Assembly (NCBI GenBank): GCA_950097015.1
Contig: CATNEN010000002.1
Location: 8,060,001 to 8,124,000, forward strand
DNA length: 64,000 nucleotides
From: Macrostomum hystrix
Taxonomy: Eukaryota; Animalia; Platyhelminthes
Direction of reading: 5' to 3'
A model generated the notes under the pieces. The model ran no database searches, was not told the DNA's origin, and saw only the letters and a program-made list of their open reading frames with translations. This document shows positions 1-64,000 of this stretch, piece after piece; positions within the stretch are counted from its first letter, which is position 1; each line of letters opens with the position of its first letter. Made by a program: the position numbers and the translations under genes.

Positions 1-2262
1 CTGGGGGATCTTTGTTAACTGGGGGATCATTGTCAACTGGGGGATCATTGTCAACTGGGGGATCATTGTCAACTGGGGGATCATTGTCAACTGGGTGATC
101 ATCATTAACTGGGGGATCATTGTCAACTGGGGGATCATTGTCAACTGTGGGATCATTGTCAACTGGGGGATCATTGTCAAATGGGGGATCATTGTCAACT
201 GGGGGATCGTTGTCAACTGGGGGTTCATTGTCAACTGGGGGATCATTGTCAACTGGGGGATCATTGTCAACTGTGGGATCATTGTCAACTGGGGGATCAT
301 TGTCAAATGGGGGAACATTGTCAACTGGGGGTTCATTGTCAACTGGGGGTTCATTGTCAACTGGGGGATCATTGTCAACTGGGGGATCATTGTCAACTGG
401 GGGATCATCATCAACTGGCGGATCATTGTCAACTGGGGGTTCATTGTCAACTGTGAGATCATTGTCAACGGGCGGGATCATTGTCAACTGGGGAATCATT
501 GTCAACTGGGGGATCATTGTCAACTGGGGGATCATTGTCAACTGGGTGATCATCATCAACTGGGGGATCATTGTCAACTGGGGGAACATTGTCAACTGGA
601 GGAACATAGTTAACTGGGGATCATCATCAATGGGGAGTCATCATCAACTGGGGGATCATTGTGAACTGGGGGATCTTTGTTAACTGGGGGATCATTGTCA
701 ACTGGGGGATCATTGTCAACTGGGGGATCATTGTCAACTGGGGGATCATTGTCAACTGGGTGATCATCATTAACTGGGGGATCATTGTCAACTGGGGGAT
801 CATTGTCAACTGTGGGATCATTGTCAACTGGGGGATCATTGTCAAATGGGGGAACATTGTCAACTGGGGGATCATTGTCAACTGGGGGTTCATTGTCAAC
901 TGGGGATTCATTGTCAACTGGGGGTTCATTGTCAACTGTGGGATCATTGTCAACGGGCGGGATCATTGTCAACTGGGGGATCATTGTCAACTGGGGGATC
1001 GTTGTCAACTGGGGTTCATTGTCAACTGGGGGATCATTGTCAACTGGGGGATCATTGTCAACTGGGGGATCATCATCAACTGGCGGATCATTGTCAACTG
1101 GGGGTTCATTGTCAACTGTGAGATCATTGTCAACGGGCGGGATCATTGTCAACTGGGGAATCATTGTCAACTGGGGGATCATTGTCAACTGGGGGATCAT
1201 TGTCAACTGGGTGATCATCATCAACTGGGGGATCATTGTCAACTGGGGGAACATTGTCAACTGGAGGAACATTGTTAACTGGGGATCATCATCAATGGGG
1301 AGTCATCATCAACTGGGGGATCATTGTGAACTGGGGGATCTTTGTTAACTGGGGGATCATTGTCAACTGGGGGATCATTGTCAACTGGGGGATCATTGTC
1401 AACTGGGGGATCATTGTCAACTGGGTGATCATCATTAACTGGGGGATCATTGTCAACTGGGGGATCATTGTCAACTGTGGGATCATTGTCAACTGGGGGA
1501 TCATTGTCAAATGGGGGAACATTGTCAACTGGGGGATCATTGTCAACTGGGGGTTCATTGTCAACTGGGGGTTCATTGTCAACTGGGGGTTCATTGTCAA
1601 CTGTGGGATCATTGTCAACGGGCGGGATCATTGTCAACTGGGGGATCATTGTCAACTGGGGGATCGTTGTCAACTGGGGTTCATTGTCAACTGGGGGATC
1701 ATTGTCAACTGGGGGATCATTGTCAACTGGGGGATCATCATCAACTGGCGGATCATTGTCAACTGGGGGTTCATTGTCAACTGTGAGATCATTGTCAACG
1801 GGCGGGCTCATTGTCAACTGGGGAATCATTGTCAACTGGGTGATCATCATCAACTGGGGGATCATTGTCAACTGGGGGAACATTGTCAACTGGAGGAACA
1901 TTGTTAACTGGGGATCATCATCAATGGGGAGTCATCATCAACTGGGGGATCATTGTGAACTGGGGGATCTTTGTTAACTGGGGGATCATTGTCAACTGGG
2001 GGATCATTGTCAACTGGGGGATCATTGTCAACTGGGGGATCATTGTCAACTGGGTGATCATCATTAACTGGGGGATCATTGTCAACTGGGGAATCATTGT
2101 CAACTGTGTGATCATTGTCAACTGGGGGATCATTGTCAAATGGGGGATCATTGTCAACTGGGGGATCGTTGTCAACTGGGGGTTCATTGTCAACTGGGGG
2201 TTCATTGTCAACTGGGGGATCATTGTCAACTGGGGGATAATTGTCAACTGGGGGATCATTGT
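1..2262. repeat. 18-bp minisatellite (GGGGGATCATTGTCAACT)n with ~665-bp higher-order repeat
   Basis: Unit read directly. Diagnostic variant ATCATCAATGGGGAGTCATC recurs at ~622, ~1287 and ~1916 (spacing 665, then 629 = 665 minus two monomers). ORF-track translations repeat at a 665 offset. Confidence 0.97.
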
Positions 2263-2355
2263 AGCTTTAAAAAGCTGTAAATTCAGCTGCTAAAAAGTAT
2301 ATACTAGACGAATTAAAAGTATTTCTGCTCCCCGAAGGGGGGCAAAACTTGCTAG
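1..2355 (+). mobile_element. Non-autonomous Helitron (family B), 3' part; 5' end lies outside the window
   Basis: Ends in GC hairpin GCTCCCC-GAA-GGGGGGC (2327-2343) followed by CTAG (2352-2355). The last ~95 bp and the 18-bp array match the complete element at 48501-52007. Confidence 0.85.
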
Positions 2356-4004
2356 TCTTATATGCTTGTATGTTTGCAATCGACTAGCTCCCGAACGGCT
2401 CAACCGATTTTCGAAATTCTTTCACTAAAAGATCGCAATTGGGCTGGAATCGGTACACGTATTTTTATTAAGCTTAATTCCATTGTCAAGGGGATTAAAT
2501 ATTCGAAAAACAGTTTTAAATAGGCTTTTCTAATGCATTCTTGTTTTCAGCTTGTGCACAGTGAGGCTCCAGTGCCAATTTTAATGATTGCATCAGAGCC
2601 AGTTTTGATAACGAACTGATAAGAACTCACAGGGAGGCTACCCAGAGGGTAGCGAAGGCAGCTAGTCTATTATACTAAAAATGAAAATCTTGTATGTTTG
2701 TTTGCAATCGACTAGCTCCCGAACGGCTCAACCGATTTTCGCAATTCCTTCGCCAAAAGATCACAAATGGGCCGGAATCGGTACACGTAATTTTATTAAG
2801 CTTAATTCCATTGGCAAAGGGATTAAATATTCGAAAAACAGTTTTAAATAGGCTTTTCTAATGCATTCTTGTTTTCAGCTTGTGCACAGTGAGGCCTCCA
2901 GTGCCAATTTTAATGATTGCATCAGAGCCAGTTTTGATAACGCACGCGCGTACTGATAAGAACTCACAGGGAGGCTACCCAGAGGGTAGCGAAGGCAGCT
3001 AGTCTTATATACTAAAAATGAAAATCTTGTATGTTTGTTTGCAATCGACTAGCTCCCGAACGGCTCAACCGATTTTCGCAATTCCTTCGCCAAAAGATCA
3101 CAAATGGGCCGGAATCGGTACACGTATTTTTATTAAGCTTAATTCCATTGCCAAGGGGATTAAATATTCGAAAAACTGTTTTAAATAGGCTTTTCTAATG
3201 CATTCTTGTTTTCAGCTTGTGCACAGTGAGGCCTCCAGTGCCAATTTTAATGATTGCATCAGAGCCAGTTTTGATAACGCACGCGCGTACTGATAAGAAC
3301 TCACAGGGAGGCTACCCAGAGGGTAGCGAAGGCAGCTAGTCTTATATACTAAAAATGAAAATCTTGCTTGCTTGTTCGTAATTGATTTTCTCCCGAACGG
3401 CTCAACCGATTTTCACAATTTCTTCACCAAAAGATGCCAAATATGGGGACACATATACACGTATTTTTATTAAGCTTAATTCCATTGCCAAGGGGATTAA
3501 ATATTCGAAAAACAGTTTTAAATAGGCTTTTCTAATGCATTCTTGTTTTCAGCTTGTGCACAGTGAGGCCTCCAGTGCCAATTTTAATGATTGCATCAGA
3601 GCCAGTTTTGATAACGCACGCGCGTACTGATAAGAACTCACAGGGAGGCTACCCAGAGGGTAGCGAAGGCAGCTAGTCTAATATACTAAAAATGAAAATC
3701 TTGCTTGCTTGTTTGCAATCGACTAGCTCCCGAACGGCTCAACCGATTTTCACAATTCCTTCGCCAAAAGATCACAAATGGGCCGGAATCGGTACACGTA
3801 TTTTTATTAAGCTTAATTCCATTGGCAAGGGGATTAAATATTCGAAAAACAGTTTTAAATAGGCTTTTCTAATGCATTCTTGTTTTCAGCTTGTGCACAG
3901 TGAGGCTCCAGTGCCAATTTTAATGATTGCATCAGAGCCAGTTTTGATAACGAACTGATAAGAACTCACAGGGAGGCTACCCAGAGGGTAGCGAAGGCAG
4001 CTAG
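2356..4004 (+). mobile_element. Five tandem mini-Helitrons (2356-2665, 2666-3002, 3003-3339, 3340-3676, 3677-4004)
   Basis: Each starts with TC (TCT.ATATACTAAAAATGAAAATC; shortened in the first unit), then a (GTTT/GTAT/GCTT)n microsatellite and CCCGAACGGCTCAACCGATTTT. Each ends with the perfect hairpin GCTACCC-AGA-GGGTAGC, 8 nt, then CTAG. Junctions are CTAG|TC. Confidence 0.9.
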
Positions 4005-5728
4005 TCTATTATACTAAAAATGAAAATCTTGTATGTTTGTTTGCAATCGACTAGCTCCCGAACGGCTCAACCGATTTTCACAATTCCTTCGCCAAAAGAT
4101 CACAAATGGGCCGGAATCGGTACACGTAATTTTATTAAGCTTAATTCCATTGGCAAGGGGATTAAATATTCAAAAAACAGTTTTAAATAGGCTTTTCTAA
4201 TGCATTCTTGTTTTCAGCTTGTGCACAGTGAGGCCTCCAGTGCCAATTTTAATGATTGCATCAGGGCCAGTTTTGTTAGGCGAGCGTACTGATAAGAAAT
4301 TTCTCACCCAAATGTGCATAGCTGTGTCAACCCCACTGGCGAGATAATTATGCCCAATGTGCACAGGCTGAGCTGGCTTCTGTTAACTGCTGGCAGTGTG
4401 ATATTTTATTATTTTATTTATTTATTTATTGAGTTTTTGCAATCAAATAGCATATTCACATCATACACCAAAAGGCTACAGCTGAGAACTGAATTGATCC
4501 AAGTGATCGGCCTTTTTCTAGCAGAGCGAAGCGAACCGAACCGAATCCCAGGCACAACAATGACACAGCCAAATAGCATAAATACAAATCCAGGCTCAGA
4601 ATCGATAGATATCTAGGCTGAGCATTGATAGATATCTAGGCTGAGCATTGATAGATATCTAGGCTGAGCATTGATAGATATCTAGGCTGAGCATTGATAG
4701 ATATCTAGGCTGAGCATTTATAGATATCTAGGCTCAGCATTGATAGACATCTAGGCTCAACATTTTTATAAATATCTAGGCTCAACATTTTTATAGTTAT
4801 CTAGGCTCAGCATTGACAGATATCTAGGCTGAGCATTGATAGATATCTAGGCTCAGCATTGATAGACATCTAGGCTCAACATTTTTATAAATATCTAGGC
4901 TCAACATTTTTATAGTTATCTAGGCTCAGCATTGATAGACATCTAGGCTCAACATTTTTATAAATATCTAGGCTCAACATTTTTATAGTTATCTAGGTTC
5001 AGCATTGACAGATATCTAGGCTCAGCATTGATAGATATCTAAGCTCAAAATTGATAGATATCTAGGCTCAGCATTGATAGATATCTAGGCTGAGCATTGA
5101 TAGATATCTAGGCTGAGCATTGATAGATATCTAGGCTCAGCATTGATAGACATCTAGGCTCAACATTTTTATAAATATCTAGGCTCAACATTTTTATAGT
5201 TATCTAGGCTCAGCATTGACAGATATCTAGGCTCAGCATTGATAGATATCTAAGCTCAAAATTGATAGATATCTAGGCTCAGCATTGATAGATATCTAGG
5301 CTCAGCATTGATAGTTATCTAGGCTCAGCATAGATAGAAGATAGATATCTAGGCTCAACATTTTTATGGATATCTAGGCTCAGCATTGAAAGATATCTAG
5401 GCTCAGCATTGATAGATATCTAGGCTCAAAATTGATAGATATCTAGGCTCAGCATTGATAGTTATCTAGGCTCAACATTTTTTATGGATATCTAGGCTCA
5501 GCATTGATAGATATCTAGGCTCAGCATAGATAGAAGATAGATATCTAGGCCCAACATTTTTATGGATATCTAGGCTCAGCATTGAAAGATATCTAGGCTC
5601 AGCATTGATAGATATCTAGGCTCAGCATTGATAGATATCTAGGCTCAGCATTGATAGATATCTAGGCTCAGCATTGATAGATATCTAGGCTCAGCATTGA
5701 TAGTTATCTAGGCTCAGCATAGATAGAA
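4005..5728 (+). mobile_element. 5'-only truncated copy of the autonomous Helitron
   Basis: Near-identical to 6404-8127 (offset 2399; identical 100-aa ORFs at 4314 and 6713). Stops inside the 23-bp array and joins directly to a new TC start at 5729. Confidence 0.85.
4601..5728. repeat. 23-bp minisatellite (GATAGATATCTAGGCTCAGCATT)n
   Basis: Unit read directly; contains the palindrome TAGATATCTA. Confidence 0.95.
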
Positions 5729-6403
5729 TCTAATATACTAAAAATGAAAATCTTGTATGTTTGTATGTTTGCAATCGACTAGCTCCCGAACGGCTTAACC
5801 GATTTTCACAATTCCTTCGCCAAAAGATCGCAATTGGGCCGGAATCGGTACACGTAATTTTATTAAGCTTAATTCCATTGGCAAGGGGATTAAATATTCG
5901 AAAAACAGTTTTAAATAGGCTTTTCTAATGCATTCTTGTTTACAGCTTGTGCACAGTGAGGCCTCCAGTGCCAATTTTAATGATTGCATCAGAGCCAGTT
6001 TTGATAACGAACTGATAAGAACTCCAGTGAGGCTACCCAGAGGGTAGCGAAGGCAGCTAGTCTAATATACTAAAAATGAAAATCTTGTATGTTTGTATGT
6101 TTGTATGTATGTTTGCAATCGACTAGCTCCCGAACGGCTCAACCGATTTTCGCAATTCCTTCGCCAAAAGATCACAAATGGGCCCGAATCGGTACACGTA
6201 TTTTTATTAAGCTTAATTCCATTGCCAAGGGGATTAAATATTCGAAAAACAGTTTTAAATAGGCTTTTCTAATGCATTCTTGTTTTCAGCTTGTGCGCAG
6301 TGAGGCTCCAGTGCCAATTTTAATGATTGCATCGGAGCCAATTTTGATAACGCACTGATAAGAACTCCAGTGAGGCTACCCAGAGGGTAGCGAAGGCAGC
6401 TAG
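5729..6403 (+). mobile_element. Two tandem mini-Helitrons (5729-6060, 6061-6403)
   Basis: TC starts, same GCTACCC-AGA-GGGTAGC hairpin and CTAG ends (6057-6060, 6400-6403); carry the variant CTCCAGTGAGG instead of CTCACAGGGAGG. Confidence 0.9.
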
Positions 6404-6999
6404 TCTATTATACTAAAAATGAAAATCTTGTATGTTTGTTTGCAATCGACTAGCTCCCGAACGGCTCAACCGATTTTCACAATTCCTTCGCCAAAAGATC
6501 ACAAATGGGCCGGAATCGGTACACGTAATTTTATTAAGCTTAATTCCATTGGCAAGGGGATTAAATATTCAAAAAACAGTTTTAAATAGGCTTTTCTAAT
6601 GCATTCTTGTTTTCAGCTTGTGCACAGTGAGGCCTCCAGTGCCAATTTTAATGATTGCATCAGGGCCAGTTTTGTTAGGCGAGCGTACTGATAAGAAATT
6701 TCTCACCCAAATGTGCATAGCTGTGTCAACCCCACTGGCGAGATAATTATGCCCAATGTGCACAGGCTGAGCTGGCTTCTGTTAACTGCTGGCAGTGTGA
6801 TATTTTATTATTTTATTTATTTATTTATTGAGTTTTTGCAATCAAATAGCATATTCACATCATACACCAAAAGGCTACAGCTGAGAACTGAATTGATCCA
6901 AGTGATCGGCCTTTTTCTAGCAGAGCGAAGCGAACCGAACCGAATCCCAGGCACAACAATGACACAGCCAAATAGCATAAATACAAATCCAGGCTCAGA

Positions 7000-9130
7000 A
7001 TCGATAGATATCTAGGCTGAGCATTGATAGATATCTAGGCTGAGCATTGATAGATATCTAGGCTGAGCATTGATAGATATCTAGGCTGAGCATTGATAGA
7101 TATCTAGGCTGAGCATTTATAGATATCTAGGCTCAGCATTGATAGACATCTAGGCTCAACATTTTTATAAATATCTAGGCTCAACATTTTTATAGTTATC
7201 TAGGCTCAGCATTGACAGATATCTAGGCTGAGCATTGATAGATATCTAGGCTCAGCATTGATAGACATCTAGGCTCAACATTTTTATAAATATCTAGGCT
7301 CAACATTTTTACAGTTATCTAGGCTCAGCATTGATAGACATCTAGGCTCAACATTTTTATAAATATCTAGGCTCAACATTTTTATAGTTATCTAGGTTCA
7401 GCATTGACAGATATCTAGGCTCAGCATTGATAGATATCTAAGCTCAAAATTGATAGATATCTAGGCTCAGCATTGATAGATATCTAGGCTGAGCATTGAT
7501 AGATATCTAGGCTGAGCATTGATAGATATCTAGGCTCAGCATTGATAGACATCTAGGCTCAACATTTTTATAAATATCTAGGCTCAACATTTTTATAGTT
7601 ATCTAGGCTCAGCATTGACAGATATCTAGGCTCAGCATTGATAGATATCTAAGCTCAAAATTGATAGATATCTAGGCTCAGCATTGATAGATATCTAGGC
7701 TCAGCATTGATAGTTATCTAGGCTCAGCATAGATAGAAGATAGATATCTAGGCTCAACATTTTTATGGATATCTAGGCTCAGCATTGAAAGATATCTAGG
7801 CTCAGCATTGATAGATATCTAGGCTCAAAATTGATAGATATCTAGGCTCAGCATTGATAGTTATCTAGGCTCAACATTTTTTATGGATATCTAGGCTCAG
7901 CATTGATAGATATCTAGGCTCAGCATAGATAGAAGATAGATATCTAGGCCCAACATTTTTATGGATATCTAGGCTCAGCATTGAAAGATATCTAGGCTCA
8001 GCATTGATAGATATCTAGGCTCAGCATTGATAGATATCTAGGCTCAGCATTGATAGATATCTAGGCTCAGCATTGATAGATATCTAGGCTCAGCATTGAT
8101 AGTTATCTAGGCTCAGCATAGATAGAAGATAGATATCTAGGCTCAGCATTGATAGATATCTAGGCTCAGCATTGATAGATATCTAGGCTCAGCATTGATA
8201 GATATCTAGGCTCAGCATTGATAGATATCTAGGCTCAGCATTGATAGTTATCTAGGCTCAGCATAGATAGAAGATAGATATCTAGGCTCAGCATTGATAG
8301 ATATCTAGGCTCAGCATTGATAGATATCTAGGCTCAGCATTGATAGTTATCTAGGCTCAGCATTGATAGTTATCTAGGCTCAGCATAGATAGAAGATAGA
8401 TATCTAGGCTCAACATTTTTATGGATATCTAGGCTCAGCATTGAAAGATATCTAGGCTCAGCATTGATAGATATCTAGGCTCAGCATTGATAGATATCTA
8501 GGCTCAGCATTGATAGATATCTAGGCTGAGCATTGATAGATATCTAGGCTCAGCATTGATAGTTATCTAGGCTCAGCATAGATAGAAGATAGATAGATAT
8601 CTAGGCTCAGTATTGAAAGATATCTAGGCTCAACATTTTTATAAATATCTAGGCTCAACATTTTTATAGTTATCTAGGCTCAGCATTGATAGTTATCGAG
8701 GCTCAGAATCGATAGAAATCTAGGCTTAGCATTGATATTTATCGAGGCTCAGAATCGATAGAAATCTAGGCTTAGCATTGATAGTTATCGAGGCTCAGAA
8801 TCGATAGAAATCTAGGCTTAGCATTGATATTTATCGAGGCTCAGAATCGATAGAAATCTAGGCTTAGCATTGATATTTATCGAGGCTCAGAATCGATAGA
8901 AATCTAGGCTTAGCATTGATAGTTATCGAGGCTCAGAATCGATAGAAATCTAGGCTTAGAATCGATACATATCTAAGCTCAGAATCAATTGAAATCAAGG
9001 CTCAGAATACACGTATAGATGTCTAAGCTCAGAATTGAAAGATATCTAAGCCCAGAAGCGATTGAAATCTAGGCTGAGAATCGATGGGTATCTAGGCACA
9101 GAATCGATTGAAATCTAGGCTCAGAAATTA
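7000..9130. repeat. 23-bp minisatellite (GATAGATATCTAGGCTCAGCATT)n, increasingly degenerate towards its 3' end
   Basis: Same unit as 4601-5728. From ~8690 it alternates with GATAGAAATCTAGGCTTAGCATT / GATATTTATCGAGGCTCAGAATC, then decays. Confidence 0.95.
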
Positions 9131-9626
9131 GAATTGATAGATACATAGGCTCCGAATTTGTAAATATACAATGATATTTATTTAAGACAATAATGACTGA
9201 TTCGAAAGCACAGCACTGTCAGATTTCAAGGCACAACAGTGACATACAAGTTTCATCAAGACTCAAGACTATCATCGTGTGGTAATCGGTCAGTGGACGC
9301 ATTTTTTCACATCAATTTAGAGTTGAGAGTTTAGAGACGTGAAAGGCCTTTGAGATAACTTAGACGCTATCATATTGAAATTTGGGCGCACTGGCCTACC
9401 CAAGCCAAGTCCTTACCGGCTATTCTAGGCTGGCGCAGGCAATGTACATTATTTCCCCTCTTGCCCCCAAATGTGCACGCACGGGCTGGAGAGCCCTCAC
9501 CCCATTCCATCGGTTTTTAAGATTTCAAGCGGTCAGAGGTCCGTTTTATCGATTTTTACCCTAGGTCTTAAGATAATATCCGATTCAGCCCACTGGGATG
9601 ATATATAGCTTGCAAATTAGTGTGGT

Positions 9627-9633
9627 TATAAAG
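9627..9633 (+). promoter_or_regulatory. Possible TATA box of the Helitron transposase gene
   Basis: TATAAAG ~125 bp upstream of ATG 9753; position only, no expression evidence. Confidence 0.3.
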
Positions 9634-9752
9634 GCACCTTATCTGATTCTTCAGACATCGAAATTCAAATCCAAATTTCACAACCTATCTCTCTTTCAAG
9701 CCTTTCATTATCTCTCAACTTATCATTTCATTTCACTTTTCAGTTCTCAATC

Positions 9753-12700
9753 ATGGTTCGACGCGGCGCAAGCAGTTTAAAGAAAAGTCGCGATGCCAAG
9801 CGACGGCGACAAGCTGAATCCGAGGCCGATCGCGAGGTCCGTTTGGAAGAACGACGTCAGCGAATGGCTGAGAAGCGAGCCTCTCAAACTGAGGCAGAGC
9901 GAGCTGCCCGACTGGAGGAACAGCGGCAGCGGATCGCTGAGCGCAGAGATGTCGAGACTGAGGCAGAGCGAGCTGCCCGACTGGAGGAACAGCGGCAGCG
10001 GATCGCTGAGCGCAGAGATGTCGAGACTGAGGCAGAGCGAGCTGCCCGACTGGAGGAACAGCGGCAGCGGGATGCTCAGCGCAGAGATGCTGAGACTGAG
10101 GCAGAGCGGGCTGCCCGACTGGAAGCCGAGCAGATTCGTCGCCGTGGAGCTTTGGTTTCCAAGTGAGTTTTATGAGGCTCTATAAAATAACGTTACATAA
10201 CATAATTATGGTTTTATTTAGTTTTTTTCTAAATCGCCTCATAAGTGTTGATTTTTTTGCTGTAGATTTGAGTAACTCAACCTGCAGTCCAACAATTGGT
10301 TTAAAAATTCTGTAAATGCAGCTGTGCTTTATTTTCACTGCATTGCCAACTTAGGTCGGACACCCAGCAGCAAGGTATGGAAGCTATTGTACCATTTGAG
10401 CAGTTGCAGGTAATCCCTATTATTGGTGATGGCAATTGCTTCTTTTATGCTGTGTGTGATCAGCTGCGTGGAACCCCGCTAGAAACTGACGCAGCCTCCT
10501 TGCGGCAGGATTTGTCTTGCCGTGTTGCAGAACTCATGCCACAGTTGGTTGCAGATGGCCTCATCGCACCTGAGAGTGCTGATGACATTGTGAGTTCCTC
10601 TTTTCAAACAGGCACTTATGTTTCAGACGAAGTTGCCTCTTTGTTGAGCCGCTGCTTTAATGTGGACCTGGTCATTTACCAGGCCAATGGTAATGTGATG
10701 CAGTATTTCAGGGCTAATCTCTATCCTCCTAATGCGATTGTGCGCGTGCTCTTGCGCCATGAGCATTACGAGTCACTGAGACTTCGAGAGCCTTTGCAAG
10801 CCCTTTCAGATGCAGAGTTTCCAAGCTTGGCAGCAAGCAAAACTCCTGCCAAGAGGGCCAAGAAAGCCAAGGGCCCGAGAGCGATGCCAGCTGACAGCCC
10901 CAGCTCATGTGCTGACACTGGAGCACAGGCTGAGCAGATGTGAGTAACTTGCTTTTGTTATTTTGCATTTATTCGTTTAAATCAGCTTAATCTGCTGACG
11001 CAAATAAATCACTAGCATGGAAAGCAATGTCAATCAAATCAATGTACCCTCTTAATAAACTCGGCTCAACCCCTACTCAAACCCTGCTCACAGGCATGCC
11101 GAGCCGGTGATGCCAGAAGCCCCGGCTCACCAATGCGGCCCAATGAACCGCGCCTGCAATGACTGCGGCGCCCTGCTGTGGGCCAAGGAGACGAGCAATT
11201 TCTGCTGCGCCAAGGGCAAGGTGAAGCTGCCCACCCGTTCCATGCCGCAGGTCCTGGCAGATCTGTACACGGGGCAGCACCGCCTCAGTGCAGAGTTCCT
11301 GGCTAACATCAGGAGCTACAACTCTGTGCTGCACCTGACATCTCTGGGTGCGAGGCTCAGACTGGTGCCTGGCTGGAGTCCCAGCTTCATCATCAGCGGC
11401 CAGCTGCATCACAACATGGGGCCGCTGCTTGCCGACACCTCAGCCGTGCCGCATGGCTGGCAGGTGTACTTCACGGACCGCGAGCTGGAGAGCCGCCTGA
11501 GCCTCAGCCAGAAGGTGAAGCCGGAGCTGCTGGAGCTGCTGCAAACTGTGCTGCACGAGTGCAACGGCTATGTGCAGAGCCTGCGAGCTGCTGCTCAGCG
11601 GATCAGTGGCGACCCTGAGCTGGGAGATGCGCGAATTGTGATTCACCCGGACCGACGACCAGCTGGGGAGCACATTCGGTGAGTGAGCTGTGTTATGGAG
11701 CTGCTGGTTGGGATCCTATTTCGCCTGCACTTATACTGTTCAGTCTGTGCAGTTGATTCTGTGAAGTACCTGCTGTACCAATTCCATTCCTGTTCATTCC
11801 CAGGCGTTACAATCTCCCTACTGCCAATGAGGTTGGCATCCTGGTTGTCGGTGGTTCCGAGGACGCACCGACAAGCCGTGACGTTGTGATTCGACTGCGC
11901 GGAGGCGAAGTCCAGCGCATATCCGAGACCCACCGGTCCTACGACCCTCTGGAGTACGTGCTGCTGTTCCCGAATGGCGAGGACGGCTGGCACCCAGAGC
12001 TGCAGATGGCGAATGGGCGGAAGCTGACGCCCATGAAGTACTACGCCAGCGAAATCATGGTGCGAGCTGGCCAGTTCAACGTGCTGCACCACGGCAGGCG
12101 CCTCTTCCAGCAGTACCTGGTTGACATGGCTGCCAAGATCGAGTCCGAGAGGCTGCTGTACCTGCGCACTCATCAGAACGACCTGCGCAGCGAGACCTAC
12201 AGCGGCCTGCGAGACGCTCTGTTCGCTGCTGATGGCAGGAGCACCGAGAGAGACCCCAATGAGATTGGTAAGCCTGCCCATGTGTACCTGTCTTCCAGCT
12301 TTGTAGGTGGACCCAGGTACCTGATGGAGCGGCTGCAAGATGCAATGGCCTACGTGCACAAGTTCGGCAAGCCGGACCTGTTTGTCACAGCCACGTGCAA
12401 CCCGAAGTGGCCGGAAATCAGCGTGCAGCTGCTGCCCGGTCAGCGGGCAGAGGACCGCCCGGACATTGTGACTCGAGTCTTTGAACTGAAGAAAAAGGCT
12501 CTGCTTGAAGTGCTCAGGAAGCGTTTTGGCAAGGAGGCTGCGCATGTGTGCTCCTTGGAGTACCAGAAGCGCGGTGAGTAAAATCAGATTTTCATGCAGA
12601 CATTGGCAATATTAACAGCCTGGAATAACGAGTCCGCATGCTTTTATCAACTCGCCTCAGGCCTTCCCCATGTGCACTTCCTGCTCTGGCTGGCGAACGG

Positions 12701-15700
12701 GAGTCGAGTCACCCCGGATCGCTACGATGCCATCGTGTCTGCGGAGATCCCAGACCCACAGCGGCAGCCAGTGCTGCACGAGCTGGTCAAGACCCACATG
12801 ATCCACGGGCCGTGTGGCGAGCTGAACCCGGCCTGCCCTTGCATGGAGAACGGCAAGTGCAGCAAGAGCTTCCCGAAGGACTTCCAGCCGGTGACGCTGA
12901 CGAGCGACAGCGGCTATCCGTTCTACAGGAGGCGCTCCCCTGAGATGGGAGGCTTCACGGTGGACAAACTGTTCAAGGGTCGCAGCATCCAAATGGACAA
13001 CAGGTGAGTCAGTAGCTGCGTGGCCATAGCATTTCTGTGCTCTGCAAGCCGCTGCTTCCCTCCAATCACCAGGTGGGTGGTGCCATACAACCCTGACCTG
13101 CTGCTACAGTTCGCGTGCCATTTGAACGTAGAGGTTTGTGCCACTGTCAAGTCTGTCAAGTACGTGATCAAGTACTTGATGAAGAATGGCGACATGGCGG
13201 TTTTCAAAGTCGCCGCCGCCGCAGGAGCTGCTGAAGCTCAGCCGAGTGCTCAATCTGAGCAGCCGGAGAAGCCCCGTGATGAAATCTCCGAGTACCTGTC
13301 TGCACGCTACATTGGTCCGATGGAAGCTGTTAACACCATCTTGGCCTTTGAGGTAATTGCTCTGCTCTGCTTTCATTGCCTGTGCTTTTAGTACTGCATT
13401 ACGTTTTTTTCAGCAGCTCTGATGCTCAAAAAATATCCTCACCTTTGCCCAGGTGCACAACAGGTTCCCAGCGGTCATCCGACTCTGTGTGCACAAGTCG
13501 GAAGAGCAGCTCGTGTACTTCAACGAGCAGACCGCGGGCGCCAGAGCAAAGGCGCCACGAGACTCGACACTGACGGCCTTCTTCAAGCTGTGCCGCACTG
13601 ACGAGTTCGCCCGCCTGCTACTCTACACAGAGGTGCCCACCTTCTTCGTGTGGCACCCGAGTGCGAGAGAGTGGCGTCGAGCCAAGCAGGGCGTCGATGT
13701 CGAAGGACATCCCGGCGTGAAGCGCAACACCAACATTGCGCGGATGTACACGGTCAGTCCTAGAGCTGGTGACCTGTTCTACCTGCGGCTGTTGCTGCTG
13801 CACGTGCGAGGACCGACCAGCTTCGAGTCGCTGCAGACCGTGGCCGGCGTGCATTGTGCCAGCGCCAAGGCCGCCTGCATGGCTCTCGGCCTGCTGCAGC
13901 GTGATGATCACTGGCATCGCTGCATGACTGAGGCTGTCCAGAGCCGAATGCCGCGAGCTCTGAGGCACCTGCTGGCTGTCGTTCTCATCTGGGGCGAGCC
14001 AGACGACGGCGCTGATCTGTGGAGCAGGTTTGCAGAGGATCTCTGCGAAGACCTGCGCTTCCACCAACCGGACTTAAGCGCCGAGGAAGTCAGCGACCTG
14101 GCTCTGCGGGAGCTGCAGAGCATGCTGACGTCAATGGGCGGCCGCAGTCTGCAAGAGTACGGACTGCCTGCTGCCTCTGCAATGCCGCAAGTCGGGCCGC
14201 TGCAGTTTGACACGTTCGAACAGGCGGAGATCACCGAGATGCGGCTGCCAATGCTCACGGCCGAGCAGATGGCCATCTACGAGGCTGTGACTGTGGATCT
14301 TGTCGCTGGCTCGGGCGGCCTGCATTTCATTGACGCTCCGGCAGGCACTGGCAAGACCTTCCTGCTGGAGGTTTTGCTGGCGTTTGTGCGGAGTCGAGGG
14401 GAAGTCGCCCTGGCTGTTGCCTCGTCGGGAATCGCAGCCACCCTGCTGCCAGGCGGGCAGACGGCACATTCAACGTGCGTTTTTTAATGGAAATCAAATT
14501 CACACTTAATGTTCTCCTGCTCATTCAGTCTCAATCTACATTTTTCGCCAGATTCAAGATCCCAGTGCGGCTGGTTCGCTCTGACAAGGACGTGTGTTCT
14601 GTCCGAGCGCAGTCTAAGCTGGCCGCAGTCTTTCGCACTGTACGGCTGATCGTCTGGGACGAGATCTCCATGACAAACCGGAAGGACCTGGAGGCTGTCG
14701 ACCGCAGTCTGCGAGACCTGCGGAAGCAGGACTGCCCGTTCGGCGGAATCGTCGTGGTCTGCGCTGGAGACTTTCGCCAGCTGCTGCCGGTGGTGAAAAA
14801 TGGCACGCGCGCTAACAACATCCTGGCGTGTGTTAGCAAGTCCCCGCTGTGGTCTTTGTTCCGGAGGCACCGCCTATCCAAGAACATCCGGCTGCAGAGC
14901 TGTGCTGATGCTGAGCTGTACCATCGCTATATGCAGCTGCTCATGCAGGTAAGCTTTGTTCTTGCTGTTTTTAGATAACCTCACAGGCTGCAGTTCTCGT
15001 GCATTTACCTGCCAACCCCACACAGATCGGCTCTGGGGTAGCCGATCAGTCAGACGACACGGTCTGCCTTCCTGCCAAGATCATCATTCCGACGGAGGCA
15101 CCGCTGTCCGAGCTGATCCAGTTCGTGTACCCTTCGTTCGAGGCGTCAGCGGAGCGCGACGGCTACTTTGCCAGCCGAGCCATTCTGGCGCCCTACAACG
15201 ATGCGGTTGACGCGATCAACAACGAGTGCCTGGCCATGTTCCCAGGCCAACTGCGCGAGTATCGCTCAGTGGACAGCGTGGCTGACGAGGAAGCGGCCAC
15301 GCACTTTCCTCCGGAGCTGCTGAATCAGCTGGATGCTCCGAACTTCCCTGCTCACCTGCTGAAGCTCAAGGTGGGCATGCCGCTGGTTCTGCTGCGGAAT
15401 CTGAATCCGCCACGGCTGTGCAACGGCACCCGGCTGATCATCCTGGAGCTGGGCGAGAATGTGCTGCGCTGCAAAGTCGCTGCCGGCCAGTTCACTGGAG
15501 ATGAGATCCTGCTGCCGCGGATTCCACTGGAGCCCAACAATGCTGACCTGCCAGTCTGCTTCAAGCGGCTGCAGTTCCCAGTCAAGCCGAGCTTCTGCCT
15601 GACGATCCACAAGTCGCAGGGCCAGTCGCTCGACACCGTGGGCATCGACCTAGCTGTCGGCTGCTTCGCCCACGGCCAGCTGTACACGGCGCTGTCCCGG

Positions 15701-15784
15701 GCCAAGAATGTCGACAGCGTGCGCGTCCGGATCTCCGGTGAGCGGACGAGAAATGTCGTGTACCCTGAGGTGCTGAGTGACTGA
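9753..15784 (+). CDS. Helitron Rep/Helicase transposase, 9 exons, 1716 aa (STPR repeats - OTU - Zn-finger-like - Rep HUH - Pif1 helicase)
   Basis: Exons 9753-10162, 10355-10939, 11094-11678, 11804-12573, 12661-13003, 13073-13352, 13453-14474, 14552-14948, 15026-15784. All introns are GT-AG with matching phases; total 5151 nt, open. Motifs: CNDCGALLWAKE..CCAKGKV; RYNLPTANEV; Rep motif II EYQKRG|LPHVHFLLW; motif III DNR|WVVPYNP..VKYVIKYLMK; Walker A DAPAGTGKT; GGQTAHST|FKIP; Walker B IVWDEISM; GDFRQLLPV; TIHKSQGQS; GQLYTALSR. Confidence 0.95.
9810..10140 (+). other. STPR-like 23-aa charged helical repeats in transposase exon 1
   Basis: ETEAERAARLEEQRQRIAERRDV is exactly 23 aa, repeated ~4 times; resembles the ETxxxRAxRL STPR repeats of silkworm FMBP-1. 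Confidence 0.75.
10355..10939 (+). other. OTU-family cysteine protease (deubiquitinase-like) domain, transposase exon 2
   Basis: IIGDGNCFFYAVCDQL (catalytic Asp/Cys loop) and LLRHEHYESL (catalytic His loop). Confidence 0.85.
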
Positions 15785-16030
15785 ACCTCGGTATCACAAG
15801 TTGAGCCACCTGATATGTAAATGGTGTTTAACACCATGGGCCCATGGAAGGCATATCAGTTCAAATCCTGTTACAGTGGCACTAAAAACCTTAAAAACAA
15901 GTGCACCACCATAGTTAAAGCCATTTAGTCAGATTATTACCAGCCAAAATCTGAAGCATATAAAAACTAGCACCTAAAATATAACAATTTTCGTTAAAGA
16001 CAATTCAGTGCAGATATATTATGGCTAAAA

Positions 16031-16706
16031 ATAATTGAGCGTTTTATGTGCGAAAATTGCAAGCAAAAGCTTGAAAAAAATTAGACATATATAGATTAGC
16101 TAGAAATAATTGAGCACTTCATGTGCGAAAATTGCAAGCAAAAGCTTGAAAAAAATTAGACAAATATAGATTAGCTAGAAATAATTGAGCACTTTATGTG
16201 CGAAAATTGCAAGCAAAAGCTTGAAAAAAATTAGACAAATATAGATTAGCTAGAAATAATTGAGCACTTTATGTGCGAAAATTGCAAGCAAAAGCTTGAA
16301 AAAAATTAGACAAATATAGATTAGCTAGAAATAATTGAGCACTTTATGTGCGAAAATTGCAAGCAAAAGCTTGAAAAAAATTAGACAAATATAGATTAGC
16401 TAGAAATAATTGAGCACTTCATGTGCGAAAATTGCAAGCAAAAGCTTGAAAAAAATTAGACAAATATAGATTAGCTAGAAATAATTGAGCACTTCATGTG
16501 CGAAAATTGCAAGCAAAAGCTTGAAAAAAATTAGACAAATATAGATTAGCTAGAAATAATTGAGCACTTCATGTGCGAAAATTGCAAGCAAAAGCTTGAA
16601 AAAAATTAGACAAATATAGATTAGCTAGAAATAATTGAGCACTTCATGTGCGAAAATTGCAAGCAAAAGCTTGAAAATAAAATGTAGACAAATATAGATT
16701 AGCATT
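16031..16706. repeat. 75-bp tandem repeat, ~9 copies
   Basis: ATAATTGAGCACTT(T/C)ATGTGCGAAAATTGCAAGCAAAAGCTTGAAAAAAATTAGACAAATATAGATTAGCTAGAA starts at 16031, 16106, 16181 ... 16631. Confidence 0.95.
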
Positions 16707-16964
16707 GTAAGGTTTCGTGCCACTGTAGTGAGAGCAGGTTGGCTGCATAGTGTGGGCCCTGAGAAGCAGTTGAAAAGTACATGTTCGCTACTTTCATGAT
16801 CCATACTTTCTTCTGCTTAAACTGGAGAGACTATGCAGCCATGGTCTGAAGTAGCCTTAGCAGACCTGTAGGCTCCTTGTGATGCTTAATTCGAGAGTAA
16901 ACAGCTGTTCCCAGCTGCTGAGTGTGCTGAGTGCATTGCTTAGCCCCCATGCATGTCTCCCACG

Positions 16965-19593
16965 ATGCGGAGTTGAAGCCAGCAAGCAGAAAGACTGACA
17001 CCTGAGAATAGATCCATTTGATCAAACTGTGCAGGGTTTCTGGTCTTGCTGGTGGCAAACTCTGCAGAAGCATCTGCCCAACCCCCCACCTCACTACTAA
17101 TTTTATTGTCACTGAAATATGAGAATGAGTTTGCTGTTATTAACTGGCATAAAGTGGATTGATTGCTACATTTCTTATTTTACTATTATTGACTTCTCAA
17201 ATTCAATCTTCCATGCGGAGTTGAAGCCAGCAAGCAGAAAGACTGACACCTGAGAATAGATCCATTTGATCAAACTGTGCAGGGTTTCTGGTCTTGCTGG
17301 TGTCAAACTCTGCAGAAGCATCTGCCCAACCCCCCACCTCACTACTAATTTTATTGTCACTGAAATATGAGAATGAGTTTGCTGTTATTAACTGGCATAA
17401 AGTGGATTGATTGCTACATTTCTTATTTTACTATTATTGACTTCTCAAATTCAATCTTCCATGCGGAGTTGAAGCCAGCAAGCAGAAAGACTGACACCTG
17501 AGAATAGATCCATTTGATCAAACTGTGCAGGGTTTCTGGTCTTGCTGGTGGCAAACTCTGCAGAAGCATCTGCCCAACCCCCACCTCACTACTAATTTTA
17601 TTGTCACTGAAATATGAGAATGAGTTTGCTGTTATTAACTGGCATAAAGTGGATTGATTGCTACATTTCTTATTTTACTATTATTGACTTCTCAAATTCA
17701 ATCTTCCATGCGGAGTTGAAGCCAGCAAGCAGAAAGACTGACACCTGAGAATAGATCCATTTGATCAAACTGTGCAGGGTTTCTGGTCTTGCTGGTGTCA
17801 AACTCTGCAGAAGCATCTGCCCAACCCCCACCTCACTACTAATTTTATTGTCACTGAAATATGAGAATGAGTTTGCTGTTATTAACTGGCATAAAGTGGA
17901 TTGATTGCTACATTTCTTATTTTACTATTATTGACTTCTCAAATTCAATCTTCCATGCGGAGTTGAAGCCAGCAAGCAGAAAGACTGACACCTGAGAATA
18001 GATCCATTTGATCAAACTGTGCAGGGTTTCTGGTCTTGCTGGTGTCAAACTCTGCAGAAGCATCTGCCCAACCCCCCACCTCACTACTAATTTTATTGTC
18101 ACTGAAATATGAGAATGAGTTTGCTGTTATTAACTGGCATAAAGTGGATTGATTGCTACATTTCTTATTTTACTATTATTGACTTCTCAAATTCAATCTT
18201 CCATGCGGAGTTGAAGCCAGCAAGCAGAAAGACTGACACCTGAGAATAGATCCATTTGATCAAACTGTGCAGGGTTTCTGGTCTTGCTGGTGGCAAACTC
18301 TGCAGAAGCATCTGCCCAACCCCCCACCTCACTACTAATTTTATTGTCACTGAAATATGAGAATGAGTTTGCTGTTATTAACTGGCATAAAGTGGATTGA
18401 TTGCTACATTTCTTATTTTACTATTATTGACTTCTCAAATTCAATCTCCCATGCGGAGTTGAAGCCAGCAAGCAGAAAGACTGACACCTGAGAATAGATC
18501 CATTTGATCAAACTGTGCAGGGTTTCTGGTCTTGCTGGTGGCAAACTCTGCAGAAACATCTGCCCAACCCCCCACCTCACTACTGATTTGAATGTCACTG
18601 AAATATGAGAATGAGTTTGCTGTTATTAACTGGCATAAAGTGGATTGATTGCTACATTTCTTATTTTACTATTATTGACTTCTCAAATTCAATCTTCCAT
18701 GCGGAGTTGAAGCCAGCAAGCAGAAAGACTGACACCTGAGAATAGATCCATTTGATCAAACTGTGCAGGGTTTCTGGTCTTGCTGGTGGCAAACTCTGCA
18801 GAAACATCTGCCCAACCCCCCACCTCACTACTGATTTGAATGTCACTGAAATATGAGAATGAGTTTGCTGTTATTAACTGGCATAAAGTGGATTGATTGC
18901 TACATTTCTTATTTTACTATTATTGACTTCTCAAATTCAATCTTCCATGCGGAGTTGAAGCCAGCAAGCAGAAAGACTGACACCTGAGAATAGATCCATT
19001 TGATCAAACTGTGCAGGGTTTCTGGTCTTGCTGGTGTCAAACTCTGCAGAAGCATCTGCCCAACCCCCCACCTCACTACTGATTTGAATGTCACTGAAAT
19101 ATGAGAATGAGTTTGCTGTTATTAACTGGCATAAAGTGGATTGATTGCTACATTTCTTATTTTACTATTATTGACTTCTCAAATTCAATCTTCCATGCGG
19201 AGTTGAAGCCAGCAAGCAGAAAGACTGACACCTGAGAATAGATCCATTTGATCAAACTGTGCAGGGTTTCTGGTCTTGCTGGTGTCAAACTCTGCAGAAG
19301 CATCTGCCCAACCCTCCACCTCACTACTGATTTGAATGTCACTGAAATATGTGAGAATGAGTTTGCTGTTATTAACTGGCATAAAGTGGATTGATTGCTA
19401 CATTTCTTATTTTACTATTATTGACTTCTCAAATTCAATCTTCCATGCGGAGTTGAAGCCAGCAAGCAGAAAGACTGACACCTGAGAATAGATCCATTTG
19501 ATCAAACTGTGCAGGGTTTCTGGTCTTGCTGGTGGCAAACTCTGCAGAAGCATCTGCCCAACCCCCACCTCACTACTAATTTTATTGTCACTG
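16965..19593. repeat. 248-bp satellite, left arm (~10.6 monomers)
   Basis: ATGCGGAGTTGAAGCC recurs every 247-250 bp from 16965. Confidence 0.97.
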
Positions 19594-19977
19594 TGTAACA
19601 GGGCTTGTCTCTCTACTTTTCTCTCTAATGGTAGCGTATCACTCGGCACGAGCGGTTTAACCTTTTAAGGCACTGGCTTACTATTCTCCAGTCTTTGCTG
19701 GGCGTTTTCTGTGGATCAGAGGGTCACAGCCTCAAATAACCAACTCAACACTTTTCTTCTTCAGTAATAGCTTATTTGCTTTTCGCCACACTGGTACGTT
19801 GATTTGTCTCAACTGAATTACACTCGTTTATATACACAAAAGAAAATGTTTGTTAAAGTAAACGAATTTGACAAAATATTTAAAATATGTTACATATAAA
19901 AAATATTTTGCGCATTCAAACAAAAAGCATAGGCACGAATTTGACTTTAAAGAAATAATAAAAGCATCCCTACTACA
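19594..19977 (-). repeat. Gypsy 3' LTR (384 bp)
   Basis: Identical to 25752-26135 except T19795 vs C25953. Confidence 0.97.
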
Positions 19978-19991
19978 ACTTGCCTTCCCTA
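19978..19991 (-). promoter_or_regulatory. Gypsy polypurine tract
   Basis: Minus strand AGGGAAGGCAAGT immediately before the 3' LTR. Confidence 0.7.
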
Positions 19992-20178
19992 AAATAAAAA
20001 TTGAATAAAGCATGAGTGATATTTTTAGTAATAATATTATTTAAGCCGCATGAGTCAATTTTACTTTATGTAGCATCAGGTCACCGTCCTCAGTCCCGTC
20101 GCCTCTGCTTCTTTGCCGATGCTGCTGCCACCGCTGCTGCTGCCGCCGCTGTCACTGCCGCCGCTGCTGCTGCTGCCG

Positions 20179-23100
20179 TCACTGGTAGTGGGAGTACCGC
20201 TTCCTTGGCACAAAGCCATACTTGTTAGGCTTACGCGGTGCCTCCCTGCGATTCGCGACAGGTGTCGGACCTGCTGGCTCATTGATGACTGTAGGCTTTC
20301 TTGGCCGCAGGTTGTACCGCACCTCTCGCCACTGAAGTGGTGCTGCCGTTCCACTGGCTACATCCGCTCGGTCCTCAGCCTCCTCCTCACAGGCTGGTTC
20401 CTCCACAACATCATGGTCTGGTGGTTCAGCTTCAGGTTCTTCTTCGTTATCTTCTTCCGACTCTTCTAACTCTTCCTCCGTTTCCGTTTCAGAATCTTCG
20501 ATAAGTTCTGCCGAACTTCCGGAATCTGTGTCAGAGTCTTCATCAGTTTCTTCAATCTCACTTCCACTTATGTCTGTCTCTTTGCAAGCTCTCCATTGAA
20601 TTCTTTCCTCTTCTGAGTCAGAGCTTTCTTCTTGCTCGATTTCTTGAACTGCCTTTTTCAGAATCTTAGGTTGCACTTCCTTTCTTTTCTGGATCTTCTG
20701 GGCAGTCTCCTGCCTTCCCTTATCTGTTGGTTCTCTCTTCTCCATGTCAGAACTTTCGGGCATGCCCGTGGCTTTGACCGAGTTCGGTACAGGAGTCAGA
20801 TTATTCCGGTGTACCAGCATCATGGCACCGATTAGTTTTCCATTCTCCTCTTTCTGGACTCTGAAAACTGTGTCCGAAAGCTTAGCCAACACTCTGTAAG
20901 AGGCTCTCTTCTTTCGGTGAAATTTATTGCTCTCGTCACCATGCAACTGTGGATTGTTTATCAATACGAGACCGCCGATTGGCACGGCCTTGGTGATCAC
21001 TGTCTCAGCAGCCTGCTCCCGACGGTCTCGCACCTTTTCTAATTTCTTCTGAACCACCTTCTGCATCTCCTCAATTCTTTTAGCATGATCAGCTACATAG
21101 CTAGGATAGTCGTAGTACAATCTGGGCCTTTTGACAACACTGTCTATTGGCAACTCCGCCTCACGTCCGAACAATAGATAATGTGGAGTGAATCCTGTTG
21201 TCTGATTTACACTCGTTCGAACAGCCACTAAAGCTGCTGGGATCAACAGGTCCCAGTCGGAGTGGTCTTTCTCAACTAGACAGGTGATGATGGACTTTAT
21301 CTGACGGTTAAATCTTTCTACAAGGCCGTTGCTTTGCGCATGATATGGCGTCGTGCAGGTATGCTTGATACCATACAATGTACAAAACGCCTGGAACTGA
21401 CGGCTCACAAAAGTTTTCCCGTTGTCAGTGTGGATCCAACGGCACTGACCATACTCGCTAAAAATTCTTTCTTGTAGGAGTTTTATGACTGTGTCCGACT
21501 TTTGATTTCTGATTGGAAATGCAAACGGGAACTTAGTAGTGCTGTCGATGACTGTCAGCACGTACTTGTGTCCTCGTCGGCTTTCTTTAGAAATCGGCCC
21601 AATCAGATCAATGTGTAGGCGATGGAATGCCTCGCACACAGGGAATGTTTGCACCGGTGCCTTCACCTTATTGCCTGCTTTACTCTCGAGGCATGGGATG
21701 CACTCGGCCACATAATTCTCTACAGTAGTAACTAGGCCAGGTTTCCAGAATCGCTCTCGTACCTTTTGTACGGTTTTATCTCGTCCAAGATGTCCTGCTA
21801 AAGGACTGTCATGCAATTCTCGGAGGACCTCTTTTTCTATTCCACTCGGAAGTACTACTTTCCGGGTACCGTCAGTCACGATGGTTAACATTCCATCCTC
21901 AATCTTCATCTGCTCGTATGATTTGATCATCTTTTTCAGCTCGTGGCTAGCCCCTGTAGGTAATTCTGGCCTCAGTATTCCTTGTTCCTTCCACTCAATC
22001 AGGATTTTAACGTCCTGATCCTCTCTCTGTGCAATAACCAGCTGTTCCTTCGTCAGTGGTACTGACAGGAAATCTGTTAATAATTTTCGGCATGCCGTTG
22101 TCTCTTCCAATTCCTCATCTTCGAAATAGTCTCTTGCGTCCACGAAAATTTCATTCGCATCATCATCATCTGTATCGATGCCACTGTCTGTCTGACAGCT
22201 CTGACTCATCATGGCTCGTCCAGTGATTTGACTTTGGTTAATCTTTGCTTCAGAAGCCTCTTTAATTTCCGATGGTCTTCTAGACAAGCTGTCTGCATTG
22301 CTATGCTTAGCTCCGCTTCTATGCTGGATCTCGTACTGAAACTCACTCAACCGTTCGATCCACCTTCCTAAAATACCCTGGGCTTCTGTTTGACGTAGTA
22401 GCCACAGGATCGCTTTGTGGTCGGTACGTGCCAAGAACTTCTTCCCGATCAAATAGAATCGGAAGTGTTTCATACCATCCACCAAGGCGAGCAATTCCTT
22501 TCGTGTTATCGGATATCGTTTTTCAGATTCCGTCATTGCCCTGCTGAAATAGGCGATTGGTCTTTCTACTCCATCTGCCTGGATTTGTCCAAGACAGGCT
22601 CCTATCCTTCCTTCGGATGCATCAGTGTCTAACACCATTTTGACATTTTCATATTCTGAAAATTCGGGATAAGCCAACACATCGGTGGACATCATTTTCT
22701 GTTTTAGAAGTGCAAACGCCTCGTCATGTTTCGAGTTCCATTTCTCCTTAAAGTTCGTTATACCCTTTTTGGTTAACTGAAACAGCGGATGCGCTGCTTC
22801 GGCATAGTCCTTAACGAATCTACAATAGTAGTTGCATAGGCCCAAGAAACTTCTTAATTCCTTGACGTCTTGCGGAGTAGGCCATGATCGGATGGCTTCG
22901 ATTTTGGCCGGATCTGTTCGAATTCCATTTCGGCCTACTATGTGGCCTAGATATTTCAGTTCTTCTTGAAACAGATTACATTTTCTTGGTCTCAATTTCA
23001 GTCCAGCTTCGGATAATCTCCGGAACACTTCTCGTAGGTGACACAGATGTTCATCGAATTCCTTCGAGTAAGTAACGATATCGTCGATGTACGACATCGC

Positions 23101-24624
23101 GAACTTGTGTTGAATGCCGATCAACACAAGGTTCATCAACCTCTGGAAGGTTCCAGGTGCATTTGACAAGCCTTGAGCCATTACTTGGTACTCAAACTGG
23201 CCCCTAGTTAATGTCGAGAATGCCGTCATATGTTTGTGTTCTTCTTTAATTGGGACTTGCCAGTATCCAGAGTTAAGGTCTAAACTGCTGAAATACTGAC
23301 TTCCAGTAAGGTGAGAGAATGTCTCCTGAATATTAGGTAACGGATACGGATAGTACTCCACACGAGAATTCAGTACTCGAAAGTCACTCACGATCCTTAT
23401 TGTACCATCCTTCTTTGGTACTATGACCAAGGGTGTCGAATAGGTGCTATAACATGGCCTAATCAGGTTTTTGGCCAGCATGTCATCAAGCAAATCATCC
23501 ACCTGTTTTTGCAAATGAGGCGGAATTCTGCGAGTCGGTATTCTGACTGGCGTAGTATCTTTAAGAGCAATTTCATGCGTCACCAAATGTGTCAGACCCA
23601 TATCTTGCTCGGTCTGAGAGAACGCTGCTCTGTTCTCTTTCAGCAATTGTATAACTTGTTCCTTTTGTTCCGAATTCATCTCTCCGATGTTAACCTCCTT
23701 GATCCATTCATCAATGTCCTTTGAGGCTTCCTCTCTCTTTACAGCATTGACTTGTCCGGTATTTTGACTCGAATTGATTGAATTAACAAAATAATTCAAG
23801 TTCTTCGCTGTTAATGGCTTGGCATAGCCAATAAGAGCTGCTCCTTTCACTTTGACTTCTCTGTTCTGTTTATTGACTAGTTCTATGACTCCAACTCCTT
23901 CGTTCAAGGTTACTAATGCTGGTACTAGCTCCAGATCATAACCTTTGGCTGCAATATAGCCGTCATTAGTCTCAATCACCATGGGAGTACCGTAATTAGC
24001 TTCGGCATTTTCTCCCAATCGGATTGGCACTTTCAAAGCACTATTCGCTGGTATTGTGATCTGATTCTGGCAATAGACTCGTCGAATTCGAACAGGTAGT
24101 CTTGTGAACTGAATTGGGATGCAGATCCCATCTTTCAGTACCAAGACTCCTTTACTGAAATTGATACCATCACAGTAGTCTGTGAGAAAGTCCATTCCAA
24201 GGATGTCGTCACAGTCGTGGTCACACAGAAGAAATCTTGTCTCAATCTCAATTTCTCCGAACTTCACTTTAAGCATTGCTTCACCTCTAAGTGACACAAC
24301 TGTTCCGTCAAACGTGGTGACTCTCAAATTGCATGGTTCTATCTCGTCGTCACAAACCACTCTCTTCCATGAACTCCTACTTAAGAAGTTGTTTCCGGCT
24401 CCTGTGTCTATCAAAAACATAATATCTCGCTTTCGTATCTTTCCATTCACAATTGCTTCCTGACCTTTCTTGACCGGCTCTGGGATTCTGATCGTCTCAA
24501 TGGGTGACTCACTTTTAATTTCTTTGCTAGCGGCTTTCTGACCTGTTTCACATGGTGTAACTGGTGCTTTCGCATGTGCTTGCATTTTTGCAGTGCTGGG
24601 TGCATACGCATGGTGCTGTCTCAT
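20179..24624 (-). CDS. pol: Gypsy Pol polyprotein (protease, RT, RNase H, integrase); frame open upstream to the slippery site at 24792
   Basis: 1481-aa ORF: FLIDTGA (PR), YPLP / QGLSNAPGTFQR / YIDDI (RT), LDTDAS (RH), HDSPLAGH..CIPC, HIDLIGP, HTDNG, GLVERFN (IN). Confidence 0.96.
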   Translation of the reverse strand: MRQHHAYAPSTAKMQAHAKAPVTPCETGQKAASKEIKSESPIETIRIPEPVKKGQEAIVNGKIRKRDIMFLIDTGAGNNFLSRSSWKRVVCDDEIEPCNLRVTTFDGTVVSLRGEAMLKVKFGEIEIETRFLLCDHDCDDILGMDFLTDYCDGINFSKGVLVLKDGICIPIQFTRLPVRIRRVYCQNQITIPANSALKVPIRLGENAEANYGTPMVIETNDGYIAAKGYDLELVPALVTLNEGVGVIELVNKQNREVKVKGAALIGYAKPLTAKNLNYFVNSINSSQNTGQVNAVKREEASKDIDEWIKEVNIGEMNSEQKEQVIQLLKENRAAFSQTEQDMGLTHLVTHEIALKDTTPVRIPTRRIPPHLQKQVDDLLDDMLAKNLIRPCYSTYSTPLVIVPKKDGTIRIVSDFRVLNSRVEYYPYPLPNIQETFSHLTGSQYFSSLDLNSGYWQVPIKEEHKHMTAFSTLTRGQFEYQVMAQGLSNAPGTFQRLMNLVLIGIQHKFAMSYIDDIVTYSKEFDEHLCHLREVFRRLSEAGLKLRPRKCNLFQEELKYLGHIVGRNGIRTDPAKIEAIRSWPTPQDVKELRSFLGLCNYYCRFVKDYAEAAHPLFQLTKKGITNFKEKWNSKHDEAFALLKQKMMSTDVLAYPEFSEYENVKMVLDTDASEGRIGACLGQIQADGVERPIAYFSRAMTESEKRYPITRKELLALVDGMKHFRFYLIGKKFLARTDHKAILWLLRQTEAQGILGRWIERLSEFQYEIQHRSGAKHSNADSLSRRPSEIKEASEAKINQSQITGRAMMSQSCQTDSGIDTDDDDANEIFVDARDYFEDEELEETTACRKLLTDFLSVPLTKEQLVIAQREDQDVKILIEWKEQGILRPELPTGASHELKKMIKSYEQMKIEDGMLTIVTDGTRKVVLPSGIEKEVLRELHDSPLAGHLGRDKTVQKVRERFWKPGLVTTVENYVAECIPCLESKAGNKVKAPVQTFPVCEAFHRLHIDLIGPISKESRRGHKYVLTVIDSTTKFPFAFPIRNQKSDTVIKLLQERIFSEYGQCRWIHTDNGKTFVSRQFQAFCTLYGIKHTCTTPYHAQSNGLVERFNRQIKSIITCLVEKDHSDWDLLIPAALVAVRTSVNQTTGFTPHYLLFGREAELPIDSVVKRPRLYYDYPSYVADHAKRIEEMQKVVQKKLEKVRDRREQAAETVITKAVPIGGLVLINNPQLHGDESNKFHRKKRASYRVLAKLSDTVFRVQKEENGKLIGAMMLVHRNNLTPVPNSVKATGMPESSDMEKREPTDKGRQETAQKIQKRKEVQPKILKKAVQEIEQEESSDSEEERIQWRACKETDISGSEIEETDEDSDTDSGSSAELIEDSETETEEELEESEEDNEEEPEAEPPDHDVVEEPACEEEAEDRADVASGTAAPLQWREVRYNLRPRKPTVINEPAGPTPVANRREAPRKPNKYGFVPRKRYSHYQ

Positions 24625-24718
24625 TTCTCGCGGCTGATTAAACTTGTTGAAATAATAATTATTTTTCTTGTAAGCAAAACGTTGGTTATCAATTTTATAC
24701 GCACTATTTACAAACTCT

Positions 24719-24792
24719 GAGGCCTGGAATTTGTTAAAGGATTTTCCGGAGGAACGGGGCCTCGACTTACGTCCCTCGTATTTTAGTTTCCC
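24719..24792 (-). promoter_or_regulatory. -1 programmed ribosomal frameshift signal: G GGA AAC heptamer plus predicted H-type pseudoknot
   Basis: Heptamer 24792-24786 is in the gag frame directly before TAA; the pol frame is -1 and stop-free from there to ATG 24624. 8-nt spacer; stem 1 GAGGGACG/CGTTCCTC; stem 2 GAGGCC/GGCCTC. Confidence 0.8.
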
Positions 24793-25691
24793 TGGTTCTG
24801 GAAGTTCTGCTGACCGTTGCCCATCCTCATAGGACAGAATCTGGCAATATGGCCGAGTTTTCCGCAGTTGAAGCAGGTTCGGTTCTGGTTCAAGAATTGC
24901 GGCCCATTGTACTGCGTATTCTGCTGTTGCAGGAACTTAGGTACATATGGCTTCCTTGGTACGTACTGTTTCTCAGCCATTTTGCTGGTGAGCTCCTGCA
25001 AGAGTTTCTGCTGTCTTTCAATTTCTTCCTTCTGCTTCACAATTGTTGCCCTTAGAGACTCCTCTTCCTCTTCACCATTTCTGGTAATCCTTACTCCGGC
25101 ACCTTTGTGTGTCATGCTCCAGGCGGCTTCCAACCTTCTAAGCATTCTCTTTAGTTCCTGTAGATTGGCAGGCTGAGCAAAGATTAGTTTCTCCCTCATG
25201 TCAGCGGATATCTTGGCTCCCTTGATGTATTGCTCAACCAGTTCATCTTCTCGTTGCTCCATTGTCATGTTTGGGAAGGCTCTGGCAGCCAGTTCAATCA
25301 GACTATCTGAATAGGCTTCTACCGATTCATTCTTGCCTTGCATTCTTCCTCGAAACTCTTCTCTGAATTCTGCTGGGCTTCCAGTTCGTCCGAATCTTTC
25401 TGCCATCCGCTCCTTGAATTCTTCGTAGTCAAGGTTTTCTGGGAGGTTCATTCTCTGTACAGAGGCAAATACTGTGGACAAGTCCAAGTTGGCAAGCAAT
25501 TCCTGCTTTCGATGGTCCACATCAATTCCTTCTGTCTCGCATCTTTGATCAAATGCGGTGAGCCACACCCGAATATCCTGATTAGGTGTGAACTTTTGGA
25601 TCTTCACATGGCGTGTTGGAGCAATCTCCAACCGATTTCTCAGCTCTTCCGCGAGTACAGCCATCAAATCTTGTACTTGAGCTTGATCCAT
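24783..25691 (-). CDS. gag: Gypsy Gag with CCHC zinc knuckle
   Basis: 302-aa ORF; CFNCGKLGHIARFC; retrotransposon capsid-like region (RGRMQGKNESVEAY..L..LA). Confidence 0.93.
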   Translation of the reverse strand: MDQAQVQDLMAVLAEELRNRLEIAPTRHVKIQKFTPNQDIRVWLTAFDQRCETEGIDVDHRKQELLANLDLSTVFASVQRMNLPENLDYEEFKERMAERFGRTGSPAEFREEFRGRMQGKNESVEAYSDSLIELAARAFPNMTMEQREDELVEQYIKGAKISADMREKLIFAQPANLQELKRMLRRLEAAWSMTHKGAGVRITRNGEEEEESLRATIVKQKEEIERQQKLLQELTSKMAEKQYVPRKPYVPKFLQQQNTQYNGPQFLNQNRTCFNCGKLGHIARFCPMRMGNGQQNFQNQGN

Positions 25692-25735
25692 TGTTACTCC
25701 TCAATGGGGTTATTTCGCTGTTTCTCTGATCCTTT

Positions 25736-25747
25736 CCGCTGCCACCA
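25736..25747 (-). promoter_or_regulatory. Primer binding site, tRNA-Leu
   Basis: TGGTGGCAGCGG, 4 nt from the 5' LTR, is complementary to ...CCGCUGCCACCA, the 3' end of metazoan tRNA-Leu(AAG/TAG) as I recall it. Confidence 0.8.
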
Positions 25748-25751
25748 AAGT

Positions 25752-26135
25752 TGTAACAGGGCTTGTCTCTCTACTTTTCTCTCTAATGGTAGCGTATCAC
25801 TCGGCACGAGCGGTTTAACCTTTTAAGGCACTGGCTTACTATTCTCCAGTCTTTGCTGGGCGTTTTCTGTGGATCAGAGGGTCACAGCCTCAAATAACCA
25901 ACTCAACACTTTTCTTCTTCAGTAATAGCTTATTTGCTTTTCGCCACACTGGCACGTTGATTTGTCTCAACTGAATTACACTCGTTTATATACACAAAAG
26001 AAAATGTTTGTTAAAGTAAACGAATTTGACAAAATATTTAAAATATGTTACATATAAAAAATATTTTGCGCATTCAAACAAAAAGCATAGGCACGAATTT
26101 GACTTTAAAGAAATAATAAAAGCATCCCTACTACA
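25752..26135 (-). repeat. Gypsy 5' LTR (384 bp)
   Basis: TGTAGTAG...TGTTACA on the minus strand; TATA-like TATATAAA at 25992-25985. Confidence 0.97.
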
Positions 26136-29100
26136 ACTGAAATATGAGAATGAGTTTGCTGTTATTAACTGGCATAAAGTGGATTGATTGCTACATTTCT
26201 TATTTTACTATTATTGACTTCTCAAATTCAATCTTCCATGCGGAGTTGAAGCCAGCAAGCAGAAAGACTGACACCTGAGAATAGATCCATTTGATCAAAC
26301 TGTGCAGGGTTTCTGGTCTTGCTGGTGGCAAACTCTGCAGAAGCATCTGCCCAACCCCCCACCTCACTACTGATTTGAATGTCACTGAAATATGAGAATG
26401 AGTTTGCTGTTATTAACTGGCATAAAGTGGATTGATTGCTACATTTCTTATTTTACTATTATTGACTTCTCAAATTCAATCTTCCATGCGGAGTTGAAGC
26501 CAGCAAGCAGAAAGACTGACACCTGAGAATAGATCCATTTGATCAAACTGTGCAGGGTTTCTGGTCTTGCTGGTGGCAAACTCTGCAGAAGCATCTGCCC
26601 AACCCCCCACCTCACTACTAATTTTATTGTCACTGAAATATGAGAATGAGTTTGCTGTTATTAACTGGCATAAAGTGGATTGATTGCTACATTTCTTATT
26701 TTACTATTATTGACTTCTCAAATTCAATCTTCCATGCGGAGTTGAAGCCAGCAAGCAGAAAGACTGACACCTGAGAATAGATCCATTTGATCAAACTGTG
26801 CAGGGTTTCTGGTCTTGCTGGTGTCAAACTCTGCAGAAGCATCTGCCCAACCCCCACCTCACTACTAATTTTATTGTCACTGAAATATGAGAATGAGTTT
26901 GCTGTTATTAACTGGCATAAAGTGGATTGATTGCTACATTTCTTATTTTACTATTATTGACTTCTCAAATTCAATCTTCCATGCGGAGTTGAAGCCAGCA
27001 AGCAGAAAGACTGACACCTGAGAATAGATCCATTTGATCAAACTGTGCAGGGTTTCTGGTCTTGCTGGTGTCAAACTCTGCAGAAGCATCTGCCCAACCC
27101 CCACCTCACTACTAATTTTATTGTCACTGAAATATGAGAATGAGTTTGCTGTTATTAACTGGCATAAAGTGGATTGATTGCTACATTTCTTATTTTACTA
27201 TTATTGACTTCTCAAATTCAATCTTCCATGCGGAGTTGAAGCCAGCAAGCAGAAAGACTGACACCTGAGAATAGATCCATTTGATCAAACTGTGCAGGGT
27301 TTCTGGTCTTGCTGGTGGCAAACTCTGCAGAAACATCTGCCCAACCCCCCACCTCACTACTGATTTGAATGTCACTGAAATATGAGAATGAGTTTGCTGT
27401 TATTAACTGGCATAAAGTGGATTGATTGCTACATTTCTTATTTTACTATTATTGACTTCTCAAATTCAATCTTCCATGCGGAGTTGAAGCCAGCAAGCAG
27501 AAAGACTGACACCTGAGAATAGATCCATTTGATCAAACTGTGCAGGGTTTCTGGTCTTGCTGGTGGCAAACTCTGCAGAAGCATCTGCCCAACCCCCCAC
27601 CTCACTACTGATTTGAATGTCACTGAAATATGAGAATGAGTTTGCTGTTATTAACTGGCATAAAGTGGATTGATTGCTACATTTCTTATTTTACTATTAT
27701 TGACTTCTCAAATTCAATCTTCCATGCGGAGTTGAAGCCAGCAAGCAGAAAGACTGACACCTGAGAATAGATCCATTTGATCAAACTGTGCAGGGTTTCT
27801 GGTCTTGCTGGTGGCAAACTCTGCAGAAGCATCTGCCCAACCCCCCACCTCACTACTAATTTTATTGTCACTGAAATATGAGAATGAGTTTGCTGTTATT
27901 AACTGGCATAAAGTGGATTGATTGCTACATTTCTTATTTTACTATTATTGACTTCTCAAATTCAATCTTCCATGCGGAGTTGAAGCCAGCAAGCAGAAAG
28001 ACTGACACCTGAGAATAGATCCATTTGATCAAACTGTGCAGGGTTTCTGGTCTTGCTGGTGTCAAACTCTGCAGAAGCATCTGCCCAACCCCCACCTCAC
28101 TACTAATTTTATTGTCACTGAAATATGAGAATGAGTTTGCTGTTATTAACTGGCATAAAGTGGATTGATTGCTACATTTCTTATTTTACTATTATTGACT
28201 TCTCAAATTCAATCTTCCATGCGGAGTTGAAGCCAGCAAGCAGAAAGACTGACACCTGAGAATAGATCCATTTGATCAAACTGTGCAGGGTTTCTGGTCT
28301 TGCTGGTGTCAAACTCTGCAGAAGCATCTGCCCAACCCCCACCTCACTACTAATTTTATTGTCACTGAAATATGAGAATGAGTTTGCTGTTATTAACTGG
28401 CATAAAGTGGATTGATTGCTACATTTCTTATTTTACTATTATTGACTTCTCAAATTCAATCTTCCATGCGGAGTTGAAGCCAGCAAGCAGAAAGACTGAC
28501 ACCTGAGAATAGATCCATTTGATCAAACTGTGCAGGGTTTCTGGTCTTGCTGGTGGCAAACTCTGCAGAAACATCTGCCCAACCCCCCACCTCACTACTG
28601 ATTTGAATGTCACTGAAATATGAGAATGAGTTTGCTGTTATTAACTGGCATAAAGTGGATTGATTGCTACATTTCTTATTTTACTATTATTGACTTCTCA
28701 AATTCAATCTTCCATGCGGAGTTGAAGCCAGCAAGCAGAAAGACTGACACCTGAGAATAGATCCATTTGATCAAACTGTGCAGGGTTTCTGGTCTTGCTG
28801 GTGGCAAACTCTGCAGAAGCATCTGCCCAACCCCCCACCTCACTACTAATTTTATGTCACTGAAATATGAGAATGAGTTTGCTGTTATTAACTGGCATAA
28901 AGTGGATTGATTGCTACATTTCTTATTTTACTATTATTGACTTCTCAAATTCAATCTTCCATGCGGAGTTGAAGCCAGCAAGCAGAAAGACTGACACCTG
29001 AGAATAGATCCATTTGATCAAACTGTGCAGGGTTTCTGGTCTTGCTGGTGGCAAACTCTGCAGAAAGCATCTGCCCAACCCCCCACCTCACTACTGATTT

Positions 29101-32100
29101 GAATGTCACTGAAATATGAGAATGAGTTTGCTGTTATTAACTGGCATAAAGTGGATTGATTGCTACATTTCTTATTTTACTATTATTGACTTCTCAAATT
29201 CAATCTTCCATGCGGAGTTGAAGCCAGCAAGCAGAAAGACTGACACCTGAGAATAGATCCATTTGATCAAACTGTGCAGGGTTTCTGGTCTTGCTGGTGT
29301 CAAACTCTGCAGAAGCATCTGCCCAACCCCCCACCTCACTACTGATTTGAATGTCACTGAAATATGAGAATGAGTTTGCTGTTATTAACTGGCATAAAGT
29401 GGATTGATTGCTACATTTCTTATTTTACTATTATTGACTTCTCAAATTCAATCTTCCATGCGGAGTTGAAGCCAGCAAGCAGAAAGACTGACACCTGAGA
29501 ATAGATCCATTTGATCAAACTGTGCAGGTTTCTGGTCTTGCTGGTGTCAAACTCTGCAGAAGCATCTGCCCAACCCCCCACCTCACTACTGATTTGAATG
29601 TCACTGAAATATGAGAATGAGTTTGCTGTTATTAACTGGCATAAAGTGGATTGATTGCTACATTTCTTATTTTACTATTATTGACTTCTCAAATTCAATC
29701 TTCCATGCGGAGTTGAAGCCAGCAAGCAGAAAGACTGACACCTGAGAATAGATCCATTTGATCAAACTGTGCAGGGTTTCTGGTCTTGCTGGTGGCAAAC
29801 TCTGCAGAAGCATCTGCCCAACCCCCACCTCACTACTAATTTTATTGTCACTGAAATATGAGAATGAGTTTGCTGTTATTAACTGGCATAAAGTGGATTG
29901 ATTGCTACATTTCTTATTTTACTATTATTGACTTCTCAAATTCAATCTTCCATGCGGAGTTGAAGCCAGCAAGCAGAAAGACTGACACCTGAGAATAGAT
30001 CCATTTGATCAAACTGTGCAGGGTTTCTGGTCTTGCTGGTGGCAAACTCTGCAGAAGCATCTGCCCAACCCCCCACCTCACTACTGATTTGAATGTCACT
30101 GAAATATGAGAATGAGTTTGCTGTTATTAACTGGCATAAAGTGGATTGATTGCTACATTTCTTATTTTACTATTATTGACTTCTCAAATTCAATCTTCCA
30201 TGCGGAGTTGAAGCCAGCAAGCAGAAAGACTGACACCTGAGAATAGATCCATTTGATCAAACTGTGCAGGGTTTCTGGTCTTGCTGGTGGCAAACTCTGC
30301 AGAAGCATCTGCCCAACCCCCCACCTCACTACTAATTTGAATTGTCACTGAAATATGAGAATGAGTTTGCTGTTATTAACTGGCATAAAGTGGATTGATT
30401 GCTACATTTCTTATTTTACTATTATTGACTTCTCAAATTCAATCTTCCATGCGGAGTTGAAGCCAGCAAGCAGAAAGACTGACACCTGAGAATAGATCCA
30501 TTTGATCAAACTGTGCAGGGTTTCTGGTCTTGCTGGTGGCAAACTCTGCAGAAGCATCTGCCCAACCCCCACCTCACTACTAATTTTATTGTCACTGAAA
30601 TATGAGAATGAGTTTGCTGTTATTAACTGGCATAAAGTGGATTGATTGCTACATTTCTTATTTTACTATTATTGACTTCTCAAATTCAATCTTCCATGCG
30701 GAGTTGAAGCCAGCAAGCAGAAAGACTGACACCTGAGAATAGATCCATTTGATCAAACTGTGCAGGGTTTCTGGTCTTGCTGGTGGCAAACTCTGCAGAA
30801 GCATCTGCCCAACCCCCACCTCACTACTAATTTTATTGTCACTGAAATATGAGAATGAGTTTGCTGTTATTAACTGGCATAAAGTGGATTGATTGCTACA
30901 TTTCTTATTTTACTATTATTGACTTCTCAAATTCAATCTTCCATGCGGAGTTGAAGCCAGCAAGCAGAAAGACTGACACCTGAGAATAGATCCATTTGAT
31001 CAAACTGTGCAGGGTTTCTGGTCTTGCTGGTGGCAAACTCTGCAGAAGCATCTGCCCAACCCCCACCTCACTACTAATTTTATTGTCACTGAAATATGAG
31101 AATGAGTTTGCTGTTATTAACTGGCATAAAGTGGATTGATTGCTACATTTCTTATTTTACTATTATTGACTTCTCAAATTCAATCTTCCATGCGGAGTTG
31201 AAGCCAGCAAGCAGAAAGACTGACACCTGAGAATAGATCCATTTGATCAAACTGTGCAGGGTTTCTGGTCTTGCTGGTGGCAAACTCTGCAGAAGCATCT
31301 GCCCAACCCCCACCTCACTACTGATTTGAATGTCACTGAAATATGAGAATGAGTTTGCTGTTATTAACTGGCATAAAGTGGATTGATTGCTACATTTCTT
31401 ATTTTACTATTATTGACTTCTCAAATTCAATCTTCCATGCGGAGTTGAAGCCAGCAAGCAGAAAGACTGACACCTGAGAATAGATCCATTTGATCAAACT
31501 GTGCAGGGTTTCTGGTCTTGCTGGTGGCAAACTCTGCAGAAGCATCTGCCCAACCCCCACCTCACTACTAATTTGATTGTCACTGAAATATGAGAATGAG
31601 TTTGCTGTTATTAACTGGCATAAAGTGGATTGATTGCTACATTTCTTATTTTACTATTATTGACTTCTCAAATTCAATCTTCCATGCGGAGTTGAAGCCA
31701 GCAAGCAGAAAGACTGACACCTGAGAATAGATCCATTTGATCAAACTGTGCAGGGTTTCTGGTCTTGCTGGTGTCAAACTCTGCAGAAGCATCTGCCCAA
31801 CCCCCACCTCACTACTAATTTTAATTGTCACTGAAATATGAGAATGAGTTTGCTGTTATTAACTGGCATAAAGTGGATTGATTGCTACATTTCTTATTTT
31901 ACTATTATTGACTTCTCAAATTCAATCTTCCATGCGGAGTTGAAGCCAGCAAGCAGAAAGACTGACACCTGAGAATAGATCCATTTGATCAAACTGTGCA
32001 GGGTTTCTGGTCTTGCTGGTGGCAAACTCTGCAGAAGCATCTGCCCAACCCCCCACCTCACTACTAATTTTATTGTCACTGAAATATGAGAATGAGTTTG

Positions 32101-35100
32101 CTGTTATTAACTGGCATAAAGTGGATTGATTGCTACATTTCTTATTTTACTATTATTGACTTCTCAAATTCAATCTTCCATGCGGAGTTGAAGCCAGCAA
32201 GCAGAAAGACTGACACCTGAGAATAGATCCATTTGATCAAACTGTGCAGGGTTTCTGGTCTTGCTGGTGTCAAACTCTGCAGAAGCATCTGCCCAACCCC
32301 CCACCTCACTACTAATTTTATTGTCACTGAAATATGAGAATGAGTTTGCTGTTATTAACTGGCATAAAGTGGATTGATTGCTACATTTCTTATTTTACTA
32401 TTATTGACTTCTCAAATTCAATCTTCCATGCGGAGTTGAAGCCAGCAAGCAGAAAGACTGACACCTGAGAATAGATCCATTTGATCAAACTGTGCAGGGT
32501 TTCTGGTCTTGCTGGTGGCAAACTCTGCAGAAGCATCTGCCCAACCCCCCACCTCACTACTAATTTTATTGTCACTGAAATATGAGAATGAGTTTGCTGT
32601 TATTAACTGGCATAAAGTGGATTGATTGCTACATTTCTTATTTTACTATTATTGACTTCTCAAATTCAATCTTCCATGCGGAGTTGAAGCCAGCAAGCAG
32701 AAAGACTGACACCTGAGAATAGATCCATTTGATCAAACTGTGCAGGGTTTCTGGTCTTGCTGGTGTCAAACTCTGCAGAAGCATCTGCCCAACCCCCCAC
32801 CTCACTACTAATTTTATTGTCACTGAAATATGAGAATGAGTTTGCTGTTATTAACTGGCATAAAGTGGATTGATTGCTACATTTCTTATTTTACTATTAT
32901 TGACTTCTCAAATTCAATCTTCCATGCGGAGTTGAAGCCAGCAAGCAGAAAGACTGACACCTGAGAATAGATCCATTTGATCAAACTGTGCAGGGTTTCT
33001 GGTCTTGCTGGTGGCAAACTCTGCAGAAGCATCTGCCCAACCCCCCACCTCACTACTGATTTGAATGTCACTGAAATATGAGAATGAGTTTGCTGTTATT
33101 AACTGGCATAAAGTGGATTGATTGCTACATTTCTTATTTTACTATTATTGACTTCTCAAATTCAATCTTCCATGCGGAGTTGAAGCCAGCAAGCAGAAAG
33201 ACTGACACCTGAGAATAGATCCATTTGATCAAACTGTGCAGGGTTTCTGGTCTTGCTGGTGGCAAACTCTGCAGAAGCATCTGCCCAACCCCCCACCTCA
33301 CTACTAATTTTATTGTCACTGAAATATGAGAATGAGTTTGCTGTTATTAACTGGCATAAAGTGGATTGATTGCTACATTTCTTATTTTACTATTATTGAC
33401 TTCTCAAATTCAATCTTCCATGCGGAGTTGAAGCCAGCAAGCAGAAAGACTGACACCTGAGAATAGATCCATTTGATCAAACTGTGCAGGGTTTCTGGTC
33501 TTGCTGGTGTCAAACTCTGCAGAAGCATCTGCCCAACCCCCACCTCACTACTGATTTGAATGTCACTGAAATATGAGAATGAGTTTGCTGTTATTAACTG
33601 GCATAAAGTGGATTGATTGCTACATTTCTTATTTTACTATTATTGACTTCTCAAATTCAATCTTCCATGCGGAGTTGAAGCCAGCAAGCAGAAAGACTGA
33701 CACCTGAGAATAGATCCATTTGATCAAACTGTGCAGGGTTTCTGGTCTTGCTGGTGGCAAACTCTGCAGAAGCATCTGCCCAACCCCCCACCTCACTACT
33801 GATTTGAATGTCACTGAAATATGAGAATGAGTTTGCTGTTATTAACTGGCATAAAGTGGATTGATTGCTACATTTCTTATTTTACTATTATTGACTTCTC
33901 AAATTCAATCTTCCATGCGGAGTTGAAGCCAGCAAGCAGAAAGACTGACACCTGAGAATAGATCCATTTGATCAAACTGTGCAGGGTTTCTGGTCTTGCT
34001 GGTGGCAAACTCTGCAGAAGCATCTGCCCAACCCCCCACCTCACTACTGATTTGAATGTCACTGAAATATGAGAATGAGTTTGCTGTTATTAACTGGCAT
34101 AAAGTGGATTGATTGCTACATTTCTTATTTTACTATTATTGACTTCTCAAATTCAATCTTCCATGCGGAGTTGAAGCCAGCAAGCAGAAAGACTGACACC
34201 TGAGAATAGATCCATTTGATCAAACTGTGCAGGGTTTCTGGTCTTGCTGGTGGCAAACTCTGCAGAAGCATCTGCCCAACCCCCCACCTCACTACTGATT
34301 TGAATGTCACTGAAATATGAGAATGAGTTTGCTGTTATTAACTGGCATAAAGTGGATTGATTGCTACATTTCTTATTTTACTATTATTGACTTCTCAAAT
34401 TCAATCTTCCATGCGGAGTTGAAGCCAGCAAGCAGAAAGACTGACACCTGAGAATAGATCCATTTGATCAAACTGTGCAGGGTTTCTGGTCTTGCTGGTG
34501 GCAAACTCTGCAGAAGCATCTGCCCAACCCCCCACCTCACTACTGATTTGAATGTCACTGAAATATGAGAATGAGTTTGCTGTTATTAACTGGCATAAAG
34601 TGGATTGATTGCTACATTTCTTATTTTACTATTATTGACTTCTCAAATTCAATCTTCCATGCGGAGTTGAAGCCAGCAAGCAGAAAGACTGACACCTGAG
34701 AATAGATCCATTTGATCAAACTGTGCAGGGTTTCTGGTCTTGCTGGTGTCAAACTCTGCAGAAGCATCTGCCCAACCCCCCACCTCACTACTGATTTGAA
34801 TGTCACTGAAATATGAGAATGAGTTTGCTGTTATTAACTGGCATAAAGTGGATTGATTGCTACATTTCTTATTTTACTATTATTGACTTCTCAAATTCAA
34901 TCTTCCATGCGGAGTTGAAGCCAGCAAGCAGAAAGACTGACACCTGAGAATAGATCCATTTGATCAAACTGTGCAGGGTTTCTGGTCTTGCTGGTGGCAA
35001 ACTCTGCAGAAGCATCTGCCCAACCCCCACCTCACTACTGATTTGAATGTCACTGAAATATGAGAATGAGTTTGCTGTTATTAACTGGCATAAAGTGGAT

Positions 35101-38100
35101 TGATTGCTACATTTCTTATTTTACTATTATTGACTTCTCAAATTCAATCTTCCATGCGGAGTTGAAGCCAGCAAGCAGAAAGACTGACACCTGAGAATAG
35201 ATCCATTTGATCAAACTGTGCAGGGTTTCTGGTCTTGCTGGTGGCAAACTCTGCAGAAGCATCTGCCCAACCCCCACCTCACTACTGATTTGAATGTCAC
35301 TGAAATATGAGAATGAGTTTGCTGTTATTAACTGGCATAAAGTGGATTGATTGCTACATTTCTTATTTTACTATTATTGACTTCTCAAATTCAATCTTCC
35401 ATGCGGAGTTGAAGCCAGCAAGCAGAAAGACTGACACCTGAGAATAGATCCATTTGATCAAACTGTGCAGGGTTTCTGGTCTTGCTGGTGGCAAACTCTG
35501 CAGAAGCATCTGCCCAACCCCCCACCTCACTACTGATTTGAATGTCACTGAAATATGAGAATGAGTTTGCTGTTATTAACTGGCATAAAGTGGATTGATT
35601 GCTACATTTCTTATTTTACTATTATTGACTTCTCAAATTCAATCTTCCATGCGGAGTTGAAGCCAGCAAGCAGAAAGACTGACACCTGAGAATAGATCCA
35701 TTTGATCAAACTGTGCAGGGTTTCTGGTCTTGCTGGTGGCAAACTCTGCAGAAGCATCTGCCCAACCCCCCACCTCACTACTGATTTGAATGTCACTGAA
35801 ATATGAGAATGAGTTTGCTGTTATTAACTGGCATAAAGTGGATTGATTGCTACATTTCTTATTTTACTATTATTGACTTCTCAAATTCAATCTTCCATGC
35901 GGAGTTGAAGCCAGCAAGCAGAAAGACTGACACCTGAGAATAGATCCATTTGATCAAACTGTGCAGGGTTTCTGGTCTTGCTGGTGGCAAACTCTGCAGA
36001 AGCATCTGCCCAACCCCCACCTCACTACTGATTTGAATGTCACTGAAATATGAGAATGAGTTTGCTGTTATTAACTGGCATAAAGTGGATTGATTGCTAC
36101 ATTTCTTATTTTACTATTATTGACTTCTCAAATTCAATCTTCCATGCGGAGTTGAAGCCAGCAAGCAGAAAGACTGACACCTGAGAATAGATCCATTTGA
36201 TCAAACTGTGCAGGGTTTCTGGTCTTGCTGGTGTCAAACTCTGCAGAAGCATCTGCCCAACCCCCACCTCACTACTGATTTGAATGTCACTGAAATATGA
36301 GAATGAGTTTGCTGTTATTAACTGGCATAAAGTGGATTGATTGCTACATTTCTTATTTTACTATTATTGACTTCTCAAATTCAATCTTCCATGCGGAGTT
36401 GAAGCCAGCAAGCAGAAAGACTGACACCTGAGAATAGATCCATTTGATCAAACTGTGCAGGGTTTCTGGTCTTGCTGGTGTCAAACTCTGCAGAAGCATC
36501 TGCCCAACCCCCCACCTCACTACTGATTTGAATGTCACTGAAATATGAGAATGAGTTTGCTGTTATTAACTGGCATAAAGTGGATTGATTGCTACATTTC
36601 TTATTTTACTATTATTGACTTCTCAAATTCAATCTTCCCATGCGGAGTTGAAGCCAGCAAGCAGAAAGACTGACACCTGAGAATAGATCCATTTGATCAA
36701 ACTGTGCAGGGTTTCTGGTCTTGCTGGTGTCAAACTCTGCAGAAGCATCTGCCCAACCCCCACCTCACTACTAATTTTAATTGTCACTGAAATATGAGAA
36801 TGAGTTTGCTGTTATTAACTGGCATAAAGTGGATTGATTGCTACATTTCTTATTTTACTATTATTGACTTCTCAAATTCAATCTTCCATGCGGAGTTGAA
36901 GCCAGCAAGCAGAAAGACTGACACCTGAGAATAGATCCATTTGATCAAACTGTGCAGGGTTTCTGGTCTTGCTGGTGTCAAACTCTGCAGAAGCATCTGC
37001 CCAACCCCCACCTCACTACTGATTTGAATGTCACTGAAATATGAGAATGAGTTTGCTGTTATTAACTGGCATAAAGTGGATTGATTGCTACATTTCTTAT
37101 TTTACTATTATTGACTTCTCAAATTCAATCTTCCATGCGGAGTTGAAGCCAGCAAGCAGAAAGACTGACACCTGAGAATAGATCCATTTGATCAAACTGT
37201 GCAGGGTTTCTGGTCTTGCTGGTGTCAAACTCTGCAGAAGCATCTGCCCAACCCCCCACCTCACTACTGATTTGAATGTCACTGAAATATGAGAATGAGT
37301 TTGCTGTTATTAACTGGCATAAAGTGGATTGATTGCTACATTTCTTATTTTACTATTATTGACTTCTCAAATTCAATCTTCCATGCGGAGTTGAAGCCAG
37401 CAAGCAGAAAGACTGACACCTGAGAATAGATCCATTTGATCAAACTGTGCAGGGTTTCTGGTCTTGCTGGTGGCAAACTCTGCAGAAGCATCTGCCCAAC
37501 CCCCCACCTCACTACTGATTTGAATGTCACTGAAATATGAGAATGAGTTTGCTGTTATTAACTGGCATAAAGTGGATTGATTGCTACATTTCTTATTTTA
37601 CTATTATTGACTTCTCAAATTCAATCTTCCATGCGGAGTTGAAGCCAGCAAGCAGAAAGACTGACACCTGAGAATAGATCCATTTGATCAAACTGTGCAG
37701 GGTTTCTGGTCTTGCTGGTGGCAAACTCTGCAGAAAGCATCTGCCCAACCCCCCACCTCACTACTGATTTGAATGTCACTGAAATATGAGAATGAGTTTG
37801 CTGTTATTAACTGGCATAAAGTGGATTGATTGCTACATTTCTTATTTTACTATTATTGACTTCTCAAATTCAATCTTCCATGCGGAGTTGAAGCCAGCAA
37901 GCAGAAAGACTGACACCTGAGAATAGATCCATTTGATCAAACTGTGCAGGGTTTCTGGTCTTGCTGGTGTCAAACTCTGCAGAAGCATCTGCCCAACCCT
38001 CCACCTCACTACTGATTTGAATGTCACTGAAATATGGAGAATGAGTTTGCTGTTATTAACTGGCATAAAGTGGATTGATTGCTACATTTCTTATTTTACT

Positions 38101-41100
38101 ATTATTGACTTCTCAAATTCAATCTTCCATGCGGAGTGAAGCCAGCAAGCAGAAAGACTGACACCTGAGAATAGATCCATTTGATCAAACTGTGCAGGGT
38201 TTCTGGTCTTGCTGGTGGCAAACTCTGCAGAAGCATCTGCCCAACCCCCCACCTCACTACTGATTTGAATGTCACTGAAATATGAGAATGAGTTTGCTGT
38301 TATTAACTGGCATAAAGTGGATTGATTGCTACATTTCTTATTTTACTATTATTGACTTCTCAAATTCAATCTTCCATGCGGAGTTGAAGCCAGCAAGCAG
38401 AAAGACTGACACCTGAGAATAGATCCATTTGATCAAACTGTGCAGGGTTTCTGGTCTTGCTGGTGGCAAACTCTGCAGAAGCATCTGCCCAACCCCCCAC
38501 CTCACTACTGATTTGAATGTCACTGAAATATGAGAATGAGTTTGCTGTTATTAACTGGCATAAAGTGGATTGATTGCTACATTTCTTATTTTACTATTAT
38601 TGACTTCTCAAATTCAATCTTCCATGCGGAGTTGAAGCCAGCAAGCAGAAAGACTGACACCTGAGAATAGATCCATTTGATCAAACTGTGCAGGGTTTCT
38701 GGTCTTGCTGGTGGCAAACTCTGCAGAAGCATCTGCCCAACCCCCCACCTCACTACTGATTTGAATGTCACTGAAATATGAGAATGAGTTTGCTGTTATT
38801 AACTGGCATAAAGTGGATTGATTGCTACATTTCTTATTTTACTATTATTGACTTCTCAAATTCAATCTTCCATGCGGAGTTGAAGCCAGCAAGCAGAAAG
38901 ACTGACACCTGAGAATAGATCCATTTGATCAAACTGTGCAGGGTTTCTGGTCTTGCTGGTGGCAAACTCTGCAGAAGCATCTGCCCAACCCCCCACCTCA
39001 CTACTGATTTGAATTGTCACTGAAATATGAGAATGAGTTTGCTGTTATTAACTGGCATAAAGTGGATTGATTGCTACATTTCTTATTTTACTATTATTGA
39101 CTTCTCAAATTCAATCTTCCCATGCGGAGTTGAAGCCAGCAAGCAGAAAGACTGACACCTGAGAATAGATCCATTTGATCAAACTGTGCAGGGTTTCTGG
39201 TCTTGCTGGTGGCAAACTCTGCAGAAAGCATCTGCCCAACCCCCACCTCACTACTAATTTTATTGTCACTGAAATATGAGAATGAGTTTGCTGTTATTAA
39301 CTGGCATAAAGTGGATTGATTGCTACATTTCTTATTTTACTATTATTGACTTCTCAAATTCAATCTTCCATGCGGAGTTGAAGCCAGCAAGCAGAAAGAC
39401 TGACACCTGAGAATAGATCCATTTGATCAAACTGTGCAGGGTTTCTGGTCTTGCTGGTGTCAAACTCTGCAGAAGCATCTGCCCAACCCTCCACCTCACT
39501 ACTGAATTTGAATGTCACTGAAATATGAGAATGAGTTTGCTGTTATTAACTGGCATAAAGTGGATTGATTGCTACATTTCTTATTTTACTATTATTGACT
39601 TCTCAAATTCAATCTTCCATGCGGAGTTGAAGCCAGCAAGCAGAAAGACTGACACCTGAGAATAGATCCATTTGATCAAACTGTGCAGGGTTTCTGGTCT
39701 TGCTGGTGGCAAACTCTGCAGAAGCATCTGCCCAACCCCCCACCTCACTACTGAATTTGAATGTCACTGAAATATGAGAATGAGTTTGCTGTTATTAACT
39801 GGCATAAAGTGGATTGATTGCTACATTTCTTATTTTACTATTATTGACTTCTCAAATTCAATCTTCCATGCGGAGTTGAAGCCAGCAAGCAGAAAGACTG
39901 ACACCTGAGAATAGATCCATTTGATCAAACTGTGCAGGGTTTCTGGTCTTGCTGGTGGCAAACTCTGCAGAAGCATCTGCCCAACCCCCCACCTCACTAC
40001 TGATTTGAATGTCACTGAAATATGAGAATGAGTTTGCTGTTATTAACTGGCATAAAGTGGATTGATTGCTACATTTCTTATTTTACTATTATTGACTTCT
40101 CAAATTCAATCTTCCATGCGGAGTTGAAGCCAGCAAGCAGAAAGACTGACACCTGAGAATAGATCCATTTGATCAAACTGTGCAGGGTTTCTGGTCTTGC
40201 TGGTGGCAAACTCTGCAGAAGCATCTGCCCAACCCCCCACCTCACTACTGATTTGAATGTCACTGAAATATGAGAATGAGTTTGCTGTTATTAACTGGCA
40301 TAAAGTGGATTGATTGCTACATTTCTTATTTTACTATTATTGACTTCTCAAATTCAATCTTCCATGCGGAGTTGAAGCCAGCAAGCAGAAAGACTGACAC
40401 CTGAGAATAGATCCATTTGATCAAACTGTGCAGGGTTTCTGGTCTTGCTGGTGTCAAACTCTGCAGAAGCATCTGCCCAACCCCCACCTCACTACTGATT
40501 TGAATGTCACTGAAATATGAGAATGAGTTTGCTGTTATTAACTGGCATAAAGTGGATTGATTGCTACATTTCTTATTTTACTATTATTGACTTCTCAAAT
40601 TCAATCTTCCATGCGGAGTTGAAGCCAGCAAGCAGAAAGACTGACACCTGAGAATAGATCCATTTGATCAAACTGTGCAGGGTTTCTGGTCTTGCTGGTG
40701 GCAAACTCTGCAGAAGCATCTGCCCAACCCCCACCTCACTACTGATTTGAATGTCACTGAAATATGAGAATGAGTTTGCTGTTATTAACTGGCATAAAGT
40801 GGATTGATTGCTACATTTCTTATTTTACTATTATTGACTTCTCAAATTCAATCTTCCATGCGGAGTTGAAGCCAGCAAGCAGAAAGACTGACACCTGAGA
40901 ATAGATCCATTTGATCAAACTGTGCAGGGTTTCTGGTCTTGCTGGTGGCAAACTCTGCAGAAGCATCTGCCCAACCCCCCACCTCACTACTGATTTGAAT
41001 GTCACTGAAATATGAGAATGAGTTTGCTGTTATTAACTGGCATAAAGTGGATTGATTGCTACATTTCTTATTTTACTATTATTGACTTCTCAAATTCAAT

Positions 41101-44100
41101 CTTCCATGCGGAGTTGAAGCCAGCAAGCAGAAAGACTGACACCTGAGAATAGATCCATTTGATCAAACTGTGCAGGGTTTCTGGTCTTGCTGGTGGCAAA
41201 CTCTGCAGAAGCATCTGCCCAACCCCCCACCTCACTACTGATTTGAATGTCACTGAAATATGAGAATGAGTTTGCTGTTATTAACTGGCATAAAGTGGAT
41301 TGATTGCTACATTTCTTATTTTACTATTATTGACTTCTCAAATTCAATCTTCCATGCGGAGTTGAAGCCAGCAAGCAGAAAGACTGACACCTGAGAATAG
41401 ATCCATTTGATCAAACTGTGCAGGGTTTCTGGTCTTGCTGGTGTCAAACTCTGCAGAAGCATCTGCCCAACCCCCACCTCACTACTAGATTTGAATTGTC
41501 ACTGAAATATGAGAATGAGTTTGCTGTTATTAACTGGCATAAAGTGGATTGATTGCTACATTTCTTATTTTACTATTATTGACTTCTCAAATTCAATCTT
41601 CCATGCGGAGTTGAAGCCAGCAAGCAGAAAGACTGACACCTGAGAATAGATCCATTTGATCAAACTGTGCAGGGTTTCTGGTCTTGCTGGTGTCAAACTC
41701 TGCAGAAGCATCTGCCCAACCCCCCACCTCACTACTGATTTGAATGTCACTGAAATATGAGAATGAGTTTGCTGTTATTAACTGGCATAAAGTGGATTGA
41801 TTGCTACATTTCTTATTTTACTATTATTGACTTCTCAAATTCAATCTTCCATGCGGAGTTGAAGCCAGCAAGCAGAAAGACTGACACCTGAGAATAGATC
41901 CATTTGATCAAACTGTGCAGGGTTTCTGGTCTTGCTGGTGTCAAACTCTGCAGAAGCATCTGCCCAACCCCCACCTCACTACTGATTTGAATGTCACTGA
42001 AATATTGAGAATGAGTTTGCTGTTATTAACTGGCATAAAGTGGATTGATTGCTACATTTCTTATTTTACTATTATTGACTTCTCAAATTCAATCTTCCAT
42101 GCGGAGTTGAAGCCAGCAAGCAGAAAGACTGACACCTGAGAATAGATCCATTTGATCAAACTGTGCAGGGTTTCTGGTCTTGCTGGTGGCAAACTCTGCA
42201 GAAGCATCTGCCCAACCCCCACCTCACTACTGAATTTGAATGTCACTGAAATATGAGAATGAGTTTGCTGTTATTAACTGGCATAAAGTGGATTGATTGC
42301 TACATTTCTTATTTTACTATTATTGACTTCTCAAATTCAATCTTCCATGCGGAGTTGAAGCCAGCAAGCAGAAAGACTGACACCTGAGAATAGATCCATT
42401 TGATCAAACTGTGCAGGGTTTCTGGTCTTGCTGGTGGCAAACTCTGCAGAAGCATCTGCCCAACCCCCACCTCACTACTAATTTTATTGTCACTGAAATA
42501 TGAGAATGAGTTTGCTGTTATTAACTGGCATAAAGTGGATTGATTGCTACATTTCTTATTTTACTATTATTGACTTCTCAATTCAATCTTCCATGCGGAG
42601 TTGAAGCCAGCAAGCAGAAAGACTGACACCTGAGAATAGATCCATTTGATCAAACTGTGCAGGGTTTCTGGTCTTGCTGGTGGCAAACTCTGCAGAAGCA
42701 TCTGCCCAACCCCCCACCTCACTACTAATTTTATATGTCACTGGAAATATGAGAATGAGTTTGCTGTTATTAACTGGCATAAAGTGGATTGATTGCTACA
42801 TTTCTTATTTTACTATTATTGACTTCTCAAATTCAATCTTCCATGCGGAGTTGAAGCCAGCAAGCAGAAAGACTGACACCTGAGAATAGATCCATTTGAT
42901 CAAACTGTGCAGGGTTTCTGGTCTTGCTGGTGGCAAACTCTGCAGAAGCATCTGCCCAACCCCCACCTCACTACTAATTTTATTGTCACTGAATATGAGA
43001 ATGAGTTTGCTGTTATTAACTGGCATAAAGTGGATTGATTGCTACATTTCTTATTTTACTATTATTGACTTCTCAAATTCAATCTTCCATGCGGAGTTGA
43101 AGCCAGCAAGCAGAAGACTGACACCTGAGAATAGATCCATTTGATCAAACTGTGCAGGGTTTCTGTCTTGCTGGTGTCAAACTCTGCAGAAGCATCTGCC
43201 CAACCCCCACCTCACTACTAATTTTATTGTCACTGAAATATGAGAATGAGTTTGCTGTTATTAACTGCATAAAGTGGATTGATTGCTACATTTCTTATTT
43301 TACTATTATTGACTTCTCAAATTCAATCTCCCATGCGGAGTTGAAGCCAGCAAGCAGAAAGACTGACACCTGAGAATAGATCCATTTGATCAAACTGTGC
43401 AGGGTTTCTGGTCTTGCTGGTGGCAAACTCTGCAGAAGCATCTGCCCAACCCCCCACCTCACTACTAATTTTATTGTCACTGAAATATGAGAATGAGTTT
43501 GCTGTTATTAACTGGCATAAAGTGGATTGATTGCTACATTTCTTATTTTACTATTATTGACTTCTCAAATTCAATCTTCCATGCGGAGTTGAAGCCAGCA
43601 AGCAGAAAGACTGACACCTGAGAATAGATCCATTTGATCAAACTGTGCAGGGTTTCTGGTCTTGCTGGTGTCAAACTCTGCAGAAGCATCTGCCCAACCC
43701 CCACCTCACTACTAATTTTATTGTCACTGAAATATGAGAATGAGTTTGCTGTTATTAACTGGCATAAAGTGGATTGATTGCTACATTTCTTATTTTACTA
43801 TTATTGACTTCTCAAATTCAATCTTCCATGCGGAGTTGAAGCCAGCAAGCAGAAAGACTGACACCTGAGAATAGATCCATTTGATCAAACTGTGCAGGGT
43901 TTCTGGTCTTGCTGGTGGCAAACTCTGCAGAAGCATCTGCCCAACCCCCACCTCACTACTAATTTTATTGTCACTGAAATATGAGAATGAGTTTGCTGTT
44001 ATTAACTGGCATAAAGTGGATTGATTGCTACATTTCTTATTTTACTATTATTGACTTCTCAAATTCAATCTTCCATGCGGAGTTGAAGCCAGCAAGCAGA

Positions 44101-46663
44101 AAGACTGACACCTGAGAATAGATCCATTTGATCAAACTGTGCAGGGTTTCTGGTCTTGCTGGTGGCAAACTCTGCAGAAGCATCTGCCCAACCCCCACCT
44201 CACTACTAATTTTATTGTCACTGAAATATGAGAATGAGTTTGCTGTTATTAACTGGCATAAAGTGGATTGATTGCTACATTTCTTATTTTACTATTATTG
44301 ACTTCTCAAATTCAATCTTCCATGCGGAGTTGAAGCCAGCAAGCAGAAAGACTGACACCTGAGAATAGATCCATTTGATCAAACTGTGCAGGGTTTCTGG
44401 TCTTGCTGGTGTCAAACTCTGCAGAAGCATCTGCCCAACCCCCACCTCACTACTAATTTTATTGTCACTGAAATATGAGAATGAGTTTGCTGTTATTAAC
44501 TGGCATAAAGTGGATTGATTGCTACATTTCTTATTTTACTATTATTGACTTCTCAAATTCAATCTTCCATGCGGAGTTGAAGCCAGCAAGCAGAAAGACT
44601 GACACCTGAGAATAGATCCATTTGATCAAACTGTGCAGGGTTTCTGGTCTTGCTGGTGGCAAACTCTGCAGAAGCATCTGCCCAACCCCCCACCTCACTA
44701 CTAATTTTATTGTCACTGAAATATGAGAATGAGTTTGCTGTTATTAACTGGCATAAAGTGGATTGATTGCTACATTTCTTATTTTACTATTATTGACTTC
44801 TCAAATTCAATCTTCCATGCGGAGTTGAAGCCAGCAAGCAGAAAGACTGACACCTGAGAATAGATCCATTTGATCAAACTGTGCAGGGTTTCTGGTCTTG
44901 CTGGTGGCAAACTCTGCAGAAGCATCTGCCCAACCCCCCACCTCACTACTAATTTTATTGTCACTGAAATATGAGAATGAGTTTGCTGTTATTAACTGGC
45001 ATAAAGTGGATTGATTGCTACATTTCTTATTTTACTATTATTGACTTCTCAAATTCAATCTTCCATGCGGAGTTGAAGCCAGCAAGCAGAAAGACTGACA
45101 CCTGAGAATAGATCCATTTGATCAAACTGTGCAGGGTTTCTGGTCTTGCTGGTGGCAAACTCTGCAGAAGCATCTGCCCAACCCCCCACCTCACTACTAA
45201 TTTTATTGTCACTGAAATATGAGAATGAGTTTGCTGTTATTAACTGGCATAAAGTGGATTGATTGCTACATTTCTTATTTTACTATTATTGACTTCTCAA
45301 ATTCAATCTTCCATGCGGAGTTGAAGCCAGCAAGCAGAAAGACTGACACCTGAGAATAGATCCATTTGATCAAACTGTGCAGGGTTTCTGGTCTTGCTGG
45401 TGGCAAACTCTGCAGAAGCATCTGCCCAACCCCCCACCTCACTACTGATTTGAATGTCACTGAAATATGAGAATGAGTTTGCTGTTATTAACTGGCATAA
45501 AGTGGATTGATTGCTACATTTCTTATTTTACTATTATTGACTTCTCAAATTCAATCTTCCATGCGGAGTTGAAGCCAGCAAGCAGAAAGACTGACACCTG
45601 AGAATAGATCCATTTGATCAAACTGTGCAGGGTTTCTGGTCTTGCTGGTGTCAAACTCTGCAGAAGCATCTGCCCAACCCCCCACCTCACTACTAATTTT
45701 ATTGTCACTGAAATATGAGAATGAGTTTGCTGTTATTAACTGGCATAAAGTGGATTGATTGCTACATTTCTTATTTTACTATTATTGACTTCTCAAATTC
45801 AATCTTCCATGCGGAGTTGAAGCCAGCAAGCAGAAAGACTGACACCTGAGAATAGATCCATTTGATCAAACTGTGCAGGGTTTCTGGTCTTGCTGGTGGC
45901 AAACTCTGCAGAAGCATCTGCCCAACCCCCACCTCACTACTAATTTTATTGTCACTGAAATATGAGAATGAGTTTGCTGTTATTAACTGGCATAAAGTGG
46001 ATTGATTGCTACATTTCTTATTTTACTATTATTGACTTCTCAAATTCAATCTTCCATGCGGAGTTGAAGCCAGCAAGCAGAAAGACTGACACCTGAGAAT
46101 AGATCCATTTGATCAAACTGTGCAGGGTTTCTGGTCTTGCTGGTGGCAAACTCTGCAGAAGCATCTGCCCAACCCCCCACCTCACTACTAATTTTATTGT
46201 CACTGAAATATGAGAATGAGTTTGCTGTTATTAACTGGCATAAAGTGGATTGATTGCTACATTTCTTATTTTACTATTATTGACTTCTCAAATTCAATCT
46301 TCCATGCGGAGTTGAAGCCAGCAAGCAGAAAGACTGACACCTGAGAATAGATCCATTTGATCAAACTGTGCAGGGTTTCTGGTCTTGCTGGTGGCAAACT
46401 CTGCAGAAGCATCTGCCCAACCCCCCACCTCACTACTGATTTGAATGTCACTGAAATATGAGAATGAGTTTGCTGTTATTAACTGGCATAAAGTGGATTG
46501 ATTGCTACATTTCTTATTTTACTATTATTGACTTCTCAAATTCAATCTTCCATGCGGAGTTGAAGCCAGCAAGCAGAAAGACTGACACCTGAGAATAGAT
46601 CCATTTGATCAAACTGTGCAGGGTTTCTGGTCTTGCTGGTGGCAAACTCTGCAGAAGCATCTG
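26136..46663. repeat. 248-bp satellite, right arm (~83 monomers)
   Basis: Continuous 247-250 bp periodicity ending at ...GAAGCATCTG 46663; ~93 monomers in both arms together. Confidence 0.97.
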
Positions 46664-48472
46664 ACTCAGCACCAAATAAGTATATATTTAGACAAAGAAC
46701 TGTCTAGCTTTGTATTGTAAAAGACAAAAGAGAATAAATTAAAACATTGTTGCAAGTTATTAAAGATAAAAAAGATTAAACGCAGGATTCATTCTATATT
46801 TTCCTAAAGTTTTGTAGAAGCAATTCAAACAAGATAAACTTTTTTGAGTTGATCAGGTGTATTTATTTACTATTTGTTTAAAGTAAATAATTTAACACAA
46901 AATTTCTTGAATTGAAGAATGAAAATGGGAGGCTATTGCCATTTAAAAGTGAAATTTAATAAATGACAGTGCTTTTTGGGTGCTTGGAAAGATTTAGGTA
47001 CTGAATACTGGCTGAGATGAAGAAGAGTAACCAGTTTTAGTATGTTATATAATATTATATGATTTGATATAGGTAGTTGTTAACGTCCTTCACTGGTGAC
47101 CCAGTTGACTTTGTAGAAGTATTCATTTTACCGGACAAATAGCTGTTTGATTATTTGTCCAGTTAAATTAAAACCAAAACTTTTCAGTGTTGACTATATC
47201 TCCTGCATCTTGTTCCAAATTATGCATGTCGGAAGAGATCTTCCCTTTAAGCCAAATTGTTTATATCTAACTAATGTCTGTTTGATTTGTATTTTTATCC
47301 AACTAAAGAGTAGGGCCAAACCTAAGTTCCTTTGAAGCGTGAAGTTGTAGCGACTCATTCGAATACTTTACATCCGGAAGGACGTTAACCGGACAAATAG
47401 CCATTTGATTATTCGTCCGGTTAACCGGACAAATAACAACTGCCTTTGATATATATAATTTATGATATGTTTTATTTCAGAAATAATGAATATCAACATT
47501 TGTTGCGAATGAAATGGAATAGTTAATATATATAACTTTATAGCCTGACAAAACAAAATAGCTGTTAAAGTAAATAATATATTTTTAGCATTGTTGGGAC
47601 ATTTTTATCTGTGAAATAATTAAAAAAGGCAATTAATGATTACAAGTTACACATGCGATGCTCATTGAGTTTAAGAACAGGAAAACATGTACCATGATGG
47701 TCAGATTATTGTTAGCATAGAGGGACAGCCGCTGATCAAGCAAATAGCTTTAACAATGATAGAGCAATATTTGCTTTAACTTTGACAATTTTACTTGTCA
47801 ATCAGGCATAAGAGCCAACGTAGCAAATTCGTGCACTTCATTGCTTGGCTATTGCACACAGACAAAATTATAATACCTATTAAGCAATCAAATTAAAAAA
47901 ATAACTAGAGTTACACGCCGAAATGAAGTGCAGCTGCATATGGTATTACAGTGTATATGTAAATACAGGAATGCGTAAGAGAGATTTCATCGCAAATTAT
48001 AGAATGTCTTCAGAATTTCAACTACCATTTAAAAATAAATTAAATACCAGATTTCTAAGAAAGAATTATTATTTAAATGCATATACCTAACAGTTTTAGA
48101 AATAATATTGCAATCATGAAACAACTGATAACAAATCCTTATCTCTAGCAATGAATTGAAATATTTTATATAGTCGTCAGAAAAAATTAAAAATTTTCTT
48201 GTTTGTTTAAATACTTAAAATCGTTAGCTGCTAAAAATACTTTTGACTCATTAAAACAGTTTCTAAAAAAATTGCTGGAATCGATACATATTAAGGCTTA
48301 ACTTTTTTAATAGAAATTTAGGCTCAGCAATAACAGACCTAGGATATTTAGGCTCAAAATCGACAGAACTCTAAGCTGAGAATCGATATACACAGATATC
48401 TAAGTTAAGAATTTAATTATAGTTATCTATTGTCCAATTGTCCAACAAAATACTGTTGGCCTTCAAATAGAG

Positions 48473-48500
48473 GTCCCCAACGGGGGGCATAAATTGCTAG
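48473..48500 (+). other. Helitron 3' terminus (hairpin + CTAG)
   Basis: GTCCCC-AACG-GGGGGC hairpin, 8 nt, CTAG 48497-48500, followed directly by the next element's TCTAATATAC. Confidence 0.8.
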
Positions 48501-49147
48501 TCTAATATACTAAAAATGAAAATCTTGCTTGCTTGCTTGTCCACTATACTAAAAATGAAATGGTTGGTTGGTTGGTTGGTTGGTTGTAATTGATTTTCTC
48601 CCGAACGGCTCAACCGATTTTCACTATTTCTTCACCAAAAGATGCCAAATATAGAGACAATTTTACACACATTTTTATTAAGCTTAACTTTATTGCTAAG
48701 AGGATTAAATATTCGAAAAACATGATTTTTTCAAAGGTCAAACCATCTTGGCCTATTGAGAATTTCACTCACTGCCACTGAATTGAAATTGCATCGTCAA
48801 ATTGCGCAACAACCCCTAGCTGATTGAATTTGAAGCCTGCACTCTGGAGACAAATTGGAAATAAATGTACACAACCAACCGTGAGACTGAGTGTACTCTA
48901 TTTTCTTACTTCATTGTACAAAGCCAGAACTTTGAGAATTCATTTTATAAGGCTGATTTCTGCACCCACTAACCAACAGTCGGAATAGCCGATGTGTTAG
49001 GCACTAGGAATAAGTTAGGCATGGCTAGGCTTCGATTCTGCACTGCGTCAAATCATTTAGACTAATTTTCAGCCAGTAGTGATTGAAGATTATTTTTATT
49101 TATTTTTTTCATTTCGTTAATAAAATATCATAAATCATAGCAAATCT

Positions 49148-50630
49148 GAGTTTGAATCATTGCAACAATAGAGTCTGAATCATGGCTAAACCAGAGTCTG
49201 AAACATGGCTAAACCAGAGTTTAAATCATGGCTAAACCAGAGTCTGAATCATGGCTAAACCAGAGTTTGAATCATGGCTAAACCAGAGTCTGAATCATGG
49301 CTAAACCAGAGTTTGAATCATGGCTAAACCAGAGTTTGAATCATGACTAAACCAGCGTTTGAATCATGGCTAAACCAACGTTTAAATCATGGCTAACCTA
49401 GAGTCTGAATCATGGCTAAACCAGAGTCTGAATCATGGCTAAACCAGAGTCTGAATCATGGCTAAACCAGAGTCTGAATCATGGCTAAACCAGAGTCTGA
49501 ATCATGGCTACACCAGAGTCTGAATCATGGCTAAACCAGAGTCTGAATCATGGCTAAACCAGAGTCAGAATCATGGCTAAACCAGAGTTTGAATCATGGC
49601 TAAACCAGAGTCTGAATCATGGCTAAACCAGAGTTTCAATCATGGCTAAACCAGCGTCTGAATCATGGCTAAACCAGAGTTTCAATCATGGCTAAACCAG
49701 AGTCTGAATCATGGCTAAACCAGAGTCTGAATCATGGCTAACCTAGAGTCTGAAAAATGGCTAAACCAGAGTTTCAATCATGGCTAAACCAGCGTCTGAA
49801 TCATGGCTAAACCAGAGTTTGAATCATGGCTTAACCAGAGTCTGAATCATGGCTAAACCAGAGTCTGAATCATGGCTTAACCAGAGTTTGAATCATGGCT
49901 AAACCAGAGTTTGAATCATGGCTAAACCAGAGTCTGAATCATGGCTAAACCAGAGTCTGAATCATGGCTAAGCCAACGTTTGAATCATGGCTAACCTAGA
50001 GTCTGAATAATGGCTAAACCAGAGTTTGAATCATGGCTAAACCAGCGTCTGAATAATGGCTAAACCAGAGTTTCAATCATGGCTAAACCAGCGTCTGAAT
50101 CATGGCTAAACCAGAGTTTGAATCATGGCTTAACCAGAGTTTGAATCATGGCTAAACCAGAGTTTGAATCATGGCTAAACCAGAGTCTGAATCATGGCTA
50201 AACCAGAGTCTGAATCATGGCTAAGCCAACGTTTGAATCATGGCTAACCTAGAGTCTGAATAATGGCTAAACCAGAGTTTCAATCATGGCTAAACCAGAG
50301 TCTGAATCATGGCTAAACCAGAGTCTGAATCATGGCTAAACCAGAGTCTGAATCATGGCTAAACCAGAGTCTGAATCATGGCTAAACCAGAGTTTCAATC
50401 ATGGCTAAACCAGAGTCTGAATCATGGCTAAACCAGAGTCTGAATCATGGCTAAGCCAACGTTTGAATCATGGCTAACCTAGAGTCTGAATAATGGCTTA
50501 ACCAGAGTTTGAATCAAGGCGAAACCAGAGTTTGAATCATGGCTAAATTAGAGTTTGAATCATGGTAAAACGAGAGTTTGAATCATAGCCCACCAGGGTT
50601 TAAAACATGGCGAAACCTGAGTTTGAATCT
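49148..50630. repeat. 23-bp minisatellite (GAATCATGGCTAAACCAGAGTCT)n
   Basis: Unit read directly; TCT/TTT and related variants. Confidence 0.95.
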
Positions 50631-50657
50631 TGGCTAACCCAGCGTTTGAAAAATCAA

Positions 50658-51914
50658 CGTCAACTGGGGAGTCATCATCAAAATGGGGATCAGGGTAAAC
50701 TGGGGGATAATCGTCAACTGGAGGATCTTGGTAAACTGGGGGATAATTGTCAACTGGGGGATCATTGTCAACTGGGGGATCGTTGTGAACTGGGGGATCA
50801 TTGTCAACTAGGGGGTAATGGTCAACTGGGGGATAATTGTCAACTGGGGAATCATCATAAAATGGGGGATCATGGTCAACTTGGGGATCATTGTCAACTG
50901 GGGGATCATTGTCAACTGTGGGATCATTGTCAACTGGGGGATCATTGTCAAATGAGGGATCATTGTCAACTGGGGGATCTTTGTCAACTGGGGGTTCATT
51001 GTCAACTGTGGGATCATTGTCAACCGGCGGGATCATTGTCAACTGTGGGATCATTGTCAACTGGGGGATCATTGTCAACTGGGGGATCATTGTCAAGTGG
51101 GTGATCATCATCAACTGGGGGATCATTGTCAACTAGGGGAACATTGTCAACTGGAGGAACATTGTTAACTAGGGATCATCATCAATGAGGAGACTTCATC
51201 AACTGGGGGATCATTGTGAACTGGGGGATCTTTGTTAACTGGGTGTTCATTGTCAACTGGGGGATCATTGTCAACTGGGGGATCATCGTCAACTGGGGGA
51301 TCATTGTCAACTGGAGGAACATTGTTAACTAGGGATCATCATCAATGGGGAGACTTCATCAACTGGGGGATCATTGTGAACTGGGGGATCTTTGTTAACT
51401 GGGGGATCATTGTCAACTGGGTGATCATCATCAACTGGGGATCATTGTCAACTGGAGAAACATTGTTAACTAGGGATCATCATTAATGGGGAGACTTCAT
51501 CAACTGGGGGATCATTGTGAACTGGGGGATCTTTGTTAACTGGGGGATCATTGTCAACTGGGGGATCATTCTCAACTGGGGGATCATTGTCAACTGGGGG
51601 ATCATTCTCAACAGGGGGATCATTGTGAACTGGGGGATCTATGTCAACTGGGGGATCATTGTCAACTGTGGGATCATTGTCAACTGGGGAATCATTGTCA
51701 AATGGGGGATCATTGTCAACTGGGGGATCGTTGTCAACTGGGGGTTCAATGTCAACTGGGGGTTTATTGTCAACTGGGGATCATTGTCAACTGGGGGATC
51801 ATTGTCAACTGTGGGATCATTGTCAACCGGCGGGATCATTGTCAACTGGGGGTTCATTGTCAACTGGGGGATCATTGTCAACTGGGGGATCATTGTCAAC
51901 TGGGGGTTCATTGT
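50658..51914. repeat. 18-bp minisatellite (GGGGGATCATTGTCAACT)n, more diverged copy
   Basis: Same unit as 1-2262, degenerate at its 5' edge. Confidence 0.95.
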
Positions 51915-52007
51915 AGCTTTAAAAAGCTGTAAATTTAGCTGCTAAAAAGTCTATACTAGACGAATTAAAAGTATTTCTGCTCCCCGAAGGGGGGCAAATC
52001 TTGCTAG

Positions 52008-52232
52008 TGTAAAAACTAAAGAGAAGAAGGGTAAATCCCGATTGGTGGGAAAGCACTGTGTGCAAAGTTGGGCAACTTCAGTCTATTGGAAGCCTTGAAA
52101 GACTGGGAACAAACCAGAGAGCCAGACAGTTGTGAGTAAGTAGAGGAGAGGAAGAAGTGTCTTGCCGCTCGGACACTCGTGAGAACGCTACCAAATTTTG
52201 GAAGGAAAGCAGCCTATCTGGCCAGTTTAAGC
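52008..52232 (+). mobile_element. Possible degenerate LTR remnant related to the Gypsy LTR
   Basis: Shares short boxes with Gypsy U5 (AAAGACTGG, CCGCTCG, ACGCTACC) in the same order; begins TG and may end CA at 52232. No PBS or TSD verified. Confidence 0.3.
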
Positions 52233-55200
52233 AATTTATGCATATGCAATAAGGGGATACATAGCTAGCCTATGAAGAATAACTAAGTCATAGACAAAGG
52301 AAACTAAGAATTATTTCAAGGATTAAGTCAAGGTATGAAATAAGCAATTGTTAATATTTAATAAAAGAGTATCTGAGGCATTTAAACCCAAAAGAGGAAA
52401 TAGCCTACAACACCTTAGTGGCAGCTGTAAGATTTAGTAGAGAGCCCTACAGCAACTTAGTGGCAGCTGTAAGATATTAGTAGAGAGCCCTACAACACTA
52501 TATACTTAGCTATAGTAAAGCATGACTGGTATTAGCAGCAAAGTAAGTAAGTTATTAGGTAATATAGTAGTTAGCTCAGCTTAGCTAGTAATAAGTAACT
52601 AATAAGCTAATTAGGGGCCTAACTAGAAAATAAAAAAACTACAACATAGTGACTTAAATATATCTATATACTGAACTAGATAGGCTAGCTAATGTTGGCC
52701 TTGTTAATGCTCATATTCATAAAAATAGGGTAGGCCTATATAAGATGTACATGGTATAAGCTAGTACACTGCTTTGCCTACAAGACTGTTTTATTTAGTA
52801 GAAAATTAATACCAAATTCATAAAAATAGCTAAACTAAGTGCTAGAAAGTAAAATAACCAAAAATGAGTTAGCATTTGAATCTGATTATTTTTATTATTA
52901 TCTACTACAAGCAAAAATAATCCTATTTACAACTGTGTCTAGGCCTATAATAAGCATTGACCTATCTCGCTCCTGACTACATGTATATCCATGTATGGGC
53001 TACATTATAATTACCATTGTCATTGATTCTCAAGCCAGTTTGGTAAAGAGCTTATAAAGCTAGGGCCTGATTTAGATGTTCATTTATTTAATTTATTCTT
53101 TCGAGCTTGCTTACAACTGGGCTCCTAGCTTTCTTTTCCATTTCAAATGGGTCGGCTTAAATTCTTGGCATGATTAAATTTCGCGCCAAATACCTTCCAT
53201 AGATTATACATTGAAGCCCTTTTAATCACTAGAAAGACATGTCGTAACGGCAGGCGACATGCCAAGCACCCGATCTAATCGGAACAAAAGCGTACCTTTT
53301 TACACGATTAAAAGCACGACAGTCGGTGGATTAAATACACACCCCCATTTCACACGTGGTGGGAATCATATTTTCTTGAGCAATTTAAATCTGAACATAA
53401 CAAAGTACTTTAGAACTTTGTGATAGATTAAAACTGTACTCAAATTTAAATACTAATTTGTCAAAAACAAACTAACCACGATTGCAGTGAATTGTCAGTT
53501 TAACTGTAATTTAAAGTAACGGTTTGAATTTGAATTTAATCTCCACTCCCACCTTCACTCCAAGGACCACTAGAAGAAGAGTCCTAGTGGTCCTTGCTTC
53601 ACTCATGCATACATTGAACAGATTTTAAATGGATCTCTTTTTATAGAAAATATCTATAAAAATCTTAAGCATCTATCTATACTAAAGACTACCATTTACT
53701 ACCCTTGAATAGAATGCTAGGCCTACTATAAACTTTAGACCCCTAACATAGTTAAAATCATTCTTTAAGGCATTTAGAACTAAAAGAGCTTGCTTTTATT
53801 TGTAAAATTTGTAACTGGGTCATGGGATATTATAAAAACAACCATTAAAAGATGTGTTTCCCTGTGACAAGGTTGTATCAGTGTAAAGGAAACCTCTTTT
53901 ATGTTCATTCGCATCTAGATTTTCCTTTCATGTTATCTTCTTGGCCTCTTAGAGCCCTACCTAGTAGTCAGAAGATTTTATGGGCAAAAAAATAAGCATT
54001 TCTGTTTATGTTAAGAACTCCCTATTCTTTGTTGTTGTCAGTTGTCACTGGGCAAATTTTGTATTGATAAATTTTAACTTAAAACCTGTCCCTCAATTTT
54101 TTGTTTTGTCTATAGATCTCTTCCTGCTGATGACTCTTATCTTGTCAACATTACAAAGTTGTGGCTTTGACAATTCAGGCTATTGCCTATTGGGTTAACT
54201 AATCTATCCAGCTCAATCCATTTAATTGGAGACTTTAATGCTCACTTTAATGCCCGATATATCTTGGCTGAAATCAAATGGCACAGATGCCCATGGATGC
54301 CCATTGTGATATTCTTAAACCAATTGGAAATTCTGATCACTGTCTGATCTCTTGTCATTTACCTAATTTGATGGGTAAATTTCAATTTCAATTCCATTTG
54401 ATCAGCAGGTATGGCAATGCTGTCCACTGCATTTTTGCAGCAAGTTTAAGATAGCAAGGATTCTAGTATAGGATGGGGTAATCTAAGTTGCCATTTTACA
54501 AGTTGCCATTATTGATTTTGCCCATTGTTTCTGTACCCACCTCTTCATCGAACTAATGATGTAGTTTAGCATTGCAGCAAACATGTTTTATAGGTTTTAT
54601 GACTGGACTTTTTAAAATTTTACACTAAACCTCTAGTCTTCATGTTTCATAGGAACTTATAGTTACTAGACTTTTTATAATCCCTCATTATTCCAAGCAT
54701 ACCAAGTGTTCTATTTATATACCTAACTATTTACTCTATAGGTAAGATAGGAAAAAGGTGGCATTACTGTTTAGATTAGGAACTCCCGATTTGCTTGTCA
54801 CTTGGCAAATTATTTTGTCATCTCCTTTCTGATGCTAATCTGGTCACAGATACCATTGGCCATATGGGGATTTTTCATGGCCCATAGCTCTAAAATGCAA
54901 GGGTGGTAGCAAAAAATGGATCTAAAATTTGCTTTTCAAATATATTGGCTAGTTCTCAGACTGGGAAGTCTGTGTAAATAATTTCTATTCAATTGTCTAT
55001 CTTGTTAAACCATGTTTTTGTTCAATTCAATAATTTTTCTTTAATGATTTAGTTTTGTAAGTCAAGTTTAATTGTAAATAATTTTGCTTTAGTTAGCTTT
55101 TCTTAGTTAGTTAGTAAAAAATAGTAATGAGCGATTTGGCAATGTGCTCATTTTTTTCAATATATTTTGTCACTAAGAATAGTGCTACACTATAATAATG

Positions 55201-55445
55201 GGGCTACAGTGTAGCAGTTAATTCTGTGGTTTATTATTAGATATTTTTTATATAGCCAACTTGACAGAATGCATCATTCAGGGTACTTTTCAATAACATG
55301 AGAAACCTTGCAAGATACGCAGTTTCAGGAAGATGTTCATTAGAAAAACTAAGGTATGGAAAAGTGGACCGTGATGGTACTTGTTCCAATTTTTTGTCCT
55401 CTGTGAGACTTTCTTTTGGAAGATGATGCTTGCTGCTATCCAACA

Positions 55446-55727
55446 CATACATGCGCAACACCCGGCCGACCCGGCCGAACCGGCCGGGTGAAATGAAGGC
55501 CAAGCAAGGTAAGTCGCAAAAACCAATAGACCAAGCGCAAAAAAATCAAAGGGGGGACCAAGGGACAAAAAAGGAAGGCGTGAAGAAAAGGAAAAAATGG
55601 GAGAGAAAAAGAGAGCAAATGAGAGCAAACTAAGTTGTAAATAGAGCAATGAAATGAACTAAGTCGCAAATGAGAGCAAAAACTAAGTCGCACGGCCAGC
55701 TAAGATTTGGGAGGTTGCGCATGTATG
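55446..55727. mobile_element. 282-bp MITE, 14-bp TIRs, 8-bp TSD (hAT- or P-type)
   Basis: CATACATGCGCAAC (55446-55459) / GTTGCGCATGTATG (55714-55727); ATCCAACA duplicated at 55438-55445 and 55728-55735. Confidence 0.88.
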
Positions 55728-56313
55728 ATCCAACAGATCAGTACTGCTCACTTCGATATCCCAAGTGCCGTCCCAAGAAGCAGCCGATGTCACTGTCAGG
55801 GTGCCGTCAAACAGTCAGGAGATGTTTAAACTTATTTTTGTTTGCCATTCGCCTCTTTTGCCTTTTTGCCTCTTTTGCCTAATTTGCCTCTTGCCATTCG
55901 TTCGTGAAAGTCCTGCATCATTTTGTAGAGATTGTTAAATTTGACTTCCAGACAACGTGGGCACCTCACTCCAACACACGACTTTAGGTAGTCAACAGCT
56001 GCACTTTTGCAGTTCAAGAAAGTAGCCAGAATCAGAAAAAACACACAAAACTGCAGGACATCTTCGCTGAGAGCAAAGGAGCTCTGCGCAGCAAGCTTGT
56101 TAATAGTAGCAAGCATTGTTCTTTTGAGCCAACTTAGATGGAGTACAAGAATGTCTTGCCTATCCAATGCATACTTATGCACCAAATTACAAGTTGTAGA
56201 CTTGCCACACCCTTTTGATGCAAGAAATAACTTACTCGGAAGGACATTGTCGTCAGGTTCAGGAGTCGCCGGTAATTCCGGATTCTTGACCATTTCCTGC
56301 AGGTCTTCTTTAC

Positions 56314-56626
56314 TGTACTGGAGCAATCCAAAAAAAGGCCAATAGCTAGTAGCTAATTATGCTGTGCTCAAAAACGGTAGGCAAATCGCGCTAACCAACC
56401 ACTTGAACCAGAGGGGGGAGCCTCCACAAGTTTATTATATAATTCAGTGCAAATAGGCTAAAACAGAGAGGGTGGGTGGACGATGCCACTGCACAATGCA
56501 AACAAGGGTTAGAGAAACAAGGTGAGTGCGCAGAGTGGAAGTGGATGTACAGTAATTGTAAATAAGATAGATTTAAATAAGCATACAGCGAGTCAGCAAC
56601 CAATCATACCACCTGTCTCCCAAACA
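56314..56626 (-). repeat. BEL/Pao 3' LTR
   Basis: 15 substitutions relative to 61378-61690; adjoins PPT AAGGTGGGGGGAA (minus strand, 56639-56627). Confidence 0.93.
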
Positions 56627-57390
56627 TTCCCCCCACCTTGACATGACAATGACAAAAAAACTATTCAATGACAAACAAAAATTGAACGAATGTCGAATCA
56701 ACAGCAACCTGCAAGGACTAAAGCTAACAACAAGCAATGCTAATACCTACTGGCACAAATACTTAGAGTACAAACATAAGTGTGTGGAATGCGGAACAAA
56801 GGATTATAATTAATATGGATCAAAAAATTTGCAAATAACTATTTATAACGCGATTTACTTCAACTGAAAAACTAGCGCAACAAACAAATGAAATACCGTC
56901 ACCAAATAGTCACAACATTTGTTACCTTGAAAAAAACAAAGAAACGACACTTAAATGAAATGATGGATTTTAATTAAATCTCAAGTCTACTCCAACCTCG
57001 TAAACAATGCTCAACTCTAAACCAGCCAGTACGCGTCACACCTGAAACGAAAAACTTACGCAGCAATATGTTTAAGCATTTAAATCAGCTTACATGTATG
57101 ATGTGCTCCTACTCTAAATTTGCAAACAAAAAATTCGAAACAGCAAAAAACTGACCAAAGCAAAAAAAACTATTTAGAAAATGCATCTTAACACTACCTT
57201 ACTTAAATATGCATGACAAAATAAACCCTAAACCAATATTGCAACGCTCTAATTAGAAACAACACCGCAGCATAAGAACAAAACAAAGTACGGAACAATA
57301 ACCAAAAATAATACGACTTAAATAGTCTGCAATCTCGCAATCAACTGACAGTCCAACGATTTTAACACTCCAGTTCAAACAAAAAAAACT

Positions 57391-58251
57391 TCAGCCAGCT
57401 GAAATCGGGCACAACTTCGTTATTGGTCGCGTCATTGTGCGGTCACCGACTCTGATCGTGGCGACTCTCACGTGACTGTCAGGGCCGCGAGTCACCTCTA
57501 ACACGCGAGCCAGCGGCCAATGACCTCGAGGCGAGTCCGGACTCATGAGCAGCGCCACGTCTGCGGGCTGTAGATCAGGAAGCTCTCGGCGCCACTTGCT
57601 GCGCGGCGCGAGTCCCGGCAGCCACTCACGCAACCACCGCCGCCAGACCTGCGCCACCAGCTGCTGAACATGTCGCCATCTTTTTGAAGGGCTGCGCGCG
57701 ATGTCCACGTCCACCTCCGGAGCTAACTGCCCACCGCCTTGACCGATGAGGAAGTGGTTTGGAGTCAGCGGAACGTCGTCGCTCGGATGGGCCGATTGGT
57801 AGGTCAGTGGTCTCGAATTTAACAGCGCTTTCGCTTCAGCAACGGCACTAAGCAGCTCCTCGTCCATGACGTCCGCCTCCTTCAACGTATTCCAAATAGC
57901 CTTCTTTGCCGCCTTTATCATTATTTCATGCACGCCGCCGAAGTGCGGAGCAGCGGGAGGATTGAAGTGCCATCGCATCTGCTGGTAGGCTGTCTGTTGC
58001 TGCAGCTTCTTGGTGTCCAACGCGTTGACCAGTTCCTGAAGTTCGCGCACAGCTTCGTACGCTTTCTCCGACGCATCCACAAACACGTGCAGACTGCCAT
58101 TTTTTGCCTCTGCCTCCTCCAGCGCCCTCGGTAGTCGGATCTCACTCAGTTGTTTCAGGTCTCTGCACCAATCGCTCACTCTCGCTAAGAGGTCCGCATT
58201 CAGCGTTTCGTCCCAATCGAGACCACACTGCCACAGCTCCTGCATCAACAT
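57391..58251 (-). pseudogene. pol: BEL/Pao RNase H N-part fused by deletion to integrase C-part
   Basis: LDWDE..LHVFVDASEKAY joined directly to RELQELV..WHFNPPAAPHFGGVHE..LNSRPL..LTPNHFL..WPLARV..RPITKLCP. Confidence 0.88.
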
Positions 58252-58261
58252 TTTTGCTTTG

Positions 58262-59032
58262 CTTGTTCGGGAGTTCTCTGCTGTCTAAGGTCACCTCAGC
58301 TGCTCGATCGTCCGGCGGCACTTGCTTGAGCACAGCTCTTGAATTCGACACCCACTTGCGCGCATGCATGCCGGCGCGTCTCCATAACTCTCTGAGCTGC
58401 TCGTACAACCGGCAGGCAGCGGCCTCGTTGGGTGCTGAGTCGAGACTGTCGTCCATGTATGTTGAGTGCAACACTGTCTCTGTCGCCTCCGGTAGCTCGC
58501 TTTTCAGTTTCTCGGCATGAGAGCGGATGACGAATTGTGCTAAGAACGGCGAGCTCGTAACTCCGAACACTACTCAATTGAACTCGTAAACATCCGACGG
58601 CCTGGAAGCGTCGGCATCCCGCCACAGGAAACTGTGCAGCGGCCTGTCCTTGGGCTCCATCTCGATTTGCAGGTACATCTCCGCGACATCGCATGCGATC
58701 GCGATGGGAAATCGACGGAACCGAAGCAGAACTTCAACCAGGTCACGCTGCAGCTTGGGACCCTGGAGGATCTGGTCATTCAAGGCGGCAGCTGACGCGT
58801 CGAACACAATCCGCACTTTTGTTGTCGCCTTATCCGGCCGCAGCACCGGGAAATGTGGCAGAAAACAGCGTTCTTCGTTCTCAGCTTGCGCAACCTTCCG
58901 GACATAGCCTTGCTGCACGTACTTGTCGATCACGGCTTGATACTGTCTGCGAATTTGCATGTCCTTCATCAGTCGCTGTTCGGTGTTCTTCAACACCGCT
59001 TCAAGGCCATTGGAAAAGTGTCTTTCGGACAC
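58262..59032 (-). pseudogene. pol: BEL/Pao reverse transcriptase with premature stop
   Basis: LPHFPV..TTKVRIVFDAS..LNDQILQGPKL..DVAEMYLQI; TGA at 58576-58574 where EFN-R-VVFG is expected; YMDD. Confidence 0.9.
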
Positions 59033-61293
59033 AGACGTTTTTCCTTCCAGGGAATCCCGATCTGGTAGCGCCCATTACTATACTGCAACGATGCCTTAGC
59101 TTGATTGATGGCTTTCTCCTCGTCAGACGTCAATGGATTTCGACTGTTCTCATCCGCGACGTTCTCGATCTCCCAAAACTGTCTGAGGATGCTGGACACC
59201 TGACTGCTCTCGGTTTCGCAGCTGAAGAACGTGGTGGCGAAATGGGTGCTCTGCCTTTTTGAGCTTAACGTCTGCTCTGTCCATGCTCTGTCGATGCACG
59301 TCCACCCCAGCGGTGTGAGGCGAGCTTTCGGCTCCCATGGCTGTCCGACAACCTCTTCGAGTGACACGTGAAAATCCGGGTAATCCGCTCCGATTAGCAG
59401 GTCCACGACGGCTGGTTCACAGAGCTTAGGAAACGGCACGTCCCGGAGATGCGGCCACCACTGCCCCAGCTCGCGCCAGTTGACGCCTTTGAGAGATCCC
59501 GTCACGTGATCTGCAGTGAAGGCGGTGAGCTCAGTGGATGCACGACCGTCCATGCTTTCCACGGTGAAGCTGATCGGGGCTGTCATGAACGTCTCCGATT
59601 GACCGTTGATCACGCCTACCTTGACCTTCTCGAGAGCTCCCTGCAGTCCTAGCGCGATCCCGACGTTGATGTAGCTCCTAGTGCTGGCGTCATCCAGCAG
59701 CGCGTTCACCTTCAGCTTCTGCGCCCCGTGTCTCAGGACTACTGGCACTGTTCGAAGTGAGACGTCGCTCTTGCTGGCCGACAGCAGCGTCACGGAACCG
59801 GCTTGTTTCGAACTGTTCGACCCGGCGACCTCGCCCGGCTTGGCGTCTGACGGCTTGGCTTGGTTTCGCTTGGCTTGGCTAGGCTCGACGAGATCGATGG
59901 TGGCTTGGTGTTTGTCAGCGTGCAGCAAGCGATGATGGAATTTCGAGCAGTTGTCGATGCCGCATTGTCGGCTGCGCCTGGACTTACTACTTACATGGCC
60001 TTGGCCTAAGCACCTGAAGCAGGCCTTCGAGCGCTGCGCAGCCTCCCAGCGCTTGTTCACCGGAAGCTTCTTGAACTCGCTGCAGGACCACAACTCGTGG
60101 TCACCTTGGCACACCATGCAACTTTTCGACTGCCCTTTTTTCTCACTCACGGCGCTATGAAATGTCTTCGGTCGTTGGTCCCGCGCTCCGCGGTGGATGG
60201 ACTTCTGGCTCTCTAGGTGAGGCGTGGCGACGCCCTGCATGATTTCCAACGCTTCGGTCTGAAATTCCGCTTCTTGCAGCACCCACATCCGAAGATTCCT
60301 GACACTTTCCTGCTTCCGTTGCTCAAAGATCCACCTCCGATAGTGGGAAACCATTTGCTCGGGCAGTTTCTTCTGGAGTCTGACATACAGCATTCCATCT
60401 TGCAGCTCAGTGTCCTTTCCAGCCTCTTCTAAATTAATCACGGCTATATCCAGCAAATTTGCAAAACTTTTCAGATCTTTAGTGTTTCCGTAGCGCACCG
60501 CAGGAAAGTTATCCAACTCCTCCAAGTGCAAGGCGAGTTGCCGGTGTTTTCCACCGAACTCTCTATTAAGTCTTTCCTTGGCCGCCTCATATGCCGTCGC
60601 TGAGTGCCCTAAGTGCTCGATGACCTTCAATGCCTCACCTTGTAGGTACTGCCTGAGTTGCAGCAGTTTAAACTCGGGCGTAGCGGGGGCGCTATCAATG
60701 CACGCCACAAAAGCTGCCTTCCAGTTCTCGTAACTCTGCTTGTCCCCACTGAACGTTGGGATTTCAACACGCTTTAACATCTTCCACAGGTCCTTGGAGA
60801 TCTCCTTGGGGTGCGACGCCTTGCTGGACGCAGCGCTAACAGAAAGTCTGTCTAACTCACCAGCTGCTTCGTCTTGGTTTGCAGCAGCGTCTTCGGCACT
60901 TGCCCTCGCAGCAGGAGGCGCTTCTTGTTCGCGTTGCGCTTGACGGCCCCTGGCAGATTCGACGCGTTGAATCGCAGCCTGGTAGTCGCGCTCCATCTCC
61001 TCCATCTCGTCGAGCAGACACTGTCGCCTCTCGTCGTCCTTTGTGCTCACGTAGCCTTCGTAAAGCTGTTCCTGAATGGTGCTGACTTGCTCCTGCAGAT
61101 CCGACAGGTTGTCACAGGCTTCTTGCACTTCGTCGTCAGAAGCGCGTTTCTGTAGCAGCCATGATAGCTTGCTCTTACACCGAGTTAGCGTTGCCTTTCT
61201 TCTGGACTTCTCAAAGCGCAGCTTCTCCAAATGCAGCGCGCGATCGTCTTCTTGTTCGTCCTGCTGCGGTGGAATGGCGTTGTCGTGTTCCAT
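58990..61293 (-). CDS. gag: BEL/Pao Gag-protease region, frameshifted before RT
   Basis: 767-aa ORF: LKRVEIPTFSGD (DUF1759-like), CMVCQGDHELWSC, CFRCLGQGHVSSKS, CGIDNCSKFHHRLLH, protease-like ALLDDAST; frame breaks at MALKR. Confidence 0.88.
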   Translation of the reverse strand: MEHDNAIPPQQDEQEDDRALHLEKLRFEKSRRKATLTRCKSKLSWLLQKRASDDEVQEACDNLSDLQEQVSTIQEQLYEGYVSTKDDERRQCLLDEMEEMERDYQAAIQRVESARGRQAQREQEAPPAARASAEDAAANQDEAAGELDRLSVSAASSKASHPKEISKDLWKMLKRVEIPTFSGDKQSYENWKAAFVACIDSAPATPEFKLLQLRQYLQGEALKVIEHLGHSATAYEAAKERLNREFGGKHRQLALHLEELDNFPAVRYGNTKDLKSFANLLDIAVINLEEAGKDTELQDGMLYVRLQKKLPEQMVSHYRRWIFEQRKQESVRNLRMWVLQEAEFQTEALEIMQGVATPHLESQKSIHRGARDQRPKTFHSAVSEKKGQSKSCMVCQGDHELWSCSEFKKLPVNKRWEAAQRSKACFRCLGQGHVSSKSRRSRQCGIDNCSKFHHRLLHADKHQATIDLVEPSQAKRNQAKPSDAKPGEVAGSNSSKQAGSVTLLSASKSDVSLRTVPVVLRHGAQKLKVNALLDDASTRSYINVGIALGLQGALEKVKVGVINGQSETFMTAPISFTVESMDGRASTELTAFTADHVTGSLKGVNWRELGQWWPHLRDVPFPKLCEPAVVDLLIGADYPDFHVSLEEVVGQPWEPKARLTPLGWTCIDRAWTEQTLSSKRQSTHFATTFFSCETESSQVSSILRQFWEIENVADENSRNPLTSDEEKAINQAKASLQYSNGRYQIGIPWKEKRLCPKDTFPMALKRC

Positions 61294-61359
61294 CGTGGCC
61301 TATGGTTGCACAGTAGTTGTTGTTTATTCAGCGTGGAAACTTAGGCCTTGCCCAATCAC

Positions 61360-61371
61360 GCTCTGCTACCA
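61360..61371 (-). promoter_or_regulatory. Primer binding site, initiator tRNA-Met
   Basis: TGGTAGCAGAGC 6 nt from the 5' LTR; complementary to ...CUCUGCUACCA of metazoan tRNAi-Met. Confidence 0.8.
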
Positions 61372-61377
61372 AAATAA

Positions 61378-61690
61378 TGTACTGGAGCAATCCAAAAAAA
61401 GGCCGATAGCTAGTAGCCAATTATGCTGTGCTCAAAAACGGTAGGCAAATCGCGCTAACCAACCACTTGAACCGGAGGGGGGAGCCTCCACACGTTTATT
61501 ATATAATTCAGTGCAAATAGGCTAAAACGGAGGGGGTGGGTGGACGATGCCACTGCACAATGCAAACGAGGGTTAGAGAAACAAGGTGAGTGCGCAGAGT
61601 GGAAGCGGGCGTACAGTAATTGTAAATAAGGTAGATTTAAATAAGCATACAGCGAGTCAGCGACCAATCATACCACCTGCATCCCGAACA
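61378..61690 (-). repeat. BEL/Pao 5' LTR
   Basis: 313 bp, TG..CA, followed by the PBS on the minus strand. Confidence 0.93.
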
Positions 61691-61903
61691 TTTACTGATT
61701 CCATGCAGATCATCAATTGACAGTACTGTCCGGGATGGGACAGAAATGTCCCATGGTTTGATCTTATCGGGAAGCAGCTTCCTCATGCCATCGAGTGAAA
61801 GTACCTGTGAAAATAGATTCAAACTCAATTCATATAATCCAGCATAAAAGTGGATTCGGTTAATTTAGGTTAATAAAGGTTAATTTTAAGTGTAAGTTAA
61901 AAA

Positions 61904-62229
61904 GCGGCAGCGATAGCGGCAGCGATAGCGGCAGCGATAGCGGCAGCGATAGCGGCAGCGATAGCGGCAGCGATAGCGGCAGCGATAGCGGCAGCGATAG
62001 CGGCAGCGATAGCGGCAGCGATAGCGGCAGCGATAGCGGCAGCGATAGCGGCAGCGATAGCGGCAGCGATAGCGGCAGCGATAGCGGCAGCGATAGCGGC
62101 AGCGATAGCGGCAGCGATAGCGGCAGCGATAGCGGCAGCGATAGCGGCAGCGATAGCGGAGCGGATAGCGAAGCGGATAGCGAAGCGGATAGCGGAGCGG
62201 ATAGCGGAGCGGATAGCGAAGCGGATAGC
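61904..62229. repeat. 12-bp GC-rich microsatellite (GCGGCAGCGATA)n, ~21 perfect plus ~6 variant copies
   Basis: Read directly; variants GCG(G/A)AGCGGATA at the right end. Confidence 0.97.
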
Positions 62230-62467
62230 GGAGCACTGCATAATACAGAGATGTTTCACATTTCCCCACAGAAGCGGAACCACTCCCCGGACACTCCTGA
62301 TGCACACTCCTGAATTATGTTATTGGCGATATACAAAAATTGTTCATTTTTTAGACTGGGAAGTATGTGTAGCAGATGAGCAATGTAGCAGATGATCGAT
62401 GCAATATATTTTGTCATGCTTCATTTTGCTTTTTCCTTATAAAGCATAAGCCTTTTCTTTTTTTCAG

Positions 62468-64000
62468 AAATCAGAAAGCTCACATATGTTGTCACCTACA
62501 GATCGCAACAGCATCTTTGCGGCAGCTAGAATTCTCAATGAAACGGAGGAATACGCAAACCTTTTGAATTTGAGTGCAGAATTCCGCGAACTCTATAAGT
62601 GTATTAGCGAAGCATCCATAAAGGCAGGAACCATTGGGTTTAGCTTAGTTTTCGGTCCAAGTGGTACTGGTAAAACAACCCTGCATAGGTATGCTGCAGA
62701 TGTTTTCAAGAAGGCTAGCTTCCCCACCTTTGTCCTGCCTTCTGATATCGCCAATGAACAAGCCGTTGTGACTGCTCTTGAAAATAATGGGTACAGTGAA
62801 GTTTCTGCTATTCAAGAGTTTGGAATCCAAGTTGGCGAGTTCATTATTCAGCAACTAAGTCAAAATCGTTACGCTGAGCTTCGATGTTCTAATGATCTAT
62901 TTGTGGCATCCATGCTGGAACCGCGCAAACCGTTTAAGAGACTACCAGGATTCGTTCTGTTGCATGATGCCACAAAAGAGGACAATCCAAATCCTGAAAA
63001 AAAACGCAGGTCTCGGAACATCTCCCACACTGCTTGCGAATCCCTTTCATCAAGTGTGAATGAGAGCCCAAAAGCCAAGAAGATGAGACTTGCGTACACA
63101 TCACCACCACACCGCTACTCTGGGTCACAACCGAGTGTGAAGAAGTCACCGTTGCAGGATGATAATGACTGCAAGGAAGCTCCACCAATCTTCAAGTTTG
63201 AGGTTGGATCATCAGTGCCATCAGTTACGTTTCCACTTTGTATGTCTGATTCGCACATGGCTGAAATGTACACTGACATTGACGACAACAAATACATCAC
63301 TTTTATGACAAGCCTCATGAGGGGATTGTCTGGGACTGGCACTACTGGAAGCGGTGCCATTGTGTGCTTCAGCAGTCGTCTTTCTCCACCCATGAAAGTG
63401 GACTATGAACGTGGAGAAGTCTTTGCTGCTACTGTAACTTCTTCAGCAAGACCTATTGTATACATGCGCCTAAACCCTGCCATGTCGCCAGCAGAAACTG
63501 ATTGCATTCATCGGTGAGTTTCCTTTTAATTAGCTATTGTGTTATTGAGCGTGTCAAGCCTTGTTATTTCTGATCTTATCAGCACCGATTAATCAGTTCA
63601 GTAGGCAGGAGTTCATACTCAGTTGGTTAGAATATATGTGAGCACTATCATTATTATGTGACATTAGGGGGTTGACTGGCTGGGTCCGAAATTACCGCTA
63701 ATGGGGGTGTATGTTATGTATTGACAATGTCTCTCATTAGGGTCTATTCGAATTCGCCGGGGAGAATGAGCAAATTTCTGAGGGAAAGTGGGGGCCAATA
63801 CAAGACTCCCTGTGGGTTGAAAAATAGGGCTAAAAATACTGGTTTGGGAGAGTATGGCCGCCAAGCATTAACAGTGTTCTCTGTCAAAACAATTATGATC
63901 ACGCTTTCCTCCCACAGGTATGTGCATACCAAACTCGTCGAGACATTAGAATCAAGTGGATTCCGCATAAACTCCGGTTTCAACCACTCGATTGCACGAC
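62468..64000 (+). CDS. Uncharacterised P-loop NTPase; exon 62468-63513 and probable next exon from 63918 beyond the window end
   Basis: 343-aa ORF with Walker A LVFGPSGTGKTT and candidate Walker B FVLLHD. Acceptor TTTTCAG 62467, donor CG|GTGAGT 63514, acceptor CCCACAG 63917 continuing in phase (DCIHR|YVHTKLVETLESSG). Confidence 0.7.

Follow-up and report, generated by a model that had tools for sequence, protein, structure and literature searches.

The long terminal repeats (LTRs) of a Ty3/gypsy element in the flatworm Macrostomum hystrix contain, in predicted U5, an antisense module whose match to host tRNA-Leu is real and far above chance. The best explanation, for which we see roughly even chances, is that the module is a fragmented antisense copy of nt 1–57 of the element's own primer, kept for extended primer-template pairing. 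More tentatively, and at somewhat below even chances, we propose that this lineage reverse-transcribed its own primer into U5 and keeps the pieces so that nearly all of the primer can be paired, its 5′ two-thirds by the module and its 3′ end by the primer-binding site (PBS). Contact between the element RNA and its primer probably extends well past the customary 12–18 bases. Comparison with related elements indicates that the module, far from being an oddity of one element, is a cis element present across a whole clade of flatworm Ty3/gypsy elements.

The window, the whole stretch of 64,000 nucleotides that we analyzed, holds the element carrying the module, which is young and intact. It lies on the minus strand at 19594–26135, inserted within a 248-bp satellite unit, and its LTRs of 384 bp each are one base apart. 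The element shows the hallmarks of Metaviridae (Ty3/gypsy), namely paired LTRs with TG...CA termini, a target site duplication, a PBS, and a polypurine tract, and its Pfam matches follow the Ty3/gypsy domain order (RVT_1, 5e-35; RT_RNaseH, 2e-30; rve, 7e-17), with zf-CCHC in gag. Four public sequencing runs contain the element, all four as DNA-like unitigs. Its parts are as follows.

26136–26139, with partner 19590–19593, no strand: target site duplication ACTG, read from the sequence
19594–19977, minus strand: 3′ LTR with a second copy of the module at 19630–19705, found as a direct repeat
19978–19990, minus strand: polypurine tract adjoining the 3′ LTR, read from the sequence
20179–24624, minus strand: pol open reading frame (ORF), 1481 aa, with protease, reverse transcriptase (RT), RNase H, and integrase (ORF and Pfam)
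24783–25691, minus strand: gag ORF, 302 aa, with Retrotrans_gag and zinc knuckle domains (ORF and Pfam)
25736–25747, minus strand: PBS, 12 nt, complementing the last 9 nt plus CCA of host tRNA-Leu(AAG/TAG), compared with the host tRNA
25748–25751: spacer of 4 nt between the PBS and the LTR end
25752–26135, minus strand: 5′ LTR, 384 bp with TG...CA ends, a direct repeat of 19594–19977 with the sole difference at 25953
25929–25992, minus strand: predicted TATA box (25992–25987), initiator-like TCAGTT (25974–25969), and AATAAG (25934–25929), as motif matches only

On the element strand the PBS reads TGGTGGCAGCGG. The positions of the predicted TATA box, initiator, and AATAAG, which are motif matches only, place the module in U5.

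A preliminary description of this DNA had reported collinear antisense tRNA-Leu blocks in both LTRs (25788–25863 and 19630–19705), using a vertebrate tRNA-Leu. The + strand sequence that it gave is exact in both LTRs, and the blocks were confirmed by alignment to host tRNA genes, namely a tRNA-Leu(AAG) gene at L014:1501–1580 with two identical copies and a tRNA-Leu(TAG) gene at L036:1501–1580 from the same genome. The vertebrate tRNA departs from the host tRNA in the anticodon stem and variable loop. The PBS belongs to the same tRNA as the module, as had been claimed. Six collinear blocks in the 76-nt module match host tRNA-Leu on the + strand and cover 44 of the first 57 tRNA nt; the description of the module as a copy of most of the primer holds to this extent and fails for the T arm, of which the module contains no recognizable copy. 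The module and its blocks are these.

25788–25863, minus strand: antisense tRNA-Leu module in predicted U5, 36–111 nt from the LTR end, by alignment to host tRNA
25788–25795, minus strand: block 1, complement of tRNA nt 1–8 (acceptor-stem 5′ strand and U8), kept in all families
25803–25805, minus strand: block 2, complement of tRNA nt 9–11, in the D stem/D loop region with block 3
25807–25814, minus strand: block 3, complement of tRNA nt 12–19, exact for AAG and with one G·U for TAG
25824–25834, minus strand: block 4, complement of tRNA nt 21–31, with A for G26 (U·G in RNA)
25844–25851, minus strand: block 5, complement of tRNA nt 39–46, exact for TAG and 7/8 for AAG
25858–25863, minus strand: block 6, complement of tRNA nt 52–57 (variable arm, 3′ side), by alignment to host tRNA

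Blocks 2 and 3 together (25803–25814) represent the D stem and D loop, with a single extra base at 25806 between them. Block 4 spans the D loop, the D-stem 3′ strand, position 26, and the anticodon-stem 5′ strand, and it sets a U opposite G26, so that the internal mismatch is indeed the U·G wobble that had been anticipated. Block 5 spans the anticodon-stem 3′ strand and the beginning of the variable arm.

Local alignment of the module to the tRNA scored 42–43, as against 18.6 ± 2.7 (maximum 36.5) for 1000 dinucleotide shuffles of the LTR and at most 34.5 for other 384-nt chunks of the window compared with tRNA-Leu. The predicted module:tRNA duplex reached −73 to −76 kcal/mol, compared with −36 ± 4.5 for shuffles. 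The complementarity lies outside the PBS and concerns parts of the primer other than its 3′ 18 nt, as defines an extended primer-binding element. We ruled out a tRNA gene or pseudogene and a tRNA-derived SINE head, as neither ARAGORN, which found no tRNA in the whole 64-kb window, nor the Rfam tRNA model (RF00005), which gave no match to the LTR, yielded a cloverleaf.

At least 12 LTR families in the host genome carry the module, as do two relatives in Macrostomum lignano. Two of the elements (L071 and L076) were chosen via their PBS without regard to the module and the two from M. lignano (L108, with 71% pol identity, and L109, with 50%) via pol homology, and all four carry it. Block columns were more often identical to the window's module than spacer columns were, with 41/43 against 25/33 in family B, 43/43 against 23/33 in C, 35/43 against 17/33 in D, 37/43 against 17/33 in E, and 34/43 against 15/33 in M. 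lignano L108 (Fisher p values from 0.015 to 1e-4). This contrast mostly persisted after the two pattern-ascertained blocks were dropped. Among the 32 copies of family A, variants common to at least two copies fell only in spacers or flanks, with 0 in 43 block positions; shared variants alone were used, private mutations being too few and confounded by truncated copies. Two other measures were rejected, a cheap-gap global alignment of each family to the tRNA, which over-fits, and a 4-mer chain comparison, which is noisy (null about 21/60); in their place we compared the identity of blocks and of spacers to the copy in the window and matched the blocks in order by a fuzzy search. In the fuzzy matching, the matches in R_L084 and M. 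lignano were partly misplaced and were ignored.

The preliminary description had predicted that host tRNA-Leu would match the boxes and that these would be conserved while spacers diverge. Host tRNA-Leu does match, and the boxes are far better conserved in related LTR families and in a second species. Comparison across families shows the signature of purifying selection that maintains the tRNA-identical blocks while the spacers drift, the conserved-motif pattern of extended primer-binding elements, in which same-primer relatives keep the blocks. On the tRNA-sense strand, every counted family-level block substitution is G>A or T>C, which corresponds to C>U or A>G in the RNA of the element, and tRNA pairing is therefore retained as G·U. 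The base opposite G26 is U in all host-genome families that keep block 4 (groups 1 and 2). These two groups also have in common an extra A between nt 11 and 12, the G26>A change, and a spacer after nt 8; the layout of the M. lignano copies differs from both. Only blocks 1 and 3, the two that the search pattern required, can be recognized in the most divergent families (types H, I, O, and G).

In all module families with a readable PBS, this site is of the Leu(AAG/TAG) type. The PBS of family E, read as Leu(CAG), had appeared to mismatch the module; this reading was rejected, as it concerned an inner relic unit, and the outer PBS in L071 is Leu(AAG/TAG). Other Leu-primed LTR families that were sampled gave lower scores, and at least one (L068/L070) lacks the module, which is thus not required for Leu priming as such. 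A further locus, C2:3661620–3662420, had no similarity to tRNA-Leu.

The region around U5 and the PBS also has predicted structure of its own, which involves two further segments.

25871–25889, minus strand: conserved U5 segment, not tRNA-like, from comparison of relatives and folding
25722–25730, minus strand: leader strand of a U5-leader stem, from folding, with 5 nt (25731–25735) between it and the PBS

The module could be a structural cis element that acts independently of the tRNA through its own 5′-UTR fold (PBS masking, packaging, dimerization, or nucleocapsid binding), its tRNA identity being a legacy of its origin; we consider this unlikely. The predicted self-fold of 25715–25900 (minus strand) has an energy of −53.2 kcal/mol (z = −3.0), with every block in a stem and the anti-acceptor block paired with the PBS. 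By this prediction, the boxes would be hidden by the folding of the free element RNA. A predicted 9-bp U5-leader stem (25871–25879 with 25722–25730) closes the PBS domain, and its variants in relatives are all G·U on the element-sense strand. In family B, a hairpin changes from CUCG/CGAG to CUUG/CAAG, a compensated change with a G·U intermediate in L051, which indicates that the constraint on the block is at least partly intramolecular. Against a purely structural role, RNAalifold on the two family groups gave hardly any shared structure (−5.3 and −1.6 kcal/mol), and from group to group the blocks retain their identity to the tRNA while the spacers that partner them vary in both sequence and length. 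The D-loop block never changes, even in families with a different local hairpin partner for it, and the tRNA pairing survives all family-level block changes.

How the module arose bears on a second alternative. Its probable origin is the mature primer, copied into cDNA. RT would run on into the primer in the course of plus-strand strong-stop synthesis, and the resulting copy would join U5 once a new U5-end/PBS unit further downstream came into use. Stacked [U5-end + PBS] units are present in the LTRs of relatives, and six other LTR families carry 40–56-nt copies of the 3′ part of tRNA-Leu that end in CCA. The first tRNA positions in them are nt 28, 38, 39, 41, 41, and 44, and in four of these families A58 itself is altered. 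The modified bases m1A58, m1G37, and m2,2G26 are reverse-transcription blocks or miscoding sites. On primers, m1A58 has been described as a reverse-transcription stop (PMC8599865). Within the element, we also considered an internal duplication, with 25864–25925 as an older copy of the [PBS + U5 end] at 25730–25787, and rejected it as not significant (score 17, p about 0.03–0.08).

The module might then be a neutral fossil of primer read-through, a functionless passenger in U5, which we judge improbable. Primer read-through copies are common in the host genome, and the stacked PBS relics in relatives, the decay of the T-arm/old-PBS part past recognition, and the Leu-primed family without a module are all in keeping with such a fossil. 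It is harder to reconcile with blocks that are near-intact in families whose spacers are unalignable and whose pol is 50–71% identical. The derived features shared by groups 1 and 2 point to one old copy instead of repeated fresh captures, and a neutral sequence this old would be expected to show decay like that of the spacers.

A role in small-RNA biology, in which the module would either be a decoy that draws off 5′ fragments or halves of tRNA-Leu or be targeted by host silencing, appears very improbable. The complementarity to the 5′ part of the tRNA is real, and 3′ tRNA fragments target PBS sequences (PMC7472051, PMC12853362). However, an element should lose a host target site, not conserve it, and the interrupted layout offers no contiguous 18–22 nt, its longest block being 11 nt; the sponge that the preliminary description had suggested is without support in the present analysis. 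Least credible is a tRNA-derived module that serves on the antisense strand as a pol III promoter or insulator, comparable to Helenus/TRIMp3. All families conserve a string that resembles an A box, T-G-(G)-C-A-C-G-A-G-C-G-G, and tRNA-like LTRs with pol III boxes exist (PMC10886601), but there is no B box in the unrecognizable T-arm region, the A box contains an insertion, the Rfam tRNA model finds no match, the orientation opposes the element's own transcription, and the element is autonomous with a predicted TATA-type promoter.

If the module is kept for extended pairing with the primer, initiation might proceed as follows. In free genomic RNA, the 9-bp U5-leader stem would close the PBS domain, with the anti-acceptor block on the PBS and the remaining blocks in small hairpins. 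Annealing of tRNA-Leu by nucleocapsid would split the acceptor stem, whose 3′ strand would join the PBS and whose 5′ strand would join the anti-acceptor block, and the D arm, anticodon stem, and variable-arm base would open onto blocks 2–6. The outcome would be an interrupted duplex of about 44 bp beside the 12-bp PBS duplex, which would keep the primer in an open state and make priming more specific to tRNA-Leu, and which could offset the short PBS of this family. The spacers lie opposite tRNA loops and junctions. Block changes limited to G·U and the U opposite G26 fit RNA–RNA pairing on the element-sense strand. Native tRNA modifications (e.g., at positions 9, 10, 26, and 37) may hinder pairing. 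The best RNAcofold structure put the tRNA 3′ end on a weak upstream site rather than on the PBS; the program is unable to represent the module and PBS duplexes together because their pairs cross. The preliminary description's reading of the blocks as pairing with the primer gains partial support from the host match, box conservation, and G·U-compatible changes; physical pairing is predicted from duplex energies, and an effect on RT initiation is proposed.

To our knowledge, none of the retroviral U5–primer motifs copies the primer almost completely in antisense. Additional contacts between primer and template have been described in Ty1, Ty3, HIV-1, FIV, and RSV (PMC5371799). As in Ty1 (boxes 0, 1, and 2.1 to the T and D arms of tRNAiMet) and Ty3 (a bipartite PBS, with D and T arms to U3), conserved RNA outside the PBS complements the same primer, including its D arm (PMC5371799). 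The Ty1 and Ty3 boxes are 6–8 nt long and directed to the T and D arms, whereas the module has six blocks that cover 44/57 nt and include the whole acceptor-stem 5′ strand, the anticodon stem, and the variable arm. The module also lies upstream in U5, whereas Ty1 boxes lie downstream of the PBS and the Ty3 contact is in U3; and it is clearly homologous to the tRNA, whereas those contacts are short complementary motifs. The predicted contact of the module resembles those of HIV-1 (PAS/anti-PAS and A-rich loop) and RSV (U5-TpsiC), in which U5 motifs located upstream of the PBS bind the primer and are hidden in free RNA, but the retroviral motifs are single stretches of 7–8 nt to the TpsiC arm or the anticodon loop (PMC5371799). 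The retroviral U5-leader stem that closes the PBS domain (RSV; also the U5-IR stem) has its counterpart in the predicted 9-bp stem described above.

tRNA-derived sequence in LTRs is known from other settings. Partial similarity to a tRNA is seen in quite a few LTRs in Repbase, and the non-autonomous elements Helenus/TRIMp3 (and Cassandra) have tRNA- or 5S-derived sequence in the LTR, with the tRNA-derived part in both LTRs as here (PMC10886601). Helenus elements are TRIMs below 1.3 kb, in contrast to the present 6.5-kb autonomous gypsy element with gag and pol intact, and their tRNA part keeps boxes A and B, is said to be a pol III promoter for template RNA, and is not linked to the primer tRNA in that paper (PMC10886601). 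Its sense orientation is presumed by us, the paper leaving orientation unstated. The module, in contrast, is antisense, has an unrecognizable B box and an interrupted A box, and derives from the element's own primer. Membership in Helenus/TRIMp3 was rejected, given the coding capacity, the antisense orientation, and the missing recognizable B box. The preliminary description had mentioned neither these tRNA-like LTRs nor the clade-wide age of the module and its likely origin from primer cDNA.

Two further comparisons concern primer-derived sequence itself. Primer read-through or long-PBS copies, such as the 3′ tRNA-Leu copies with CCA and the A58 change in other host-genome families, are contiguous with the PBS and lie downstream in the leader, whereas the module corresponds to the 5′ portion of the tRNA and is located upstream of the PBS, within the LTR. 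In the half-tRNA priming of copia and Ty5, element RNA likewise complements an internal or 5′ part of the tRNA (PMC5371799), but there the complementarity is the PBS itself and abuts the LTR; here a normal 3′-end PBS abuts the LTR, and the 5′-part complement lies at least 36 nt inside U5. Literature searches on tRNA or PBS features of Macrostomum LTR elements, and on a histone stem-loop in LTR elements, returned nothing relevant.

Primer tRNA selection and unfolding by retroelements are only partly understood, and the known extra primer contacts are short and were found one at a time by mutagenesis. In this lineage, the contact surface can be read straight from the sequence because it is homologous to the primer, and at least 12 natural variants in one genome, with more in a second species, form a comparative series on which parts of the primer must be held. 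The module also calls for caution in annotation, since tRNA-like matches in LTRs are not necessarily pol III promoters. If the proposed pairing is true, it would be the most extensive primer-template contact known, and it would illustrate, in a natural case, one way in which the extra boxes of Ty1, Ty3, HIV-1, and RSV may have originated, by capture of primer cDNA followed by erosion of the parts that are unable to pair, such as loops with modified bases.

We searched the window's own genome (220 Mb, 42 contigs) for host tRNA genes by pattern and BLAST, and found tRNA-Leu with AAG in three identical genes, TAG in one and CAG in several. Leu(AAG) and Leu(TAG) have identical 3' ends, hence the same primer-binding site (PBS) complement. 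The + strand at 25788-25863, an LTR segment here called the module (second copy 19630-19705), reads collinearly as tRNA nucleotides 1-8, 9-11, 12-19, 21-31, 39-46 and 52-57 (blocks 1-6, block 1 being anti-acceptor), with fillers of 7, 1, 9, 9 and 6 nt between them. The blocks cover 44 of the first 57 nucleotides. The D-loop block is exact to Leu(AAG) and the anticodon-stem block to Leu(TAG), and all in-block differences from Leu(TAG) are G.U pairs in RNA, including the A that replaces G26 in block 4. Local alignment scored 42-43. None of 1000 LTR shuffles with dinucleotides preserved reached this (18.6 ± 2.7, maximum 36.5), nor did any other 384-nt stretch of the window. For a duplex between the module and tRNA nucleotides 1-60 the predicted energy is -73 to -76 kcal/mol, where shuffles give -36 ± 4.5. 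The preliminary description had reported antisense tRNA-Leu blocks in both LTRs, a PBS for the same tRNA and one internal mismatch that would wobble; the blocks and the PBS are confirmed against the host's own tRNA genes. Its broader suggestion was that the genomic RNA could pair with nearly the whole primer. Complementary sequence is present for most of the first 57 nucleotides and for the 3' end, and the module contains no recognisable copy of the T arm.

The LTR bearing the module belongs, as 5' LTR, to an intact minus-strand Ty3/gypsy element (19594-26135) with the following features.

Features of the host element.
19594-19977 and 25752-26135, minus strand: LTRs of 384 bp each, termini TG...CA, single difference at 25953
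19590-19593 and 26136-26139: target-site duplication ACTG, flanking both element ends
25691-24783, minus strand: gag (Retrotrans_gag and zinc knuckle)
24624-20179, minus strand: pol (protease, RT, RNase H, integrase; gypsy order)
25747-25736, element strand: PBS, complementary to the shared 3' end (9 nt plus CCA) of Leu(AAG) and Leu(TAG), 4 bases from the LTR
19978-19990: polypurine tract adjoining the 3' LTR
25992-25987: TATA, motif match
25974-25969: initiator-like TCAGTT, motif match
25934-25929: AATAAG, motif match

The closest pol protein relatives are from the flatworm Macrostomum lignano (71% and 50% identity), and the host is probably a Macrostomum-like flatworm. Because the four public runs that hold the element are all DNA unitigs, the module's predicted placement in U5 rests on the TATA, TCAGTT and AATAAG matches. 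The insertion splits one unit of a 248-bp satellite, which forms long arrays in the window (18500-19593, 26136-27500 and 40000-46785) and whose units are joined head to tail in public DNA runs. Further long tandem arrays, with periods of 23 and 18 nt, lie at 48989-51800.

A loose pattern demanding block 1, a gap of 4-16 nt and block 3 gave 284 genome matches, against 45 with a reversed control, and the fillers were many and varied. Families hand-sampled from representatives of these matches fell into two groups, A (the window's element), B, C, Q and R, and D, E, F, J, K, L, M and N. Blocks 1, 3, 5 and 6 and the cores of 2 and 4 occur in one order in the two groups, which also share an extra A between nucleotides 11 and 12 and an A at position 26. 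Fillers vary in sequence and length (filler 1, 5-13 nt; filler 2, 3-9 nt), and those of the anticodon and variable loops are unalignable between the groups. Three carriers were reached without using the module, loci L071 and L076 by a Leu-PBS search and the M. lignano element L108 by pol homology. In another M. lignano element, L109 (pol 50% identical), a copy of tRNA nucleotides 4-35 lies 8 nt from the LTR end (p < 0.0005). Also in its LTR, at 3823-3850, a heptamer like the acceptor 5' strand is fused to the acceptor 3' strand and CCA, which looks like a "mini-tRNA" copy without its middle. Two elements from invertebrate assemblies (pol 33% identical, 18-nt Leu PBS) showed an 11/12 D-arm match 14 nt from the LTR end that was only marginally significant. 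The remaining sampled Leu-primed LTR families scored lower, at 18-28 with a background near 19; Leu-primed L068/L070, at 23, had no module.

The window holds another LTR, of family type H, read on the minus strand at 51950-52450. Block 1 and a D-loop block lie at 52192-52165. The D-loop block occupies a hairpin loop, and the 5-bp stem below it is unlike the tRNA D stem. A decayed Leu-type PBS adjoins an LTR end, about 200 nt from the blocks. In family C LTRs the element-sense strand has, between module and LTR end, a 3' stem-loop of histone type (Rfam RF00032; L050:174-218 (-), L055:169-214 (-), L052:280-324 (+)), scoring 35.0 bits (gathering score 34) and 31.6 bits. It lies in a 134-nt insert with a block 1 copy on either side. 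Families F, N and Q have degenerate stem-loops of 21-23 bits in the same place, and the weaker matches are L096:382-426, L101:210-251 and L082:314-360. These families may form RNA 3' ends as histone mRNAs do. Some family C LTR pairs are only about 3.7-3.8 kb apart (contig C3, 2243467/2247270 and 12272809/12276520), a spacing that points to non-autonomous members derived from the window's lineage.

We compared identity to the window's module between block and filler columns. This comparison was proposed in the preliminary description, and the boxes were better kept than the spacers in all five cases.

Identity to the window's module.
Family B: blocks 41/43, fillers 25/33
Family C: blocks 43/43, fillers 23/33
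Family D: blocks 35/43, fillers 17/33
Family E: blocks 37/43, fillers 17/33
M. lignano L108: blocks 34/43, fillers 15/33

One-sided Fisher p lay between 0.015 and 1e-4, in a conservative test, since the alignment method is biased towards fillers. The contrast mostly survives dropping blocks 1 and 3, which the pattern demands. Among 32 family A copies, variants found in at least two copies map to fillers and flanks, with none in 43 block positions; one is a clean deletion of the entire anticodon-loop filler. Among family-level in-block changes, T8>C occurs and G26>A is seen everywhere; family B has G>A and T>C in block 3, families D and F have T>C in block 5, and family M has G>A in block 6. 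On the tRNA-sense strand each change is G>A or T>C, thus C>U or A>G in element RNA, which preserves G.U pairing with the tRNA. With transitions taken as twice transversions and 27/43 block bases being G or T, a rough hand estimate puts the chance of 5-6 of 5-6 events being G.U-compatible at ~0.01; the independent events are few. Two other changes, C>T and G>T, are each private to single old copies. All module families with a readable PBS have a Leu(AAG/TAG)-type one, which fits a functional link and also plain common descent. Separate copies L082 and L083 (families F and F') have a common PBS with five C>T changes from the Leu PBS and a TCA end instead of CCA; their blocks are intact, and another F copy (contig C2, 3593572) has an exact PBS. 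This could be a hypermutated yet propagated subfamily, or another primer may be used.

The element RNA has a predicted fold of its own, which also bears on a purely intramolecular role, a reading that we consider unlikely though worth weighing. RNA 25900-25715 (minus strand) has a predicted fold of -53.2 kcal/mol (z = -3.0, 200 shuffles), with a 9-bp stem between U5 (25879-25871) and the leader (25730-25722), five bases past the PBS. The U5 strand of this stem is conserved and not tRNA-like. The 3' part of the PBS is predicted to pair with the anti-acceptor block, and the anti-D and anti-anticodon-stem blocks to form small hairpins with fillers. This resembles, as a predicted fold, retroviral PBS domains, whose primer-contact motifs are masked until tRNA annealing. 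In relatives, the U5-leader stem shows only G.U variants on the element-sense strand, which would be C.A mismatches on the other, and a family B hairpin changes from CUCG/CGAG to CUUG/CAAG with L051 as G.U intermediate. These patterns argue that the functional strand is element-sense RNA and that the constraint is in part intramolecular. RNAalifold found almost no structure common to all families, and the in-block changes keep pairing with the tRNA.

That the module is a neutral fossil is rather improbable beside the block conservation. Copies of the primer elsewhere in the genome bear on the module's origin. Six further non-tRNA BLAST matches of the tRNA, each in a different LTR-element family (L037, L038, L045, L047, L048 and L049, at about 1450-1560 in each locus), are 40-56 nt of the tRNA-Leu 3' part, CCA-terminated and followed directly by an LTR end, so that each looks like an overlong "PBS". 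m1G37 and m2,2G26 are hard stops for reverse transcriptases. The copies begin at nucleotides 28, 38, 39, 41, 41 and 44. In four of them A58 itself is altered (T, G, T, T), and m1A at this position miscodes in or stops reverse transcriptases (PMC8599865). Set against these modification effects, the changes and start points mark the copies as cDNA of the primer in its mature, modified form, produced when it was read through in plus-strand strong-stop synthesis. Stacked units of U5 end, 2-4-nt spacer and Leu PBS occur in LTRs upstream of the working PBS, three in L108 (3960-4495; one a relic, with block 1 also in tandem repeats) and two each in L071, L092 and L094. They show that a downstream PBS can take over and the older PBS region become U5, and U5 seems to grow this way in the clade. 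Full primer read-through followed by takeover would leave U5 with the entire tRNA in antisense; the old PBS and T arm would then be obliged to decay, avoiding internal priming. This is the module's presumed origin. The fillers face the 8/9 junction, D loop, anticodon loop and variable loop, presumably sites with bases unable to pair or miscoding. The duplication expected from takeover was not found in the U5 of the window's element.

A small-RNA decoy or target, for which the antisense complementarity might serve, is very improbable, and an antisense pol III element scarcely credible, tRNA finders making no call on the module region. In Helenus/TRIMp3, short non-autonomous elements with tRNA-derived sequence in their LTRs, pol III boxes A and B are the element's own promoter, and no connection to the primer tRNA was drawn (PMC10886601). 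Tested for each defining trait (short, non-autonomous, box A and B promoter), the window's element showed none. Ty1 (T and D arms), Ty3, HIV-1, FIV and RSV are established cases of extra primer-template contacts; the Ty3 PBS is bipartite, and the D arm pairs in U3 (PMC5371799). The module, known from sequence and predicted pairing, is likened to these in mode of action. It differs in three ways: it is larger (44 nt in six collinear blocks), its targets are the 5' acceptor strand and D arm together with the anticodon stem and variable arm, and its homology to the primer is visible. We found no description of an antisense primer copy in U5 in the open-access literature.

Extended primer-template pairing through the module is the reading we favour, with about as much confidence as doubt. 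The sequences show the PBS and the conserved blocks, and a self-fold of the element RNA is predicted; that the tRNA unfolds onto the blocks is our inference. Annealing would split the tRNA-Leu acceptor stem, its 3' strand going to the PBS and its 5' strand to the anti-acceptor block; the D arm, anticodon stem and variable-arm base would then open onto blocks 2-6, with fillers bulging out. As far as these sequences tell, the module is a feature of the whole clade. The primer would thereby be held unfolded and specificity added, and the extra pairing would perhaps offset the short 12-nt PBS of family A (18 nt in families B and D).
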